Positions 1 to 64,000 of a DNA stretch of 64,000 bases are shown here, piece by piece. The position numbers and the translations under genes were made by a program. Source of the DNA: an uncultured Clostridia bacterium (GTDB taxonomy: Bacteria > Bacillota > Clostridia > Oscillospirales > Ruminococcaceae); assembly GCA_947624745.1 (NCBI GenBank), contig CANQLR010000008.1, positions 1,480 to 65,479 on the forward strand. The letters are read 5' to 3'. Every line of letters begins with the position of its first letter. Positions within the stretch are counted from its first letter, which is position 1. Under the pieces are notes generated by a model, which worked only from the letters and a program-made list of their open reading frames with translations, had not been told where the DNA came from and did no database searches.

Positions 1-615
1 GATTGCCAAATTTTCACTACCTGCACCATGCCGCAGACATGAGCAACGTTATCACCTCCAAAAATTTGCAGATTTCCGCGCTGACTGCCTAACAACAGAA
101 ATATTATCGGGCAACTCCGCCCTGTAAACAACCTCCACCGTGCACACTTTGACACTCCACAGCAACTCCCGCGGATTGCTCAATTTTCATGACCTGCACC
201 ATTCCGCAGACACGAGCAAGGTTGCCACCCCAAAAAATCTGCAGCTTTCCGCGCCGACTGCCTAAAAACAAAAAAATATCGAACTACCCCGCCCCCTTAC
301 AGTCCTCCGCCATGCACATTTGACACTCCGCAGCAAAACAGACCCCGCGGATTGCTCAATTTTCATGACCTGCACCATGCCGCCGACAAGTTTGTACGAA
401 ATTGCGCCCCAAAAAATTTGCAGTTTTCCGCACCGACTGCCTAACAACAGAAAAATTATTGGGCTCCTCCGATCCGTAAAATCCCTACCATGCAAATTAT
501 GGCACTCCACAGCACCCCCGCGGATTCCTCAATTTTCACGGCCTGCACCATGACCCAGACAAGTTTGTCCGAAATTGCGCCTCAAAAAATTTGCAGTTTT
601 CCGCGCTGCCTAATT
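1..615. repeat. Degenerate tandem repeat with a ~173-176 bp unit and about 3.5 copies (units start at 1, 174, 350, 523). The array may continue upstream of the window.
   Basis: Each unit opens with GATTGCYCAATTTTCAYGACCTGCACCATGCCGCAGACA. It then has a CAAAAAATTTGCAGTTTTCCGCGCYGACTGCCTAACAAC block and a CCATGCACATTTGACACTCCRCAGCA block. The blocks are conserved and the spacers between them have diverged. Confidence 0.85.
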
Positions 616-1198
616 TATAAAGGCATAACATTCAGCCCCCATGTAAATTTTGACAATTCAAAAGAAAAAGATATAATCCCCGGAAACCGTTCTTCATCCC
701 TTACACCTTTTCCAAAGCTTGTTGAGCCGAGGCCCGACATCTCAAAATATTTTGTCATTTTCCCGCGCCGGCTGCTTTACATCGACAAAATTTCCAGCCT
801 CCCCGACCCTAAAATAGGTCAAAAACCGCTTATTCAGTTTAATTAAACATTGTGTTTCAAAAGTGTAAAAAATCTGTAAATAAAGTGTTACGAAATCACC
901 TCTTTTTCACCAAATTTAATATTTTGTTCACATTTGCCCTTGGAAACGGCGTTCAACAAAAGTTCAACTCGACAATAAAATCAGGAAGTATCTTACATTT
1001 ATGGAAGCCAAATTTTCATAACCCACTTTATTATCACGGCCTATTTTCGCCTCCCGCCCCGTCCCTCGCCAAAACAAATAATCGCTGTTTTTGCGGCAAA
1101 TAGAGCCGTTTTTACCCATTTTTCAAACTTCTGTCCGAATCCTTGTACTGCTGCCCCGGCCCGCAAAACTCCCCTCTCAAAAAATTTTCAAAAACCCC

Positions 1199-1227
1199 TT
1201 GACAAACCCACCCGTTTATGCTATTAT
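1199..1227 (+). promoter_or_regulatory. Sigma-70-type promoter for the tRNA gene
   Basis: TTGACA (1199-1204), a 17-nt spacer, then TATTAT (1222-1227), about 16 nt upstream of the tRNA 5' end. Confidence 0.55.
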
Positions 1228-1243
1228 ATATAAGCACTCATAT

Positions 1244-1320
<77 letters not shown>

Positions 1321-1325
1321 GTTAA

Positions 1326-1372
1326 AACCGCTTAGATAGGGCATTTGCCGGTCTGAGCGGTTCTTCTTTTTC
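1326..1372 (+). terminator. Rho-independent terminator after the tRNA (island-borne side)
   Basis: Stem AACCGCTTAGA / TCTGAGCGGTT followed by a CTTCTTTTT run. Confidence 0.6.
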
Positions 1373-1386
1373 TCTCTCAAAATCGG

Positions 1387-1410
1387 TTTTACCGCATTTT
1401 TACCGCACGA
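1387..1410 (+). repeat. 24-bp repeat containing two TACCGCA half-sites (candidate integrase arm-type site, left arm)
   Basis: TTTTACCGCATTTTTACCGCACGA is identical to 9073-9096, in the same orientation. Confidence 0.7.
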
Positions 1411-1447
1411 CCTCAAAAAGTAAAGCGTCTATGTTTTGACATAGACG

Positions 1448-2857
1448 CTATTTTTTATTGTCCGATTTTTGATTAAAAATCATATCTGAAATAATATCGC
1501 TCGACTGTGCGTCGGATTCTTTGATGATATGAGCGTATATATCGGTGGTGGTGCTGGTCTTTGAATGACCGAGTCTCTTTGATACAGACACGATGTCTTT
1601 GCCGCTGTTGATGAGTATTGACGCCATCGTGTGCCGAAAAGCGTGAGGATTGATATGCGGCAGTCCGTGCTTTTCAGAAAACTTCCTGAGCCACGCAGTT
1701 ATACTGTCAGGAATCATAGGTGTACCGTCGTCCTTTGTAAAACAATATCCGGTCTCCTTCCACCTGTCGCCATTATTGCGTTTAAGGTCATCGTACCAGT
1801 CCCTATACTCAGATAAGAGCTTCATTGTGTGCTCGGGCACTTTTACATATCGCACTGAGCTTTCGGTCTTGGTGGTGTCTTCATAAATGCCCCTCTTTGA
1901 GCTATACAGCAAATTGCTATCAATTTTTATTATGCTGTTTTCAAAATCTACCCTATCCCATTTCAAGCCCATTATTTCGCCTCGTCTGCAACCTGTAACT
2001 ATCAGCAATTCGGTGATAGCTCGCCATTTTATAGGCTCAGTTTCTAAGGCGTCCATAATCCTGCTTATATCCTCCGGCTGAAAATAGTTCACTTCCTTGC
2101 GAGAGCTTTTAGGCGGAGAAGCTTTGTCGGCAGCGTTGTACGGAACGAGCATTTCCTTTTCGGCTTGTGCGAGGATAGTGTGAATCAGCCTATGATGCTC
2201 CAAAATGGTCTTTGATGAAAGCGTAGTTTTATCTGCGCTCTCAACATCGAACCATTCAGAAAAATCCAGCCCAAGACATTCGCAGAGTTTTTTCGCTGTA
2301 GATAGATTTACAGCCTTATTTTGGCACATGGCTCCTATCGTTGACGCAGCAAGCCCGCTAAATTCGGAGACCTTAGCCTTTGAAAGATTGTTCTTTTTGA
2401 GCAGATCGCTAATGCTTTTCTTTGCGACAGCTTTAGACGAGAATGACGCCACTCCGTCTTCGGACAGATTGTCATAGAGGACATTTAGGTGCTGAGGACG
2501 TATGTCAGAAATCCTGATATTACCTATAGCGAGATTGATTCTTTCAAGAAGCTCTCTGTATCTCTCAATCGTTCTGAACTTGGCACCGGATTTGGTTTTG
2601 ACCTTAAGCACATAATCAGCGTACTCGGCGAACGTTATCTTGTCAACCTGATACCCGCTTTCAATGCTTCTTTCAAAGTCATAGGCAACCTTTTCAACAG
2701 CTTTTTGCAGTTGGTTTTCGGTCATCTTTTTATCAGGAACCCAAGTCATATATTTTCTTATCTGCTTGCCGTTGATGTCTTTTCCTGCGGAAACAGTGAT
2801 AAGAAAAGAAACCTTGTTTTTTCCGTCGATTCGTTTAATGCTTGCCGTCTTAGTCAC
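1448..2857 (-). CDS. int: Tyrosine-type site-specific integrase
   Basis: 469 aa. Catalytic motifs are TGCRRGE (Arg), HAFRHT (HxxR) and LGHSKTSTTTDIYAHI (His/Tyr). The N-terminus resembles an arm-binding domain. The GTG start overlaps the upstream XRE gene stop by 8 nt. Confidence 0.92.
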   Translation of the reverse strand: MTKTASIKRIDGKNKVSFLITVSAGKDINGKQIRKYMTWVPDKKMTENQLQKAVEKVAYDFERSIESGYQVDKITFAEYADYVLKVKTKSGAKFRTIERYRELLERINLAIGNIRISDIRPQHLNVLYDNLSEDGVASFSSKAVAKKSISDLLKKNNLSKAKVSEFSGLAASTIGAMCQNKAVNLSTAKKLCECLGLDFSEWFDVESADKTTLSSKTILEHHRLIHTILAQAEKEMLVPYNAADKASPPKSSRKEVNYFQPEDISRIMDALETEPIKWRAITELLIVTGCRRGEIMGLKWDRVDFENSIIKIDSNLLYSSKRGIYEDTTKTESSVRYVKVPEHTMKLLSEYRDWYDDLKRNNGDRWKETGYCFTKDDGTPMIPDSITAWLRKFSEKHGLPHINPHAFRHTMASILINSGKDIVSVSKRLGHSKTSTTTDIYAHIIKESDAQSSDIISDMIFNQKSDNKK

Positions 2858-3437
2858 CCTCTATCTCATAGTTGGAAATAAAATCATCGAGAAACCGCAT
2901 TATCTCTTGAGCAGCTCCCATTTCATAGAAGCGTATAGCCTCAGAATAATCAGCGAACAGTTCCCGGTCACTTTCGTCAATCTCCCCGGATTTCAGAGCT
3001 GAAATCTTGGAGAGGTAAATATCGATCATTCCGGCAATTCTCAGGTCAGAGATTAGTGCGGAATAAAGTTTGATATACTGCTCGGCATACTCAGACATCA
3101 CAGGAGTGCCATGTGCGCTTGCATATCGAAGATTCCTGAGTCTGTCAATAGCCTGTTGGTCAAGACCCAACTCGGAATATACGTCGGTGTCTACCCTGCG
3201 CTTGTTGGAATACTCCCCCACCAGATAGCCGAAGTCGCAGTCAAACAGTTCACACATTTTCAGCAAATCATATAGTGTGGGACTTGATTCCCCTTTTTCC
3301 CATTTGCGGACAGTCTGCCGCGTAGTGTTCAATTCTTCGGCAAGTCTTTCAGCGTCTTTCCAGCCTTTGTGTTTTCTTTCGGCTTCTATTATTTTTCCTA
3401 TGTCTTTTGCTTTGTCTGCGCTCAAAATGTTACCCAT
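2850..3437 (-). CDS. XRE-family HTH regulator with an uncharacterised C-terminal domain (candidate island repressor)
   Basis: 195 aa with a Cro/CI-type HTH (LAEELNTTRQTVRKWEKGESSPTLYDLLKMCELFDCDFGYLVGE). It is co-oriented with int, overlaps it, and is divergent from the xis-like gene. Confidence 0.8.
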   Translation of the reverse strand: MGNILSADKAKDIGKIIEAERKHKGWKDAERLAEELNTTRQTVRKWEKGESSPTLYDLLKMCELFDCDFGYLVGEYSNKRRVDTDVYSELGLDQQAIDRLRNLRYASAHGTPVMSEYAEQYIKLYSALISDLRIAGMIDIYLSKISALKSGEIDESDRELFADYSEAIRFYEMGAAQEIMRFLDDFISNYEIEGD

Positions 3438-3579
3438 TTTAACAACGTCCTTTATCGCGGCTTATCTTATGTTACAAATATCGTCTTTACTTTCACAGGA
3501 AAATTGAGTAGAATTAAATTAAAGAATTTTAAGTTAAAAATACCGATTGGTTATTTTCAGCTTAATAGGAGGTTATATT

Positions 3580-3813
3580 ATGAGAATGAGAACTCTCAAC
3601 GAAGCATTCAAGTACATTCAGGACAACGACCCGGAAACCTGTCTGACTAAATCAGCTCTACGGCGTCTGGTCACAACCGGAAAGCTGCCGTCAGTCAAGG
3701 TGGGTACAAAGTACCTCATTTCTTTAGAGATACTTGAGTCAACCCTTAAGAGTGGCTTTTCGGTCCAAAAAGCACCGGAACCGCAGGGCAAGATAAGACC
3801 CATAAACATCTGA
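3580..3813 (+). CDS. xis: Excisionase-family / MerR-like small DNA-binding protein
   Basis: 77 aa from ATG 3580 with a TAGGAGG RBS 7 nt upstream. The motif LTKSALRRLVTTGKLPSVKVGTKYLISLEILE is typical of excisionase-type HTH proteins. Confidence 0.7.
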   Translation: MRMRTLNEAFKYIQDNDPETCLTKSALRRLVTTGKLPSVKVGTKYLISLEILESTLKSGFSVQKAPEPQGKIRPINI

Positions 3814-3828
3814 GAGCGAAAGCGTGAT

Positions 3829-5071
3829 TTAATCACGCTTTTCTTTTTCTGCCATCTCGTGGCAGTCAAGAACGAATTTCTCCACCTGCTCGATGAGCTT
3901 GTCCCTGTCTTGCAACGCAAGAGAAACGTTGATGTAATAGCTTCTGTTTGTATGGAAAAACGGCTCTCTGTTTCTCTGGTCCTTCAACATCGGAATTAGA
4001 GATTTGCAGAAATCTTTAGCAGGAGCAGAACTCAGTCCGAATCTTTCAAAATCATTTATTACCCGCGAAGGAATGAAATAAAAGTCAGACTGCTCATTCC
4101 AAATTGATAGACCGAGCAGCGTATAGCTTTTTCCATTCGGAAGTGAAAACCTGAACTGAAGCTCGGTTGGAGCCATAGAGATGTAAATTCCATTTATTTG
4201 CTCCAAATCATAAACCAACTCGGTCACTTCGTCAGCGTCATATCCTCCATTATCCGCAAACCGAGAAATAAGCTCTCTGCGAGATAAGATGGGCTTAGAG
4301 TGCTTTTCGGAAGCTTCAGATATAATCACCGGTTCAGGGGAAAAGATATTGCGCTCGATCACATCGGTTCTGCTCGTGATGTGGGGCACAATAATCCTCC
4401 GACCTCCGTCTTCGTAAACCTCAACCTCGGCAAGAGCAAGGTTAAACGCCATATTTGCGTTGCTCTTAAGAAAGTCCGAAATCTCCTGAATCCCGGTCCT
4501 TATTCCGTCGCCGACAATCATAAGCAGAAAGTTTGCTTTGGAGAGGTTAGAATTTATGCTGTCATAGAAGTCAGCCTCGTCTTCCTCAGAAACAAGCTTC
4601 TTTTCTTTCAAGTATTCAAATATGGTAATGTTTACCCCCCCCCCCCGCAAAATTGTCAAAATATCCCTGAGCTATTTTGTCGAGTTTTTCTGCGTCCCAT
4701 TTTTGGACCTCTTTGGCGTAGTCGATTATTTGGGCGATAACGGTCCTTCGCGCTTCCTGATTCCTGAAGAGCTTTGTTTCGACAATGACAATCATTCCGG
4801 ACGGAGTTATATAGAGGTTGTCGATATATCCGGTGTTTTCTCCGGAGCCTACGGCGACCTCCCTGCCTATGCAAATCAAAGGAGTATAATCCCCTCCAAG
4901 CTGCGAGGTCGGAATGATTTCTGGGTACTTCTCTATAAGCTCCTGTAGCCAGAGTTCGTCAAAAGAGCTTGCTGATTCCTTATTCGTAAAAGGAACGCGC
5001 TTAAGCTTTACAGATTCTCCGTTTTCGGTCAAAAGGAAAACATCATGAGTAGATTTTTCGTTTGAAATCAT
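3829..5071 (-). pseudogene. PD-(D/E)xK nuclease-fold protein (NucS / DUF4263-like N-terminal core) with a ~270-aa uncharacterised C-terminal region. The reading frame is broken at a G12 tract.
   Basis: ORFs 4616-5071 and 3829-4659 overlap at the homopolymer. The N-terminal part has GYIDNLYITPSGMIVIVETKLFRNQEARRTVIAQIIDYA (D...ExK...Q..Y). Removing one G reads ...FDNFAGGGVNITIFEYL... as a single ORF of about 413 aa. Confidence 0.7.
4635..4646 (-). repeat. Homopolymeric tract: C12 on the plus strand, G12 in the coding sense
   Basis: Twelve consecutive C at 4635-4646, exactly at the frame break of the nuclease-fold gene. Confidence 0.95.
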
Positions 5072-5077
5072 AGTGAA

Positions 5078-5404
5078 TTATCCCTTGTACTTCGCGAGAA
5101 CAGCGTGTACAACTCTCCTATCGTCTTCGTTAGCCAAAGAGTACAAATTAGCTATTTCCTGCACGTCCTTCGGCATTACGTCAAACTGGTCACCGTTCAC
5201 TCCAAGAAGCCAGTCGATAGAAATGCCAAAGTGCTCGGCTATCTTTACGACGTAAGGAAGATCGGGCACCCTTGTTCCTGCAAGATAGCGCGACATCGTA
5301 ACCGGCGAGATTTCTATCTCCTCACTGAAGTCTTTTATGGTCATTCCCCTGCCCTCAAAAAGTCTGCGAAGTCTTTCACGAAACACGCTGTAATCAAAAG
5401 TCAT
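5078..5404 (-). CDS. XRE-family (CI-like) HTH regulator, first gene of the nuclease operon
   Basis: 108 aa with the HTH MTIKDFSEEIEISPVTMSRYLAGTRVPDLPYVVKIAEHFGISIDWLLG. Its stop is 6 nt before the nuclease-fold gene start. Confidence 0.8.
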   Translation of the reverse strand: MTFDYSVFRERLRRLFEGRGMTIKDFSEEIEISPVTMSRYLAGTRVPDLPYVVKIAEHFGISIDWLLGVNGDQFDVMPKDVQEIANLYSLANEDDRRVVHAVLAKYKG

Positions 5405-5523
5405 AATACAACCTCCTGAACAATTAGACTATATACGGTTTTATTTTAGCATATTTGAATTTGTTTTTCAACGAAAATTTTGAAAAAACACGAAAAAAAT
5501 TATAAAATCCAAGGTCAAAACAC

Positions 5524-5552
5524 TTGACAAATACCAGTTGGTATGGTAGAAT
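5524..5552 (+). promoter_or_regulatory. Promoter with an embedded inverted-repeat operator, for the cro-like gene
   Basis: TTGACA (5524-5529), a 17-nt spacer, then an extended -10 TGgTAGAAT (5544-5552). The spacer contains ATACCA-GT-TGGTAT. Confidence 0.55.
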
Positions 5553-5596
5553 AAACATATGGTATTTATACTCTCAAAGAAAAAGGAAGTGAAAAA

Positions 5597-5830
5597 ATGG
5601 AGAGAAAAGATTATAACGGCGTGAGAGCCGCGAGATGCGGGTACAACTACAGCCAAAAGGAAGTAGCTGATATTCTCGGAATAGATGTCAGGACCTATCA
5701 GTACAAGGAAAGCGGACGCGGTAAATGGAATAACAAAGAAATAGCCGCCCTCAGTAATCTTTTCAATTTTAGTATTTCTGAGATAAACCGGTATTTTTAT
5801 GACGGCATTCTACCAATCGGCAACGAGTAA
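5597..5830 (+). CDS. Small XRE-family (Cro-like) HTH protein
   Basis: 77 aa with the HTH YSQKEVADILGIDVRTYQYKESGRGKW and an AAGGAAG RBS. It is divergent from the 5078-5404 XRE gene. Confidence 0.75.
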   Translation: MERKDYNGVRAARCGYNYSQKEVADILGIDVRTYQYKESGRGKWNNKEIAALSNLFNFSISEINRYFYDGILPIGNE

Positions 5831-5891
5831 CTGAATAGTTGGTTATCTCGTTCCGCTGTTATAATCATACCTCGGAAAGGAGCAAGAATCA

Positions 5892-6389
5892 ATGTCGAGA
5901 AACGTAACAAAAGCTATGGGAAATAGATATTGCCAAGCACGTTTAGAGGCAGCAAAGTATAACGAAAAGCTACTTGTCAGGTCAAGCGCAGTTGAATTTC
6001 TCCCCGGCGTAACTGAGGACAGCTTGAAAAAATATGAGTTGGACATAAACAGACCTCCGAACACAGTGGTAGCTCTTATGGCAGACGCTTACAGTGCTCC
6101 CGATCTCACAGCTTGGTATTGTGCCAACGAATGCCCCTTAGGAAAGGACAGAAGAGAAATTCCAAAAATGCCGGCTGAAAGAGCACTGATAAGACTTCAA
6201 AATTCGGCTGAGGACATGGACGATATAATCCGGTCCATCTCTCAAATCATGGACGACGGAGAAATCACAGGTAACGAGAAAGAGGAAATAGCAAAGCTCA
6301 GTGCGGAGCTCAAAGAATGCGGTCACAGAATCAGCGAAATCACCGCCATTCTTGATAAGGCTTCGAAGCGAGGAGAATTTGACAGGTAA
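5892..6389 (+). CDS. Hypothetical phage/island regulatory-type protein (possible degenerate HTH N-terminus, acidic helical C-terminus)
   Basis: 165 aa with an AAGGAG RBS and non-repetitive composition. No catalytic motif was recognised. Confidence 0.6.
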   Translation: MSRNVTKAMGNRYCQARLEAAKYNEKLLVRSSAVEFLPGVTEDSLKKYELDINRPPNTVVALMADAYSAPDLTAWYCANECPLGKDRREIPKMPAERALIRLQNSAEDMDDIIRSISQIMDDGEITGNEKEEIAKLSAELKECGHRISEITAILDKASKRGEFDR

Positions 6390-6401
6390 GGAGAGATAGA
6401 T

Positions 6402-6620
6402 ATGTGCGCAGAATGCGGAAGCACTCCGTGTCTTAGCAGTTGCCCTAACAGAGTGGATAAGCCGATTGGCGTCTGCCCTGTTTGTAATGAGAAGATTCTT
6501 GATTATGAGCCGTTCTACGATTTTGACGGTGAGAAATATCATGATGTTTGTTTTCAGGACAACGCGGTCAGTATCCTGATGGATATGGGAGCCAGATTCT
6601 ATGAATGTTCGGAAGAGTGA
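6402..6620 (+). CDS. Small Cys-rich (zinc-ribbon-like) protein
   Basis: 72 aa with CAEC...C...C and CPVC pairs and an AAGGAGAG RBS. Confidence 0.6.
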   Translation: MCAECGSTPCLSSCPNRVDKPIGVCPVCNEKILDYEPFYDFDGEKYHDVCFQDNAVSILMDMGARFYECSEE

Positions 6621-6627
6621 GGAAAAG

Positions 6628-6947
6628 ATGAGCGAAAAAACGGTCACAAAGATTCCGGAATTTAAGGGATTCGACTTTGATGAAGAAAAACATCTGTATA
6701 CGAGGATAACGAAACCGGGTCATCTTTAAGGCTTGAAAGTTTAGAAGAAAATGAACGAACAGAGTACATAGTCGTTTTCAGGGACTATCTCTCAGGCGAA
6801 GAAACAAATAAAAAATATGCTCAGTTCAACGACGCTACAGCAAGGTTTGAAAGCATGGTCAACTTCATGCTGAAAAATCGAGGATCATATACTCGGAAAA
6901 TGTGTGAGTTTGTTATGAATCTGAAGCTTATCGGCGTTGCGGATTAA
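6628..6947 (+). pseudogene. Possible frameshifted small gene: a 33-aa ORF continuing in another frame to 6947
   Basis: ATG 6628 has a GAGGAAAA RBS and stops at 6727-6729. An open frame without a start codon runs on (SSLRLESLEENERTEYIVVFRDYLSGEE...LIGVAD) to a stop at 6945-6947. Confidence 0.3.
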
Positions 6948-7111
6948 GCCACTTGTTATCTATGGCGAGAAAATGTAAAATAATATTACGGAAAAACAAA
7001 AGCAGATGCTTAGTGCTCTCATCGGTCCGTACAGCTCCGCAACCTTAGTGGAAGAAGAATTGAGAAGCTCAGGTGCCAGAGTGCTCATATAAACATCATG
7101 GAGGTCTAAAA

Positions 7112-7339
7112 ATGGACAAAAGAATCCTCAAAGCGTTATCTGAATTATCTGAGGCAGACGCAATCATGTATGCGGCGGACATTGCGTACATTCCGACATT
7201 ATCACCCGATTCTTGCGATGAAGAGATTTCCGAAAGAGCTATGAATGCTTTTTACGCTGTATGGAAAAAGGTGAAAGAGGCTCAGAATATCCTTGACGGA
7301 TTGACTAAGGGATTGAACTTTGAAGAGAATGTAGATTGA
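7112..7339 (+). CDS. Hypothetical small protein
   Basis: 75 aa from ATG 7112 with a GGAGG RBS 7 nt upstream, followed by a terminator. Confidence 0.55.
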   Translation: MDKRILKALSELSEADAIMYAADIAYIPTLSPDSCDEEISERAMNAFYAVWKKVKEAQNILDGLTKGLNFEENVD

Positions 7340-7352
7340 CAATCGAGGGCAA

Positions 7353-7380
7353 AAAAGACCGGTTTCACCCGGTCTTTTTA
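7353..7380 (+). terminator. Rho-independent terminator
   Basis: AAAAGACCGG-TTTCAC-CCGGTCTTTT followed by a T-run. Confidence 0.75.
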
Positions 7381-7480
7381 TATATAATCTTTCAAGAAAG
7401 AGAATCGGAATATAATTTTTCAAAAAAGTGTTTACTTTTTTGGAAAATGTGGTATAATATAAACAGAAGGAGGCGATAAG

Positions 7481-8527
7481 ATGTTAGGAAAGAATTTGAA
7501 GTATTATAGGCTCAAGAACGGTTTGTCTAAAGCAAAGCTTGCGGAAAAAGTAGGCGTTTCTCCTATGTCGATTACTCACTATGAAAACGATGAAAGAAAG
7601 CCCTCGATGGATATCCTCAAAGCTTTGGCAACTGCCCTGAATGTCAAAGTTTCTGACTTCTTGGCAAACGAGGGCGAAATACGTTCTCTTACTTATGGCG
7701 AGTTCCGCAAGGGGAGCAAGCTGTCTAAGAATCAGCAGGAGTATATCTATGCTTCATTGGAAGAGTATATGAACAGGTTTTATTATGCGGTCAGAATTTT
7801 GGGTGGAAAAGTTATGCCTACTCCCCCGGATTCTCATGGAGTACGGTTATCTTCTAATGCTGAAGATGACGCAAAAGCTCTTAGAAAATATCTTCATATA
7901 TCCGAAATAGGTCCGGTAGGAAATCTTGTTGAAATGCTTGAGAATATAGGTATTCTTGTATATTTTATTGATATTGACAACGATGCTTTTTCAGGAATAA
8001 ACGGACAGGTCAATGGAAGACCATACATTGCAGTAAACGGCAATATGAGTCCGGAACGTATTCGTTCAACCATAGTTCACGAGATGGCACACTTTATTTT
8101 TGAGTGGCCCGAAGATATGGAGGACGATAGAATTGAAGATAGAGCAACCGCAATAAGCGGAGCTTTCCTCTTGCCGGAAGAAGACGCTAAAAGAGAGCTT
8201 GGTCTCAAGCGGCGCGCTATTTCGAATGATATGCAGCTAATTTGCAAGGAGTACGGAATATCTATGTTTATGCTTGCAAAAAGGGCAGTTCTGTGCGGTA
8301 TAGTTTCAGACAATGCCGCAAAGAATTTCTATATTTTAGCAAGTCAGAACGGATGGAGAAAAAGCGAGCCTGTTAGGATTCCGAAAGAAGAACCCACGCT
8401 GTTTTCTCAGCTTATATTCAGAGCGGTTAGTGAAAGCGAAATATCCATTCAGAAAGGTGCAGAGCTGTTGAAAAAACCATATACCTATGTTGCTGAACAG
8501 TGCTTTGCAACGAAGGGAGAACTATGA
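7481..8527 (+). CDS. XRE HTH fused to an ImmA/IrrE-family zinc metallopeptidase domain
   Basis: 348 aa. The N-terminal HTH is LSKAKLAEKVGVSPMSITHYENDERKPSMDILKALATAL, and the HExxH motif is in TIVHEMAHFIF. An extended -10 TGTGGTATAAT lies upstream. Confidence 0.85.
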   Translation: MLGKNLKYYRLKNGLSKAKLAEKVGVSPMSITHYENDERKPSMDILKALATALNVKVSDFLANEGEIRSLTYGEFRKGSKLSKNQQEYIYASLEEYMNRFYYAVRILGGKVMPTPPDSHGVRLSSNAEDDAKALRKYLHISEIGPVGNLVEMLENIGILVYFIDIDNDAFSGINGQVNGRPYIAVNGNMSPERIRSTIVHEMAHFIFEWPEDMEDDRIEDRATAISGAFLLPEEDAKRELGLKRRAISNDMQLICKEYGISMFMLAKRAVLCGIVSDNAAKNFYILASQNGWRKSEPVRIPKEEPTLFSQLIFRAVSESEISIQKGAELLKKPYTYVAEQCFATKGEL

Positions 8528-9018
8528 AATATATCAGCAGTGACACAAATGTTTGGATTGATTTTTTGACTATCAACCGCCTTGAGCTGCCTTTTAAGCT
8601 CCCATACATATATTTGATGAATGAAGATGCCGTAGAAGATGAAATGCTCAATCCTACCAATCTTGGAGATAAGCTCGTAGAATTAGGGCTTGAAAAAACA
8701 TCTCTGACAGAGGACGAGTTCTTTTTAGCTGAAAAGTTGAGCGAAAAATATTTAAAGCTTTCCAGATATGACTGTATAGCGTTGGCAATCGCAAAAATCA
8801 GAAAAATTGAACTTCTTACAGGAGACAAAGCGCTCAGAAAAGCTGCCAATTCAGAAAACGTAAAAGTTACAGGCACAATAGGTATCTTAGACAGACTGTT
8901 AAAGGGACAGTATATTGATCAAGATGAGTATATACGTTGCTTAGATAGTCTTTCAGAACATAACGGTAAGATAGTACGTCTACCGGAAAAAGAATTAAAA
9001 AAGCGGCTGAAAAAGTGA
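8524..9018 (+). CDS. PIN-like (DUF3368/DUF4411-type) predicted nuclease, partner of the ImmA-XRE protein
   Basis: 164 aa. The ATG overlaps the upstream stop (ATGA). The N-terminus has SDTNVWIDF (acidic PIN-type start). The C-terminal ELLTGDKALRKAANSENVKVTGTIGILDRLLK resembles DUF3368 proteins. Confidence 0.6.
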   Translation: MKYISSDTNVWIDFLTINRLELPFKLPYIYLMNEDAVEDEMLNPTNLGDKLVELGLEKTSLTEDEFFLAEKLSEKYLKLSRYDCIALAIAKIRKIELLTGDKALRKAANSENVKVTGTIGILDRLLKGQYIDQDEYIRCLDSLSEHNGKIVRLPEKELKKRLKK

Positions 9019-9072
9019 TATTGATGTTATATCACATAGGCATTTTTTCAAGTTAATTTCGTTAGCAATATT

Positions 9073-9096
9073 TTTTACCGCATTTTTACCGCACGA
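9073..9096 (+). repeat. 24-bp repeat containing two TACCGCA half-sites (candidate integrase arm-type site, right arm)
   Basis: Identical to 1387-1410 and lies about 117 bp inside attR. Confidence 0.7.
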
Positions 9097-9212
9097 GGAT
9101 ATGAAAAAATGCGGTAAAATGCGAAAAGGTATGAAAAGACTTCGATTAAGAAACGGCGTATTACAGCGATTTGAGCACAATTATGGGAGAAGACGAAAAG
9201 GAAAAATCTCAA

Positions 9213-9258
9213 CTCATAACCCGGAGGTCGTTGGTTCAAGTCCTTCCCCCGCAACCAA
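9213..9258 (+). repeat. attR core: displaced 3' half of tRNA-fMet, not a functional gene
   Basis: Identical 46-bp copy of 1275-1320. It lacks the acceptor 5' strand and the D arm. Confidence 0.9.
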
Positions 9259-9266
9259 AAATATGT

Positions 9267-9296
9267 CCCAAAACGACCGTTTTGGGGCATTTTTCT
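9267..9296 (+). terminator. Rho-independent terminator: the original tRNA terminator, now downstream of attR
   Basis: CCCAAAACG-AC-CGTTTTGGG followed by CATTTTTC. Confidence 0.65.
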
Positions 9297-9482
9297 ATAT
9301 ATTCTGCTAAAGTGCTCTTAAATTTTGCCATTTTTTAGTTATTTTTGACCCCAATTTGACCCCAATTCAGTGTCAAAAGCCATGGCATTTTATGATGACA
9401 ATTTGTTAATAATGACGGAAAATGAAGCTCGTATATGAAGAAATAAGTATATCTGCCGCGCAGTTGTCTGCGCGGCTTTTTA

Positions 9483-9890
9483 TTACGGTGAAATATAAAG
9501 AAGCATCTGATTCGGCAAAAGCGGAGCTGCCGGCGGAATGGGCGGATACGGGTCGGTAAGAACTTTCTCGCTCAGGCAGTCCTTTATATATTGCAGCCCT
9601 GCCGCTAAATTATCCCCGCTGTAGGTTATATCCGGGCAGCCGCAAACCGTGATTTCCACTTCTCCGTCTTCAAGATTTGTGACTATGACCGGATAGGTTA
9701 TGTCAGCGGGAGTTGTCGGCTGAGCATTGTAAAGTTCCGACATAAGCGCCATATTTTCTTCCTTGTGGTCGTCAAGAACGTGAGCATAGGTGTCAAGAGT
9801 AAAGCTAACGCTGTATATAGCATTCATAGCTACGGAAAAATATTCTTTCCTAATTTGATATTGAAATAAAATGACTTTTACTCGTTTCAA
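9483..9890 (-). pseudogene. 5'-truncated tyrosine-integrase remnant (C-terminal Tyr motif) running in frame into a HicB/UPF0150-like domain
   Basis: The translation contains SVSFTLDTYAHVLDDHKEE, an integrase C-terminal catalytic-Tyr box, with no upstream integrase domains. It continues as TYPVIVTNLEDGEVEITVCGCPDITYSGDNLAAGLQYIKDCL (HicB-like fold). An internal ATG at 9752 could express the HicB-like part alone. Confidence 0.5.
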
Positions 9891-9951
9891 AATTAAGCAT
9901 GAGCATTTGTGCAGGTAGCGAGAAAATAAAGTAGTTAATTAATGCAAATTC

Positions 9952-10554
9952 TTATTTCTCTCCCCTCCTCCACCCCTCTGCTCTATACCTAAACGTCGAA
10001 AGCGGCATATTACAGGCCTTTGCGGCGGCGGTGCCGGTGATGTCGCCCGCCTGCCAGCTCTCGACCGCGGCGGTAAAATTCTCGGGGAGGGGCTCGGGAG
10101 GCCTGCCGAAACGCACACCGCGGGCCTTTGCGGCAGCGATGCCCTCGGCCTGGCGCTGGCGAATGTTCGTGCGCTCGTTCTCGGCGACAAAGCTAAGTAC
10201 CTGAAGCACGATGTCGCTCAAAAACGTGCCGACGAGGTCCTTGCCGCGCCGGGTGTCCAGAAGCGGCATGTCGAGAACGCAGATGTCGACCCCCTTGTCC
10301 TTCGTGATGACCCGCCACTGCCGCTGGATCTCCTCGTAATTTCGGCCGAGGCGGTCGATGCTTTTTATATAGAGCAGGTCGTCGCGCCGCAGCCTGCGAA
10401 GCAGCCTTTTGTAGTTCGGGCGATCGAAATCCTTGCCCGACTGTTTATCAATGTAAAGGTTTTCAGCGGGAACGCGCGCCTCGCTCATCGCGATAAGCTG
10501 CCTGTCCTCGTTCTGCTCCCTTGTGCTGACGCGAATGTAACCGTAGATCTCCAT
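9952..10554 (-). CDS. Small serine recombinase (resolvase/invertase family)
   Basis: 200 aa. YGYIRVSTREQNEDRQ contains the catalytic Ser motif, and there is a C-terminal HTH (ITGTAAAKACNMPLSTFRYR). GGAGGGAG RBS. Confidence 0.9.
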   Translation of the reverse strand: MEIYGYIRVSTREQNEDRQLIAMSEARVPAENLYIDKQSGKDFDRPNYKRLLRRLRRDDLLYIKSIDRLGRNYEEIQRQWRVITKDKGVDICVLDMPLLDTRRGKDLVGTFLSDIVLQVLSFVAENERTNIRQRQAEGIAAAKARGVRFGRPPEPLPENFTAAVESWQAGDITGTAAAKACNMPLSTFRYRAEGWRRGEK

Positions 10555-11064
10555 TTTGCTCCCTCCTCACTGATATTTTACATCAATAATTATGCAAAAT
10601 TCAAGCCCCCGCCGGTGCCAAATGATACCGACGAGGGCTTTTTCAACCATAATATTATGTGCTTAAATTTTTGTGAGGATTTTGGGGGAGATGGGCGCGT
10701 GCTTCTCTTCGCACCTCTGCTTGCTTCGCTGCTGTCGTTTCTGCACGTTTTTTCGTGAGTTTCGACTATTTTCCTCCCCGGTTTCGCCCGCAGTCATAAC
10801 TACCTCCAAATCGCTTAACTCCCCTGCTCCGAGGCTTTATTAAAGCCCATTCCCTCTCTCAATCGTTCGCCATGACTGCAATGACCCTCCAACCGTTCGG
10901 GTTTTGTGCTGCCCCACGGTTTAGGTGAAATTCGTTGGTGCGGCGCTCCCACACGTCGGCGTTCGCTTGTGCGCAGCTTCTTTCTTGCAGCAGACTCTCT
11001 ACCCGGTGGGGCGAGGTAGTTGCCGCACTTTCCTGCCTCACCGCGGCAAATCGCGAGCCTGCAC

Positions 11065-11158
11065 GGGCGAAGCCCCTGCGCGGAGCTGCGCTCCGCGCGG
11101 CCGGGAGGCTCTGCCTCCCGGCCCGCCGGCCACGAAGTGGCCGGCGGGGGCTTCGCCC
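11065..11158 (+). repeat. Nested hairpin module 1a: outer stem plus three hairpins
   Basis: Outer stem 11065-11075 pairs with 11148-11158 (GGGCGAAGCCC/GGGCTTCGCCC). Inner hairpins are at 11078-11098, 11100-11122 and 11123-11147. Confidence 0.75.
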
Positions 11159-11198
11159 CGCGCCCCGTAGCCTCCGCACCAACCCGCAGACCCCGCGC

Positions 11199-11287
11199 GG
11201 CGAAGCCCCGGTCGGCAGCTTCGCTGCCGACCCTGCGCACTTCGTGCGCAGGAGGCGCCCACTCCGCGGGCGCCTCGGGGCTTCGCC
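11199..11287 (+). repeat. Nested hairpin module 1b
   Basis: Outer stem is GGCGAAGCCCC (11199-11209) / GGGGCTTCGCC (11277-11287). Inner hairpins are at 11210-11232, 11233-11251 and 11252-11276. Confidence 0.75.
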
Positions 11288-11744
11288 CCCGCCACCAGCA
11301 CACCTCCCGCCCCAAGTTATTGACCGAACTTCGGTGCAGAGTTTGCCTCGCTCCCCGCTCGGCAAATAAGGAAACGCCGCCCCACTTCCAGCGCAACATT
11401 CGCATTAACTGCTTAGCTCCGGCTTCTCTTTGCCTCGCTCGTCGCTCGACAAATAGGGGACCCCCGGCGAGGGTCCCCTACGCCAAAACAGTCCACTGGA
11501 CTGATTTTGGCTACCCTCCTGCGCTCGCTAACGCTTAAGAGGATTTCGCCCGTTGCGACGGGCGACCAAAGGCTCCTCGCCTCTGGACTCTCGCCCGCTT
11601 TTTGAGGAAAAGCGGGGTAAAACCTTTTCAGTTTCAGCGATATAGGGAGTCCCTTTATCACCACCTCCATAAAAATTCGCCCCCTCCACCCGGGAGGGAG
11701 CCCACTTCCTCAAAACCTACATATCCCATCCCTTATCCCCAAAA

Positions 11745-12821
11745 TTACTCCTCCTCGATTTCGAACCTCATTCCCTCGATCTCGACCGACTCAATCTGCG
11801 CGATATCGAACACCGAGGTGAACTCATAGCTTATCCCGAACCTGCTGCCGTCCGAAACTGTGCCGGAGCCGCCGATGATATGCGTCATGGTGAGGTACTC
11901 GGGACCCATCTTCGACAGCCCCATCGGGTTGTCGACCACGACCGTGCCGTCCTTGAGGGTCAGGGTGATGTCGGCGTTGAAGAGCCTTTCGTTGTTCAGC
12001 TCGACATGCTCCTCGGGAGTCAGCTTATCCTCGGTATAAAGTATCATTCCGCAGCCGTCCGCCTCGAGGATATATTCGTGGCCGCCGAGCGTCTGAGGCT
12101 CTTTGCAGACGTAGGTCGAGAGAACGGTGTAGTCCTCGCTGCTCACCCTGATCTCGCCGGGGTGATAGCTTACGCCTATGCTTTCTCCGTCCTTGAAGGT
12201 GAAATGCTCTATCCCGTCCCAGCTTATGCCGATGGTGTCCGGCAGACCGCCGTGGATCCCGCCCCGAAGGACGAAGGTCATGACGCCGTTTTCGCAGGAA
12301 AGCGGGGTTGGGCCGCTTATTCCCGCGCCGGAGCCGAGGTATTTTTCGCCGTTTTCGTCTATCCCGTAGATCATGACGTTTTCAAACTGATAGAACCCGT
12401 CGAGCATTTTTTCGTCCTCGGTTATGAACTCCGCGTCGTTGAAATTAAGCTCGAATGTCGCGAATAACGCCCATTTTCCGGCGACTACGCTTTCAAACCT
12501 CGCCTCGCCGGGCAAAAGCTCGCCCTCGGGGCTAAGCTCGGTGACCTTGCTGTCGACGTTGCTGTCCCGAAGCGCCTCCGGGATCTTCTGGCTGACGTTT
12601 TTCTCGCCGATGTAGCCGCTAAGCTTGAACAGCCCGCCGAAGCCGGCCGCCGCCACCGATATCCCGAGCACCGCCGCAAGCGCCGCGACTATCGCCGCCG
12701 TGCGCGCTATTTTTTTCTTTTCCATCGTGATGCCTCTCCTTTCGCTTGCCGAATATTCAAACACTTCTTTGATAAATTTCGGGTCTACCCCGTTAAGTTT
12801 TTCCGACAGGAAATATTTCAC
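11745..12821 (-). CDS. Membrane-anchored protein downstream of the ECF sigma (putative anti-sigma / DUF4179-like partner)
   Basis: 358 aa. The GTG start is 6 nt after the sigma gene stop. The N-terminus has VDPKFIKEVFEYS, followed by a single TM segment (IARTAAIVAALAAVLGISVAAAGF). Confidence 0.7.
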   Translation of the reverse strand: MKYFLSEKLNGVDPKFIKEVFEYSASERRGITMEKKKIARTAAIVAALAAVLGISVAAAGFGGLFKLSGYIGEKNVSQKIPEALRDSNVDSKVTELSPEGELLPGEARFESVVAGKWALFATFELNFNDAEFITEDEKMLDGFYQFENVMIYGIDENGEKYLGSGAGISGPTPLSCENGVMTFVLRGGIHGGLPDTIGISWDGIEHFTFKDGESIGVSYHPGEIRVSSEDYTVLSTYVCKEPQTLGGHEYILEADGCGMILYTEDKLTPEEHVELNNERLFNADITLTLKDGTVVVDNPMGLSKMGPEYLTMTHIIGGSGTVSDGSRFGISYEFTSVFDIAQIESVEIEGMRFEIEEE

Positions 12822-12827
12822 GTTTCA

Positions 12828-13370
12828 TCACTCCCCGTAAATAGTCCTTTTAAGCTTTTTTCTTGCCCTGAAAAGAAGCGATTTGACCTTGCTCTCGGAA
12901 ATATTGAGATCCTCGGCGATCTCCCCGACCGAGTCCATAAAGAAGTATCTCTTCATGAAGACCACCCGGGATTCGACCGAAAGGCTCTGCAAAAACCCGT
13001 CGAGCAGGACGTGAAAATCGACGTCTTTCAGCTCTGCCTCGGCGTTTTTGTCCGCGATCACCGCTTCGAGCTCATCAAGCGCGACCGACGAATTTACGCT
13101 CCGCCTTTTGGCAAGGCTGTAGCCAAGACGCTTGAAAGCAAGGTTGCGGGCGGAGGCCGCGGCATACGCCCCGAGGCTTTCCGGCCGCGCTGGCGGTATC
13201 GCGTTCCAAAGGTTCAGAAGCGCGTCGCTCAAGCACTCCTCGGCGTCGGCTCGGCTGCCGGTGATCCTCTCCGCAAGCCGAAGGATAAGGGCGCCGTATT
13301 TGTCGCGCAGCTCACCCAGGGCGCTTTCGTCGCGCCGGCAAAACAGCTCGATAATTTTTTCGTCGTCCAT
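12828..13370 (-). CDS. ECF-type RNA polymerase sigma-70 family factor
   Basis: 180 aa from ATG 13370 with an AAGGAAGGGGG RBS. Region 2 is EECLSDALLNLWNAIP; the region 4 HTH is VGEIAEDLNISESKVKSLLFRARKKL. Confidence 0.85.
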   Translation of the reverse strand: MDDEKIIELFCRRDESALGELRDKYGALILRLAERITGSRADAEECLSDALLNLWNAIPPARPESLGAYAAASARNLAFKRLGYSLAKRRSVNSSVALDELEAVIADKNAEAELKDVDFHVLLDGFLQSLSVESRVVFMKRYFFMDSVGEIAEDLNISESKVKSLLFRARKKLKRTIYGE

Positions 13371-13497
13371 GGCCGGGCCCCCTTCCTTTTTGCTTTCACC
13401 CATAAGATGCCGAAAAAGCGGCAAACGGTCGCGCAAAAAACTAAAAATTTTTTAAAAAAATTCCCGCGTTCACGCGCGGGGAGATTCCGAGGATTTT

Positions 13498-14004
13498 TCA
13501 CATTTTTTTGAGTATCACCCGATACGCCGGGCTGTACGCGCTTCGGTAGATCTCGCTGTGAGAGACCGCGGGACAGCCCGAAGAACGGTATTTTGTGAGG
13601 TAGCGCGCGAGATCCTCCTCCGAAAAACCGAAGCCGAAACGCGGAAATTCTGCGGCGAGGGTATCAAGATTCTTAATAAAGTTAGCCATGTTGCCGCGCC
13701 TAAGGTTCGCCGATTCGCAGAAGTCGCGGTTGAGATCACGAAGCGGGTATTTTTCTGGGTCGAGCGCGCAGAGATTCACCCGCACGACGCCGTTTCCGAT
13801 GTATTCGTAAAGCTCCGCGCCGGGGCATTTTTTCGTGCGCGAAAATTCCTCGGAAAGCCGCAAAAGGCTTTGCTCTGGGCTTTTTATCATGTGCCCGCCC
13901 AGAAATTCGCTCTGGAAAACGAGCTTCACCGCGTCGCACGGCTGCATCAGCGGGTACTTTTTCGCATGGTGGGAAAGTATGGAAATGAGTTCACAGTCGT
14001 TCAT
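13498..14004 (-). CDS. Conserved hypothetical protein
   Basis: 168 aa from ATG 14004 with a GGAGG RBS. Composition looks coding-like, but no motif was recognised. Confidence 0.6.
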   Translation of the reverse strand: MNDCELISILSHHAKKYPLMQPCDAVKLVFQSEFLGGHMIKSPEQSLLRLSEEFSRTKKCPGAELYEYIGNGVVRVNLCALDPEKYPLRDLNRDFCESANLRRGNMANFIKNLDTLAAEFPRFGFGFSEEDLARYLTKYRSSGCPAVSHSEIYRSAYSPAYRVILKKM

Positions 14005-14116
14005 AATAAGCCTCCGGGGATATTGTAGCATAGATGGGGGGGAGGTGTCAAGGTGGAAGATGGAGGGTTAGAAGATAGAAAGTTAGATTGTCGGAGGATA
14101 GAGGGGAAGGCAAGGC

Positions 14117-14143
14117 AAAAAGGTTTTACCCCGCCTTCCTCAA
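14117..14143 (-). repeat. Third copy (inverted) of the TTGAGGAA..GCGGGGTAAAACCTTTT motif
   Basis: The reverse complement reads TTGAGGAAGGCGGGGTAAAACCTTTTT. It matches 11602-11628 and 27635-27660, with a variant at 27580-27606. Confidence 0.75.
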
Positions 14144-14202
14144 CCTGCAGAGTAAAACCCTTTCAATATTTTTCGCCTTCTTTTGCCGCTCATTTACTTT
14201 TA

Positions 14203-15204
14203 CTATCTTTTCTCTGCCCTCTCCCCTTCTCTTTCATTCAGCAGTTCCGCCCCCTCAAAGAAGTGCCCCAATATCTCCCGATAGCTCTTTCCTTCTCCCG
14301 CCATTGCGGCGGCGCCGCGCTGGCTCATGCCGACGAGGCTGCCCGAGCCGGAAACCGTAAAAACGAACCTTTTTGCGGCGGGGGAGTAGCGGAAGGTAAA
14401 CCTCGCAGACGGAAGGTTCAGGATCTTCGCGAGATCATACCCCGAAACGCTCGTTTTGCCGTCCAGAAGAACCGCCGCGACATACCCGTCCGGCTCTTTT
14501 TTGTCGATCGTGATCCAGTCCTGCGGCTCGCCCAGAAGAATATACTCGGCGCTCGCGGTAGAGATACGCGCGTACACCTCCTCGGCGGTGTAGGTGACGC
14601 TTTTTATGCACCCGTCCGGCTCCTCCGAGGAGACTGAGCGCAGATACGGCAGGTCGACCCCGAGAACCGTCTCGGCGCTTTCGGTGTGGGTGCCCGCCGA
14701 GTAGCAGTAGGCGACGGTGCAGGGCTCGCCGCCGTAGCTTAAATATTCGCCCGAGACCTCCGCCGCGATCTCGCGAAAGACCTCTATTTCGGGCACGTTT
14801 TCGGGATCGCAGATGAGCGGGAACGCGCCGAGATCCGTCGAGACGTCGCAGCCCGAAAGCGCAGGGTCGGGGGAGCGGATCTCCTCGAAACGCCTGCGGC
14901 GTATGTATGTGTTCATCAGCACCGCCTGCGCCTTCAAAAGCTCGCGCGGGCAGGAGGGCGACAGCAGTCCCGCCAAGGTCCTTGCGGTGAACTCCTCGGC
15001 GCCGATATATTTTATCTCGCGGCTCACGACGTCGAATATTCTGACCTCGAAGCCGCTCTCCTCCCCGTAAATTCGGGGGATCTCCGCCGCGGCCATCGCC
15101 TCCGTCGCCTCGCCCGGGAAGAAGCTCCCGAGCAAAAATGGCACCGCCGGAAAGATCAGCAGCGCGAGGGTCAGCACCGTCATGCCCCTAAAAAAGTTTT
15201 TCAT
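14203..15204 (-). CDS. spoIID: SpoIID/LytB-domain protein (stage II sporulation protein D-like lytic transglycosylase)
   Basis: 333 aa with a signal/TM N-terminus. LKAQAVLMNTYIRRR and YCYSAGTHTESAETVLGVDLPYLRSV match the SpoIID signature blocks. Confidence 0.8.
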   Translation of the reverse strand: MKNFFRGMTVLTLALLIFPAVPFLLGSFFPGEATEAMAAAEIPRIYGEESGFEVRIFDVVSREIKYIGAEEFTARTLAGLLSPSCPRELLKAQAVLMNTYIRRRRFEEIRSPDPALSGCDVSTDLGAFPLICDPENVPEIEVFREIAAEVSGEYLSYGGEPCTVAYCYSAGTHTESAETVLGVDLPYLRSVSSEEPDGCIKSVTYTAEEVYARISTASAEYILLGEPQDWITIDKKEPDGYVAAVLLDGKTSVSGYDLAKILNLPSARFTFRYSPAAKRFVFTVSGSGSLVGMSQRGAAAMAGEGKSYREILGHFFEGAELLNEREGERAEKR

Positions 15205-15287
15205 GCTTTCATCTCCAAGGCTTTATTTTAGCCTATTTTATCAGGACAAGGCATGGAAAATTGTCGAAAGACATGGGGGAAAAAGCT

Positions 15288-16037
15288 TCATTTTAAAAGC
15301 TCGCCGAGCATTTTTTCGGGACGGTTCAGAAACTCCCGCATTACGGCGCAGTGCTCGGTCCTGTGCCGGTCGGTCACGAAGATACCGCTCCCCGTGATCT
15401 TGAGCACCTCCGCGCCGGGAAGCGCCATCAGTATGGGCGAGTGGGTGGCGATAATGAACTGCGAGCCCTCGCCCGAAAGCCGGCAGATCTCGCGAAGGAG
15501 CGTCATGCACCTCATCGGCGAGAGCGCCGCCTCCGGCTCGTCCAAAATATACAGGCCCCGGCCGGAAAACCTGTTCTGAACGAGCCGCAAAAACGCTTCG
15601 CCGTGGCTCATTTTGCGGAGCGACCTGCCGCCGTAGCTCTCGGCCAGCTTCGGCGCGGGGGCGGGTATTTCGTCGAGGCGGTCGATATAGCTGACGGCGT
15701 TGTAAAAGCTCTCCGCGCGGAGGAAAAACCCGTCCCGCGGGCGAAGGCCCTTTGAAAGCTTTAAATATTCATACAGCTCGGAGTGGGTCGGTTCGGTCTC
15801 GAAGCAGTAGTTAAGGCTCCCGCCCTCGGGGTTGAAGCCGAAGGCGACCGCTATCCCCTCGATAAGCGTCGACTTGCCGGAGCCGTTCTCTCCCGCAAAA
15901 ACGGTCACGGCGCGGCCGAGCTTTAACGGCTCGCGCATAAGATGTCTTACCGCCGGGACGGTTTTTAAATAGCTCCCCCTCGGAAGATCGCCCTTCAAAG
16001 AGACCTCCGAGATAAAATTCGCCCGATCCGAAAACAT
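15288..16037 (-). CDS. AAA/ABC-like P-loop ATPase (COG3910-type predicted ATPase)
   Basis: Walker A is GENGSGKSTL, the signature-like motif is SHGEAF, Walker B is LYILDEPEAALS, and the H-loop is ATHSP. ATG 16037 is preferred over the TTG at 16058. Confidence 0.8.
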   Translation of the reverse strand: MFSDRANFISEVSLKGDLPRGSYLKTVPAVRHLMREPLKLGRAVTVFAGENGSGKSTLIEGIAVAFGFNPEGGSLNYCFETEPTHSELYEYLKLSKGLRPRDGFFLRAESFYNAVSYIDRLDEIPAPAPKLAESYGGRSLRKMSHGEAFLRLVQNRFSGRGLYILDEPEAALSPMRCMTLLREICRLSGEGSQFIIATHSPILMALPGAEVLKITGSGIFVTDRHRTEHCAVMREFLNRPEKMLGELLK

Positions 16038-16354
16038 TTTTATCCCGCTCTCTTGCAATTTTCTTTATTCTGTATTATAATATAATCGGAGGCGGGGGCC
16101 TTGGGGCTTTTTTCTCCTGATCTTCTCATGTCGCGGCGGTCCTGTAGGATCAGGAGCGCGTCGCGGAGAGCGTAGATAAAGTAAAGTCCGAGCGCGAGGC
16201 AAATAACGTATGTCATCATGGCGGATTCTCCCTTCAGATTGTCGCGGTTTTTTGCTTTCAATCTCATTATATTGCCTCATTAGTCCAAAAATACGGACTC
16301 AATTCGGAAATTTGCCTCCGACCTGTCCAAAAAAACGTACTTCGGGAGATTTTT

Positions 16355-16909
16355 ATGGAATTTTCTCTCATTTCGGGGGTGTTTGTCCCCGACATTTCCG
16401 GCGTTAAAAAAAGCTTTCGCGTTTCCAAGGACCGAATAGTTTTCAGCCTTTCGGCGGAGGACTACCCCGGATTTTTCAAAAAAGCGGCGCTGCTTTTAAG
16501 CGAGCCGGTGTTCTTCTTCGTCGAGATTCCCGCCGACAACGACCTCTACAGGACCTATTATTTGGACAACTGCACGCTGCCGGTAGCCTCGGCGATACTC
16601 AAAAGATACGGCGGGATACTCTTTAACGACGGGGTGATACGCTGGGGGTTCGGCTCGCATAAGACCGACGAGGAGATATATATGCGCGAATATCAGACCG
16701 CGGAGATATACTTTAAATCGGCGGAGAGGTTCACCGCGCTGTTGAGCTCCATAGGATACGAAAACGACCCCAAGGGAAAGACGCTCTGGGACGTTTTAAG
16801 CGACAAGAACGGCGGAGAATGCTCGAGCGTGGAGTATGACGACGAGACGTATATGGACATGGTCAACAACCTTATAGACGTAGGTATGTATTCGGCGGAC
16901 GATAAATAA
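16355..16909 (+). CDS. Hypothetical protein
   Basis: 184-aa ORF with a GGGAGA RBS and balanced composition. Confidence 0.55.
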   Translation: MEFSLISGVFVPDISGVKKSFRVSKDRIVFSLSAEDYPGFFKKAALLLSEPVFFFVEIPADNDLYRTYYLDNCTLPVASAILKRYGGILFNDGVIRWGFGSHKTDEEIYMREYQTAEIYFKSAERFTALLSSIGYENDPKGKTLWDVLSDKNGGECSSVEYDDETYMDMVNNLIDVGMYSADDK

Positions 16910-16963
16910 AGTTAAATTTTCGGGAAGCTCCCGATAAAATAATAGCGAAAGCGAGGAAAAATT

Positions 16964-18487
16964 ATGGCTTATGTAATAGGCGTAGACATCGGCACAAGCG
17001 GCACAAAGACGGTGCTGTTCGACGAGAAGGGGACGGTGATCGCCTCCAAGACGATCGAGTACCCGATGTATCAGCCCAAGAACGGCTATGCCGAGCAGGA
17101 CCCCGCAGACTGGGCGAACGCGGCTATCCAGACCATCAAGGCGGTAGTCGCCGAGAGCGGAGTCAAGAAGGAGGACGTCAAGGGCATCGGCCTTTCGGGA
17201 CAGATGCACGGGCTCGTGATGCTCGACAAGGACAACAACGTCATCCGCCGCTCCATCATCTGGTGCGACCAGAGAACCGCCAAGGAAGTCGACGAGATGA
17301 ACGAAAAGTTAGGCAGAGACAAGCTCATCGAGATAACCGCGAACCCCGCCCTCACCGGCTGGACGGCGGCGAAAATTCTTTGGGTGAGAAACAACGAGCC
17401 CGAGAATTATGAGAAATGCCGCCATATTCTGCTGCCGAAGGACTACATAAGATTCGTTCTGACCCACGAGTACGCGACAGAGGTCTCGGACGCGTCGGGC
17501 ATGCAGCTTCTGAACGTCCCCGGGCGCGACTGGTCGGACGAGATCATAAACGGCCTGGGGCTCGACAAGACCATGCTCGGAAAGGTATATGAGAGCTGCG
17601 AGGTAACGGGCGGCCTCACCGACGAGATAGCCGATATGGTCGGGCTCTGCGAGGGAACGCCGGTCGTCGGCGGAGCGGGAGACAACGCCGCGGCGGCCAT
17701 CGGCACCGGAGTTGCCACCGACGGCAAGGCCTTCACGACGATAGGCACCTCGGGGGTCGTGTTTGCTCACACCTCGAAAATTTCGATAGATAAGCTCGGC
17801 AGGGTGCATACCTGCTGCGCGGCAGTGCCGGGAGCGTGGCACGTCATGGGCGTGACCCAGGGCGCGGGGCTCTCGCTCAAATGGTTCAGGGACAACTTCT
17901 GCAGCGCAGAAAAGGAGACCGCCTCGCAGATGGGCGTAGACCCGTACTACCTCATGGACAAGGAGGCCGCGAGCGTTCCCATCGGCTCGAACAGGCTTTT
18001 GTATCTTCCGTATCTCATGGGCGAGCGCACTCCTCACCTTGACCCCGACGCGAGAGGCGTGTTCTTCGGGCTTTCGGCCATGCACCAGAAGAAGGACCTC
18101 CTTCGCGCCGTCATGGAGGGCGTTTCCTACAGCCTTCGCGACTGCGTTGAGGTCTTTAAGCAGATGGATATAAACGTCAGCGACATGATGGCCTGCGGTG
18201 GCGGCGGATCTTCCCCGCTTTGGAGGCAGATGCTCGCCGACCTGTACGCCTGCCCCGTTAAGACGGCTTCCTCGAAGGAAGGCCCCGCCCTCGGCGTCGC
18301 GCTTTTGGCCGCCGTCGGCACCGGCATTTACTCAAGCGTTCCCGAGGCCTGCCGCGAGGTCGTAAAGACCGACAAGGTGCAGGAGCCTATCCAAGAAAAC
18401 ATCAAGCCTTACGATGAGTTCTACAAGCTCTACACCGAGATCTATCCCGCCGTAAAGGCCTGCTATAAGCGCCTTTCCGCGCTTTGA
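16964..18487 (+). CDS. xylB: Xylulokinase (FGGY carbohydrate kinase family)
   Basis: 507 aa with VIGVDIGTSGTKTVLFD, GLSGQMHGLV, GGAGDNAAAAIGTG and ACGGGGSSPLWRQMLADL. Confidence 0.88.
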   Translation: MAYVIGVDIGTSGTKTVLFDEKGTVIASKTIEYPMYQPKNGYAEQDPADWANAAIQTIKAVVAESGVKKEDVKGIGLSGQMHGLVMLDKDNNVIRRSIIWCDQRTAKEVDEMNEKLGRDKLIEITANPALTGWTAAKILWVRNNEPENYEKCRHILLPKDYIRFVLTHEYATEVSDASGMQLLNVPGRDWSDEIINGLGLDKTMLGKVYESCEVTGGLTDEIADMVGLCEGTPVVGGAGDNAAAAIGTGVATDGKAFTTIGTSGVVFAHTSKISIDKLGRVHTCCAAVPGAWHVMGVTQGAGLSLKWFRDNFCSAEKETASQMGVDPYYLMDKEAASVPIGSNRLLYLPYLMGERTPHLDPDARGVFFGLSAMHQKKDLLRAVMEGVSYSLRDCVEVFKQMDINVSDMMACGGGGSSPLWRQMLADLYACPVKTASSKEGPALGVALLAAVGTGIYSSVPEACREVVKTDKVQEPIQENIKPYDEFYKLYTEIYPAVKACYKRLSAL

Positions 18488-18488
18488 T

Positions 18489-18623
18489 ATGAAAAAAGCG
18501 GTAAGAATTTTTGTCCTGTGCGCCGGCGCTCTGTCGCTGGCGCTCGGGCTTTGGCAGGGGGATTATTCGGATACCCTGCAAAAGGCTGTAAAAATCTGTA
18601 TGGAGTGTATCGGACTTGGCTGA
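18489..18623 (+). CDS. CD1871A-family small CXXC-motif protein
   Basis: 44 aa, not in the ORF track: MKKAVRIFVLCAGALSLALGLWQGDYSDTLQKAVKICMECIGLG. It precedes the membrane 4Fe-4S protein, as is typical for this family. Confidence 0.65.
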   Translation: MKKAVRIFVLCAGALSLALGLWQGDYSDTLQKAVKICMECIGLG

Positions 18624-19476
18624 AAAACTCACCTTTCGGCGCAGGCTGATACAGCTCGCCTCCGCGCTGATATATAATGCGAACCTCCCGGGTTTTTTCA
18701 CCGGGAGGATATACCGCGGCGGGGTAAAGGGCGTCTGCGTTCCGGGGCTGAACTGCTATTCCTGCCCCGGCGCGGTCGGGAGCTGCCCCTTGGGAGCGCT
18801 TCAGAACGCCATCTCGAACCTGCCGCGAAAGGCCCCGTTTTACGTCGCGGGGTTTATAATGCTGGTCGGGCTGCTCTTAGGAAGGGTGGTCTGCGGTTTT
18901 TTGTGCCCGTTCGGGCTTATTCAGGAGCTTTTGCATAAGATCCCCGGCCCGAAGATAAAAAAGAGCCGCGCGACCCGGGCGCTTAGCCTGCTCAAGTATG
19001 TAATTCTTTTGGTTTTCTTGATAGCTCTGCCGCTGTTTTACGCGTTTTACAAGGGGCTGCCGGTGCCGGCGTTCTGCAAGTATATCTGCCCGGCGGGAAC
19101 CTTGGAGGGCGGGCTGCCGCTTGTGGCGCTAAGGGAGGAATACCGCGGAGTTATCGGGTTTTTGTTCGGCTGGAAGACGGTTCTGTGCGCGGCGATACTT
19201 ATTCTTTGCGTGTTCATGTATCGCGCGTTCTGCCGGTTTTTGTGCCCGCTCGGGGCGATATATTCGCTATTTGCAAGGATCGCGATCATCGCCGTGAGGG
19301 TGGATAAGTCGGCCTGTAACGGCTGCGGGCTGTGCGTAAAAAACTGCAAAATGGACGTCAAGGAGGTCGGCGACAGAGAGTGCATACACTGCGGGCAGTG
19401 CATGAGCGCCTGCCCAAAAAACTGTATATATTTAGGAATGGAGAGGAGAAAATGCAAGGAAGAAAAAGGCTCCTGA
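18616..19476 (+). CDS. Membrane 4Fe-4S ferredoxin-type protein (NapH/MauN-like)
   Basis: 286 aa. It has a CYSCPGAVGSCP motif, several TM segments, and C-terminal CNGCGLCVKNC and CIHCGQCMSACP cluster motifs. Confidence 0.8.
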   Translation: MAEKLTFRRRLIQLASALIYNANLPGFFTGRIYRGGVKGVCVPGLNCYSCPGAVGSCPLGALQNAISNLPRKAPFYVAGFIMLVGLLLGRVVCGFLCPFGLIQELLHKIPGPKIKKSRATRALSLLKYVILLVFLIALPLFYAFYKGLPVPAFCKYICPAGTLEGGLPLVALREEYRGVIGFLFGWKTVLCAAILILCVFMYRAFCRFLCPLGAIYSLFARIAIIAVRVDKSACNGCGLCVKNCKMDVKEVGDRECIHCGQCMSACPKNCIYLGMERRKCKEEKGS

Positions 19477-19988
19477 GCGGGGTTTTGGCGATTGCGATGG
19501 CGGTAGGTTTCGCCTCCTGCGGGGATAGCCAAAACGGCAGCGCCGAGGGGGAATACGCCCCCGCCGAGGTCGGGGAGGAGATGCGGGATTTCACCGCCGA
19601 AACGCTCTCGGGGGAGAGCTTCACCCTCTCGGAGCAGAAGGGAAAGGTTATCCTGCTTAATTTTTGGGCGACTTGGTGCGGGCCCTGCGTGGGCGAGATG
19701 CCGGCCTTCCCGGAGCTTATCGAAAAGTACGGCGACGAGCTCTGCCTGGTGGCCGTGAACTGCGGCGAGGACAAGGAGACGGTCGAGAGCTTCATGGAGG
19801 ACAACGGCTACTCGTTCACCGTGCTGACCGACGAGGACTACGCCATAAGCGACATGTACCCGACCGACGGGATACCGTACACGGTGATTTTTGATCGAGA
19901 CGGAAATATCGCGCACATTCAGCTCGGCGCGGACACGTCAGAGAAGATGCTGGAGATGTATAGCGAGACTATTGATACGCTTGTTTAA
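19452..19988 (+). CDS. TlpA/ResA-family thioredoxin-like lipoprotein
   Basis: 178 aa from ATG 19452 with lipobox GFASC and redox motif WATWCGPC. Confidence 0.85.
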   Translation: MQGRKRLLSGVLAIAMAVGFASCGDSQNGSAEGEYAPAEVGEEMRDFTAETLSGESFTLSEQKGKVILLNFWATWCGPCVGEMPAFPELIEKYGDELCLVAVNCGEDKETVESFMEDNGYSFTVLTDEDYAISDMYPTDGIPYTVIFDRDGNIAHIQLGADTSEKMLEMYSETIDTLV

Positions 19989-19995
19989 GGGTATA

Positions 19996-20034
19996 AAAAG
20001 CCCCCGGCCGGGATAGGTCGGGGGTAATTTTTTA
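19996..20034. terminator. Bidirectional Rho-independent terminator between convergent genes
   Basis: CCCCCGGCC-GGGATA-GGTCGGGGG, flanked by an A-run upstream and a T-run downstream. Confidence 0.7.
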
Positions 20035-20036
20035 TC

Positions 20037-23000
20037 TTATCTTACCGTTTCGGTGACCAAATTCGCGCAGGCCGCTTCGATAGGCGCGTCGACCTCGACG
20101 ATGTCGCCCACGTCCTCGGTGTCGGGCAGGCCGATGTCGTATCCGCAGAAGTTGCAGACCCCGTCGGAGTCGAAGCTGTGCGCCTCGACGAGCTGTATCA
20201 GTCCGCAGCCGGTGCAGAACATTCTGTGCTGCGCCGTGTCGTAATCGACGATGAAGTGGTGGGTGTGCCCGGGAACCGCGGGAGCGCTCGGCTGTGAAGG
20301 CTGGGTCGGCTGCGAGGGTTGGATCGGGGTATCGGGCTCGGTCGGCTTGTCGGGCTCGGTCGGCTTATCCGGCTCGGCAGGGGTGCTCGGCTCGGGCTCG
20401 GTGGGATTGCTCGGCGTGCTCGGCTGCTGCGCGGGGGTATCGGGGACGGTCAGAGCGGGATCCTTATGTCCGCAGACGGTGCAAACGCCGTCCGCGCCGA
20501 ATATATGGGGCTCCTCGGGGCTCTTCTCGGCGCAGTTAGAGGCCGCGCAGACCCGGAAGTGTCCGTTCTCGCCGGGGTAGTAGTCGCCGGTGAACTCGTG
20601 GGTGTGGCCGGTGGTGGTGTTCGCGAAGCCGCAGAGGGTGCAGATGCCGTCCGTGCCGAAGGTGTGGGGCGTGAGCTCGGATTTATGCGAGCAGGAGGGG
20701 AACACGCACTTTTGGATATGTCCCTCCGCGCCCTCGGGGATATAATCGGTGCCGTAGCGGTGGGTGTGAGCCTCAAAGAGGGCGAACCCGCAGACCTCGC
20801 ACTTGCCGTCGGCGTCGTATTTATGCGCCTCGGTGGGAGAGTGCGAACCGCAGCCGGTGCAGGTCAGGTAATGCCCGAAAGCGCCGTCGGCGGTATACTC
20901 GGTGCCGAAGGTGTGGTCGGGGCTAAGCTCGCGGTAGCCGCAGGCCTCGCAGAGATGGTCGTCGCCGCCCGCGTCGGTGTGGGGCACTGCCTCGGTGGTT
21001 GCGGTGCAGGGCGTGCCGTCCTGATTTATATGGGTGCAGCGGTGGAAGTGTCCGCTCTCCTTGGAGTCATAGTGCCAAACCTCGTCGAAGGTGTGGGTGT
21101 GCATTTCGTCGTTTCTGTAGCCGCAGACGGTGCAGGTGCCGGAAACGTCGTAGGTGTGGGGCGAAAGCTCGGAAAGCTGTCCGCAGACCTCGCCGTTGTC
21201 ATAGACGTAGGTGCACTTGCTGCGGTGGCCGGTCTCGTCGGACTCATATCCGCCGAAGATGTGCTCGGTGTGAACGCTTCCCGCCTCCGAAACGATGACG
21301 GTGGTCATGCCCGAAGACTCGGTCTCGGCCATGGAAGCGCCCGCGATGGCGATCGCCTTGCAGTAGTAAACGCCGCTGTCCGCGAGGGAGGCGTTTTCGA
21401 TCGCGACGGTTGAACCGGTGCCTATCATCTTGTCGGTCGCGCCGTTGCCGGCGACCTTGTACCACTGGTATGTATAGGCGCTGTTGGCGGAGGGAACGCT
21501 TAAAACTATCCTGCCGCCGACCGCCGCGGAAACGGTGGAGGGAACGGTGAAGCTCTCCGGCTTCTGTGCGACGGGAATGACCGCCTCGCCGACCTCGGCT
21601 ATCGCTACCGACGCCGCGACAAATTTCGCGGAAACAATCGCGCCGAGGGAGTCTATCTCGTCATAGCTAAGCGTGAACGAGGTGTCCTGGTCGGAGGAGC
21701 TCGAAATGTTCTTTGTAACTCCCGAGACCTCGAGGGTGTCGACGATATAGCCGGCTTCGCTCTTTACGCTTATTGAAGCGCTCTCGCCGGGCTTAAGGGT
21801 GATGTATCCGTCGACCGCGGAGGGGGAGGTAACGCTTCCTCCGACGTCGGAAACGAGGGTCACGACCTTTTCGGCAGCGGCACTGTCTCCCTTGACGGCG
21901 GCGATGGTGAACGGAGAGAAGCTCGAAACGGTGATGAGAAGCCCGTAGGGAGTGACGGTGCAGGGGATCTCCTCAATGCCGGTGATGGCGCCGGATTCGT
22001 CCTTTATATAATGGTAGGCCTTAAAGGTGACTCCCGCGTCCTCGGGGCCGTAGCCGGCGGGGAAGCCGCAGGTTATTCTCATCGACATGCCGTTCTGAAG
22101 CCCCGCAAGCTGCTTGCTGCAAAGGGTGAGGTTGATGTTATAGGTGTCGGAGGCCAGAAGCTCCTCGTTTTCCTTTGTTTCGATGAGCTCGTTCATCTCG
22201 TGGGCGTCCTTTTGGTTGGTGTCGGACACAACGAGCATGAGGCGCTGCTTGAGCTGCTTTTCAAAGACGGTGCCCGCCGCGCCCTCGATGAAGTTTCCGA
22301 CGGAAAGCTCGGCGTCGTTAAGAAGCTGGGGCTTTGCGAAGCAGGAGTAGTCGAACCCTCTTGAGCGCCACGCGCAGACCGCGCAGGCATGGGCGCAGCC
22401 GTAGCCGATATAGCCGGGGGCCTTGCCGCTCCATGCGCCGACCACGCCGTCAAGATAGAAGCTGTAGAAGACGTTGTCGTCCGCCCACATCTCGCTCGGC
22501 TTAAAGTCGAACTCGACTACGGTGTAGGGCTCGCCGGTCTCGGGGATAACATGCTTTAAAACAAGGTTTTTCGTGAGGTAGGAGTAGTCCTGAGGCCGCA
22601 CTCCGCTCTCGATGCCGACGCCGCGGTCGGTAAGGGTTACCTTGAGCTTTACGTCGTCCGAGGTCGCCCTTACGAGCTCGCTCTTGTATTCGGGAGCGGC
22701 GTAGTTTTCGGTCGCGCAGTATTTCTCATAGACCTCGGGCAGAACGAGGATATCGTCGTAGACGGCGGTTATGTGCTTCCATGTGCCGTCGATATACATT
22801 GCGAGGTACTGCCTCGGGGTGACGTCCTTGGCAAAGGGCGCGGCGCGGTATGTGCCGTGCTCGTTGTGGACCATTCCGCTGTCCGCCAGAAGAAGGTTCG
22901 GGTCGCCGTGGAAGTAGGTGTCGGGGACGGAGTCTACCTTGATCGCGGGATAGGGGATAGTGGTCACGCCGAATTCGACAAACTCGACGTGAGGCATATA

Positions 23001-24257
23001 AAACACAGTCTCGTTGCCGACGTCGGGGAAGGCTCCGGGGTAAAGCTCGGGAGTGACGTAGTACCAGTCGGTGTCCTTCCAGCCCTCGGTGATGCTGTAG
23101 ACGCTGTTTTTGGTGACGAGGTAGTAGCCGTGCTGCATCATCTCGGTCAGGTTCATGCCCATGTAGCTGACGTAGTAGTTGCCCGAGTCCTCGCCGTCAT
23201 AGGTGCCCTTTTCATAGCGCACCTTAAGGGGAGAATTGTCGTCGGTGATGGTCTTGGTGCCCTCGTTTTCAAAGCTTAGTCCGGGGTATGTGAACTGATA
23301 GCCCGATTCCGAGACTACCCCCGAGGCGGTATGGTGCCTCGAAAGCTCGCCCGCGCCGACAAGGAGGTACTCGTGGTTCTCATAGCCGTCGAGCCCGGTC
23401 GAGGTGTCCTGAGTGCGGCGGTTGATCGGGTCGTCCATCGTCACGTCGACGCCGTACCATATGCCGTCGACCATGACCTCGTTCCAGATGTGCTGCTCGA
23501 TCTCGTTTTCGTTGTGGGTGTAGACGCCGTAGACCATCACGCAGGGGATCCCGAGCTTATCCATCGCGTCCTTGAACGCGCGGGTGTATGACTCGCAGAC
23601 GCCCTCGTGATTGACAAGAGCGCCGTAGGAGGTGCGGATGGTGCCGATAGACGAGGTCTTGCCGAGCTCGAAAAGCTTCAGCTCGTCGCGGTATGTAACG
23701 GTCTTCGCGATGTAGTCGTGAACGGCCTCTATCTTCGATCTTGCGTCGGTATAGCCCGAAGCTGCGGAAAGAAGCGCGTTAAGGGCAGCCTGATACTGCG
23801 CCTCGGCGGCCGTGACCTGCTCTGCGGAGGTAAAGCCCTCGGCGTAGTAGGTGTCGTATCTTCCGGGACCCATGTAGAGGTGGAAGTCGTTCCCGGATTG
23901 GGTTATGCGGATAGAGATCGCGGAAAAATCGACATAGAAAACGCTCGGATAGTCGAGCCAGAAGGCGTCGCGGGCGGCTCCGTAGTCGGAAAGAAGGTCT
24001 GCCGCGCCGACGAGGTGAGCCTGGATCGCCTCTACGCCGATCTTGTCGGTAAGCTCGACCGAAGCGGTGCCGGTCTTAAGCTCGCCCGACTCGTACATTG
24101 TCCTAAGGGCGTCGTAGAAAACACGGGCCCTTGCCGTAAGCTGGTTGTAAAAATAGCCTGCCGCGGGGCTGACCGCACCCGGCGCCGCAAAAGCGGTGAA
24201 GCCGAGGGAGGTGAGCGCAAGCACAAAGGCTAAAATGATCGCCAGTAATCTTCTCAT
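20037..24257 (-). CDS. Large secreted protein: transglutaminase-like cysteine-protease core, beta-rich/Ig-like middle, six His/Cys-rich modules and a Pro/Thr linker
   Basis: 1406 aa with a signal peptide (...FTAFA/AP). The Cys-His-Asp core is HEGVCESYTRAF ... EQHIWNEV ... WYGVDVTMDD. C-terminal modules are of the type GHxxxC..C....PHxF..DGxCxxCG[FYH]. Confidence 0.85.
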   Translation of the reverse strand: MRRLLAIILAFVLALTSLGFTAFAAPGAVSPAAGYFYNQLTARARVFYDALRTMYESGELKTGTASVELTDKIGVEAIQAHLVGAADLLSDYGAARDAFWLDYPSVFYVDFSAISIRITQSGNDFHLYMGPGRYDTYYAEGFTSAEQVTAAEAQYQAALNALLSAASGYTDARSKIEAVHDYIAKTVTYRDELKLFELGKTSSIGTIRTSYGALVNHEGVCESYTRAFKDAMDKLGIPCVMVYGVYTHNENEIEQHIWNEVMVDGIWYGVDVTMDDPINRRTQDTSTGLDGYENHEYLLVGAGELSRHHTASGVVSESGYQFTYPGLSFENEGTKTITDDNSPLKVRYEKGTYDGEDSGNYYVSYMGMNLTEMMQHGYYLVTKNSVYSITEGWKDTDWYYVTPELYPGAFPDVGNETVFYMPHVEFVEFGVTTIPYPAIKVDSVPDTYFHGDPNLLLADSGMVHNEHGTYRAAPFAKDVTPRQYLAMYIDGTWKHITAVYDDILVLPEVYEKYCATENYAAPEYKSELVRATSDDVKLKVTLTDRGVGIESGVRPQDYSYLTKNLVLKHVIPETGEPYTVVEFDFKPSEMWADDNVFYSFYLDGVVGAWSGKAPGYIGYGCAHACAVCAWRSRGFDYSCFAKPQLLNDAELSVGNFIEGAAGTVFEKQLKQRLMLVVSDTNQKDAHEMNELIETKENEELLASDTYNINLTLCSKQLAGLQNGMSMRITCGFPAGYGPEDAGVTFKAYHYIKDESGAITGIEEIPCTVTPYGLLITVSSFSPFTIAAVKGDSAAAEKVVTLVSDVGGSVTSPSAVDGYITLKPGESASISVKSEAGYIVDTLEVSGVTKNISSSSDQDTSFTLSYDEIDSLGAIVSAKFVAASVAIAEVGEAVIPVAQKPESFTVPSTVSAAVGGRIVLSVPSANSAYTYQWYKVAGNGATDKMIGTGSTVAIENASLADSGVYYCKAIAIAGASMAETESSGMTTVIVSEAGSVHTEHIFGGYESDETGHRSKCTYVYDNGEVCGQLSELSPHTYDVSGTCTVCGYRNDEMHTHTFDEVWHYDSKESGHFHRCTHINQDGTPCTATTEAVPHTDAGGDDHLCEACGYRELSPDHTFGTEYTADGAFGHYLTCTGCGSHSPTEAHKYDADGKCEVCGFALFEAHTHRYGTDYIPEGAEGHIQKCVFPSCSHKSELTPHTFGTDGICTLCGFANTTTGHTHEFTGDYYPGENGHFRVCAASNCAEKSPEEPHIFGADGVCTVCGHKDPALTVPDTPAQQPSTPSNPTEPEPSTPAEPDKPTEPDKPTEPDTPIQPSQPTQPSQPSAPAVPGHTHHFIVDYDTAQHRMFCTGCGLIQLVEAHSFDSDGVCNFCGYDIGLPDTEDVGDIVEVDAPIEAACANLVTETVR

Positions 24258-24508
24258 TGAAAAGTCCTCCGTTAATTTTTTAGGTGATGCGCAGGGATAT
24301 TATACTATATTAAGGGTGAGTTGTCAAGGGGATAAAGTTTTTGAGATTTACTTTTGCGGCAGCGGATATCCCCCCATTTCTTAAATTTCTCTTAATTTTT
24401 CCTTTTGTAACTCTTTTGTTATTGATTTTTTGCGCGGGAGTGGTATAATAGATAGGGAAACGGGTGAAATGCTCTTTTTACATATTTTTCTTTTTTCGGA
24501 GATATAAA

Positions 24509-26236
24509 ATGCGCCACATACACTACATCTACATTAAATATAAATTTAAATTTATTTTTTCGATAGCCGCCGCGGCTTCGCTTTTGTTTACGGGCTGCGC
24601 TTCGCTTTTGCCTTCCTCGGACGAGGCGACCGCTTCGGAGCCGTCGGTGAGTATTTTTACGCAGTCCAAGCCCGCGGCTGCCGAACCTGCCGAAACTCGC
24701 GACCCCAATATTCCCGATTTTGTGGTGGATACCACCGCCGCGCCCGACGAGCCGGAGCCGCCACAAAGCTCGCCCGAGACTGCCGAAGCCGTTGAGACCG
24801 AGGAGATCCCGCAGCAGAGCGACATTTCCGGGGAAATCGTCGACGACTGGAGAGCGGGTCTTAACATTGAATACCCCGCCGACGTGGAGGAGCTTTTTCA
24901 GCGGTTTTCCATCGACAAAAATACCCGGGAGGGGTATTACAGAATGATCTCCTCCGAATGTCAGCTGCCTGTAATTCACATTTCTACCGAAAACGAACAG
25001 GAAATTCTGTCCCGCGAGGATTATGTGAACTGCCTCGTCGAGATAATGAACTGCGCCGAGGTCTATAAGCTTGCGGCGACGGCGGGGATCCGCGTTCGGG
25101 GCAACGCGAGCGCGGATTACGGAAACGTCGACTTCATCAGAAACAACATTGTCTCGTACCGCGTGAAATTCGACGAAAAGCAGTCGATGCTCGGGCTGAA
25201 CGACTTCGCGAGGTGCCGCTCGTGGATACTCTTAAAAGCCTATGAGACGGGCGTCCGCAACCTTCTGGCGTTCCGCCTTGCCGAGGCGATAAACGAGGGG
25301 AACTACTACGTTTCGGACTGCACGCCGGTGCAGGTCTACGTCAACGAAAAGTACGCCGGACTCTACATTCTGTGCGAGCAGACCCAGGAAAACTCGCAGA
25401 GGGTCGACATAAACGAGGCCGAGGACGGCTACACAGGCACCGACATAGGGTATCTTGTGGAGCTCGACAACTACGCTTCGTCGGACGGCGACCCGTTCTT
25501 CCTCCTGAACTACGACAACGAGGAGATCACCGACGTCTACGGCACCACGCGCGTGCCGAGAAAGTACACATATTCGGTCAAAAACGACCTCTACGGCGAC
25601 GAGCAGCTCAAATTCATCGAGAGAAGATTTGAGATCTATTGGGAGATCGCGCTTCGGGCGATAAAGTACGGCGAATTCTGGAAGATGGACGAAAATTACG
25701 AGATCGTCCCCGCCGCGGACGGCGAATTTTCGAGCGCTTACGAGTGCATAAACGCCGCCATTAACGTCGATTCGGTGGTGGATATGTATATGCTCTACGA
25801 GATCGTGAACGACCAGGACCTCGGCGGGGGGAGCTTCTTCTTCGCCGCCGATTACGGCCCCGACCCCGTTTACCCGAGGCTCACGATGGTGGCCCCGTGG
25901 GACTTCGACTGGGGCTATTCCGACTATAAGTGCACCCCCGACGGCGGCATCTACGCGGCGCGCTTCAAGGATGACTATTTTGTGCAGAATTGGGGCGACC
26001 GCTCGAACCCGTGGCTGATTCTTTTCTATTCCGCCGATTGGTTCAGAGAGCTTGTGAAGGAAAAATGGGCGCAGCGCCTCGGGGCGATAGAGGCGGTCAT
26101 GGACGAGACGGAGCAGCTCGCGGTCGACTATTCGGAGGACTTCGATAAGGACGGCGTCCACCGCGCCGCAAAGGCAAAGGCAACGGTGGATTGGACACGG
26201 CAGAGGGTGGAGTATCTGAACGGGGTGTGGGGGTAA
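24509..26236 (+). CDS. cotH: CotH-family (spore-coat kinase-like) lipoprotein
   Basis: 575 aa from ATG 24509 with lipobox LFTGC. Blocks IRVRGNASADYG, YVNEKYAGLYILCEQ and GGGSFFFAAD are typical of CotH domains. Confidence 0.75.
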   Translation: MRHIHYIYIKYKFKFIFSIAAAASLLFTGCASLLPSSDEATASEPSVSIFTQSKPAAAEPAETRDPNIPDFVVDTTAAPDEPEPPQSSPETAEAVETEEIPQQSDISGEIVDDWRAGLNIEYPADVEELFQRFSIDKNTREGYYRMISSECQLPVIHISTENEQEILSREDYVNCLVEIMNCAEVYKLAATAGIRVRGNASADYGNVDFIRNNIVSYRVKFDEKQSMLGLNDFARCRSWILLKAYETGVRNLLAFRLAEAINEGNYYVSDCTPVQVYVNEKYAGLYILCEQTQENSQRVDINEAEDGYTGTDIGYLVELDNYASSDGDPFFLLNYDNEEITDVYGTTRVPRKYTYSVKNDLYGDEQLKFIERRFEIYWEIALRAIKYGEFWKMDENYEIVPAADGEFSSAYECINAAINVDSVVDMYMLYEIVNDQDLGGGSFFFAADYGPDPVYPRLTMVAPWDFDWGYSDYKCTPDGGIYAARFKDDYFVQNWGDRSNPWLILFYSADWFRELVKEKWAQRLGAIEAVMDETEQLAVDYSEDFDKDGVHRAAKAKATVDWTRQRVEYLNGVWG

Positions 26237-26241
26237 ATGAG

Positions 26242-26267
26242 AGCAGGCTGAGGAGCCTGCTTTTTTT
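26242..26267 (+). terminator. Rho-independent terminator after the cotH-like gene
   Basis: AGCAGGCT-GAGG-AGCCTGCT followed by TTTTTT. Confidence 0.8.
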
Positions 26268-26574
26268 ATTGGGAAGGGGGAGGGAGGAAAAGAGGCAGGA
26301 GGGAAAGGTACTTTTTTAGTCTCTCTCGGGCTCGTTTGAGGGTGCGGGAGACGGTCGGGGCGGTGACGCCGCGGAGGACGGCGGTCTCGTATATCGTGCG
26401 TTGGGCGAAGTAATAGTCGCACATGAACAGGTACTGGCGCGGGGTGAGGGCGCGCTTCATGAGCTTTCGTAGCTGCTCCGGGGAGGAGGGCAGCAGGCGG
26501 GCGGCGGCCGGGGAGGACCGGGGAGAGGGGAGGATATCGGACAAGAGGTCGAATGATACGCGGGTGGGGGACAT
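26266..26574 (-). CDS. Small sigma-70 region-4-like HTH protein
   Basis: 102 aa from ATG 26574 with LTPRQYLFMCDYYFAQRTIYETAVLRGVTAPTVSRTLKRARERLKKY. The longer 337-aa ORF in the track runs into the hairpin array and is spurious upstream. Confidence 0.65.
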   Translation of the reverse strand: MSPTRVSFDLLSDILPSPRSSPAAARLLPSSPEQLRKLMKRALTPRQYLFMCDYYFAQRTIYETAVLRGVTAPTVSRTLKRARERLKKYLSLLPLFLPPPSQ

Positions 26575-26721
26575 GGGGGCTCCTTCTTTGGATTGGATTG
26601 GGTGTGGTTTGTGATGGGGTGGGTGAAGGGTGGGGCAGGGAGGGGTGGATGTGTGGCGAAGCCCCACGGGGCTTCGCCACCGCGCGCCCTGCTTCGCCGC
26701 AGCAAGGTGCAGACTTTGCGC

Positions 26722-26813
26722 GGCGAAGCCCCTGCGCGGAGCGCAGCTCCACGCGGCCGCGGACCGGAGGTCCGCGGCCCACCGGCCACGAAGTGGCCGG
26801 TGGGAGCTTCGCC
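26722..26813 (+). repeat. Nested hairpin module 2a
   Basis: Outer stem is GGCGAAGC (26722-26729) / GCTTCGCC (26806-26813). Inner hairpins are at 26734-26754 (one mismatch), 26756-26778 and 26779-26803. Confidence 0.7.
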
Positions 26814-27032
26814 CCCGTCGACAGCACTCCTCCCGCCCCGAGTTGTTGGCGGAACTTGGGTGCAGAGTTTGCCTCGCTTGTCGCTCGGCAAACGGGGAGA
26901 CCCCCGGCGAGAACGCAACGGCCAATCGACTGCTGAATCGTTCCTTAGTGGCCGTTGCGCAACGAACCCGCCGGAGCGGCGGCTTCGCCTCCGCGCGCCC
27001 TGCCTCAGCGCAGCAAGGTGCAGACTTTGCGC

Positions 27033-27124
27033 GGCGAAGCCCCTGCGCGGAGCAAAGCTCCGCGCGGCCGCGGACCGGAGGTCCGCGACCCACCGGCCAC
27101 TTCGTGGCCGGTGGGGGCTTCGCC
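27033..27124 (+). repeat. Nested hairpin module 2b
   Basis: Outer stem is GGCGAAGCCC (27033-27042) / GGGCTTCGCC (27115-27124). Inner hairpins are at 27045-27065, 27067-27089 (one mismatch) and 27090-27114. Confidence 0.72.
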
Positions 27125-27684
27125 CCCGCCGACAGCACCCCTCCCGCCCCGAGTTGTTGGCGGAACTTGGGTGCAGAATTTGCCTCGCTCATCGCTCGGC
27201 AAATGGGGAGTGTAGCTCCGGCTTTATGCAAAACCGATTGCCTTAGATTTAGTCGCGGGCTTTTCTTTGCCTCGCTCATCGCTCGGCAAATTGGGAGTGG
27301 GGCTCAGGCTTTGTGCGTGACCGGGTGCCTTAGATGAGGCTGCGGGTTTTTGTTTGCCTCGCTCATCGCTCGGCAAACGTGGAGACCCCCGGCGAGAACG
27401 CAACGGCAGAGCGACTGCTGAATCGTACCTTAGTGCCCGTTGCGCAGCGAACCCGCCGGAGCGGCGGCTTCGCCCGGGGCGGGCTGATTGCTCCTCCCTG
27501 TCCTGCGCTGGCTTGCGCATGGGGATTTCGCGCTCTGCGGAGCGCGACGAGGGGCGCTGCCCCTCGACCCTGCGGCCTTTTGAGGAAAGGCCGGCGAAAC
27601 CTTTTTAGTATTGGTAACACCTCGCAACCTTACTGGGGAAAAGCGGGGTAAAACCTTTTTGGTTTTGGGCATTCGGGGCTTTGA

Positions 27685-27987
27685 CTATTTCTCCCTCTCC
27701 TCGATATACTTAAGTATATCCCGCATATCGCGGAGGAGCTCGAACTTTTCCTCGCTCAAAACGCGCAGGCGGCGTTCATAAACGGGGAGGAGGGACGTAT
27801 CCCGAGTCTCGCGCATCTCCCGGTAAAGCCTGCTCCGATGCTCCTCGAGGCGCTTTGCCTCGGCGCTGTAGCTCTTCGCCAGCGCCCTATACTCCGCGAG
27901 AGGGTCGCGGCTGCTCATCACGATTTTCCTGCGGCGGCGAACGCTCGGGTCGCCGGCGGCATATGCCGTATTTACATTATTTTGCAT
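27685..27987 (-). CDS. Hypothetical small helical, charged protein
   Basis: 100 aa with a GAAGGAGAA RBS and a coiled-coil-like Arg/Glu-rich sequence. Confidence 0.5.
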   Translation of the reverse strand: MQNNVNTAYAAGDPSVRRRRKIVMSSRDPLAEYRALAKSYSAEAKRLEEHRSRLYREMRETRDTSLLPVYERRLRVLSEEKFELLRDMRDILKYIEEREK

Positions 27988-28187
27988 TTTTTCTCCTTCT
28001 TCTTCGGGCGGACGGGGCGGCCGCGCCTTTTGTAGCTCTCGTGAAGAACAAATGTTTCCTTCACAATTACTAATATACTCCTTTTTTTCGGTTTGTCAAG
28101 AGGTTTTTTCGGAGCTGTACGATTTTTTGGACTAATGCTCTTGATTTTGGCGGGAAGCTGTGCTATAATGGGTCTCGGAGGGATATC

Positions 28188-28373
28188 ATGGACAGCAAAA
28201 AAATTCAGCGGATTAACGAGCTTGCGAAAAAGGAGAAGGCGCAGGGCCTCACTAAAGCCGAAAAGGAAGAGCAGACCGCTCTTCGGAACGAATATCGGGC
28301 GGCATTTCGGGCGAGCCTTGAAAGCCAGCTCAAAAGAATAGAATTTGTAGACAAGGAGGGAAAACCGTCATGA
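28188..28373 (+). CDS. DUF896 (YnzC/UPF0291) family small protein
   Basis: 61 aa: IQRINELAKKEKAQGLTKAEKEEQTALRNEYRAAFRASLESQL matches the DUF896 pattern. Confidence 0.8.
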   Translation: MDSKKIQRINELAKKEKAQGLTKAEKEEQTALRNEYRAAFRASLESQLKRIEFVDKEGKPS

Positions 28374-29365
28374 GCGACGAGCCGAAGACAAGGCAGAAGC
28401 AGAAGCTTTTGTATCTTGCGAAGATCATGAACGAGATGACAGACGAGAGCCACAAGATCTCCGGGCAGGAGATCATCGACCAGCTTGCTCTCTACGGCAT
28501 TTCGGAGGAGAGAAAGACGGTCTATGACGATATCCAGTCGCTTTGCGAGGCGGGAATGGACATCGTGACCGAGAGGGAGGGGCGCGCCAACGTCTACTAT
28601 GTCGGCTCGCGGCTTTTCCAGGAGGAGGAGCTTTACGTTCTGGCGGACGCGGTCGCCTCGTCGAAATTCCTGACACAGAAAAAATCGCAGGAGCTCATAA
28701 AAAAGCTTCAGCAGCTTACGAGCAAGCACCATGCCCAGCACCTCAGGCGGACCACCTACGTCCGCGACAGGGTCAAGACCTTCAACGAAAAAATTTACTA
28801 CACCACCGACTGCATTCACCAGGCGATTAACACCAACTGCAAGATAAGCTTCCGCTACATCGAATACGACCTGACCAAGACACGCAGGCTTCGCCACGGG
28901 GGCGAGGTATACAAGGTCTCGCCCTACTATCTTATTTGGGAGAGCGACTGCTACTACCTCGTCTGCTTCTGCGAAAAGCACGACAAGATCTGCCGGTACA
29001 GGGTCGACAGAATGGCCGACGTCGAGGCCCTCAAGGAGAAGCGGCGGGAGCTCAGCGACGGCGAGGAAGCCCTTGCGAAAAGCCTCCGCGCGACCTACAA
29101 CATGTACGGCGGTAGGGAGGAATCGGTCGTTTTGGAGCTCTCGGACAGCCTCATTAACGTCATCATCGACCGCTTCGGCGAGGGCGTTCACCCGAACCCC
29201 GTCGGCGACGACAGGTTCACCGTGCGGGTCGACGTCGCCATAAGCCCGACCTTTTGGGGGTGGCTCTTCCAGTTCGGCGGCGAGGCGAGAGTGCTGGCCC
29301 CGCAGTGGGTGGTGGACGAGGCGAAAAAGGTCCTTAAAAACATTGAAAAGCAGTATGACGATTAA
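28370..29365 (+). CDS. HTH plus WYL-domain transcriptional regulator (YafY/PafBC-like)
   Basis: 331 aa. It has an N-terminal winged HTH (KLLYLAKIMNEMTDESHKISGQEIIDQL) and a central WYL-type block (YYLIWESDCYYLVCFCEKHDKICRYRVDRM). The ATGA start overlaps the DUF896 gene stop. Confidence 0.8.
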   Translation: MSDEPKTRQKQKLLYLAKIMNEMTDESHKISGQEIIDQLALYGISEERKTVYDDIQSLCEAGMDIVTEREGRANVYYVGSRLFQEEELYVLADAVASSKFLTQKKSQELIKKLQQLTSKHHAQHLRRTTYVRDRVKTFNEKIYYTTDCIHQAINTNCKISFRYIEYDLTKTRRLRHGGEVYKVSPYYLIWESDCYYLVCFCEKHDKICRYRVDRMADVEALKEKRRELSDGEEALAKSLRATYNMYGGREESVVLELSDSLINVIIDRFGEGVHPNPVGDDRFTVRVDVAISPTFWGWLFQFGGEARVLAPQWVVDEAKKVLKNIEKQYDD

Positions 29366-29392
29366 CTGTCTAAATAATTAAAGGAGGACGCA

Positions 29393-30346
29393 ATGTTCAG
29401 ATTTGCTGTTATGGGCGCGGGGGATATCTCCCGCAAATTCTGCGACGCGGCAAGAAGGATCGACGGCTGCGAGGTCGTCGCCATCGCTTCAAAATCGCTC
29501 GTGAGGGCGAAGGCTTTTTCGGAGCGGGAGGGTATCCCGAGCTATTACGGCAGCTACGGCGATATGCTTTTGAGCGAGCACCCCGACTGCGTTTATATCG
29601 GCGCTGACACCGGCTCTCACTTTAAGCTCGCCATGCTCTGCATCGAAAACAAAATTCCCGTTCTGTGCGAAAAGGCGATGTTCACCTGCGTGAGCGACAT
29701 GGAAAAATGCTTCGAGGCGGCCGAGAAAAACGGCGTTTTCGTCATGGAGGCGATGTGGAGCTACTTCCTGCCCGCAGTAAAAAAGGTCAAGGAGTGGGTC
29801 GACCAAAAGAGGATAGGGACAATACGCTTCACCGACATACTTTTGGGCTTTAAGGCGCCGACTCACGAGGGAAACAGGTACTTCAACAGGGAGCTCGGCG
29901 GCGGCGCGGCGTTCGACCTGTCGGTATACACCTATGACATCACGACACTTATGCTCGGCCATGATTATAAGGAGCTTTACGTCAGCTCGCTCTGGCACGA
30001 AAGCGGGGTCGACACGCTGAATCACGCGACTCTGACCTATGAAAACACCATTTCGTCGCTGACCGCAAGCATAGTGAACCCCCTCGAGGAGCGGCTCATC
30101 ATGTACGGCGAGGAGGGCAAAATTATCCTCCCGCACAGCCACTACGCGAACGAGGCGTTTTTGTATAACGATAAGGGGGAGCTCGTCGAGAAGTTCACCG
30201 ACACCGTCACCGAGAACGGGTTCGTGTATGAGGTCAAGGAAGCTATGGACTGCGTGAAAGCGGGGAAGATGCAAAGCGATATAGTGCCGTGGTGGGTGAC
30301 GAGAAGCTCAACGGAGTTTTATGAGAGGGTGTATGGGGATAAATAA
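29393..30346 (+). CDS. Gfo/Idh/MocA-family NAD(P)-dependent oxidoreductase
   Basis: 317 aa with FAVMGAGDISRKF (Rossmann motif) and VLCEKAM (EKP-like motif). Confidence 0.82.
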   Translation: MFRFAVMGAGDISRKFCDAARRIDGCEVVAIASKSLVRAKAFSEREGIPSYYGSYGDMLLSEHPDCVYIGADTGSHFKLAMLCIENKIPVLCEKAMFTCVSDMEKCFEAAEKNGVFVMEAMWSYFLPAVKKVKEWVDQKRIGTIRFTDILLGFKAPTHEGNRYFNRELGGGAAFDLSVYTYDITTLMLGHDYKELYVSSLWHESGVDTLNHATLTYENTISSLTASIVNPLEERLIMYGEEGKIILPHSHYANEAFLYNDKGELVEKFTDTVTENGFVYEVKEAMDCVKAGKMQSDIVPWWVTRSSTEFYERVYGDK

Positions 30347-30422
30347 TTGGGCCCCTTCCCGGGAGGGAGGGGGCTTTTTATGCGCATATGAGGGCTGCTA
30401 TAATCTATAGCCTAATTTACTT

Positions 30423-31327
30423 GAGAGTGTCCACTCCACCCACATTAAAGGAAATCAACCAAGCCAAAAGGGATTTCGCCTTTGGAATATCGCTCACGAT
30501 ATATCAATTTTGCAATTCCGAATTTATTGTAAGAGTCGACAGAAACTTCGACGACAGCTTTTAAGGTTTCAATGCTCCTTGCAAAACATCTACTCCTCCG
30601 CCTCAGCAGCGGTATATAGTCGCGTAGGTCTGCATTAACTCTCTCAACCGTAAATGTATCCCTCTTGTCATGACAACTATAAATATGTTTCCCGGGATAG
30701 ATAACTCTCAGATATCCAAAATACCCGTCGGTGCAGTAGTAATCGGCATACGGAGCGCTGTCGAATGTCTCCTGAATCCTGTTCGCAGATTTGTCTTCCT
30801 CAACTTGATGACCCGCTGTAATGCGCGGCTTGCGGGAAACCATCGACATCAAATAAACATTCTCCTTTGTTTCTGTTTTCGGCATTTTGCCTATGAACCA
30901 GTATAATTCGTCGAGTTCATAAACCTTAGGTTTGATATTAAATTTCTTGAAAACCCCAGAAAGTTTAGAACGATTTTCAACGCTTTGTTGATTACTTGCT
31001 TCGTTTTTTATTCAATTATAGACATTGGATTTGCTGAAGTTATTCAAAAGTCCTACCTTTCTTCCGCTCACTCCGGAATAGTATGTCTTGATCGCTTGCT
31101 CCCTAACTTCCTCGCTGTATTGCCACGGACGCGGTTCGGGAGTGTAGTCTATATTGCAGTCATTGCATCGGTACTTCTGTGACCCTGACTTGTTTTTGCC
31201 GTGTTTTACTTGATGTTCGTGTTTTCCACATTTTGGGCAATATATGTTTTCGTCAATTTTTGCTGCTCGTGACATTTTTATCACCTCGGGGATATTATAG
31301 CATATTGTGGGTGGGTTGGACACTCCC
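30423..31327 (-). mobile_element. IS1-family insertion sequence (~0.9 kb)
   Basis: The terminal inverted repeats are GAGAGTGTCCACTCCACCCACA (30423-30444) and its near reverse complement TGTGGGTGGGTTGGACACTCCC (31306-31327). They enclose the InsA-like and InsB-like coding regions. Confidence 0.8.
30445..31275 (-). pseudogene. IS1-family transposase interrupted by one in-frame TGA (InsA-like zinc-finger/HTH part plus InsB-like DDE part in the same frame)
   Basis: The N-terminal part has CPKCG...YRCNDC and an HTH. The in-frame stop is at 31012-31014 (..SNVYN*IKNEAS..). Downstream are DELYWFIGK, YCTDGYFGY and TFTVERVNADLRDYIPLLRRRSRCFARS (DDE blocks). Confidence 0.78.
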
Positions 31328-31336
31328 TCTATCCCT

Positions 31337-31359
31337 GGGAGTGTCCATTCCGACCACAT
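31337..31359. repeat. Extra solo copy of the IS terminal repeat abutting the IS right end
   Basis: GGGAGTGTCCATTCCGACCACAT resembles the left IR (GAGAGTGTCCACTCCACCCACAT). It forms a near-palindrome with the right IR across a 9-bp spacer. Confidence 0.6.
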
Positions 31360-31551
31360 TATAAAAAATATTGTCTGATGATTTGCCGCTACTAACCGTT
31401 TTCCATCTCCCGCTTTTTACATAAACGTAAGTGATTTGGACGCTCCTAATTTTATTCCCCCCACCCCTTGACAACTCCCCCTCCCCATGCTATAATAAGA
31501 AACATCAGTTGCGGAACGGTTGTTGCTATACCATATACAGGAGGAAAAATC

Positions 31552-32127
31552 ATGCCCCCCAAATGCAAATTCACCCGCGAAGAAATAATCCAGGCCGCGC
31601 TAACAATCGCCCGCAGTGAGGGCGCTTCTGCCGTCACCGCGAGGGCCTTGGGCGCGAAGCTCGGCTCGTCTTCCAAGCCGATTTTCAGCGTGTTCGAGAA
31701 CATGGAAGAAGTGCAGGCAGAGGTGCTGAAAGCCGCGAAAGCGCTCTATGCCGGCTACATTCACACCGGCCTGCAGCAAACCCCCGCGTTCAAGGGCGTG
31801 GGCACGCAGTACGTCCTGTTCGCGATTCGCGAGCCGAAGCTGTTCCGGCTGCTCTTTATGACCGAGCAGCCGCAGAAGCCGCCGGTCTCGGGGATCCTCC
31901 CGATCATCGACGAGAGCTACGACAAAATCTTGCAGTTGGTGATGGACGGATACTGCCTTAACGAGGCGGACGCGAAGGCGCTCTACCGCCATTTGTGGAT
32001 ATATTCCCACGGAATCGCGGTGCTCTGCGCGACGAATATGTGCTCGTTCACCGCCGAGGAGATCGGCGGCATGATGACCGAGGTCTGCCGGAGCCTGCTG
32101 AAAGAGATCAAAAGCAAAAAAACATAA
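31552..32127 (+). CDS. TetR/AcrR-family transcriptional regulator
   Basis: 191 aa from ATG 31552 with FTREEIIQAALTIARSEGASAVTARALGAKLGSSSKPIFSVF. A TTGACA...TATAAT promoter lies upstream. Confidence 0.85.
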   Translation: MPPKCKFTREEIIQAALTIARSEGASAVTARALGAKLGSSSKPIFSVFENMEEVQAEVLKAAKALYAGYIHTGLQQTPAFKGVGTQYVLFAIREPKLFRLLFMTEQPQKPPVSGILPIIDESYDKILQLVMDGYCLNEADAKALYRHLWIYSHGIAVLCATNMCSFTAEEIGGMMTEVCRSLLKEIKSKKT

Positions 32128-32194
32128 ATTTTCTCAAAAAAGGTCTTGCTTGTGACGCTGCGTAATGAGCTATAATAGTGTCGGAGGTGATCGC

Positions 32195-33028
32195 ATGGAA
32201 AAATTTCGGGCGATCCCGGCGGGGTATATGACGGTCGGCGAGCTCGCGAAGAAAATGGGCGTAACCGTCCGCACGCTTCAATATTACGACCGGGAAAACC
32301 TTTTGAAACCGTCCGCTTCGAGCGAGGGCGGCCGCCGGCTTTATACGGATAAGGACATGATCGAGCTGCACCAAATCCTGTCCCTGAAGTCCTTGGGATT
32401 TTCTTTGGAGGATATCCGGGGGCGGCTGATCTCTCTTGATACTCCCGACGAAGTGGCAAACGCGCTGGCGGCACAGGCGGCGGATATTGAGCGGCAAATT
32501 CGGGTTCTTTCCGAGACTTTGGCGGACATCAGGGCGCTTCGGGAGGAGGTCTTGCAGATGCAGACGGTGGATTTCAAGAGATACGCTGCCATCATCACCA
32601 ATCTTCGGATGAAAAACGGGCAGTATCATTTAATTAAGTATCTTGACGATAAGATACTTGAGCATTGCAGATCTGCTTTTGATAAGGACAGCGCCGCCGA
32701 GATCATCAAAACATACAGCCGCCTTAGCCGTCAGGCCGCGGAATATCGGGCCTCGGGCGTGAAACCGGACAGCGAAAAGGGCATGAAATTCGCCGAGGAA
32801 TTTTGGGACATGATCGAGAAATTCACCGGCGGGGACGCGTCTATGCTCCCGAAGCTTATAGAGGTCGAGTCGCTTGCCGAGGCCGAGCAGGCCAAAGGCG
32901 GGGGCGCTCCCGACAGCCAAAACCAAGTGGCCGCGAACCTGTTTATAGGTTCGGCGCTGGAGGCATATTTCAAAAGCCGGGGGATCGACCCCTTCGGCAT
33001 GAACCCCGACAAAGGAGAGAAAAAATGA
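32195..33028 (+). CDS. MerR-family transcriptional regulator
   Basis: 277 aa from ATG 32195 with a GGAGGTGA RBS and MTVGELAKKMGVTVRTLQYYDRENLLKP. Confidence 0.85.
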   Translation: MEKFRAIPAGYMTVGELAKKMGVTVRTLQYYDRENLLKPSASSEGGRRLYTDKDMIELHQILSLKSLGFSLEDIRGRLISLDTPDEVANALAAQAADIERQIRVLSETLADIRALREEVLQMQTVDFKRYAAIITNLRMKNGQYHLIKYLDDKILEHCRSAFDKDSAAEIIKTYSRLSRQAAEYRASGVKPDSEKGMKFAEEFWDMIEKFTGGDASMLPKLIEVESLAEAEQAKGGGAPDSQNQVAANLFIGSALEAYFKSRGIDPFGMNPDKGEKK

Positions 33029-33939
33029 ACAAAATCATTCAGATCGACCGGCTCAGCAAAAGCTTCGGCGACGTAAAAGCGGTGCAGGATTTAAGCTTCG
33101 GCGTTCGCGAGGGCGAGCTTTTCGCATTCTTAGGGATAAACGGCGCGGGGAAGTCCACCACCATCAACATCATGTGCGGGCAGCTTTCAAAGGACAGCGG
33201 CAGCGTTATTATCGACGGCCATGACCTCGACAAAGATTTAGATTCTATCAAGCGCAAGCTCGGCGTCGTCTTTCAAAGCTCCGTCCTCGATTCGGCGCTT
33301 TCGGTCTATGACAACCTACAAAGCCGCGCCGCGCTGTACGGGATCGTCGGAAAAGCGTTCAAGGACAGGCTATCGGTGCTCGCCGAAATGCTTGATTTCG
33401 GGGACATTCTGAAGCGAACGGTGGGGAAGCTCTCGGGAGGTCAGCGCAGGAGGATAGACATCGCCCGGGCGCTGTTTCACGACCCGAAAATTCTGATTTT
33501 AGACGAACCCACGACCGGGCTTGACCCGCAGACCCGAAAAACGCTTTGGAATGTCATCTCCGACCTGCGCCGGAATGAGAACATGACGGTGTTTCTGACC
33601 ACGCATTACATGGAAGAGGCCTCCGAGGCCGATCACGTCGTCATTTTGGACAGCGGAAAGATCGCCGCCGAGGGTACGCCTAATGATCTGAAAAACGCCT
33701 ATACAGGCGACTATATCACTCTCTACGGAGCAGCAGAAGCCGATGTAAAGCGCCTCGGGACGGAATATGAGCAGCTGAAAAACGCCTACCGCCTGTTTGT
33801 CCCGAACACAAGGGCGGCGACGGAGCTTATCATGAAAAATCCCGACGTGTTCGACGATTACGAGATCACAAAGGGCAGAATGGACGACGTTTTTCTCGCC
33901 GTCACCGGGAAAAAACTTACGGGAGGTGCCGAAAAATGA
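33025..33939 (+). CDS. ABC transporter ATP-binding protein (ABC-2 type exporter)
   Basis: Walker A is GINGAGKST, the signature is LSGGQRRR, and Walker B is ILILDEPTTGLD. The start overlaps the MerR gene stop. Confidence 0.9.
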   Translation: MNKIIQIDRLSKSFGDVKAVQDLSFGVREGELFAFLGINGAGKSTTINIMCGQLSKDSGSVIIDGHDLDKDLDSIKRKLGVVFQSSVLDSALSVYDNLQSRAALYGIVGKAFKDRLSVLAEMLDFGDILKRTVGKLSGGQRRRIDIARALFHDPKILILDEPTTGLDPQTRKTLWNVISDLRRNENMTVFLTTHYMEEASEADHVVILDSGKIAAEGTPNDLKNAYTGDYITLYGAAEADVKRLGTEYEQLKNAYRLFVPNTRAATELIMKNPDVFDDYEITKGRMDDVFLAVTGKKLTGGAEK

Positions 33940-34838
33940 GCACTGTATTCGCGCTTATAAAACGAAATGTAAAGCTGTTTTTCAAGGACAAGGGAATGTT
34001 CCTGACCTCGCTGATAACGCCGGCGATACTTTTGGTTCTTTATGTGACCTTTCTTAAGAAGGTCTTTCACGACAGCTTCACCTCGAACCTGCCGGAGTTT
34101 ATCCGCCTCCCCGAAAGCCTTGTCGACGGGCTCGTGGGCGGGCAGCTTATCTCCTCTATTCTTGCGGTGTCCTGCGTGACGGTCGCGTTCTGCTCAAACT
34201 TTCTGAGCGTTCAGGACAAGGCAAACGGCACGGTCAAGGACCTGAAAATTTCCCCGGTCAGCTCCTCCGCGCTCTCGATAAGCTACTATATCGCCTCGCT
34301 GGCCTCGACGCTCATGATCTGCTTCGCGGCGACGGGTATCTGCCTTGCCTACGCGGCGGTTGTCGGGTGGTATATGTCGGCGGCGGACGTCATGCTGCTT
34401 GTTTTGGACGTCATACTTCTCGCCCTTTTCGGGACGGCGCTGTCCTCGATAATCAACCTGTTTTTATCAACCCAAGGCCAAATTTCCGCAGTCGGTACTA
34501 TCATCAGCGCAGGGTACGGGTTCATCTGCGGGGCGTATATGCCGATATCCTCCTTCGGCTCGGGGCTGCAAAAGGTCCTCTCCTTCCTCCCCGGGACATA
34601 CGGCACGGCGCTCGTCCGCAACCACGCGATGCGGGGCGCTCTTTCCGAGATGAACGCTCAGGGCGTTCCCATGGAAGTGATAAACGAGATTAAGGATTCC
34701 ATGGACTGCAGCCTGTACTTTTTCGGCAATCGGGTCGGGATCCCGGCGATGTATCTGATCGTATGCGCGACCGTCGCAGTCCTGCTCGGCGTTTATATAT
34801 TGCTTAATATGCTTATGAATAGGAGAAAAGCGGCATGA
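33936..34838 (+). CDS. ABC-2 family transporter permease
   Basis: 300 aa with six predicted hydrophobic segments. ATGA overlap with the upstream ATPase gene. Confidence 0.8.
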   Translation: MSTVFALIKRNVKLFFKDKGMFLTSLITPAILLVLYVTFLKKVFHDSFTSNLPEFIRLPESLVDGLVGGQLISSILAVSCVTVAFCSNFLSVQDKANGTVKDLKISPVSSSALSISYYIASLASTLMICFAATGICLAYAAVVGWYMSAADVMLLVLDVILLALFGTALSSIINLFLSTQGQISAVGTIISAGYGFICGAYMPISSFGSGLQKVLSFLPGTYGTALVRNHAMRGALSEMNAQGVPMEVINEIKDSMDCSLYFFGNRVGIPAMYLIVCATVAVLLGVYILLNMLMNRRKAA

Positions 34839-35527
34839 TCACAGTATCGGATGTTACAAAATCATACGGAGCGGGTGGGAGCAGAAATCAGGTTTTGAAA
34901 GGCATAAGCCTGAATATTTCCGACGGCGATTTTACCGTTATTTTGGGCGCTTCGGGGTCGGGAAAATCCACCTTTCTGAACGTCATTTCGGGACTCGAAC
35001 GCCCCGACGGCGGGAGCGTTGTTTACGACGAATGCGACATCACAAAGCTGTCCGACAGCGAGCTGACTAAGTTTCGCAAGGACAACATCGGATTTATTTT
35101 CCAGCAGTACTATCTTCTTCCGAACATGACCGTCGAAAAGAACGTGCGAATGGGCGCGGATCTTGCGGAAAATCGCGATTATCGCGAAATTATCGCCGCC
35201 GTCGGGCTCGGGGAAAAGTTAAAGAAATACCCGGGCGAGCTTTCGGGCGGAGAGCAGCAGCGGGTCGCGGTCGCGCGCGCCCTTGCGAAAAAGCCGAAGG
35301 TGCTGTTTTTAGGCGAGCCGACCGGCGCTTTGGACGAAAAGACCGGCAGGCAGGTGCTCGACTATATATGTAAGCTGCATAACGAACTCGGCTTCACCGT
35401 CGTGATGATCACGCACAACCAGAACATCGCGGAGATGGCGAACACGGTCATCAGAATGAACAGCGGGAAAATTTCGGAAATTTATGCCAATAACAGGCAA
35501 AAAAACGCGTATGAGATCGGGTGGTGA
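34835..35527 (+). CDS. ABC transporter ATP-binding protein (MacB/LolD/FtsE-like)
   Basis: Motifs [24 protein letters not shown] and [12 protein letters not shown]. Confidence 0.9.
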
Positions 35528-35530
35528 ACT

Positions 35531-36670
35531 ATGATCATCGGGATAAAAGACGCAACTAAGTTAATCGGCATAACTATTATCGCCTGCTGTGTGGTGTTTG
35601 TCTGCGCGATTTTTTTGAACTTTAACATCGACATCGCGGCGATGAAAGACGAGATAACGACGGCAAGCGGCGCGGCGATGTATGACGCGATCGTCTCTAC
35701 GGGAAAGGTCGTCGCAGCTGTTTCGGGCGGGTGTTTGGCCGCGACCTCGGCAGCAATGCTGCTATTTTATGTAAAAAATTATATAGATACCCATGGCAAA
35801 GAGCTCGGTATCCTGAAAGCCATCGGGTATTCAAATATTAACATAGCTAAACATTTTTGGACGTTCGGTCTGAGCGTTTTCTTAGGCTGCGCCTTTGGGT
35901 ATGCGCTGGCATTTTTATATCTCCCGACGTTCTATGAACTGCAAAACGCCGACCGCCTTTTTCCCGAAATCAGGGCGCGGTTTCACCCGATTTTGGCGTT
36001 TCTTCTGGTCTGCCTGCCCGCGATTATTTTCGCGATTCTGGCGGTTTTGTATGCATATTTAAGGCTGAAAAGCCCGGCGCTCGACCTGCTGAAAGAGCGG
36101 CGCGAATATAAAACAAAATCCTCCGGACGGGAAAGCCCGGACATACCGTTTCTCCAAAATTTGTCAAGAAGCACGGTGCGCGGCAGAAAATCGCTCGTGT
36201 TTTTCATCGCGTTTTCGGCGTTTTGCTTCTCGGCGATGCTCCAGATGTCGACGTCGATGACCCACCTTTCGAGCAAGGAAATGGCGGCGATGATGCTGGC
36301 GATCGGCTTGATTCTGGCGTTTGTGACCCTGCTCCTGTCGCTCTCGAGCGTGGTGAAAGGAAACGCCAAAACCATCGCAATGATGCGGGTTTTCGGCTAC
36401 GATCACGGCGCCTGCGCCAAGGCGACCCTCGGCGGCTACAGGCCGTTTGCCTACCTCGGCTTCGCCCTCGGCACGGGGTATCAGTACGTGCTGCTGAAAA
36501 CCATGACGGCGGTAGTCTTTGCGGACGTAGCAGGCTTGCCCGAATACGGGTTTGATTGGAAAGCGTGCGCCGCCACTCTGGGGCTGTTCGCTGTCGCCTA
36601 TGAGGCCGCCATACGGGGCTACGCGAGGGGGATAAGGAGGGTGGCGGTTAAAGGGGTCATGGGGGAGTGA
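35531..36670 (+). CDS. FtsX-like ABC transporter permease
   Basis: 379-aa multi-TM protein with ILKAIGYSN and MMRVFGYD (FtsX-type repeats). Confidence 0.8.
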   Translation: MIIGIKDATKLIGITIIACCVVFVCAIFLNFNIDIAAMKDEITTASGAAMYDAIVSTGKVVAAVSGGCLAATSAAMLLFYVKNYIDTHGKELGILKAIGYSNINIAKHFWTFGLSVFLGCAFGYALAFLYLPTFYELQNADRLFPEIRARFHPILAFLLVCLPAIIFAILAVLYAYLRLKSPALDLLKERREYKTKSSGRESPDIPFLQNLSRSTVRGRKSLVFFIAFSAFCFSAMLQMSTSMTHLSSKEMAAMMLAIGLILAFVTLLLSLSSVVKGNAKTIAMMRVFGYDHGACAKATLGGYRPFAYLGFALGTGYQYVLLKTMTAVVFADVAGLPEYGFDWKACAATLGLFAVAYEAAIRGYARGIRRVAVKGVMGE

Positions 36671-36801
36671 GGGGGAGGGAGACGATTTCAAGACTTGGAT
36701 ATTTCTTATGACTTTGTGGGAAGCCTGCCTAAAAGCCTGTTTGAGGATATGAAAACCGAACCGACGCAGTGATACATCTCCCCCATTCTCCTTTCCACAA
36801 C

Positions 36802-36830
36802 AAAAAGCCCCCGTCCGGGGGCTTTTTTGC
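36802..36830. terminator. Bidirectional Rho-independent terminator between the FtsX-like gene and rplL
   Basis: AAAAAGCCCCCG-TC-CGGGGGCTTTTTT. Confidence 0.8.
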
Positions 36831-36850
36831 TGGATTTATTTTCCCCTGTC

Positions 36851-37219
36851 TTACTTGATCTCGACAGTGGCGCCGGCGGCTTCGAGCTTTTCCTTGAGCT
36901 CGTCGGCTTCGGCCTTGGAAGCGCCTTCCTTGACGGCCTTCGGGGCAGCCTCGACGAATTCCTTGGACTCCTTGAGGCCGAGGCCGAGGATATCCTTAAC
37001 GGCCTTGATGACGCCCATCTTGTTGTCGCCGAAGGAGGCGAGGATAACGTCAAACTCGGTCTTTTCGGCAGCGGCGGGAGCAGCGGCTCCGGCGGGAGCG
37101 GCAGCTACGGCGGCGGTAACGCCGAATTCCTCCTGGATAGCGTCAACGAGCTCCTTGAGCTCCAAGACGGAAAGGGCCTTGATATCTTCTACAAACTTAA
37201 TGATCTTTTCGGATGCCAT
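36851..37219 (-). CDS. rplL: 50S ribosomal protein L7/L12
   Basis: 122 aa with an Ala-rich hinge and C-terminal [12 protein letters not shown]...[20 protein letters not shown]. Confidence 0.97.
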
Positions 37220-37292
37220 GATAATTTACTCCTTTACTTAATAATGTCTTACGCCGCGTATTTTTTATGCGGCAGCTTTCGCGAGGCGCGGC

Positions 37293-37793
37293 TTAAGCGG
37301 CCTCTTCTCCCTTGTCGGCGACGGCCTGAAGGGTCGCGGCGAGCTTCTGGATCGGGCCCTGGAGGGAACCGACGAGCTGAGCCAGCAGAGTGTCCTTGGA
37401 GGGGATCTTCGACAGAGCCTTTACGCCCTCGGCGTCATAGATCTCGGTGCCGATGAAGCCGGCCTTAAGGACGAAGTTTTCGTGATCCTCGGCGTACTTG
37501 CCCAAGATTCTTGCGGCGGCAGTCTCATCGTCCGAGATGGCGATGGCGGTCGCGCCGGAAAGCACCTCGGTAAGTCCGTCAAGTCCGGCGGCCTGCATCG
37601 CGAACCGAAGAAGAGTGTTCTTCTCGACCGCGTACGCTACGCCGGCTTCCCGAAGCTCCTTGCGAAGCTTGGTGTCGTCTTCGACGGTGATGCCCGAGTA
37701 GTTCACGAGCACGCCCGCCTTGGCTTCCTTCAAAAGTTCGGTGATGTCGGCGACCTTCTGTTTCTTCTGGTTGAGAATGTTTTCGTTTGGCAT
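37293..37793 (-). CDS. rplJ: 50S ribosomal protein L10
   Basis: 166 aa from ATG 37793: NILNQKKQKVADITELLKEAKAGVLVNYSGITVEDDTKLRKELREAGV. Confidence 0.95.
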   Translation of the reverse strand: MPNENILNQKKQKVADITELLKEAKAGVLVNYSGITVEDDTKLRKELREAGVAYAVEKNTLLRFAMQAAGLDGLTEVLSGATAIAISDDETAAARILGKYAEDHENFVLKAGFIGTEIYDAEGVKALSKIPSKDTLLAQLVGSLQGPIQKLAATLQAVADKGEEAA

Positions 37794-37936
37794 TTTGGTT
37801 TCACCACCTGTAATAAATATCCGCCCGAAATTAAAATCCCTTTTCGCAGAGGAAAAGGGACATGAAAAGTCATGCAAAATCCTTTCCTCGGTCGGACTTC
37901 CGCCTTTTGGGCCGCCGACTGTCTTAAGTCCGGGTC
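37794..37936 (-). promoter_or_regulatory. rplJ 5' leader with an attenuator-type hairpin (candidate ribosomal protein L10 leader)
   Basis: The minus strand has a CGGACTT...AAGTCCG stem, followed by TCCCTTTTC-CTCTGC-GAAAAGGGA and TTTTAATTT (plus-strand coordinates 37831-37860), just before the rplJ RBS. Confidence 0.45.
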
Positions 37937-37943
37937 ATCGCAT

Positions 37944-37972
37944 ATTATACCACGCCGTTTTGAGCGTGTCAA
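37944..37972 (-). promoter_or_regulatory. Promoter of rplJ-rplL
   Basis: On the minus strand: TTGACA, a 17-nt spacer, then an extended -10 TGgTATAAT. Confidence 0.6.
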
Positions 37973-37992
37973 GTGTTTTTGAAAATTTTTTG

Positions 37993-38250
37993 CTAAATTA
38001 TCTGGCTCTCGTCGACGTCGTCGCCGATCTCGACGTTCTCGCCGTTTATGAGCTTTTTAAGATTCTCGAATTCCTCGTCCGAAAGGGTGACTCCCTTTCC
38101 CATTCTCGAATGGTCGGGCGACCACTCGCGGATGTCGTACTTCGGGGGATAGTCGTTCCAGCTCACGCGGTTGAACTCCTTCGTCCAGCCCTTTGCGTTC
38201 TCGGAAAGCACCCCGATGGTCTCCTTGATCTCATACTTAAGTTCTGCCAT
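37993..38250 (-). CDS. YdbC/PC4-like single-stranded-DNA-binding small protein (DUF2128)
   Basis: 85 aa: KYEIKETIGVLSENAKGWTKEFNRVSWNDYPPKYDIREWSPDHSRMGKGVTLSDEEFENLKKL closely resembles the YdbC family. Confidence 0.8.
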   Translation of the reverse strand: MAELKYEIKETIGVLSENAKGWTKEFNRVSWNDYPPKYDIREWSPDHSRMGKGVTLSDEEFENLKKLINGENVEIGDDVDESQII

Positions 38251-38256
38251 AATGAT

Positions 38257-39723
38257 CTACTCCTTATATGATTTTTTAAGTAACGGTATTTTTTTGCCTA
38301 TTTTTGCGGGGAGCAAAAACGCCGCCGCCCTCGTCAACTCGCCGAAATTCAGGGCGAAAACGGCGGCAAACATGACTCCCAAGGCTATATAAACATACGC
38401 GCCGGAAAACTGGTTCAGCACGGCCATCACGCAGAGTATCGCCGTGTTCGCGATTATCCCCCAGAGGCTGAATTTGAACCTGATTATCTTCGACGTGTCG
38501 AAAAGCCGGAAGAAGAACACCGAGAAGTATGCCGCGAAGGTCGCCCCGGCGGCGCCGTAGATCCCGAAGCGGGGTATCAGGGCGAAGTTCAGGACTATGT
38601 TTATTATCCCCGCCGCGAGTGAGGTCATGAACGAGCGCTTGGTCCGCTTTTCGGCGATATATACCGAGCCCAAAAACACGTTGAAGCAGGTGAACACCGT
38701 CGCGAGGGTGAGTATCGGCGAATAGAGCATCGCGTCGTGATACGCGGGGTTCACCCAAACGTATGTCAGCGGGCGGTTTATAAGAAGTATTCCCGCCGCC
38801 ATCACATACATGACCGCTTGGTTGAGCTTGAAAACGGTGGTGTAAAAATCCTCACGCCCCGCCGAGCCGTTTTCCTGTATCGCGGACATATTCCACGCCT
38901 GCGAGAACATCGTGAAGATCGTGGTTATGATGGTCGGGATCTTGTAGGCGACGGTGTTTATGCCGTTCAGGGCCTCACCGTGAAAATACACGATGATAAA
39001 GCGGTCGGAGATAGATGTGATCAGCCACAGAAGCGTCGTCGGCACCAGCGGAGCGCAGTAGCGGAGCATCTCCTTAAGAGAGCCGAGGTTTATCTTTGAC
39101 GGCCTGACGTACCTGTAGAGCCCCGCCGCGACGAACAGGAACACGCTTGAGCAGAGGTCGGAGAGGATTATCGCGAGCAAATACCCCTTCGCGCCCATGT
39201 GGAGCTTTAAAAGAAAGACGATATTTAAAACTATCATCAGGAAAGTCGTCAGAACGCCGTCGAACGCAAAGAGCTTCACCTTTTCGAGCGCGCGGGTGAA
39301 GGTCGAGTTGAGCTGCTTCAGGGCCGCCGTCCAGACATATATATAAAGTATCGGCGCAAAGCCGTCAAGATAGCCGAGCCTTGAAAGCGCGGGGAAGATC
39401 AGCGCCATTACGGCGAGGCCGCAAAAGACCGCCGCCAGACAGTCGGAATAAACGGTCTGCCGCCGCTCGTCGGTTTTCGAGTCGAGCCCGAACCGCAGCG
39501 CCGCCTCCGAGACGGAGAGGGTAAATATCGGGAGCAGAATGTTCGCCGTCTGCGCGACAAGGTCTGCCGCGCCGTACATTTCGGGCGAGAGCGCCGAGGT
39601 GTAAAGCGGCACGAGGATCAGCACCAGAAGCTTCGAGCCGAAGGAGCCTATCGCGAAAATGACGGTATTTATCAGAAGCTTCAGATAGCTCTGCTTGCCG
39701 ATCTCCAAATTTCTCACCTCCAT
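38257..39723 (-). CDS. MOP-superfamily polysaccharide/oligosaccharide flippase (Wzx/SpoVB-like)
   Basis: 488 aa from ATG 39723, a multi-TM protein with the N-terminus YLKLLINTVIFAIGSFGSKLLVLILVPLYTSAL. Confidence 0.78.
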   Translation of the reverse strand: MEVRNLEIGKQSYLKLLINTVIFAIGSFGSKLLVLILVPLYTSALSPEMYGAADLVAQTANILLPIFTLSVSEAALRFGLDSKTDERRQTVYSDCLAAVFCGLAVMALIFPALSRLGYLDGFAPILYIYVWTAALKQLNSTFTRALEKVKLFAFDGVLTTFLMIVLNIVFLLKLHMGAKGYLLAIILSDLCSSVFLFVAAGLYRYVRPSKINLGSLKEMLRYCAPLVPTTLLWLITSISDRFIIVYFHGEALNGINTVAYKIPTIITTIFTMFSQAWNMSAIQENGSAGREDFYTTVFKLNQAVMYVMAAGILLINRPLTYVWVNPAYHDAMLYSPILTLATVFTCFNVFLGSVYIAEKRTKRSFMTSLAAGIINIVLNFALIPRFGIYGAAGATFAAYFSVFFFRLFDTSKIIRFKFSLWGIIANTAILCVMAVLNQFSGAYVYIALGVMFAAVFALNFGELTRAAAFLLPAKIGKKIPLLKKSYKE

Positions 39724-39871
39724 CCTTTCTATTATAACGCGCCGGAGCGAAAAAATCAAGGCGCAAAAAAGATTTATTTTCCCAAGCCGAAAAAGGCTTG
39801 AAAATTTTCCCCGCGCATGGTATAATAAAACCGCGGCAGAGCCCGCAAATACTTTGATAAAGGGTGATAAC

Positions 39872-39997
39872 ATGAAGGTTTTCCTTAAGATACTCGCGGC
39901 GGTCGTAAGCCTTACCGGCGCGGCGGTCCTTTTGAAATTCGCGGCGGACGTGATGCAGAGCTGCTCGCACAGCTATATAGACATCAGCGAGGAATAA
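39872..39997 (+). CDS. Small hypothetical membrane peptide
   Basis: 41 aa: MKVFLKILAAVVSLTGAAVLLKF.... It has an AAAGGGTGA RBS and an upstream TTGAAA...TGGTATAAT promoter-like sequence. Confidence 0.35.
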   Translation: MKVFLKILAAVVSLTGAAVLLKFAADVMQSCSHSYIDISEE

Positions 39998-40027
39998 AAT
40001 TTTTTCCGTATTTTTTTCCGAAACCGC

Positions 40028-40056
40028 TTGACAAAACCGAGTTCTCGTGTTAAAAT
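40028..40056 (+). promoter_or_regulatory. Promoter of the rpmG-secE-nusG-rplK-rplA cluster
   Basis: TTGACA (40028-40033), a 17-nt spacer, then TAAAAT (40051-40056). Confidence 0.6.
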
Positions 40057-40279
40057 AGCTTTACCTCTTTGCGGGGCTTTTTTGTGTTGCCCGCAAACAC
40101 CCGGGGCGAGTATGGAAGGCGGCGGCCGTCAGAGGGCGACGTCATAACGGGGACCGTTCATGCAAACGAAACGGCAAAAACCGTACCGTACTTTTATCCG
40201 ATCGGGTGTGACGAGGGAGGCGACTAAATGCGCCTGCCGTTACCCGCGGCGGCGTAAATATCTTCAGGAGGTGCCGAAA

Positions 40280-40429
40280 ATGAGGGTAAACATCACACTG
40301 GCCTGCACCGAGTGCAAGCAACGCAACTACATTTCAAAGAAGAACAAGAAAAACGATCCCGACAGACTTGAAATGAATAAGTATTGCAAGTTCTGCCGCA
40401 AGCACACTCTCCACAGAGAGACCAAGTAA
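40280..40429 (+). CDS. rpmG: 50S ribosomal protein L33
   Basis: 49 aa: [49 protein letters not shown]. Confidence 0.95.
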
Positions 40430-40441
40430 GGAGGAGAGTAA

Positions 40442-40669
40442 ATGGCTAAGGACGCAAAAAAGCCGAACATCTTTAAAAGAATATTCGGCACGGTCGGGAA
40501 ATTCTTCCGCGACCTTATAGCCGAGGTCAAAAAGGTGACCTGGCCGACCGCTAAGCAGGTACTAAACAACACGGCGGTCGTTTTGGTGGTCTGCATCATC
40601 TGCGGCGTGGCGCTGTTTGCGATAGACTCCGCGTTCGCAGCGATAGTAAGGCTTCTTATTCACGCGTAA
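40442..40669 (+). CDS. secE: Preprotein translocase subunit SecE
   Basis: 75 aa with FFRDLIAEVKKVTWPTAKQVLNNTAVVLVV and a single TM segment. Confidence 0.92.
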   Translation: MAKDAKKPNIFKRIFGTVGKFFRDLIAEVKKVTWPTAKQVLNNTAVVLVVCIICGVALFAIDSAFAAIVRLLIHA

Positions 40670-40705
40670 GCCACCGGCCTGAAAGCTTTTGAAAGGAATG
40701 TTTTT

Positions 40706-41245
40706 ATGGACGCCCAGACAACGGCAAGATGGTATGTCGTACACACATACTCCGGCTATGAGAACAAGGTCGCGCAGAACATAGAAAAGGTGGTCGACAA
40801 CCGCAAGCTGCGCGATACCATTCAGATGGTCAAGGTCCCCGTCGAGATCGTCGAACAGACCGACGCCTCGGGGAAGAAGAAAGAGGCCGAATCGAAGCTG
40901 TTCCCGTCCTATGTTCTCGTCAAGATGGTAATGACCGACGAGACATGGTACATCGTCCGCAACATCCGCGGCGTCACGGGGTTTGTCGGCCCCGGCTCGA
41001 AGCCCGTCCCGCTGACCGATAAGGAGGTCGCGGCGCTCGGAGTAGACGTGAGAAAAGTTCAGGACAGCGTAAACTTCAAGGAGGGCGACGAAGTCACCGT
41101 CTTAGGAGGCCCGTTCGACGGCTGGGTAGGAGTTGTAAGATCCGTCGATCTCGAACAGCAGACGGTGGACATCACCGTTTCAATGTTCGGACGCGAGACC
41201 CCGGCGACGCTTGCGGTCTCGCAGGTCAAAAAGGTCGAGGAATAA
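40706..41245 (+). CDS. nusG: Transcription termination/antitermination factor NusG
   Basis: 179 aa with WYVVHTYSGYENKV (NGN domain) and the KOW motif GDEVTVLGGPFDGWVGVV. Confidence 0.95.
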   Translation: MDAQTTARWYVVHTYSGYENKVAQNIEKVVDNRKLRDTIQMVKVPVEIVEQTDASGKKKEAESKLFPSYVLVKMVMTDETWYIVRNIRGVTGFVGPGSKPVPLTDKEVAALGVDVRKVQDSVNFKEGDEVTVLGGPFDGWVGVVRSVDLEQQTVDITVSMFGRETPATLAVSQVKKVEE

Positions 41246-41332
41246 CCTCGGCAAGAGTGGGAGAACCGAAATTTCAGGGGATACCCCATATCATCGGTTC
41301 GCCTTTTACCACGAATTTGGAGGAAGAAAATT

Positions 41333-41755
41333 ATGGCACAGAAAGTAACAGGCATCATCAAGTTACAGATACCCGCGGGCAAAGCCACCCCTGCTCCCCC
41401 GGTCGGACCGGCTCTCGGTCAGCACGGCGTGAACATCGTGGCCTTCACCAAGGATTTCAACGAGAGGACCAAAAACGACATCGGCCTTATTATCCCGGTA
41501 GTCATCACCGTTTACGCCGACCGTTCGTTCACCTTCATCACCAAGACCCCGCCGGCAGCCGTTCTCATCAAGAAGGCCTGCGGCATCGAGTCGGGCTCGG
41601 GCACTCCGAACAAGACCAAGGTCGCAAAGCTCACCAAGGAGCAGGTCAGAGCGATCGCCGAGCAGAAGCTTCCCGACCTCAACGCGGGTTCGGTAGAGGC
41701 CGCCATGTCCATGATAGCCGGCACCGCCCGCTCCATGGGAGTCACCGTCGAATAA
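41333..41755 (+). CDS. rplK: 50S ribosomal protein L11
   Basis: 140 aa with [27 protein letters not shown]. Confidence 0.97.
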
Positions 41756-41902
41756 TATGCAGCTTGAGGCCCGGGCGCGGGACAGAAGGCGAGCGGCAGG
41801 CATTCCGCGGACGCCTCGACCGACTGCCGGCTGCTATGGGTCTGACGTGGGAGGTTTCATTAACCGTCTGACCACGATCCTAATCATAAAGGAGTATAAA
41901 TA

Positions 41903-42598
41903 ATGAAACACGGAAAGAAATACAATGACAGCCTCAAGACTGTCGACAAGACCAAAGTTTACGATTCGCTTGAGGCCTGCGAGCTTTGCGCCGCCAACGC
42001 CAAGGCCAAGTTCGACGAGACCGTCGAGGTGCATATCCGCCTCGGCGTAGACTCCCGCCATGCCGACCAGCAGGTCCGCGGCGCCGTCGTTCTTCCGAAC
42101 GGCACCGGCAAAACGGTAAGGACACTTGTTTTCTGCAAGGAGGACAAGTATGAGGACGCAAAGGCCGCCGGCGCGGATTATGTCGGCGGAATGGAGTACG
42201 TCGACAAGATCATGAAGGAAAACTGGATGGACTTCGACGTAGTTATCGCCTCGCCCGACATGATGGGCATCGTCGGCCGCTTGGGTAAGGTCTTAGGTCC
42301 CCGCGGACTCATGCCGAACCCCAAGGCGGGCACCGTTGCCCCCGACGTAGCCAAGGCCGTCACCGAGGCCAAGGCCGGTAAGATCGAGTACAGGCTCGAC
42401 AAGACGAATATCATTCACTGCCCGATCGGCAAGGCTTCCTTCGGCAAGGAGAAGCTCGCCGAGAACTACGAGGCGCTTCTCGAAGCGGTCGTCAAGGCAA
42501 AGCCCGCCGCTGCCAAGGGCCAGTACCTTAGGTCGGTCACCCTCACCTCCACCATGGGCGTGGGTATCAAGTGCAATACCGCGAAGTACGGAGTGTAA
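41903..42598 (+). CDS. rplA: 50S ribosomal protein L1
   Basis: 231 aa with [22 protein letters not shown] and [15 protein letters not shown]. Confidence 0.97.
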
Positions 42599-42705
42599 AT
42601 TATAAGACAACAAAGCCCCGGGCGAACGATGGGTGTCCATAAAGAGGTTTTCAATCAAAAAATTCAATTCAAGGCATCCGTCAAACAGAATTTAGGGCGA
42701 AAATA

Positions 42706-42735
42706 GGGCAAGGATAATCCTTGCTCTATTTTTTA
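42706..42735 (+). terminator. Rho-independent terminator downstream of rplA
   Basis: GGGCAAGGA-TAA-TCCTTGCTC followed by TATTTTTT. Confidence 0.65.
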
Positions 42736-42943
42736 TGTTTCCTTTTACCTCTTCCCAACTTCCTCAAAATTCCTTGATTTTGATATTGTACTCAGAAGCG
42801 CAACTTTCTTGTTTAATTTCAAAGTATTTATATGGTTTAAACGAAAAAGCCTCTGATTTCTCCCAGCTCGCCGCCAACACAAAATTCCCCCGCCCCATTG
42901 AAAAATTACGATTTCTAATATAATATTATTAGAAGGCGGTAAC

Positions 42944-43048
42944 ATGGCAGACTCAAGCATTACAAAAGCGGCTTTGACAAGGGCTTTGCGGGAGCATATG
43001 GAGGAGCAGCAGTTCAAGAAGATCCACATTAGCTTTAATTGGAGATGA
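42944..43048 (+). pseudogene. TetR-family regulator N-terminal fragment (34 codons)
   Basis: MADSSITKAALTRALREHMEEQQFKKIHISFNWR* resembles the start of TetR HTH regulators but stops before the HTH is complete. Confidence 0.4.
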
Positions 43049-43052
43049 CTGT

Positions 43053-43369
43053 ATGAATGAATTATATCAAAAAGCAGACGATTTCTTTTCAGATTTCCGG
43101 GAAGGAAGAAAAATGGTGCTTTCTTCATCTGAAAACGGCAAGTTATCCTCACCGATGATGAGTGTCGTACAAATTGCCGCGAATTATACTTTCGGACTGA
43201 CAGGGCAATGAAAAAGTATAGTCAAATGATGAAGAACAACAAAGTCGCATTATACATAGATAATATCCAAATTGAAGGCAAATGTAACGAAGAGGGATAT
43301 CCATTGGATAACGCCGTGCTTTGCGATATTTATAAGGAATGTTTGAAAGGTTCCTATCGACTCCTTTAG
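43053..43369 (+). pseudogene. Pyridoxamine-5'-phosphate-oxidase-like (flavin-binding split-barrel) gene split into two overlapping frames
   Basis: ORF 43053-43211 (..VLSSSENGKLSSPMMSVVQ..) and ORF 43208-43369 (MKKYSQMMKNNKVALYIDNIQIEGK..) together resemble one PNPOx-family protein. The region is low in G+C. Confidence 0.35.
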
Positions 43370-43471
43370 ATGCACTATACCATATCAACTGTCCTCTCCA
43401 ATTCAAGCTCAAAAAGATTTGCTCAGCCAAATTATGCTTTGTACGGTTTTATTGGACTTTGACGCCTCCTT

Positions 43472-43654
43472 TCACCGGGTCGTGCAGCGTATCCACCCGG
43501 AACTTTTGGCCGGCTTCTCTATACTGTAGTCATGCTCCGAGCCCTTCATGACCTGATCCATTATCATAAAGGATATGAATTCCTCATCGGGCGTAGTTTT
43601 GCCGTCGCCGTCAAGATCAAACAGCGAATCAAAAAAGTCATTGTCCTTTGACAC
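43472..43654 (-). CDS. Small protein with an EF-hand-like DxDxDG loop
   Basis: 60 aa with a GTG start and an AAAGGAG RBS, containing FDLDGDGKTTPDEEF. Confidence 0.35.
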   Translation of the reverse strand: MSKDNDFFDSLFDLDGDGKTTPDEEFISFMIMDQVMKGSEHDYSIEKPAKSSGWIRCTTR

Positions 43655-43686
43655 GGTATCAGCTCCTTTATCTTTTCGCGCCGCGC

Positions 43687-44808
43687 TCAGTCTATCCTCG
43701 ACTTCATCTTCTCGACAACCTCGAAGATCTCCTTATCAATCAAAAACGGCTCTGTAAAGGCGTTGAGGACGATGCCTGCGGGCTTTTTTTCGTTATTTCT
43801 CGCGAGCGGAATGACATCGAGCATATGCTTTTCGACCTTTGAGAAGCCCTTGCTGAGCTCGCCCATTTCCTCCTCGCCCGAAAAAATCGGGAAGAAAAAT
43901 TTGTCGCCGCTTTTCAGAATTTCGGGGATCAGCCGAATGCTCGCCTTGCTTGTGAACGTCTTGCCGACCAGCGAAGATAGGTCGTCACCCGCGCTCTCGA
44001 CAGCCTTTTCAAACGCCTCCCTGTCCGCGTCGCCCAGAACCGCGCTGCACGGAACCCAGACATAGCTGTCCCGCAGCAGCTCAAGCACCTCGAAGAAATT
44101 GTCCTTGGTGCGGTTTTTGTTGAACTCCGCGACCGCCTCCTTCAGCAGCCTGCCGCCCGCTAAATCCTCGGCGGTGAGCTGCCTCGACGGGGTCATGTCG
44201 GAATAGCAGAACACCCTGCCGTCCTCGGTCTTTTGGACATAGAACGCGATGGTTTCACCCTCGTGATAGCCGAAATTCTGCTCGGGCTCGTTCAGGAGAG
44301 TCCCGACAATGAAGTGCTCCATGAGATCGGTAATTTTCGCCCAACAGCCCTCGGGCTTGAGCCCCTTTCGGGTGAGGTAAACAAGAACATCATCGGGGTG
44401 CTCCGGGTCGCGTGAACCGTCCAAAAAAGCCATCTGCCGAGACTTTTCTACCGCAGGCGAAGCATCGTAAGCTTTGAGATTTTCGAGCTTTTTGGCATAC
44501 TTCTTCTTGAGCGAGCCGTCCTTGTCGCCAATCACGAAAAACTCGACGTCGATGACTGCCCCAAGCCGCACAAACGAGCGCTTATCATCGCTGCCCTTGA
44601 AAAAAGCCGCCTTCTCGCCCGAGATTTTACCTCCTGCGAGAACTTCAAGAGTCAACCCCGCGTCGCCGTCGATGTAGCCGTATGTCAGAACGCAGTCCGC
44701 CTTGTCCGCGTTGGGGAAGCCCGCAATGCTTGCCCTGAGAACGTCGTTCAGCCTAAAAACCGCGAAATTTTTGTATAGCCCGCGAAAGCCCGTGTCTTTG
44801 TAGTTCAT
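43687..44808 (-). CDS. Hypothetical protein with a C-terminal SseB-like domain
   Basis: 373 aa from ATG 44808 with an AGGAGG RBS. The C-terminal block IRLIPEILKSGDKFFFPIFSGEEEMGE resembles the SseB family. Confidence 0.6.
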   Translation of the reverse strand: MNYKDTGFRGLYKNFAVFRLNDVLRASIAGFPNADKADCVLTYGYIDGDAGLTLEVLAGGKISGEKAAFFKGSDDKRSFVRLGAVIDVEFFVIGDKDGSLKKKYAKKLENLKAYDASPAVEKSRQMAFLDGSRDPEHPDDVLVYLTRKGLKPEGCWAKITDLMEHFIVGTLLNEPEQNFGYHEGETIAFYVQKTEDGRVFCYSDMTPSRQLTAEDLAGGRLLKEAVAEFNKNRTKDNFFEVLELLRDSYVWVPCSAVLGDADREAFEKAVESAGDDLSSLVGKTFTSKASIRLIPEILKSGDKFFFPIFSGEEEMGELSKGFSKVEKHMLDVIPLARNNEKKPAGIVLNAFTEPFLIDKEIFEVVEKMKSRID

Positions 44809-44821
44809 TTTGTACCTCCTG

Positions 44822-45475
44822 TCAAAAGTCCGTCTCGTCGTCCTCATACCCCATTATACCGCAAAACCGCGTGAATGAAAACGGGTATGCGTTGCTGCCG
44901 TGGAAACACTCCTCCGAGCCGCCCGCGAACCTCACCGTCACGCTCCAGTCCTCGCCGTCCAAAATTCCGGGCAGATTATACGCGCTGTCCCAGTCGCCCA
45001 TGTGGATCTGCCGAAGCCTGGAAATAAGCCGTTCGCGCCCAATTTCGCCTATCTTTTTCCGCGACTCGTTCCCGTACAAAGGGTTAGTTTCGCAGATGAT
45101 TTTCGCGGAGGTCTTGCCGCCGGAAAAGTCTGCGGACAAGGTTTTAGTTATCAAAAAGTGCTTGCTGACCGAGAATTCAATCACCGTAAGCCCATCGAGC
45201 CGAGCATTGAAATCAAGCGCCCGCTGCTCGTCCTCGGTTGGGATATACTCGCCGCCTGCCTCCAAAAGCGCCTTTTTCGCCATATCGAAATAGTCAAGCG
45301 TCATCGTCAGCCGCACACCCCTGCTCGGCTTAATGTCGGGCACAGTGAAATCATTTGATCGCAGCGCGGCTTTAAGCTCGGAGATCTCCCTGCGCAGCCC
45401 GTTAAGTTCCGCAAGAATTTCCTCCGCAGTTTTGCCTTTTAAGCCCATGTAATAGCTTTCGGGCGACATCATCAT
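44822..45475 (-). CDS. Hypothetical protein
   Basis: 217 aa from ATG 45475 with an AAGGAG RBS. The N-terminus is helical and no motif was recognised. Confidence 0.55.
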   Translation of the reverse strand: MMMSPESYYMGLKGKTAEEILAELNGLRREISELKAALRSNDFTVPDIKPSRGVRLTMTLDYFDMAKKALLEAGGEYIPTEDEQRALDFNARLDGLTVIEFSVSKHFLITKTLSADFSGGKTSAKIICETNPLYGNESRKKIGEIGRERLISRLRQIHMGDWDSAYNLPGILDGEDWSVTVRFAGGSEECFHGSNAYPFSFTRFCGIMGYEDDETDF

Positions 45476-45624
45476 AAAATCAGCTCCTTTTGATTTGTTA
45501 AGTATATTGTAGCATGGGAGGTGTACGAAAGTTTGGACTGATGGGGCAGGCAGGGCGATTATGTGTCCGAATTTTTGTACTCCTGCGCTGACAGCACTCC
45601 CCAAAAAAATTGAGGCTTTGCGCC

Positions 45625-46350
45625 TCAATCCCCCGTATCCGCCCACTCCATCACCCGCATGATCTCCCCGCTTTTTATGATCAAATCCGCGCTCGGGCGA
45701 TCCCCCTTCGGCGAGATTTTTGATCGCACGTACACCGTCGCGAGGCCGAGCTTTTTCGCGGGCTCGATGTCGCAGGCCATGTCGTTTCCGACCATCACCG
45801 TCCTACGCGGGTCGAGGCCTTTGATCGCCTCCCCGAAAAACCGCAGATCCGGCTTTTTTATGCCGAGCTCGGACGACAGGAATATTTTGTCAAACAGCCG
45901 GTCGAGCCCGAGCTGCCGCAGCTCCGGCCGCGTGAAGGCCGCCTGCGCGTTCGAGAGCAGGATCACCCTCGCGCCGGTCTCCGAAAGCCCCGAAAGCAGC
46001 CGCGCGGCGTTCGGGTAGAGGCGGATAAATTTTGTCGAGGCGCGCCGAAACCCCACCGCAGTTTTTTCCGCGAGCCTCCCGCCCGCCGAAACGCCCTTTT
46101 CGCGGTACAAAAGCCGAAACACCCGCAAAATATCTATCTCGGGATATGTTTCTTTCAGGCCGATTTTCGCCTCCCGCTCGAGCTCGCCCGCCGCCTCAAA
46201 ATAGCGCTTTTCAAGCTCTTTGGGAGAATATTCCGCCCCGTTTTCGCGAAAAATTTCGGCGGTTTTTTCCCAGCAGCCCTTGCCGCGCTCGTCGGTGCGA
46301 ATGTCAACGAGCGTTCCGTAAAGGTCAAAAATAAAATTATCGGCTCTCAT
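45625..46350 (-). CDS. HAD-superfamily hydrolase
   Basis: 241 aa from ATG 46350 with FIFDLYGTLVD (DxD motif), LLSNAQ and GNDMACDI. Confidence 0.82.
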   Translation of the reverse strand: MRADNFIFDLYGTLVDIRTDERGKGCWEKTAEIFRENGAEYSPKELEKRYFEAAGELEREAKIGLKETYPEIDILRVFRLLYREKGVSAGGRLAEKTAVGFRRASTKFIRLYPNAARLLSGLSETGARVILLSNAQAAFTRPELRQLGLDRLFDKIFLSSELGIKKPDLRFFGEAIKGLDPRRTVMVGNDMACDIEPAKKLGLATVYVRSKISPKGDRPSADLIIKSGEIMRVMEWADTGD

Positions 46351-48286
46351 TGTCGGCCTCGATTTCTTCCAGCTTTCGGTAGACCCTGAGCGTCTCGCCG
46401 ACGCTCCACGCCTGCGCGAAGCAGCCCTTCGACTCACCCGGATCACTCCCGTCGTAGACCTCCGCAATCTGCCCGATACAGCCCTCGCGAAGGATCTCCG
46501 GCATTTTCCCGAGCAGCCCGCGGACCCATTTCGCCGCCTCCTTCGAGTATCCCCCGAGCCGAAGCGCCGCGAGGTAAAACGCCCCCGCGGGGAACGGCCA
46601 GACCGTCCCCTGGTGATACGCCATGTCCCTCGAAAGCTGCGACCCGCCGTAAAACGGGTGAAAATCGGGGTCGTCGGGCGAGAGCGTGCGAAGCCCGAAA
46701 GGCGTGTATAAGTGCCGCCAAACGGCCTCTAAGACGCTTTTTTCGCGCTCCTCGGGGAGCATCGTAAACGGCATCGAAAGCGCCCAGATCTGATTGCAGC
46801 GCAGCTTTTCGTCCGCCTCCGTCCCCGAGAGCACGTCGCGAAGATAGCCCTTGTCCTTTAGCCAGAATTTCTCGTTAAAGGACTTTTTTACCTTTTCTGC
46901 GAGATCCGCATACTCCCCGCCGTCCTCGCCGAGAGCCTTCGCCATAACCGCCGCCGCCATAAGGTCGCTGTACCAGTAGGCGTTGATCTCGACCGGCTTG
47001 CCGTGGCGGGGCGTGGGGAGAATGTCGCCGATCCGAACGTCCATCCAGGTCACCTGATCAAGCCCCTCGCCCGCCGAAATAAGCCCATCGGTATCCATTT
47101 TTATCGCGAAATCCGCGCCGTTTATATACGCCGAGATGATTTTTTTGACGGTCGGCCACGCGCTCCGCAGAAAGTCCCGATCGCCCGTTTCGCGTAAAAC
47201 CTCCCACACGCAGTTTATAAAGAGAAGCGGCGCGTCCGCCGAGTTATACATCGGCTGCTCGCTGCCCTCGGGGAAGCAGTTCGGCAGCAGCCCGCCGCGC
47301 TCGAAGCCGATGAACGTCCCGAGGATACTCTTCGCGTCCGATAGCCTTCCGGTCGCGATGCAAAGCCCCGAAAGCGCGATCATCGTGTCCCGCCCCCAGT
47401 CGCCGAAAAACGGGTAGCCCGCGATGACCGTCTTCCCGCCGACCGATTTTCTGTAGGCGATGAAGCAGTCCGCCGCGCGGGAGAGTTCCTTCGCCTCGGG
47501 GGTCCTGAAGCGCGAGCCCTCGATCAGGCCTTTTCTCCTTTTTTTGCAGGCGAGGATTATCTCCCCGCCGGTTTTTTCGCATTTTTCGGAGGAAAACACC
47601 GCCCAAAGCCTGCCGCTTTCGCCCGCGGGAACGCGCAGGCTCATACTCATGCAGGCGAACCCGAAGCCGCTTTTCCGCCTGCCGTCCTTTTCGTCGTCGG
47701 GATACGAAAGCTGCTCATACTTTACGGGCTTAACCTTTATCTCCCCGTTCGAGCGGACGAACGCCCGAAGCCCTGCGGCCTCGACAAAGCCCTCGCCCGA
47801 ATTTACTTCTAACCTTTCCTGCGGAGGCTCGCCCTTCAGGGCCATCTGAAAAACCGGCGTGACGGTAAGAGTGCAAGGCGCTCCCGAGCGGTTTTTTATC
47901 TCATATTCGACCGCCGAGGCGTTTTCCTCCCACGCGATGCCGACCCGCCTCACGATCTCGACCCCGAGCGCGGAATATCGCCACTCGGGAAGATCGTCAA
48001 GGGTAAACTCGCGAAGATGCAGCCGGCCGTCCTCGCAGCCGCCGCCGGAAAAGCTTTGGCTCGAAAGGCAGACCTCGCCCTCCCCCGCTAAAAGCCTCTC
48101 GCTGAGGCGATGCACAAGCGTATATCTCCTGCTCGGCGACTCGGCGGCGATGAGAAGCCCCTGGTCGGCCCTCGTGACCGAAAACCCGACCGACATCGAG
48201 GCAAATCCCCCGAGCCCGTTCGTCAAAAGCCAGCAGTTTTTTTCGCCCCGCTCCAGCTCGGAAAAACCGTCAAAGACAAATTTCAA
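46337..48286 (-). CDS. Glycogen debranching enzyme (amylo-alpha-1,6-glucosidase family, GDE_C type)
   Basis: 649 aa with a TTG start and an AAGGAGG RBS. Motifs are GYPFFGDWGRDTMIAL and YHQGTVWPFPAGAFY. Confidence 0.82.
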   Translation of the reverse strand: MKFVFDGFSELERGEKNCWLLTNGLGGFASMSVGFSVTRADQGLLIAAESPSRRYTLVHRLSERLLAGEGEVCLSSQSFSGGGCEDGRLHLREFTLDDLPEWRYSALGVEIVRRVGIAWEENASAVEYEIKNRSGAPCTLTVTPVFQMALKGEPPQERLEVNSGEGFVEAAGLRAFVRSNGEIKVKPVKYEQLSYPDDEKDGRRKSGFGFACMSMSLRVPAGESGRLWAVFSSEKCEKTGGEIILACKKRRKGLIEGSRFRTPEAKELSRAADCFIAYRKSVGGKTVIAGYPFFGDWGRDTMIALSGLCIATGRLSDAKSILGTFIGFERGGLLPNCFPEGSEQPMYNSADAPLLFINCVWEVLRETGDRDFLRSAWPTVKKIISAYINGADFAIKMDTDGLISAGEGLDQVTWMDVRIGDILPTPRHGKPVEINAYWYSDLMAAAVMAKALGEDGGEYADLAEKVKKSFNEKFWLKDKGYLRDVLSGTEADEKLRCNQIWALSMPFTMLPEEREKSVLEAVWRHLYTPFGLRTLSPDDPDFHPFYGGSQLSRDMAYHQGTVWPFPAGAFYLAALRLGGYSKEAAKWVRGLLGKMPEILREGCIGQIAEVYDGSDPGESKGCFAQAWSVGETLRVYRKLEEIEADNESR

Positions 48287-48301
48287 GCTCCGCCCTCCTT
48301 A

Positions 48302-49936
48302 TCACGCCGAAAGGCCTAAGACCGCGCTGGTCTTTTCGCTCAGGGTCAGCATATCCCCGTCGAGCGAGGCCTCCCCCACGCCGATAAACGCCCGAAGCTC
48401 CGCCCCGCTGATCCCGACCGCTGAAAGATCGACCGTCTGCTCGCTGTTTGTGGTGTTGTGAATGACCGCGACCGAGCTGCCGTTATAGGTCGAGACAAAC
48501 CCGCCGACCTTCGTGTCGGAAAATTCGAGCGCGGTATAGTCGCCCCTCGCGATGGCGGGGTTCGCTTTTCTTATCATGATTAACTTTTTGTAGTAGCTTA
48601 AAAGGCTCCCGCCGTCGGCGAGCTGCTCTGCGGCGCTCGCGTCCACCCTCGCGGACTTGTAATTCGCGCCTGTCGGGTCCTTGACCGTATCGCCGTCGCC
48701 CCATTCCATCTTAAGGCGGCGGTTGGCGTCAGTGTCGGATCCCCCGCGAGAGCCCCTTAGCCCTATCTCCTCGCCGTAATAGATGAACGGCGAGCCGGAG
48801 GAGAGGATATATAGGTTCGCGGCCATCTTCATCTGCCCGCTCGCCTCGGTGAGATACCCCGCAGCCCTGTCGGTGTCGTGATTGGCGATGAACGGGACTA
48901 TCATCGCGCTTTCGTTGAGCCCCTCGACCCGTTCGAGATACTCGTCGATATAGCTTGTGTACTTGTTGACGTCCCCCGCCTGCGCCGTCTGGGCGATGAG
49001 CCCCGAGGTCTGCGAGGTGGTGAAATCGAAGCAGTTGAGCGCGGGATAGTAGCAGTCGGTCACGCCGTCGCTGTCCCACACCTCGGCAACGGTGTAGATG
49101 TCAGGCTTTATTTTTTTGAGCTCGCCGATGTACCACTCCCAGAATTCGGCGCTTTGGGTGTTGTCGCCGTAGTAGATATACTTCGCCGCGTCGAATCTGA
49201 ACCCGTCCACGCCGAGATCGAGATAATATTTTGCGACGTCAAGGACAGCCTGCCTCACCTCGTCGTTGTCATAGTCGAGCTCCGGCATGCTCGGCGAAAA
49301 GTTGCACTCGTAAAGATCGTCCGAGCCGGCAATTTTCGTGAAGGTCCTTCCCGCCGGCGGGGTCTCTCCCGCGGGGCAGAAGGCGTAAAAATCATAGTAC
49401 GGGTCTTCCGTATCGCCGTTTATATGCGGCCCGCGAAACGCGTTGAACCACGGGTTGTTCGGCCCGGTGTGATTGATGACGAGATCAAGTATTACCTTGA
49501 CGTTTCGCTCGTGGCAGAGATCTAAAAGCTCCTTTAAATCCTCCTCGGTGCCGAATTTCGGGTCGATTTGATAATAGTCGTCGACGTCGTATTTGTGATA
49601 GCTCTGCGACTTGAAGATCGGGCTGAGCCACAGCCCCTCGACCCCGAGGCTCAACCCCGAGGCGTCGTCGCCGTCGTTTAAATAGTCCATTCGGTCGATT
49701 ATCCCCCTGATGTCCCCCGTGCCGTCGCCGTCGTGATCCGAAAAAGAGCCGACGAAGATCTCATAGAACACCCGGTAGTTGTCCTCGGTCGGGACTGCGC
49801 CCGCACATTCCTCGCCGCCGATGACAGCCTCGCCGTTTTTCCCGAGGGGAAACTCCCCCGTTTTGTCATATTCCTTCGCCGAGCACCCGACGAGCGTCAT
49901 AAGCGCGAGGGCGATAACAGCAATGCGTTTTTTCAT
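48302..49936 (-). CDS. GH13 alpha-amylase-family lipoprotein
   Basis: 544 aa with lipobox LVGC and the conserved GH13 regions DLVINHTG, GFRFDAAKY, EVWD and FIANHD. Confidence 0.9.
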   Translation of the reverse strand: MKKRIAVIALALMTLVGCSAKEYDKTGEFPLGKNGEAVIGGEECAGAVPTEDNYRVFYEIFVGSFSDHDGDGTGDIRGIIDRMDYLNDGDDASGLSLGVEGLWLSPIFKSQSYHKYDVDDYYQIDPKFGTEEDLKELLDLCHERNVKVILDLVINHTGPNNPWFNAFRGPHINGDTEDPYYDFYAFCPAGETPPAGRTFTKIAGSDDLYECNFSPSMPELDYDNDEVRQAVLDVAKYYLDLGVDGFRFDAAKYIYYGDNTQSAEFWEWYIGELKKIKPDIYTVAEVWDSDGVTDCYYPALNCFDFTTSQTSGLIAQTAQAGDVNKYTSYIDEYLERVEGLNESAMIVPFIANHDTDRAAGYLTEASGQMKMAANLYILSSGSPFIYYGEEIGLRGSRGGSDTDANRRLKMEWGDGDTVKDPTGANYKSARVDASAAEQLADGGSLLSYYKKLIMIRKANPAIARGDYTALEFSDTKVGGFVSTYNGSSVAVIHNTTNSEQTVDLSAVGISGAELRAFIGVGEASLDGDMLTLSEKTSAVLGLSA

Positions 49937-49998
49937 ACTTCCTCCTTAAATCAAAGGGCTGCGACCGTGAACGGCCACAGCCCCGAAAGCGCTGAATG

Positions 49999-51129
49999 TC
50001 AGACGAGAAGGTTCTTTTCCGTCTCGGGATCGAAAAGGTGCATCGCCTTCCCGCTGAAGGTGATGTGAAGCTTTGCGCCCGCAACCAAAGCCTTGCGCTC
50101 CTCCTTGCCGATATCGAGGGTCGGAACGCGGACTATGAGCCTTGAAGCCCCGTCGGCGTCGCCCGCGTCGACGTGAAGATGAAGCTCCGAGCCCATCATC
50201 TCGTCCACCACGAGGTTGCAGGGAATGGCGTTTTCGCTCTCGCCCGAAAGCTCGATATGCTCGGGACGAACGCCCAGAAGAACCTTCCCCGCCTTGATGT
50301 TTTTCTTCGCGAGGATCTCGCCCTTGTCGCCGTCGACCGCTATCTTCGCGCCGAACGGGGTCACATAATACTTCCCGTTCTCGCAAAGAAGCTCGGTGCT
50401 GATTATATTCATCTTCGGCGCGCCGATAAACTCGGCCACAAAGAGGTTATCCGGCATGTCGAACACCTCGTCCGGCGAGCCTACCTGCATGATGAATCCG
50501 TCCTTCATGATGACGATGCGGTCCGCAAGGGTCATCGCCTCGGTCTGGTCGTGGGTGACGTAGATGAAGGTGGTGTCGAGCTTCTGGCGAAGAAGGATTA
50601 TCTCTGCCCTCATCTGGTTTCTCAGCTTCGCGTCAAGGTTCGAGAGCGGTTCGTCCATCAGAAACACCTTTGAATCCCTGACCATCGCGCGGCCGATCGC
50701 GACTCGCTGCCTCTGTCCGCCCGAAAGAGCCCGAGGCTTGCGCATCAGATACTCTGTTATGCCGAGCGTTTCGGCGGCCTTTGTGACCTTGTCATAGATC
50801 ACGTCCTCCGGCACCTTTTTGAGCCGAAGCGAGAACGCGATGTTGTCGTAAACGCTCATGTGCGGGTAAAGCGCATAGTTCTGGAAGACCATCGCAATGC
50901 CCCTGTCCTTCGGCTGAAGGTCGTTGACGACCTCGCCGTCTATCTCTATTGTCCCCTCGCTTATCTCCTCGAGCCCCGCTATCATTCTTAGGGTGGTGGA
51001 TTTTCCGCAGCCCGAGGGCCCGACGAACACCACGAATTCCTTGTCCTTGATCTCGAGGTTGAAGTCGTGAACGGCCACGACGTTTTTGTCGTATATTTTC
51101 TTGACGTTAGTCAGTTTTACACTTGCCAT
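49999..51129 (-). CDS. msmX: Sugar ABC transporter ATPase (MsmX/MalK/UgpC type)
   Basis: 376 aa with [32 protein letters not shown] and [12 protein letters not shown]. Confidence 0.92.
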
Positions 51130-51149
51130 ATCCTTATTCTCCTTTCAAA

Positions 51150-52016
51150 TCAGCCCTTGACGGCTCCGCCGGTAACGCCCTCGACATAGTACTTCTGCAA
51201 GCAGAGGAAGAGGATAGTAACGGGCAGCGCGACAATAACGCCGCCGGCGCAGAAGGTGGTATACATGTTGTTGATCTGGTCGTTAGTCAGCCAGCTATAC
51301 ATACCGACGGCAACGTTATAGCCTGCGGAGGTGCCGAACGCAACGTATCTTGCGAAGACATAGTCGCCCCAAGGGCCCATGAAGGCGGTGAGGATGGTAT
51401 AAATAACTATCGGCTTTGCAAGCGGCAGAATGATCTTGTAAAGGACCTGAAGCCTTGTCGCTCCGTCGACCCTTGCCGCTTCGTCGAGGGATTTCGGTAT
51501 GGTGTCGAAGAACCCCTTCGAGACGTAATATCCCATGCCCGAGGAGGCCACGCTCACAAGAATAAGGCCGGGGACCGCGTTGGCCTGGGTGAGGCCGAGG
51601 TCGGAAAGGACGCGGTATAAAATTATCATCGTGAGCATTCCCGGGAACATTCCGAGTATCAGCATGAACCTCATAAGAGGCCCTCTCATCTTAAAGCGGA
51701 AGCGGGAAAGGGTATAGCTCATGCAAAGAACGATTATTGTCTGGAAGACCGCCGCAGCGAGCGCGATGATAAAGGTGTTTAAGTACCAGCGCTTGAAGTC
51801 GGAATTCCAGAGGTTTATATAGTTCTGAAGTCCCCACTGCTGGGGGATAACATATCCGACCTGATAGGTGTTTTCGACCCTGAAAGACTGCAAGACGATG
51901 AATACGAACGGTATGAGCCAAATCACGCTTATTATCACCAGAAGAACGTATATCGCGCTGTTGCTGACCCGGTTCAGGGTCTTCATACCCATGTGGTGTT
52001 TATTTTTACTCATCAC
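51150..52016 (-). CDS. Carbohydrate ABC transporter permease (MalG-like)
   Basis: 288 aa with the EAA loop DEAARVDGATRLQVLYKIILPLAKP. Confidence 0.88.
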   Translation of the reverse strand: MMSKNKHHMGMKTLNRVSNSAIYVLLVIISVIWLIPFVFIVLQSFRVENTYQVGYVIPQQWGLQNYINLWNSDFKRWYLNTFIIALAAAVFQTIIVLCMSYTLSRFRFKMRGPLMRFMLILGMFPGMLTMIILYRVLSDLGLTQANAVPGLILVSVASSGMGYYVSKGFFDTIPKSLDEAARVDGATRLQVLYKIILPLAKPIVIYTILTAFMGPWGDYVFARYVAFGTSAGYNVAVGMYSWLTNDQINNMYTTFCAGGVIVALPVTILFLCLQKYYVEGVTGGAVKG

Positions 52017-53641
52017 TGGTAGTCCTCCTCGTTCTTGATAGAAGGCAGCACGTTATAGACGATAAGCGAAATAAGCGCTACCACGACGAACACCATGATG
52101 CCGACGACGGAGGCAAGATAATACTGCGACTCGGCGCCGGTGGTTATCTTGAACAGCCATGTTATCAGAAGGTCGGTGTATCCCACCGAGCCCGCAGCAC
52201 CCGACGCCGCCGGGTTTGTCGGCGCTCCTCCCGTCAGAAGGTAGATGACGTTGAAGTTGTTCATGTTTCCGGTAAAGCTGGTGAGAAGATACGGCCCCGT
52301 GATGAACAGCATATACGGCAGGGTGATCTTGGTGTACTGCTGCCACGCGTTCGCGCCGTCTATCCTTGCCGATTCATAGAGGTCGGCGGGGATATTCATG
52401 AGTATACCGGTCGTTATCAGCATGAGATAGGGTATACCTATCCAGATATTGACAAGGATTACCGTGACCCTCGCCCACGTCGCGTTCTCCCAGAAGGGAA
52501 GCGGCTGCGATATCCACCCGAGGGTGTCCTTAAGGGTGAGGTTTATAAGTCCGTTTCTTGCAAACATCTTCGAGACGTAGAGTAGCGAGATAAACTGCGG
52601 TATCGCGACGGTCATGACCAGCACGGTGCGCCAAAGCTTTTTGAGCGCGATCCCCTTTTTGTTGATCATCATCGCGACGAACATTCCGAGGAAGTAGTTG
52701 GTGAAGGTCGCTAAGAATGCCCAGATAAGCGTCCAGGCGAGTATCTCGCCGAAGGTCGCCGAGTATGACTGCCCGCCGCCCGCGCTCTGCCACGAGAACA
52801 GGGTGTTGAAGTTGTCGAGCCCCACCCATGTGAACAGGTTGTTCGAGTAGCCGTTGTGCGCGCCGTCATAGTTCGTGAACGCGACAAGGATCATGAACAC
52901 GATCGGCATGACCGTGAATATCAGAATGCCGGTCAGCGGAAGCGCCAGAAGCGTCTTATAGAAGTTTTCGTCGACCATCGAGCGGAGGTCGTCCTTGTCG
53001 CTCGAAAGCCTCTTGCCGCTCTTCAAAAACTGCTCCGCGAGCTTGTTCTGCTTGACGTTCAGGCGCCAAGTGTAGATAAGCGCGACGATGAAGAATATAG
53101 TCAGCACGCCGTAGAGAAGTATCTTGAACGAGTTGTCGTTATACGTGGTCGTATAGGTGTCGAGGATCTCGTTATACGCCTGGGTCGGGCCCTGCTTGCC
53201 GAGAGAGGGCAGCATCGAAAGCCAGTAGCCGCCGGCGGTTATCATATAAATGATAAAGACTATCTCGAAAAGAAGGAACAAAAGCCCGCGGAGGACCTGG
53301 CCCCTTGCGATATTGCCGAAGCCCATTACGACAAATGAGACCTTCGTCTTCCAGTCGCCGTTTTTGAAGGTGCTCCCGACGTCCTTTATCTCGTTCACGA
53401 AGGCGACGGCGCCGTTTCTGATCCCGAGGCCGATGTTGACGAAGAACCCGGCTATCGCGGCGGGTATCTTTTTAAAGAACGCAAGGATCTTATAGCAGAA
53501 TTTCTGAAGCTTCGAGAGCCTTAAATACCCCTTGTCGGTGTACTCTTTTAAGAGCGCGCCGATCTCCTTGAAAAATACCTTCGGGCCCTTAAGCCTCCTG
53601 CGCGCCGATTTTCCGGGGTCGGTGCCCTTTTTCCGTTTCAT
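52013..53641 (-). CDS. Carbohydrate ABC transporter permease (MalF-like, with extended N-terminal TM region)
   Basis: 542 aa with the EAA loop YESARIDGANAWQQYTKITLPYM. Confidence 0.88.
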   Translation of the reverse strand: MKRKKGTDPGKSARRRLKGPKVFFKEIGALLKEYTDKGYLRLSKLQKFCYKILAFFKKIPAAIAGFFVNIGLGIRNGAVAFVNEIKDVGSTFKNGDWKTKVSFVVMGFGNIARGQVLRGLLFLLFEIVFIIYMITAGGYWLSMLPSLGKQGPTQAYNEILDTYTTTYNDNSFKILLYGVLTIFFIVALIYTWRLNVKQNKLAEQFLKSGKRLSSDKDDLRSMVDENFYKTLLALPLTGILIFTVMPIVFMILVAFTNYDGAHNGYSNNLFTWVGLDNFNTLFSWQSAGGGQSYSATFGEILAWTLIWAFLATFTNYFLGMFVAMMINKKGIALKKLWRTVLVMTVAIPQFISLLYVSKMFARNGLINLTLKDTLGWISQPLPFWENATWARVTVILVNIWIGIPYLMLITTGILMNIPADLYESARIDGANAWQQYTKITLPYMLFITGPYLLTSFTGNMNNFNVIYLLTGGAPTNPAASGAAGSVGYTDLLITWLFKITTGAESQYYLASVVGIMVFVVVALISLIVYNVLPSIKNEEDYQ

Positions 53642-53745
53642 ATTATCACCCCTTAATAAAATGTCGGGGCCGTTTTGCAGACCCCGACTGATAGCTTATA
53701 TGTCAGGCAATGCCAAAGCTGTTTATTTTTGCTCTGGTTGCTTGA

Positions 53746-55266
53746 TTACGCGGGAATAAGGCTTACCTCGCCGGTCGCAGCGTTAAGCTGGATGTAGTAG
53801 GTGCCGGCGGTCTCGACGACATAGTTGTCGGCAGGATAAGCGACGTCCCAGCTCTTGCCCTGGCGGCACTTGAACTCGACGCCCGCGTCCATGGTGTAGG
53901 CCTCGTTCGAGGTCCAGATATCGCCGTCGGCGGTCATGGGCAGGTCGATGCTCCAGCCGTCGCCGTTGATAGAGCCTATAACGGTGAAGGCGTTCTTGAC
54001 GTCGTCGGACATGGTGAACACCGCCTGGATGCTCTCCTCATACTTGGTAAGAGCGGCCTTGAGGGCGTCGTCCGAGCCGTCAGAATCCTTGATGTCGGTG
54101 GCGATGACCTTCGCGATATCCCACCAGGAGCCGTGAATGTTCGGCTGAGGAACGGCATAGTTGCCCTGCTCGTTCAGAGCCGCGAGGGTGGGATCTGAGG
54201 TAACTGCGGGATCCTCAAGAGCTTCCTTATTGGTGGGACCCCAACCGAAGGAGTTGAATCTTGCGAGCTGGCAGTCCTTGCCGGTCAGATACTGCGCGAG
54301 CCTTGCGATGGCGGCGCCCTTGGTGGCGTCGGTCTGGGGCTTTACGCCAAGGAGCTTGCAGCCGCTGTAGGAGCCGATGTGATAGCTCTGTCCGTCGACC
54401 TCAAACGAAGGAAGATCGGTAACGCCGAAGTTGTCGCCGAGCTGATCCTTGATGGTCGCATAGTTCCAGGTGCCGGTGACGACAACGGCGGAACCGCTGG
54501 CGAAGTCGGCGTTGGAGGAGTTCACATAGCTCTTCGAGGTGACGACCTTCTGGAGGCCCTTGGCGGCGATGAGGCCCTTGTCGGAGTTGAAGTCGTCGTC
54601 TATAGAGATGAAGTTGCCGTCGTTATCGGTGACCCAGTCGGAATGGCAGCCAACGCCGAAGAAGAATCCGGCGGAATACCAGGCGTTTTCAAGCTCGAAC
54701 GAGATGTTCTTGCCCGCGGCCTCGCAGTCGGCGATTATGGCCTCGAGGCTGTCGACGTCCGAATCGGGAACGACGCTCTTGTCATAGTACATGAAGTAGC
54801 CGTTATCGGCGGTCAGAGGATAAGCGTAGAGGTCGGAGCCCGACTGCGCCGCAAGAATGGAGGCGGCGTTGTTGTTATCCTTGGCATAGGTGGCGGCGGC
54901 GCTTCCGAGCTTGGAAAGGGCGCCGGCCTGGATAAGACGGCTGAGCTGGTCCTGCGCGAAGAAGTAGAGATCTCCGCCGGCCTGAACGTCGGTGATCATG
55001 TTGGTAGCCGCGTCAGCCTCGGAAACGGGCTCGACGGTGGCGTTGATGGTGATGCCGTATTCATTCGAGCTGTTGAAGGCGTCGACCTGCGACTTGGTGA
55101 GGTCTACCGCCGCTTCGGGCGCCCAAATAACAACGTCGTATGTACCTGCGAGCTCAACTCCCGCATCTTCCGCGCCGTCAGACGCCCCCCCGCCCGCGTC
55201 ATTTCCGCAGGCCGCGAAGGTCATCATCATGGCGAGAGCCAAAATGATTGCTAAAAGTTTTTTCAT
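53746..55266 (-). CDS. Extracellular solute-binding lipoprotein (maltodextrin/oligosaccharide type) with an additional ~80-aa C-terminal beta-sandwich-like module
   Basis: 506 aa with lipobox FAACG and an SBP_bac_1-like body. The C-terminal tail is FTVIGSINGDGWSIDLPMTADGDIWTSNEAYTMDAGVEFKCRQGKSWDVAYP... Confidence 0.82.
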   Translation of the reverse strand: MKKLLAIILALAMMMTFAACGNDAGGGASDGAEDAGVELAGTYDVVIWAPEAAVDLTKSQVDAFNSSNEYGITINATVEPVSEADAATNMITDVQAGGDLYFFAQDQLSRLIQAGALSKLGSAAATYAKDNNNAASILAAQSGSDLYAYPLTADNGYFMYYDKSVVPDSDVDSLEAIIADCEAAGKNISFELENAWYSAGFFFGVGCHSDWVTDNDGNFISIDDDFNSDKGLIAAKGLQKVVTSKSYVNSSNADFASGSAVVVTGTWNYATIKDQLGDNFGVTDLPSFEVDGQSYHIGSYSGCKLLGVKPQTDATKGAAIARLAQYLTGKDCQLARFNSFGWGPTNKEALEDPAVTSDPTLAALNEQGNYAVPQPNIHGSWWDIAKVIATDIKDSDGSDDALKAALTKYEESIQAVFTMSDDVKNAFTVIGSINGDGWSIDLPMTADGDIWTSNEAYTMDAGVEFKCRQGKSWDVAYPADNYVVETAGTYYIQLNAATGEVSLIPA

Positions 55267-55576
55267 AATTGTTCCTCCTAATATAATAGGTCAACAACAG
55301 TCCGCCGAGGTTTCCCCGGCGAAGCGGGGCATTTTGTCCTTAACTGTTATCTTTAACATTATATCACAACTTTTCTATAAATTCAATAATTTTCGCTTCA
55401 AAAAACCGTAATCATTTTAGATGAACTTTTGTTAAATTCTTTGTGTGAAATGCTCAACACTGCTTCAAAGGTTTTATATGTTAAATCGTTCCAACGCCGC
55501 CTTCCCGGTTCCCTTAATTCGGATCCGTCACCGCAGGTGACACCTTAAATCTCTGACCTCTGACCTCTGTCCTCTG

Positions 55577-58069
<2,493 letters not shown>

Positions 58070-58083
<14 letters not shown>

Positions 58084-58570
58084 TTTGAACCTCTATTGCC
58101 GCAATGTATCCGTGAACGGCGTAGACCGCGCAAACGCGCGCATTTCCGAGCTTTTTCGCCCTGCTCGCGGCAACCCAGAAGTGGCGCTTTTCGCCCTCCG
58201 CCATCACCTCGCAGCCCAAAACGTCGACGCTGTTTCGTATCGTCATTCGCTCGCCGGTAAACGCAAGACTTCCGGCAATTCTCTCCCGTATATTGTCGGA
58301 AAGGGTCTTGGCGTGCGAAAGCTCTTTTTTCGCCCCGCCGACCAAATAGATAACGCAGTAAATTATTATCCACCCCGAAATTATTGCGACAAGGACTGCC
58401 GACCGCTCGTTTTTGGCGGCGTTCGCGGTGTTTGCAAGCGCGGCCAGTAAAACGCAGGCCGCAAGCGAGATCGCCCCGAAAACCACCAGCCCAATCGATA
58501 GAAACCTTATTTTTTTCCGCAGCTTTTCCACGTCCGAATCGCTGTAAAGCCCGATGACATGTCCTTCCAT
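58070..58570 (-). CDS. Hypothetical two-TM membrane protein
   Basis: 166 aa from ATG 58570. Confidence 0.5.
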
Positions 58571-58858
58571 GGCGTGGGTCCTTTCTATGAATTGTATGAT
58601 GACTGTATTACAATTTAGAGACATACAAGCATGGCTTTAAAAAGGCTATGATATTAATCGTTACCAATTTAGGCCTAAAAACAGTATAGCAGAATACTGG
58701 GAAAATGTCAAATGGGATTATATAAAAATGGATGCATTAGGTAGTGAAGATGGGCAGGTATGCTCTTAACAATGTACCATATTATGATAATATGAAGTTA
58801 TAAACATACAATTCTCCTTGTTCCCATAAAGCTAAATATGTATTATTAGAAATGTATA

Positions 58859-58887
58859 TTGACGATATACTAAACTCATGTTATAAT
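58859..58887 (+). promoter_or_regulatory. Promoter of the P-loop protein gene
   Basis: TTGACG (58859-58864), a 17-nt spacer, then TATAAT (58882-58887). Confidence 0.6.
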
Positions 58888-58909
58888 ATCCAAAAACAAG
58901 GAGGTGCGT

Positions 58910-59389
58910 ATGAGCTTCGGAATAATCGTTTGCGGGCTGAACGGGAGCGGGAAAAGCGTGTTGGGGAGGGCGCTCGCGGGGCGGCTCGGGTGGAGGTTTA
59001 TCGACATCGAGAACCTGTATTTTCCAAAAAACGACAGCCGCTACCTTTACGCCTCTCCGCGCACGCGCGAGGAGGTCGAGCGACTGCTTTTGAGCGAAAT
59101 TTCGCTGTCTGAACCCTTCGTGCTTGCGGCCGTGAAGGGCGACTTTGGCGAGCAGTTCTGCCGGTCGCTCGGCCTCGCAATCCTCATCTCCGTCCCGAAA
59201 AAAATCCGCTTGGACCGCGTAAAAGAGCGCTCCATCAAAAGGTTCGGGGCGAGAATGCTGCCCGGCGGCGGCCTTTTTGAGAAGGAGTGGAAATTCTTTG
59301 ATATGGTCTCCTCCCGACCGGAAAATTTGGTCGAGAATTGGTTGAGTACATTAAATATCCCGACCGTTCGCGTCGACGGGTCAAGGTAG
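58910..59389 (+). CDS. Small P-loop NTPase / kinase-like protein
   Basis: 159 aa from ATG 58910 with an AGGAGG RBS and Walker A GLNGSGKS. Confidence 0.7.
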   Translation: MSFGIIVCGLNGSGKSVLGRALAGRLGWRFIDIENLYFPKNDSRYLYASPRTREEVERLLLSEISLSEPFVLAAVKGDFGEQFCRSLGLAILISVPKKIRLDRVKERSIKRFGARMLPGGGLFEKEWKFFDMVSSRPENLVENWLSTLNIPTVRVDGSR

Positions 59390-59785
59390 ATTGGGGAAAA
59401 TGTCGGGGAGATATTGCGGCAGGCTGCGGGAGAGATGATTCCCTAAACCTCCGCCGTTATTACGGTGAAAGTCGTACAGTTTCATGGAAATCTCGCCACT
59501 TAGACCGCGTAAAACAGCGCTCCTTCCAAAAGCTCGGGGCGAGATTGCTGCCCGGCGGCGACCTTTTTTAGAATGAGCGGGAATTTTTTGAAACGGTCTC
59601 CTCCCGCACGGAAAATTTGGTCGAGAATTGGTTGAGCGTGTTAAATATTCCGACCGTTCGCGTCGACGGGACAAGGCCGATTGGGGAAAATGTTGAGGAG
59701 ATCTTGCGGCAGGCTGCGGGGGGGAGTTTCTCCCCTAAACCTCCGCCTGCATTACGATGAAATCGGGGTCCCAGTTGGCGCGGCG
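59206..59785. repeat. Tandem duplication, about 290 bp x 2, spanning the convergent 3' ends of the P-loop and GNAT genes
   Basis: CCGCTTGGACCGCGTAAAAGAGCGC... (59206) is paralleled by CCACTTAGACCGCGTAAAACAGCGC... (59496). CTAAACCTCCGCC occurs at both 59443 and 59735. Confidence 0.85.
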
Positions 59786-60175
59786 GAGCTCTTTGAAGCC
59801 GCAGCGGCGGTAGATTTTTACGGCGGGGGCGTTGCTTTGGCTGACCTGTATCTCGACCCGATCTCTTAGGCGCTCGGCGCGGAATTTCGCCATTATCGCC
59901 CCGACTGCCGCCTGCCCGAGACCCTGCCGCTGGAAGCCGTCGGCGATGAAAAGCCCGGTGAAGGAGTACGGATAGCCCTCCTCGGGGCGGTCGCGGATTA
60001 TCACCAAACCGACCGGCGTACCGTCGCTGTAGATCCCAAAAGCGGTGCTGTCGCTGCGGTATATATACGCCTCGGCAAGGACGTATTCCGGGCTGCCGAC
60101 GAACATATTGCTTTCGCGCTTGAGGTTCACGATCTCGTCGAAATTTTTCGCGTCGACCTCTTTCAAAATAACCAT
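59735..60175 (-). CDS. GNAT-family N-acetyltransferase
   Basis: 146 aa from ATG 60175 with an AGGAGG RBS. FQRQGLGQAAVGAIM matches the Q/RxxGxG/A acetyl-CoA motif. Confidence 0.85.
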   Translation of the reverse strand: MVILKEVDAKNFDEIVNLKRESNMFVGSPEYVLAEAYIYRSDSTAFGIYSDGTPVGLVIIRDRPEEGYPYSFTGLFIADGFQRQGLGQAAVGAIMAKFRAERLRDRVEIQVSQSNAPAVKIYRRCGFKELRRANWDPDFIVMQAEV

Positions 60176-60285
60176 AAAAGCACCTCCTGACGCCTTTATT
60201 TTAGCACGTTTTTGCGGGGCGGTCAAGCACACTCACAAAAAAACAGAGCACAGCCCTTGCCGTGCTCTGCGTTTTATTTTTCGGA

Positions 60286-62331
60286 TTATCCGAGAGTTGC
60301 GGGGTCGACGGTGAAGTAGAGGTGGTAGTAGCCGTCGGCGGTGGTGACTGTGCCGGAGCCGGAGTAGTTATTGGTGTAGACCGGCACGGCGTCGACCGAC
60401 TCGGTGAGGTAGAAGGTGTGCGCGCCCTTTGCGACGGTCATGTGGATACCGTCGGACTCGCAGGTGACCTTCTCGGGAGCGCCGTTGTCGACCGAGATCT
60501 CGAACTCCTTGCCCGAGAAGTCAAACTCGCTCCCGTCGGCGGTCTTTATCGGGATAACGACATCGTAGGTCTCGGGGGACTGGTCGTTCGCGATCTGTAT
60601 CCTTCCGGCAACGTTGTCGACGGTAAGGGTGTCGGCGCCGCCGTTAGTCAGGTGGAGGATATAGTCCATGACCAGCTGATCCTCGCCGCCGAGCTCGCCG
60701 AACTTCATCGTCGAGTTGAAGCCGTCAAAGGTCGTGACGTAGTTGCTGGTGACTAAAAGTATATCTATCGAGGTATCGTCTCTTCCAAGCTCGGTGCCGT
60801 CGTCCAAAACTACCGAAACGACCTTGTTTCCGGGCTCGCCGGCGGGGTCGTAGGTATAGGTCAGACCCGAGACCTGTAAGAAGCTGCCCGATGCCTTTTC
60901 GGTCACGAGGCGGCCGGTCTCGTCCTGGCCGGTCATGGTAAGGCCGAGCTCGAGCGCGGTGTAGATCTGGGACGGATAGACGACGATCGCCTCGACGGTG
61001 TTGCCGTGGTTGAAGGCGTTGAGGATATCGCCGCGGGTGACTATGCCGTAGGGAAGGGTGGAGCTTACGCCGCCGCCGTTCTCAACTCCGACGACAGGCA
61101 GAGGCAGGTTGTTGTTCTCGGCAAAGATCTCGCCGTAGTACTTGAAAGCGTCGGCAACGACGTCGCCCATGGTTGTCTCGACGATCCTCGGCTCGGCGTA
61201 GTCATAGTAGATGTAGCCGCCCCAGAGCGGTGCGCCGGTGAGGGCGACCTCCTCGGCAAGGATCGGGTCGATGTCGATTATGCACTGGTCGTATGCTGCC
61301 TGAGCGGCGGCCTTTGCGGCCTCGCCGTCCTCGGTGAGGGCGAACTGTGAGGCTTTTTCATAGTCCCAGACCTCGCCTTTGGCGGAAAAGCTTCCGTCGG
61401 CGGCAAAATCAACGGTCACGGCCGCCATTGCGGTGTTCTGGGTGCCGGTCTGAACTACCGGGATACCGCTGTGATCGAGCTGCTCGACCGAGTGGCTGTG
61501 TCCGTCGATGACTGCGGCTACGGTCGCAAGCTCATCCTCGGTAAGACCGTTAAGAAGGTCCTCGGCGGTATAGGTGGTGGCGAGAGGATTGTCGCCGAGG
61601 TGGGTGACGAGGATTATCGCGTCAACGCTGTCCTTAAGCTCGGCTATCTCGTCCTTCGCGGTCTGCACCTCGTCCTCGAAGGTGATGCCCTCAAGCTGTG
61701 CGGGGTTTGTCGAGGAAGCGGTCATCGCGGTGGTGATGCCGACAATGCCGAGCTTGTATCCGGCGACCTCTAAAACGGTGTGGCACTGAAGAAGAGGCTC
61801 GCCGTCCTTAAGGGTGTTCGCGGAAAGTATCGGGAACTCGGCCAAGGCGGCGTTAGCCAAAAGCGCGTCCGCGCCGTAGTCGAACTCGTGGTTGCCGGCG
61901 GCCATTGCGTCATAGCCGGCGGCGTTCATGACCTCGATAACGTGCTTACCCGAATCGACGGTCGCAAAGCTCTGGCCCTGCGTGGCGTCGCCCGCGTCTA
62001 TAAGAAGCGAATTTTCGGTCGAGGCCGCAATACCCGCTATCTGCGGAAGGCCGATGACACCGTTGTCGGGGATCTCGGCCACAACGCCGTGGATATCGTT
62101 GGTGGAATAAACGGTCACTGTCGCGGGCTCGCGCTCTGCGGGCTCTGCGGGCTCCACAGCGGGAGCTTCGGGCTCCTCGGCGCCGTCCGGTTCGGCGGGC
62201 TGCACGTCGGCGGCCTGCGTCTCGTCATTTGCTCCGGCGGGCTCCTCCTTCTTGTTGCCGCAGCCTGCAAGGCCGAGCGCCAGGGTGAAGCAGAGGATCA
62301 CCGCCAAAAGCTTGAACAGATTTTTCTTCAT
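60286..62331 (-). CDS. Bifunctional metallophosphatase / 5'-nucleotidase lipoprotein (UshA-like)
   Basis: 681 aa with lipobox LAGC and motifs TNDIHG, GDATQG and GNHEFD, plus a C-terminal 5'-nucleotidase-like region. Confidence 0.88.
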   Translation of the reverse strand: MKKNLFKLLAVILCFTLALGLAGCGNKKEEPAGANDETQAADVQPAEPDGAEEPEAPAVEPAEPAEREPATVTVYSTNDIHGVVAEIPDNGVIGLPQIAGIAASTENSLLIDAGDATQGQSFATVDSGKHVIEVMNAAGYDAMAAGNHEFDYGADALLANAALAEFPILSANTLKDGEPLLQCHTVLEVAGYKLGIVGITTAMTASSTNPAQLEGITFEDEVQTAKDEIAELKDSVDAIILVTHLGDNPLATTYTAEDLLNGLTEDELATVAAVIDGHSHSVEQLDHSGIPVVQTGTQNTAMAAVTVDFAADGSFSAKGEVWDYEKASQFALTEDGEAAKAAAQAAYDQCIIDIDPILAEEVALTGAPLWGGYIYYDYAEPRIVETTMGDVVADAFKYYGEIFAENNNLPLPVVGVENGGGVSSTLPYGIVTRGDILNAFNHGNTVEAIVVYPSQIYTALELGLTMTGQDETGRLVTEKASGSFLQVSGLTYTYDPAGEPGNKVVSVVLDDGTELGRDDTSIDILLVTSNYVTTFDGFNSTMKFGELGGEDQLVMDYILHLTNGGADTLTVDNVAGRIQIANDQSPETYDVVIPIKTADGSEFDFSGKEFEISVDNGAPEKVTCESDGIHMTVAKGAHTFYLTESVDAVPVYTNNYSGSGTVTTADGYYHLYFTVDPATLG

Positions 62332-62345
62332 ACATTGCTCTCCTT

Positions 62346-62753
62346 TTATAAGTTCTTTTTAATAGCAAGGATGTTTTTGCCGTCCTTGTATTCGTAGGTA
62401 ATGCTGTCCATCGACTTTTTCACCATGAAGATCCCGAGGCCGCCGATCTCGCGCTGTTCCGCGGAAAGGGTGACGTCGGGGTCGTCCTTTTTGAGCGGGT
62501 CGTAGGGTACTCCGCCGTCAATGAAGGTTATCTCGACCGCAAGAGGGTCGGAAAGGACCTCGACCCTCACCGTAGCGGGGCCGACGTCCGGGTTATATGC
62601 GTATCTTGCGATATTGCCGAAAAGCTCGTCGATGGCTATGTCAATCTGCATCTGCGCCTTCATCGGGCAGTCGCAGCTTTCAAGCTCGGCGTCGACAAAT
62701 TCCGTGACTACGGGAATATTTTCTACCGTCGCGGAAATGTTAAGCTCCTTCAT
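62346..62753 (-). CDS. Anti-sigma regulatory factor-type Ser/Thr kinase (SpoIIAB/RsbW-like, HATPase_c)
   Basis: 135 aa with IAIDELFGNIARYAY (N-box-like) and GGLGIFMVKKSMD (G-box). Confidence 0.82.
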   Translation of the reverse strand: MKELNISATVENIPVVTEFVDAELESCDCPMKAQMQIDIAIDELFGNIARYAYNPDVGPATVRVEVLSDPLAVEITFIDGGVPYDPLKKDDPDVTLSAEQREIGGLGIFMVKKSMDSITYEYKDGKNILAIKKNL

Positions 62754-62774
62754 GAATATCTCTCCTTACGTCCT

Positions 62775-63266
62775 TCAGTTCATAACAAAGCTGAGCGGAG
62801 AAACGCTGTCGGTGACGATCTCGCACTCGTATGTGCCGCTCTTTTCGCCTGCGGAACCGACGGCAATGCGGCATACCCACTCGCCGTCGCCGAAGCCGCC
62901 CGCGTGGATAAGGTAGGAATCGGTCTCGGGGTCGAGCTCCGTCGGCTCGCCCATGCGCTCTCCCACGGTAAACTCCATTCCGTCGGCCCGAAGCGTCTGC
63001 CCGGGGTTGATCTTTGCGACGCTCTCCTCCGAAACGTAGACCGCGGAATTTTCGCCGTCGAAGACGACCGCCCCGCGAACCGTGGTCTCGAGCTTTCCGA
63101 GCGCTCCCCACACTATCATTCCGACAAGGAAGATGACTATTGCCAAAAGCACCAGCCACATTCCCGGGGTCGCGACCTTGATATAGTCGTTCAGCTGCTC
63201 TGGAGAGGAAACGCGGTCAAGGCTCTTTTTTCTGAAAATAGTGTTCTGATCAGCCATAGCTTTCAC
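62775..63266 (-). CDS. Short HlyD/NHLP-secretion-adaptor-like membrane-anchored protein
   Basis: 163 aa. The GTG at 63266 overlaps the upstream stop; an alternative ATG lies at 63257. The N-terminal FRKKSLDRVSSPEQLNDYIKV followed by a TM segment is typical of HlyD-type adaptors, but the protein is far shorter. Confidence 0.6.
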   Translation of the reverse strand: MKAMADQNTIFRKKSLDRVSSPEQLNDYIKVATPGMWLVLLAIVIFLVGMIVWGALGKLETTVRGAVVFDGENSAVYVSEESVAKINPGQTLRADGMEFTVGERMGEPTELDPETDSYLIHAGGFGDGEWVCRIAVGSAGEKSGTYECEIVTDSVSPLSFVMN

Positions 63267-63868
63267 CCTTTAAAAGATTTTTTTATGACAAGGCGGACCT
63301 TGTGAGACTTCACTCCCACCGTTACCTCGTCGGCCAGAGAGGCGACTATCGACTTTTCTAATTCGTCCCACTCCTCTTTTGCCTCGGCAGTGCCGCCCAT
63401 GTTTTCCAGCCCGTTTCTCATGGCCGCGAGCGACCACATTCTTTCGTAGCCGTAGTTCGGAACGTCGTCGTACATATAGTCGGCGTAGGAGCCGCTGTAG
63501 CGCGCGGACGCCTCGTAGGACATCAGGCAGTATTCAAACACTCCGGTGAGCTTGCCCATAAAGCCCTTGTGGGCCTCGTTTTTGCCGCTGGTGGATACCT
63601 TTAAAAGCGCGTCGCGCCGGTCGTAATCGACCCTGCAATCGGCCTCGAGGCAAAGAGAGACAGCGTTTTTGTCCCCCTCGACCCAGAACCTGCCGTCGAA
63701 ATCTCCGACGAGGTTTTTGATAAGCCCGGTCATCTCCTCGGCCAAAAGCCTTAAGCGGAGGGCGTTTTTGTGGTCAAGCTTCTGATACTCGGCGAAGCGC
63801 TCCGTTTCGTTCACGGCCTCGATAACGCCGGTGCCGTCGTTTTTTACCGAAATAATATCTGTTACCAT
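63263..63868 (-). CDS. Hypothetical protein
   Basis: 201 aa, with no recognised motif. It lies between the STAS gene and the kinase gene. Confidence 0.55.
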   Translation of the reverse strand: MVTDIISVKNDGTGVIEAVNETERFAEYQKLDHKNALRLRLLAEEMTGLIKNLVGDFDGRFWVEGDKNAVSLCLEADCRVDYDRRDALLKVSTSGKNEAHKGFMGKLTGVFEYCLMSYEASARYSGSYADYMYDDVPNYGYERMWSLAAMRNGLENMGGTAEAKEEWDELEKSIVASLADEVTVGVKSHKVRLVIKKSFKG

Positions 63869-63878
63869 ATCGCCACCG

Positions 63879-64000
63879 TCATTCTATCGTGAGTATCTCG
63901 TTGAAGCCTGTGATCTCGAAGATCTCCGAGATGGTCTCGTTGACGTTTATGACCTTCATCGAGCCCTGGCGGTTCATGACCTTCTGCGCCGCCAAAAGAA
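63879..64000 (-). CDS. STAS-domain anti-sigma-factor antagonist (SpoIIAA-like), C-terminal part only because the window ends
   Basis: The translation ends ..LAAQKVMNRQGSMKVINVNETISEIFEITGFNEILTIE*. Confidence 0.7.
   Translation of the reverse strand, partial: LLAAQKVMNRQGSMKVINVNETISEIFEITGFNEILTIE

Follow-up and report, generated by a model that had tools for sequence, protein, structure and literature searches.

A hypermutable poly-G tract as a probable ON/OFF switch of a NucS-like nuclease gene on a tRNA-Met element of uncultured gut Clostridia

We report a poly-G tract inside a gene for a nuclease-like protein of about 413 aa, found in a 64-kb window (the whole stretch of DNA that was analysed) from an uncultured Clostridia bacterium of the rabbit gut. 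The tract is probably a real hypermutable simple-sequence repeat that works as an ON/OFF contingency switch. It has 12 Gs as assembled in the window, which puts the two halves of the gene in different frames, and eight different states, in frame and out of frame, are found at the same site in closely related alleles.

The mechanism that we propose is as follows. Replication slippage would add Gs to the tract or delete them. Lengths of G8, G11, G14 or G17 would keep the frame, placing two to five glycines in a tolerant surface loop, and lengths of G6, G9, G10, G12 or G13 would end translation within 0–6 codons, in the middle of an N-terminal PD-(D/E)xK domain. The nuclease would be made from the second cistron of the operon of a CI-like XRE repressor, in a lysogeny-type module of a tRNA-Met element (a larger prophage in some relatives). 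The most likely product of the gene is a nuclease for defence or superinfection exclusion, produced while the element is resident; with the tract, a population could comprise cells that express a costly or self-toxic function alongside cells that do not. The rate of slippage within a clone, the reversibility of the switching and its adaptive value are what we infer in this scheme.

A poly-G tract divides the gene

The plus strand of the window reads GTTTA-C12-GCAAAA; the C run occupies positions 4635–4646 and is thus G12 on the coding (minus) strand. It is the only homopolymer of at least 8 nt in the window. In dinucleotide-preserving shuffles runs of this length averaged 0.02 per window, and just one of 100 shuffles contained any.

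The tract lies where two ORFs of the minus strand overlap. The upstream ORF (4616–5071, 151 aa as assembled) contains the PD-(D/E)xK core and terminates with ..FDNFAGGGGKHYHI (FAGGGGKHYHI). The downstream ORF (3829–4659, 276 aa, TTG start) begins with the remainder of the N-terminal domain, where a GDGIR motif is found, and continues through a disordered linker into an alpha/beta domain at the C-terminus. With G11 in place of G12 the two halves join in silico into a single ORF (3829–5071, minus strand) of 413 aa, and with G14 into one of 414 aa, reading ..FDNFAGGGVNITIFEYLKEK.. across the junction. More generally, lengths of G8, G11, G14 and G17 give an ORF of 412–415 aa in silico; all remaining lengths lead to a stop after 0–6 codons, which for G10 and G13 is immediate. 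In the protein the tract encodes a run of glycines at about residues 141–149.

A reading of the letters made beforehand (the sequence-only reading) had placed a G12 run at the overlap of these ORFs and held that G11 would unite them into one protein. Its coordinates and translations are all correct. The gene thus has a long mononucleotide repeat inside its reading frame, and gain or loss of a repeat unit moves it between full-length and truncated frames, both in silico and, as described below, in natural proteins of 412 and 413 aa.

Length polymorphism at the tract site

Related alleles, 93–97% identical to the window at the nucleotide level, were collected from ENA assemblies and from Logan contigs of public runs. 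The assembly contigs are those behind the 90% cluster of P0003, the best relative of the joined protein; this cluster contains full-length as well as truncated products. The Logan contigs were aligned with the window. Two independent rabbit-gut studies are the source of the alleles, one with ERR/ERZ accessions (related genomes are labelled ‘Lapin’) and one with DRR accessions.

Eight tract states were observed at one site: G6, G8, G9, G10, G11, G12, G17 and the interrupted form G5AG6. Full-length (ON) alleles have G8 (L029 and L030, three contigs, with the 412-aa protein P0129) or G11 (L027 and L028, six contigs, with the 413-aa protein P0127), and the G17 allele (X10) is in frame as well. The OFF states are G6 (L034 and L035), G9 (L036 and run X19), G10 (L037 and runs X20, X21 and X11), the G12 of the window as assembled, and G5AG6 (L031–L033 and X12, seven contigs, up to 84x), the last being recovered in both studies (one ERR run and one DRR run). 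All lengths were read from contigs, and counts in the range G9–G12 may err by one owing to assembly and PCR stutter. Runs X13–X16, of low depth, yielded no further tract lengths.

The alignment of L036 with L037 is free of mismatches over 6,699 nt, and their sole difference is a 1-nt gap that coincides with the tract (G9 versus G10). Three runs of one sample gave contigs of 8,964 nt (G9) and 8,965 nt (G10, twice) at a depth of ∼21x. The tract thus mutates faster than all of the surrounding sequence. A mixture of lengths within a sample or a clone is only hinted at.

Close relatives therefore differ in repeat number, and both ON and OFF forms occur among them. Comparison of tract length across homologous islands had been proposed as a check of the sequence-only reading, which took the run for a slipped-strand ON/OFF switch and named a uniform G11 (an assembly error in an intact gene) and a uniform G12 (a fixed pseudogene) as outcomes that would speak against it. 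Neither uniformity is seen among the alleles compared, and the range of 6 to 17 Gs on near-identical alleles, together with the G9/G10 contig pair, supports the switch.

Two other sources of variation were considered and rejected. Poly-G junk produced by two-colour sequencing chemistry is ruled out at this site by flanking homology that is in register on both sides and by recurrence of the tract in two studies. Missing mismatch repair is ruled out as the cause of variation by the host genome, in which mutS and mutL are present and open and their products intact.

It is also conceivable that the assembly miscounted the tract and that the source sample in fact has G11 or some other length that keeps the frame, which would make the gene an intact one; we consider this unlikely. 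The related records look like short-read metagenome assemblies made by SPAdes (with names such as NODE_x_length_cov), and a closely related G11 allele is present in six contigs. Furthermore, Logan contigs of the best-matching runs (sample S1, runs X1–X4, ∼3–15x depth) never span the tract: window-type contigs of all four runs end inside it (4637–4643) and restart at 4655 or 4673. Such breaks could be mistaken for a sign of length heterogeneity, but the same runs also fail at three further G9/G10 tracts elsewhere in this genome; the S1 data cross long G runs poorly, and the breaks carry no information on heterogeneity. On the other hand, G6, G8, G5AG6 and G17 recur in independent assemblies and lie beyond errors of ±1 around G11, thus the OFF lengths are real in this allele group, and for the source sample itself no specific evidence prefers G11 over G12. 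A miscount by one (true G11) would leave the conclusion about the tract site unchanged, and it is compatible with variability elsewhere.

Tract-less ancestors and mosaic alleles

A search with the joined protein yielded 829 relatives, almost all of them unsplit and 397–413 aa long. The best one, P0003 (413 aa, 94% identity), has no tract: its DNSFGREANIT aligns with DNFAGGG(G)VNIT of the window, and its DNA at this place is TCCTTTGGAAGAGAGGCAAAT. In an alignment of 29 sequences the tract site lies in the most variable stretch of the family, with an invariant Tyr just before it and an invariant Gly within it. More distant relatives read G-Q-A at the site, which marks the tract-less form as ancestral and the G run as derived and lineage-specific. 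The same follows from ∼509 kb of sequence around related genes, with 46 loci from distant homologues among them, where G/C runs of at least 8 nt are confined to the tract site and to the rabbit-gut allele group, as expected of a lineage-specific gain. Passage from the ancestral GGAAGAGAGG to a pure G run required several substitutions. Intact natural proteins with GG or GGG at the tract site also exist, and intact tract-less alleles are found alongside the tract-bearing ones.

The alleles are mosaic. L008 alternates between window-like segments and segments resembling L001. Over 4.8 kb, L043 departs from the window only in a tract-less patch of 36 bp (4630–4665) and in seven changes near 3483–3645; within the gene, the patch is the sole difference between the two. 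An apparent recombinant patch of 100 bp in the S1 contigs was set aside as a possible chimera of bubble popping, the SPAdes contig L043 being the cleaner case. A diversity-generating retroelement was rejected as the source of the divergent patch, since the changes are not specific to adenines and no reverse transcriptase is encoded nearby.

Selection on both sides of the tract

Values of dN/dS (Nei–Gojobori) upstream of the tract are 0.02–0.10, with 0.28 for one pair that differs at just two sites. Downstream of the tract they are 0.04–0.16 for every allele pair, including those in which both alleles bear the tract. The downstream ON frame is free of stops in all eight alleles, despite dS of up to 0.4 between tract-bearing alleles. 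The frame beyond the repeat is thus intact, as in contingency loci, in a set of alleles that are mosaic and include one lineage with an upstream nonsense codon. Since the alleles are mosaic, the low dN/dS could have been imported from tract-less alleles by recombination.

These data bear on a non-adaptive alternative, in which the tract is a chance hotspot of mutation, the accessory gene that contains it is in the course of being lost, the OFF alleles are early pseudogenes and the ON alleles have either escaped mutation or been hit twice. The gene is OFF in five of the eight allele backgrounds. G5AG6, the state recovered most often, is a stabilised OFF form, and in the G9/G10 lineage codon 32 has, in addition, changed from GAA to TAA. 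With one background locked by an interruption and one carrying this nonsense codon, the OFF-rich distribution fits gene loss as well as it fits bet-hedging. Besides, 60 related genomes (36 from the same genus) lack the gene, and the tract-less alleles show that its function does not need the tract. Still, we think simple decay improbable. The tract has persisted on backgrounds that have diverged downstream to the dS given above, with neither stops nor further frameshifts and with low dN/dS even between tract-bearing alleles. In-frame lengths make up about a third of the states, and these lengths (8, 11 and 17) flank the OFF lengths, so that repeated gains and losses, not a one-way decay, are needed to produce them. 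Creation of the pure G run from GGAAGAGAGG by several substitutions likewise counts against decay.

Expression in spite of the frameshift, by RNA polymerase slippage or ribosomal frameshifting on a G run that would tune dosage, is very improbable: long homopolymers are known slippage sites and the downstream frame is open in all OFF alleles, but efficient transcriptional slippage is known on A/T runs, G/C runs being poor substrates, and variation at the DNA level suffices to explain the open frame.

Predicted structure of the protein

Residues E71, D84 and E98-x-K100, followed by RNQE..R, are invariant in the alignment of 29 sequences, a pattern that reads as the signature of a PD-(D/E)xK nuclease; the nuclease core would comprise residues of about 60–125 of 413. 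The best fold neighbours of the N-terminal domain are E. coli SduA, NucS/EndoMS and HamA, with probabilities of 0.8–0.98 and weak E-values; the matched structures include NucS/EndoMS 2vld and 5gke and, among the SduA and HamA nucleases, 8ps4 (SduA, E 9e-3) and 8vxy. The N-terminal 230 residues also match the PADLOC profile PDLC04916 of PDC-S11 (E 2e-11 to 1e-13, profile positions about 21–193 of 358). The nuclease fold that had been read from the letters is thus borne out, by the invariant acidic and ExK residues as well as by the fold matches.

In the AlphaFold (AF2) model, with pLDDT 83.5, the tract forms a surface loop between helices 127–142 and 150–156. Truncation at the tract takes away half of the N-terminal domain, and OFF products are therefore very likely inactive.

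A disordered linker (residues 234–256) leads to a C-terminal alpha/beta domain of ∼155 aa, modelled with pLDDT 86 and pTM 0.82. In a fold search with this domain neither a PDB structure at E ≤ 0.001 nor an EVE/PUA fold was matched; the best matches, all weak, are to YjbR/DUF419 (TM 0.39–0.54). Sequence searches with the protein in Pfam, NCBIfam, PHROGs and PDB gave nothing significant; in Pfam there was no match to DUF4263, and NERD alone appeared below threshold (E 0.05). Distant similarity and genomic context, taken together, suggest a role of the nuclease-like protein in defence.

The element that carries the gene

The gene belongs to an island of ∼7.9 kb bordered by 46-bp direct repeats. 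The left repeat (1275–1320, plus strand, putative attL) overlaps a tRNA-Met gene (1244–1319, plus strand), and the right one (9213–9258, plus strand, putative attR) is 100% identical to it; the repeats correspond to the 3′ half of the tRNA-Met gene. The same 46-mer borders related elements in L001, L027 and L036. A tyrosine integrase of 469 aa (1448–2857, minus strand), with a match to the PHROG integrase, is overlapped by a gene for an HTH regulator of 195 aa (2850–3437, minus strand). The tRNA-Met gene, the repeats and the integrase substantiate the mobile island that had been proposed earlier.

Upstream of the nuclease gene, on the same minus strand, lies a gene for an XRE/CI-like HTH repressor of 108 aa (5078–5404; PHROG transcriptional repressor families, E 1e-16). 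Its stop codon is 6 nt before the ATG of the nuclease gene, whose ribosome-binding site, AAGGGA, overlaps the end of the repressor gene. The pair is preceded by a promoter-like site, TTGAAA-17-TAAAAT with TG (5443–5471, minus strand, a consensus match only), and a hairpin with T and A tails, resembling a bidirectional terminator, covers the stop codon of the nuclease gene (3818–3842). We infer that the repressor and nuclease genes are co-transcribed. The divergent side has another promoter-like site, TTGACA-17-TAGAAT (5524–5552, plus strand, likewise a consensus match), and a gene for a Cro-like HTH protein of 77 aa (5597–5830, plus strand); a PHROG-6499 regulator also faces the repressor–nuclease pair from this side.

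The layout of repressor, nuclease and integrase is present in every related contig, and in some contigs it is joined to RecT and other phage genes. Homologues of 40–50% identity (from Oscillospiraceae, Acutalibacteraceae and other Clostridia) keep the layout, with an ORF of 108–114 aa directly upstream, and the repressor-linked arrangement is seen in 28 IMG/VR viral contigs as well. The position is thus that of a lysogeny module, similar to that of rexAB, with a repressor, a divergent Cro-like gene, an integrase and att repeats. From the same position (it is ImmA-like), the nuclease-like gene may alternatively serve regulation of the element itself.

Comparison with described systems

The mechanism itself is classical. 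Its closest precedent is the G tract in pglX of the Pgl system (BREX type 2) of Streptomyces coelicolor, which phase-varies phage defence (Sumby & Smith 2003, as cited in PMC4365076). Pgl shares with the present case a change of length in a coding poly-G run that toggles a phage-defence gene (a putative one here), and the pglX product is potentially toxic to the host. The pglX gene encodes a methyltransferase in a four-gene chromosomal system of an actinomycete, with switching frequencies measured in culture. In contrast, we deal with a single nuclease-like gene on a tRNA-Met element of gut Clostridia, known from population polymorphism.

The next closest precedents are phase-variable Type I and III restriction–modification systems, which form phasevarions, along with the poly-G contingency loci of Campylobacter, Neisseria and Haemophilus (reviewed in PMC11868660; PMC6321876). 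Common features are an intragenic repeat, ON/OFF switching that depends on frame and many lengths among close relatives; as in species with poly-G loci, the present host carries G9–G10 tracts concentrated in surface-polysaccharide genes. Unlike in phasevarions, no epigenetic regulon is expected, since the switching gene has no methyltransferase. The host also differs from these mucosal pathogens in being a commensal member of Clostridia, assembled from metagenomes and intact for MutS/MutL.

Among defence nucleases, the protein appears to be a distant relative of Madara (PDC-S11), which in E. coli ECOR34 acts against phages as a modification-dependent nuclease encoded by a single gene, with an N-terminal NucS-like domain, a linker and a C-terminal EVE-like putative sensor (bioRxiv 10.64898/2026.09.05.749240). 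Our protein likewise has an N-terminal NucS-like PD-(D/E)xK nuclease domain with the catalytic acidic and Lys residues. However, the match is restricted to the first half of the profile and the C-terminal domain is not EVE-like; moreover, Madara is regulated by H-NS and has neither a repeat tract nor linkage to a repressor (bioRxiv 10.64898/2026.09.05.749240). Judging from sequence and models, the protein thus seems to resemble Madara in outline, as a nuclease with a sensor domain, and to stand outside the Madara family.

Shedu (SduA) and the HamA component of Hachiman are the nearest structural neighbours of the nuclease domain. The protein differs from Shedu in having no DUF4263 and in the position of the nuclease, which is N-terminal here and C-terminal in SduA; it differs from Hachiman in having no HamB-like helicase partner.

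For gene position, the parallel is the cI–rexA–rexB operon of phage lambda, in which exclusion genes are co-transcribed with the repressor and RexAB is a two-protein system that depolarises the membrane. Here, too, the gene directly follows a CI-like repressor gene, a Cro-like gene is divergent and an integrase gene is close by, so that expression in the resident state would be expected. In contrast, RexAB has no nuclease and no repeat switch, and for the present gene exclusion is suggested by analogy. What is new, then, is the setting: an uncharacterised single-gene system with a NucS-like nuclease, linked to a repressor and carried by a temperate element in uncultured gut Clostridia.

Implications and long G runs of the host genome

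Repeat-driven switching of phage-defence genes is well established for a few pathogens and for the Pgl system of Streptomyces, and it has hardly been documented in the uncultured Clostridia, which dominate the guts of herbivores and humans. From public metagenomes alone, the gene for a defence-like nuclease on a mobile element is seen to occur in eight tract states, ON as well as OFF. Frameshifted ‘pseudogenes’ at long G runs in metagenome-assembled genomes may therefore be live switches, and they should be neither silently repaired nor discarded; likewise, cells of one strain can differ in the defence repertoire that is predicted from such a genome. The family described here, with its NucS-like nuclease, C-terminal domain of no known fold and invariable position after a CI-like repressor gene, is a testable candidate for prophage-encoded immunity.

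A wider proposal, which we put forward tentatively, as possible rather than probable, is that temperate elements in gut Clostridia bet-hedge their own superinfection-exclusion nuclease by means of a poly-G tract in a gene co-transcribed with the repressor, and that the tract is moved or erased between co-resident alleles by very short patches of gene conversion. If so, phase variation by simple-sequence repeats would extend to the defence cargo of a mobile element in commensal anaerobes, and polysaccharide loci of the host would appear to employ the same device.

The latter point is suggested by the distribution of long G/C runs in the 2.57-Mb host genome, which has two peaks: there are 33 runs of 7 nt, 6 of 8, 12 of 9 and 9 of 10, and one run each of 11, 12 and 22 nt. 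(Related assemblies contain anything between 0 and hundreds of G9+ runs, some of these runs being contig-end junk.) Long runs are located within two Acyl_transf_3 genes, a GNAT gene and a Peptidase_C39_2 gene, at the same codon of two paralogous Bac_transf genes, at the ends of two DegT aminotransferase genes and just upstream of two paralogous ResIII/HA helicase genes. Judged by their positions, which recall those in organisms with established switches of this kind, the long runs look like marks of a set of switchable genes, polysaccharide genes included, and lend soft support to the presence of such a set in this host.

Possible exchange of the tract between island alleles

In a related contig, L043 (3001-4242), a 36-bp patch of the ancestral, tract-less sequence stands in place of the tract (window 4630-4665). 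Otherwise, L043 matches the window exactly over 4.8 kb, save seven changes at 3483-3645. A second contig with a related island, L008, is a mosaic too, made of window-like segments and of segments like those of the tract-less type, L001. The patch in L043 suggests very short gene-conversion events between co-resident island alleles. L008 (CANQGQ010000038.1), a 7-kb contig with a Clostridia-type island, was assigned to a genome bin that bears the label Alistipes sp.; mis-binning of a mobile element is the probable cause.

In the lineage with G9 and G10 alleles (L036:2589-3828 and L037:2459-3699), codon 32 of the nuclease-like gene is changed from GAA to TAA, and the gene is therefore dead in this lineage. 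Despite this, tract length still differs between the two contigs, which are otherwise identical.

Gene content and layout around the nuclease-like gene

Island gene content varies between relatives. In the window (5405-9258) a Cro-like gene, a PHROG-6499 regulator and small ORFs separate the CI-like repressor from the ImmA-HTH/PIN pair, whereas in L001 (5713-8000) the repressor directly adjoins this pair. A second integrase element sits in tandem in L001, again at the same tRNA-Met site, and L027, one of the contigs with the G11 allele, runs on into RecT and other phage genes.

Among the distant homologue loci (L009-L024 and L044-L068; 36-50% identity), an ORF of 108-114 aa on the same strand always directly precedes the nuclease gene, small divergent ORFs lie upstream of it, and downstream there are usually an ORF of ∼120 aa and one of ∼570-640 aa, the latter possibly a large serine recombinase. 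This gene order is a conserved one, of the lysogeny-module type. On IMG/VR contigs the nuclease locus tends to sit close to a contig end.

The C-terminal domain of the nuclease-like protein (window 3832-4308, minus strand) is an alpha/beta domain of ∼155 aa that is well modelled (pLDDT 86) and contains an invariant NGGYD motif; the model has no significant fold neighbour in the PDB, and its likeness to YjbR/DUF419 is weak.

Long G/C runs in the genome of origin

Genome-wide, the lengths of G/C homopolymers in the window's own genome are two-peaked: 7 (n = 33), 8 (n = 6), 9 (n = 12) and 10 (n = 9). Long runs lie, among other places, on contigs C20 (6935-6943, 8189-8198 and 10212-10221), C32 (17020, 22390 and 23306), C33 (5165), C44 (10966), C47 (11698) and C76 (640 and 4312). 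At each G9/G10 tract examined in C20:5500-11500 (locus L038), the Logan contigs (∼10×) of X1 and X2, two runs of the sample best matching the window, were broken; a contig that stops at a long G run in data of this kind is not to be read as a sign of heterogeneity.

Polysaccharide-modification genes host several of the long runs (two Acyl_transf_3, one GNAT, two Bac_transf and two DegT genes), a Peptidase_C39_2 gene contains another, and one lies just 5′ of each of two paralogous ResIII/HA helicase genes; the position of the run is common to paralogues. These genes may constitute a host set of switchable genes.

The longest run in this genome, G22 as assembled (C1:113394-113415), lies in a region without a convincing ORF.

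Follow-up and report, generated by a model that had tools for sequence, protein, structure and literature searches.

Extragenic palindromic repeats of the REP/BIME/REPIN type are short, GC-rich extragenic palindromes that occur in tens to hundreds of copies, mostly downstream of genes (PMC3733652; PMC3116915). More than 90% of REP members carry an unpaired GTAG/CGTC tetranucleotide at one end of the stem-loop (PMC3733652). The REP unit itself is one short stem-loop (stem 5–13 bp) whose sequence recurs unchanged in a genome, frequently in head-to-head or tail-to-tail dimers, and the REPIN–RAYT system includes a single-copy Y1/HUH RAYT gene, typically flanked by the repeats. Hairpins enclosed by an outer stem are also present at the ends of linear replicons, as in the parvovirus/AAV ITRs and the Streptomyces telomere palindromes, which contain two inner hairpins (a three-way T/Y shape) and serve in replication priming or end patching. 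Here, in a 64-kb stretch of DNA (the window), we examine four modules that share features with these systems. We consider, with a probability of about 0.55, that they belong to a family of lineage-specific, non-coding extragenic DNA repeats of gut Clostridia, 73–103 bp in size, which are REP/BIME/REPIN-like but possess another architecture.

All four modules follow the same plan, in which GGCGAAGCCCC ... GGGGCTTCGCC pair into an outer stem of 11–12 bp (the clamp) that encloses three back-to-back hairpins with stems of 8–12 bp and mostly 3-nt loops. The preliminary description had placed four modules of a single architecture in this stretch, and each of them, along with every sequence it quoted, is indeed present at the positions it gave. 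The features are as follows:

11065–11158: module 1, clamp arms 11065–11076 and 11147–11158; hairpin 1 at 11078–11098 (9 bp, TGC loop), hairpin 2 at 11099–11123 (11 bp, TCT), hairpin 3 at 11124–11146 (10 bp, GAA); fold and CM match on both strands.
11199–11287: module 2, clamp arms 11199–11209 and 11277–11287; hairpins at 11210–11232 (10 bp, TTC), 11232–11252 (9 bp, TTC) and 11252–11276 (9 bp, 7-nt loop); z −9.6 and −9.9; CM match.
26653–26680: 'empty' clamp, GTGGCGAAGCCC-CACG-GGGCTTCGCCAC, the outer stem of the modules closed on a 4-nt loop, inner hairpins being absent; fold z −6.6; CM match of 29.9 bits.
26722–26813: module 3, clamp arms 26722–26732 and 26803–26813 with one C/A mismatch (GGAGCTTCGCC); hairpins at 26734–26754 (GCA, one mismatch), 26755–26779 (11 bp, GGA) and 26780–26802 (GAA); z −8.5 and −8.9; CM match.
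27033–27124: module 4, clamp arms 27033–27043 and 27114–27124; hairpins at 27045–27065 (9 bp, AAA), 27066–27090 (GGA, one mismatch) and 27089–27115 (12 bp, TTC); z −9.9 and −10.1; CM match.
26670–27210, forward strand: tandem duplication, 311 bp, with units 26670–26899 and 26981–27210 that are 92% identical and contain modules 3 and 4, flanks included.
11288–11370, 26814–26895 and 27125–27206, forward strand: flank shared downstream of modules 2, 3 and 4, CCTCCCGCCCC-(G/A)AGTT..GGTGCAGAGTTTGCC-TCGCT-N4-GCTCG-GCAAA.

Folding as single-stranded DNA gave the closed four-way shape as both the minimum-energy and the centroid structure, on both strands, for modules 1–4, with energies between −46 and −58 kcal/mol and z between −8.5 and −10.3, and none of 200 shuffles was as stable. 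Module 1, whose junction contains 1 unpaired nucleotide, folds at −58.1 kcal/mol (z −10.2 on the forward and −10.3 on the reverse strand), and an independent ENA assembly (L001) contains the identical module 1 sequence. After GC correction, the four modules are the top four most structured 100-nt stretches of the 64 kb. Moreover, the clamp half-site 11-mer occurs 13 times in the window (with up to one mismatch) against 2.5 expected, and a clamp arm by itself is a GGGC-GAA-GCCC mini-hairpin.

The four window modules are not four independent samples, because modules 3 and 4 are tandem-duplicated, while modules 1 and 2 lie next to each other, separated by 133 nt, and their upstream flanks are related. 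The evidence that the preliminary description drew from within the window is real, but weaker than it looked, since the copies are local duplicates. Of the 18 differences between the duplication units, five are in loops (9 positions), two in stems (61), one in the clamp (22) and ten in the flanks (138), and modules 3 and 4 contain three uncompensated G>A changes. The downstream flank common to modules 2, 3 and 4 is absent from all foreign loci; it is a genome-specific repeat co-duplicated with the modules, lying outside the family elsewhere. The window copies are housed in duplication-rich spacers, 400–800 nt beyond canonical terminators (a consensus scan placed the terminators of the flanking genes at 26239–26264 and 11701–11679), and no promoter-like site was seen adjoining them. 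Short-read assemblies and contigs of the window strain end at repeat regions. A tie to the tRNA-Met island, of which the tyrosine integrase gene at 1448–2857 is part, was rejected as the island stops at 9258, and so was a tie to the serine recombinase gene beside module 1, which does not recur at the other modules.

Scans recovered approximately 45 further modules, all from gut Clostridia MAGs. The family clamp reads (G)GGCGAAGCCCC / GGGGCTTCGCC(C) and comprises 11–12 bp, whereas the total module length varies from 73 to 103 nt. Among some 50 clamp pairs in about 330 kb of Clostridia loci and the window, exact half-sites are never solitary, and exactly three branches are present in each module that the CM detected with inner hairpins, the exceptions being the 'empty' clamp at 26653–26680 of the window and a degenerate copy (L005, 7558–7591). 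The junctions are tight: 20 of 46 modules leave no nucleotide unpaired there, and 37 leave at most two. The preliminary description had envisaged that other copies might carry hairpins in arbitrary number without a conserved outer stem; instead, the number is always three and the outer stem is the conserved sequence. In Lapin-002_bin56, at least six near-identical copies stand in unrelated flanks, and these near-identical copies at unrelated loci of one genome suggest that the family spreads. Lapin-012_bin76 contains seven exact-clamp copies and a GGA-clamp variant (L082), with about two dozen different hairpins. Arm-proximal hairpins (CGCCGGCC..) are homologous between the window and several MAGs. 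At orthologous loci, the module is retained with compensated changes and the adjoining intergenic DNA has diverged; since orthologous modules persist across species, turnover is probably slow, and a host function for the modules is conceivable.

Every module is intergenic. Most are located 8–60 nt past the stop codon of housekeeping genes that are unrelated to one another, several separate two co-directional genes (e.g., uvrB–module–uvrA in L065) and four occupy divergent promoter regions; most copies would be transcribed as 3'UTR or intercistronic RNA. The genes upstream of the modules showed no functional enrichment, and the modules showed neither a target-site duplication nor an obvious target motif beyond G...C. 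No pair of empty and filled sites was recovered among these loci, and no structural variants were readable as strain polymorphism of the repeats, short-read contigs stopping at the repeats. Many environmental bacteria also carry the clamp 11-mer, as the base of plain (terminator-like) hairpins; we rejected a universal cross-phylum element, as the matches of a multi-phylum scan were unrelated repeats or such plain hairpins with the 11-mer. Insertion into the tips of pre-existing hairpins was likewise set aside, given that only 6–7 of 45 modules show significant flank complementarity outside the clamp, and four of these form a single subfamily whose elements include the extension. A phage or plasmid origin was rejected because IMG/VR (2.9 million viral contigs) yielded no three-hairpin modules and plasmids yielded no meaningful match.

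Alignment of full modules with MAFFT was structurally meaningless; the CM was therefore built from trimmed, equal-length seeds. In the CM alignment, which is fitted to the structure and on which covariation was scored, 97.8% of cells pair, compared with 69% in shuffled and 41–49% in slid alignments, and the covariation score is 0.511 versus 0.097. Each of the 18 modelled inner pairs changes on both sides, while 5 of the 11 clamp pairs never vary. The compensatory substitutions reported in the preliminary description are genuine: hairpin 3 reads CCGCCGGCCAC in one copy and CCACCGGCCAC in another, with the other arm altered to match, and hairpin 2 differs between modules 1 and 3 at about four positions, all of them compensated. 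Its statement that structure is kept over sequence is thus borne out across the family by the 18 of 18 covarying inner pairs, and the absence of covariation that would have spoken against it was not what we found; covariation is strong in this alignment. The GC content of the inner part tracks the host, from 0.34–0.41 in RUG14213 (35–38% GC) to 0.72–0.94 in genomes of 52–61% GC, whereas the clamp sequence is constant across genomes of 35% to 61% GC. Compensatory change by itself, however, is not proof of selection on a transcript.

Further properties of the hairpins point to DNA. Of 1143 inner pairs, 929 are G-C, 210 A-T and only four G-T (0.35% wobble). Bacterial perfect inverted repeats generally favour 4-bp spacers (PMC13155455). 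In the modules, triloops account for 97 of 126 loops (77%); 79 of these triloops (81%) have the sequence GNA or the complementary TNC, and the closing pair is 5'C..G3' in 92. They match the d(cGNAg) motif, a stable DNA mini-hairpin (PMC13037366; PMC3201870), or its complement. The GNA/TNC orientation is random within modules (2:0 in 10 modules and 1:1 in 10), and strand coherence of GNA loops was not convincing. Loops also invert between orthologues or paralogues sharing identical stems (GAA/TTC), and such flips are visible in the window, where GAA at 26790–26792 stands against TTC at 27101–27103 and the TGC of module 1 against the GCA of module 3. The CM scores of both strands are nearly equal. 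Read in the sense of the upstream gene, the loops comprise 32 GNA and 14 TNC, counted among non-independent copies, and an orientation bias of modules relative to genes was not convincing. The preliminary description had suggested either a fold under selection, in RNA or ssDNA, or mobilisation by a mechanism that recognises structure. The general proposal holds, and between its branches the scarce G-T pairs, DNA-type triloops, inverted loops and symmetric strands favour ssDNA/mobilisation over RNA.

As in REP/BIME/REPIN elements, the termini of the modules are inverted copies of a small hairpin-former that can pair into one large stem-loop, and complementary stem changes, genome-specific subfamilies and persistence at orthologous loci are likewise shared. 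Compared with the REP unit, the module arm is a 4-bp mini-hairpin in a dimer-like inverted pair, but three unrelated hairpins lie in between and the inner sequences vary by copy; unlike in a REPIN, the spacer between the termini is not a short linker but three obligatory hairpins, forming a four-way junction. Module stems, in contrast to those of REPs, contain hardly any G-T pairs or mismatches, and the hosts are Firmicutes, in which a 2013 survey reported no REP superfamily. In the flanks of 42 modules, GTAGG was found beside the clamp only in the copies of Oscillospiraceae ERP123703_co1_345 and a few others, and the window copies are without the GTAG/CGTC tag. A tblastn search for a Y1 transposase of the RAYT kind in the window and all loci (~0.8 Mb), with IS608 and IS200 TnpA queries, gave no match at E<0.25, although this test is weak. 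Rfam returned no match at the gathering threshold for the whole window and six foreign loci, and only noise (13–15 bits) when the module region was searched permissively, up to E=10. These results agree with the preliminary description, which could place the modules in no RNA family or REP/BIME class: Rfam holds no described family that matches, and the REP tag is not general. Literature searches with the exact clamp sequence and keywords found no description of the family.

The modules depart from the other systems to which we compared them. MITEs share the terminal inverted repeats, but no direct repeat flanks the six Lapin-002_bin56 copies or others, and the interior is unconserved in most genomes. 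Similar to intrinsic terminators and the intercistronic stem-loops of cellulolytic Clostridia (PMC9045158), the modules place GC-rich stems just past stop codons; they differ in being multibranched, with no U tract and with triloops instead of tetraloops. Rho-independent termination was moreover rejected because none of 24 oriented modules is followed by a T tract and the terminators of the flanking genes are elsewhere. Integron attC sites are, like the modules, defined by a conserved single-strand fold; sequence conservation is confined to short terminal inverted motifs, and the length varies. An attC site, however, is a single imperfect, strand-specific hairpin with extrahelical bases and R/L boxes that flanks cassettes near an integrase, none of which applies to the modules: they comprise three perfect hairpins in a clamp, with housekeeping neighbours and no adjoining integron integrase. 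With AAV ITRs and Streptomyces telomeres the modules have in common an outer stem around GC-rich hairpins, 3-nt sheared G-A (GNA) loops, an ssDNA fold and flip/flop-type inversion, but they are internal, dispersed and intergenic and carry three inner hairpins. Finally, as in ssDNA initiation signals (phage G4 origin, ssiA, N4 promoters), the clamp arm includes GCGAAGC and 81% of triloops are of the cGNAg type or complementary to it; the complementary-strand origin of G4 likewise consists of three hairpins (PMC13037366). Phage and plasmid ssi signals are nevertheless single, strand-specific priming sites, whereas the modules are strand-symmetric, multicopy and chromosomal.

Collectively, we favour a family of extragenic DNA repeats, apparently undescribed before, that resembles a folding copy-and-paste DNA element more than an RNA gene. 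Its terminal inverted repeat would be constrained in sequence and the three enclosed inverted repeats only to pair. When the duplex opens, on the lagging-strand template or by transcription-driven supercoiling, or when it is copied as a passenger into RNA, either strand could snap into an almost fully paired four-way junction of the clamp and three hairpins, and we postulate that in vivo this fold does arise in DNA. The two arms of each hairpin would be kept identical by template switching or repair within the hairpin, and such DNA-level maintenance may explain the near absence of wobble and the inversion of loops. The invariant clamp is possibly the recognition site of a conserved trans-acting protein, a candidate being a hairpin- or junction-specific nuclease or transposase, by analogy with RAYT for REPINs. 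Such a protein would place copies of the element at further sites, for the most part shortly downstream of genes; transposition is suggested solely by the dispersed near-identical copies. Three may be the number of hairpins that gives a perfect four-way junction with no unpaired linker, and any effects on mRNA 3' ends would be secondary. A bolder version, which we regard as unlikely, would make the modules a new class of mobile or maintained DNA: a self-folding four-way junction (Holliday-junction mimic) with a 12-bp self-complementary clamp as its sole sequence-specific part, copied in a gut Clostridia clade by a putative vertically inherited hairpin- or junction-specific enzyme, REPIN–RAYT-like but with an unrelated enzyme. 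As a variant of this version, the three-hairpin units might be chromosomal ssDNA initiation (priming) signals of the phage-G4 type.

A structured RNA, selected for its fold within a transcript, has a rather modest chance of being the right explanation. It could be a 3'UTR or intercistronic roadblock against 3'-5' exonucleases, a terminator lacking a U tract or a small tRNA-shaped RNA. The position of most modules just 3' of stop codons, several between co-directional genes such as uvrB and uvrA, would suit such a role, as would RNA folds of −60 to −100 kcal/mol and the strong covariation, and REP elements do show RNA-level effects of this sort (PMC3733652). Nonetheless, G-T pairs are common in those REPs thought to act as RNA (PMC3733652) and nearly missing from the inner pairs here, and the loops are the DNA-stable cGNAg triloop rather than the RNA-favoured GNRA/UNCG tetraloops. 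The 32:14 excess of GNA on the sense strand also speaks for RNA, but it comes from non-independent copies, and within modules loop orientation is random and the strands score alike. Further arguments against a transcript function are the lack of a downstream T tract, the four modules in divergent promoter regions, the location of the window modules past canonical terminators with no promoter-like site nearby, and the lack of an Rfam match even at E=10.

Two further explanations operate on DNA. If fold-back or template-switch synthesis seeded on GNA mini-hairpins merely piled up hairpins, with no protein, mobility or function, one would expect perfect stems, 3-nt cGNAg-centred loops, loop inversions and arm-symmetric indels, all of which are seen, and the window copies do lie in duplication-rich spacers. 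We find a purely passive origin improbable, given that the clamp stays invariant from 35% to 61% GC, the count of hairpins is fixed at three, unrelated loci harbour near-identical modules and homologous arm-proximal hairpins are common to the window and several MAGs; stems in the duplication, moreover, changed more slowly than flanks (2/61 against 10/138 positions). Alternatively, each hairpin, being a perfect inverted repeat with a 3-bp spacer, might as double-stranded DNA bind a dimeric regulator, making the module a regulatory array of operators, and some modules are indeed situated in divergent promoter regions. The palindromes, however, differ at nearly every copy within one genome (e.g., Lapin-012_bin76), their composition follows genome GC, the neighbouring genes are unrelated and the clamp alone is conserved, which leaves this idea barely credible.

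Proteobacteria are well known to carry extragenic palindromic repeats, whereas the repeats of Firmicutes and of uncultured gut lineages have been poorly charted. The family of DNA repeats that we favour is unusually clean, combining an invariant clamp next to three pairing-only positions with a fixed hairpin number, DNA-type loops and visible loop inversions. It constitutes a natural test case of how DNA-level hairpin formation shapes sequence evolution, and since 'compensatory substitution' can come without RNA selection, it is a caution for covariation-based ncRNA discovery. The repeats also offer a practical reason why contigs of these gut bacteria break when assembled from short reads. Moreover, they provide a starting point in the search for a protein that would recognise a four-way DNA junction bearing a specific clamp; should the mobilising enzyme prove to be new, its structure-specific handling of DNA might be of value as a tool.

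The four GC-rich nested modules in the window are best read, on sequence evidence, as belonging to a new, apparently undescribed family of palindromic DNA repeats outside genes. The element is real: positions and quoted sequences of the preliminary description agreed with the window sequence, and the single architecture it proposed is confirmed and extends to a family in other genomes. Each module consists of GGCGAAGCCCC, three adjoining hairpins (hairpins 1 to 3) and GGGGCTTCGCC, the two ends pairing as an outer stem, the clamp.

11065-11158: module 1
11199-11287: module 2
26722-26813: module 3
27033-27124: module 4

Of the perfect hairpins (stem ≥8 bp, loop 3-7 nt) that a scan of all 64 kb revealed, the GC-rich ones cluster between genes in region 1 (10555-11744) and region 2 (26237-28369). 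When the modules were folded as ssDNA, the closed four-way shape was both the MFE and the centroid structure on both strands in 4/4 cases, at -46 to -58 kcal/mol (z of -8.5 to -10.3 against dinucleotide shuffles), and, after regressing folding energy on GC, the modules were the four most structured 100-nt stretches in the window. Modules 1 and 2, independently confirmed by a same-strain contig (L001), are neighbours with related upstream flanks, and modules 3 and 4 are contained in a 311-bp tandem duplication, the units of which differ at 5/9 loop, 2/61 stem, 1/22 clamp and 10/138 flank positions. Two loops are inverted between copies, hairpin 3 (GAA vs TTC) between modules 3 and 4 and hairpin 1 (TGC vs GCA) between modules 1 and 3. 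At 26653-26680, the clamp forms an "empty" hairpin. The uncompensated changes in modules 3 and 4 (26751, 26805 and 27088) are all G>A on the plus strand, giving G-T wobbles in the minus-strand fold and A-C mismatches in the plus-strand fold; three cases are too few to interpret.

Features of the window around the two module regions
9952-10554, minus: serine-recombinase ORF (Resolvase domain), left of region 1
11745-12821, minus: ORF following an ECF sigma factor gene, right of region 1
24464-26236, plus: CotH-domain gene, left of region 2
right of region 2: DUF896/WYL gene pair
11342-11366, 11429-11453, 26868-26892, 27179-27203, 27266-27290, 27353-27377, plus: second repeat
1244-9258: integrated island at tRNA-Met, a separate element
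1244-1319: tRNA-Met of the island
1275-1320 and 9213-9258: attL/attR, perfect 46-bp direct repeat
1387-1410 and 9073-9096: island second repeat, 24 bp
1448-2857, minus: island tyrosine integrase
7481-8527: island ImmA/IrrE-type HTH-peptidase
37822-37946, minus: ribosomal protein L10 leader (RF00557, 47.5 bits)

Canonical terminators stand right behind the stop codons of both upstream genes (11701-11679 and 26239-26264). From these terminators it is another 400-800 nt to the modules, and no promoter-like site was found beside the window modules. The serine-recombinase ORF does not belong to the tRNA-Met island; about 500 nt separate it from module 1, and no serine recombinase recurred next to modules in other genomes. 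The island, which also carries several HTH regulators and a PIN protein and has a GC content of 40-44% (54-63% in the rest of the window), was rejected as a partner of the modules, being a separate element. The second repeat, TTTGCC-TCGCT-N4-GCTCG-GCAAA, is strand-specific (6/6 copies on the plus strand), lies partly in 87-nt tandem units (27179-27352), is co-duplicated with the modules, and was seen solely in contigs of the window strain, being absent from every other locus. Since short-read contigs of this strain from several ENA and Logan samples all break off at the repeat regions, the repeats are multicopy in its genome.

When a set with one genome for each GTDB species was scanned for clamp halves spaced 33-93 nt, at least 91 loci were returned, and these fell into two kinds when folded. 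Among the matches listed, true three-hairpin modules occurred only in gut Clostridia MAGs: ~10 rabbit "Lapin" bins, the rumen Ruminococcaceae RUG14213 and one Oscillospiraceae MAG. The window itself probably comes from a related Firmicute, as one of its proteins has 68% identity to a Lapin MAG protein, and DUF896, CotH and the L10 leader, which fits such an origin, are present too. Matches in other phyla (Tannerella, Rhodothermales, Roseomonas, Magnetococcales and others) carry the same 11-mer inside a longer stem and were rejected as family members, folding as unrelated repeat families or single stem-loops. They include distinct repeat families bounded by GGCGAAGCCCC/GGGGCTTCGCC, with very different interiors lacking the three-hairpin make-up, in Tannerella/Dysgonomonadaceae, a Rhodothermales MAG, Roseomonas acroporae and a Magnetococcales MAG (L017, L019, L022, L033, L037, L051, L078, L087, L088; L014, L039, L066, L067, L081; L010, L041, L044; L049, L052, L062, L074). 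JGI metagenomes, covered by a second scan for clamp halves separated by 1-61 nt, gave at least 120 matches; those listed were nearly all plain hairpins, with one true three-hairpin module (L205) and no chain forms of one or two hairpins. No three-hairpin module was found in IMG/VR. Many related soil-type JGI contigs (L111, L114, L117, L121, L133-L135, L140, L150, L163, L168, L178, L196, L211, L215, L218) share at an orthologous locus a plain 15-16-bp hairpin, GGCGAAGCCCCCGGG-NNN-CCCGGGGGCTTCGCC, whose variable 3-nt loop (ATC, GAT, TCT, AAT, ATT and others) makes it another example of rapid loop change on a fixed stem.

Within the family, the rules are strict. No lone exact clamp half-site was found in the window or in ~330 kb of Clostridia loci, and exact pairs surround three hairpins in every case but two, an empty pair and a degenerate one. 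Trimmed seeds gave a covariance model that recovered every module on both strands with near-equal scores, and no further modules in the window. Modules are 73-103 nt long with stems of 6-31 bp (median 8); all 46 have three multiloop branches, 20/46 without an unpaired multiloop nucleotide and 37/46 with at most two. Without linker nucleotides, a four-way junction can stack coaxially with every base paired, which a perfect three-way junction cannot; hence, the fixed number of three may most simply be physical. The conserved inverted repeat is actually 12 bp, with a G before and a C after the clamp, and the clamp arm is itself a small palindrome, GGGC-GAA-GCCC; in the variant clamp GGCGGAGCCCC/GGGGCTCCGCC of locus L082, the middle loop base of this mini-hairpin alone is altered and the other arm matches.

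Copies can lie densely in places; their frequency is roughly estimated at ~1 per 25 kb (from modules not used for choosing loci). Lapin-002_bin56 has at least 6 near-identical modules in unrelated flanks, Lapin-012_bin76 has 7 exact-clamp copies and the GGA-clamp variant (L082) with zero hairpins in common, and locus L048 has four modules in 8 kb. Three modules surround uvrB-uvrA in a Lapin MAG (L065).

36-129: module upstream of uvrB
2209-2296: module between uvrB and uvrA, 18 nt past the stop and 44 nt before the next start
5862-5934: module ~670 nt after uvrA

RUG14213 and the Oscillospiraceae MAG (ERP123703_co1_345; L021, L056, L057, L073, L093) each have their own subfamily, the latter with a middle hairpin of ~20 bp and a clamp lengthened outward by a ~20-22-bp inverted repeat that includes CGTAAACA...GTAGG; the stretch between CGTAAACA and GTAGG shows compensated variation. 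Hairpins proximal to the arm and starting with CGCCGGCC recur in the window and several MAGs; the modules thus have a common ancestry and did not originate de novo. No target-site duplication was found at modules, nor any orientation bias relative to neighbouring genes in the single subfamily that can be scored.

In behaviour the family resembles REP/BIME/REPIN elements: it is intergenic, gene-distal, multicopy and structure-preserving, its termini form hairpins and are inverted relative to each other, and it persists long at orthologous sites. However, it has no GTAG or CGTC tag as a general feature (the clamp-adjacent GTAGG of the Oscillospiraceae subfamily is reminiscent of GTAG), no RAYT gene was seen in a weak search of the window and all loci (~0.8 Mb), and, unlike in REPs, a sequence-fixed clamp closes a perfect four-way junction. 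A 2013 survey of REP superfamilies did not list Firmicutes among the phyla with such repeats (PMC3733652). Thus, the earlier view that the modules fit no known REP/BIME class stands for the features defining REP superfamilies, while a likeness in behaviour remains. AAV inverted terminal repeats, Streptomyces telomere palindromes and the three-hairpin G4 origin resemble the modules in structure alone.

Pairing is strongly maintained. In a model-guided alignment fitted to the structure and including both strands, 97.8% of cells hold standard pairs (69% when shuffled, 41-49% when slid), the covariation score is 0.511 vs 0.097, and 18/18 modelled inner pairs are altered in both partners and take each of the four Watson-Crick forms, while 5/11 clamp pairs never vary. 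The module is retained at orthologous loci: L013/L024 carry two double compensatory substitutions next to a promoter region that has diverged, L005/L205 add two further compensated transitions, and L006/L091 have identical stems and an inverted hairpin 1 loop (TTC/GAA) beside an upstream gene of ~90% identity.

An RNA role is favoured by position: most copies lie 8-60 nt past a stop codon or intercistronically among unrelated housekeeping genes, and hence must often be transcribed; sense-strand GNA loops are also somewhat commoner (32 to 14, among non-independent copies). However, no T tract accompanies the modules, and in four cases the genes on either side of a copy are divergent. Inner stems contain 929 G-C, 210 A-T and 4 G-T pairs (0.35% wobble) plus 5 one-by-one mismatches, whereas G-T pairing is often seen in REPs thought to act as RNA (PMC3733652). 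Triloops make up 97/126 loops, 79/97 being GNA or its complement TNC and 92/97 closed by 5'C..G3'; d(cGNAg), including GCGAAGC, is an extraordinarily stable DNA mini-hairpin (PMC13037366) that needs its closing pair (PMC3201870), and bacterial perfect inverted repeats generally favour 4-bp spacers (PMC13155455). The strand bearing GNA or TNC is random among the hairpins of one module (2:0 in 10 modules, 1:1 in 10), and an inverted loop means that the spacer between two inverted repeats has been rearranged in the DNA. Wobble, loop spectrum, strand symmetry and loop inversion point to the DNA level; of the RNA or ssDNA fold proposed earlier, the ssDNA side has gained and the RNA side loses weight. 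A hairpin or cruciform would form in the DNA and its arms may be corrected from each other by templating, so that "compensatory" changes could arise without selection on a transcript.

Inner-hairpin GC tracks the host (0.34-0.41 at 35-38% genome GC, 0.72-0.94 at 52-61%), and the clamp is unchanged across these same genomes. This is the clearest sign that the clamp is recognised by its sequence and the hairpins by shape alone; the covariation and the compensated orthologous changes likewise support conservation of structure over sequence. Since the clamp is invariant across hosts of such different base composition, we postulate that a putative clamp-recognising protein exists.
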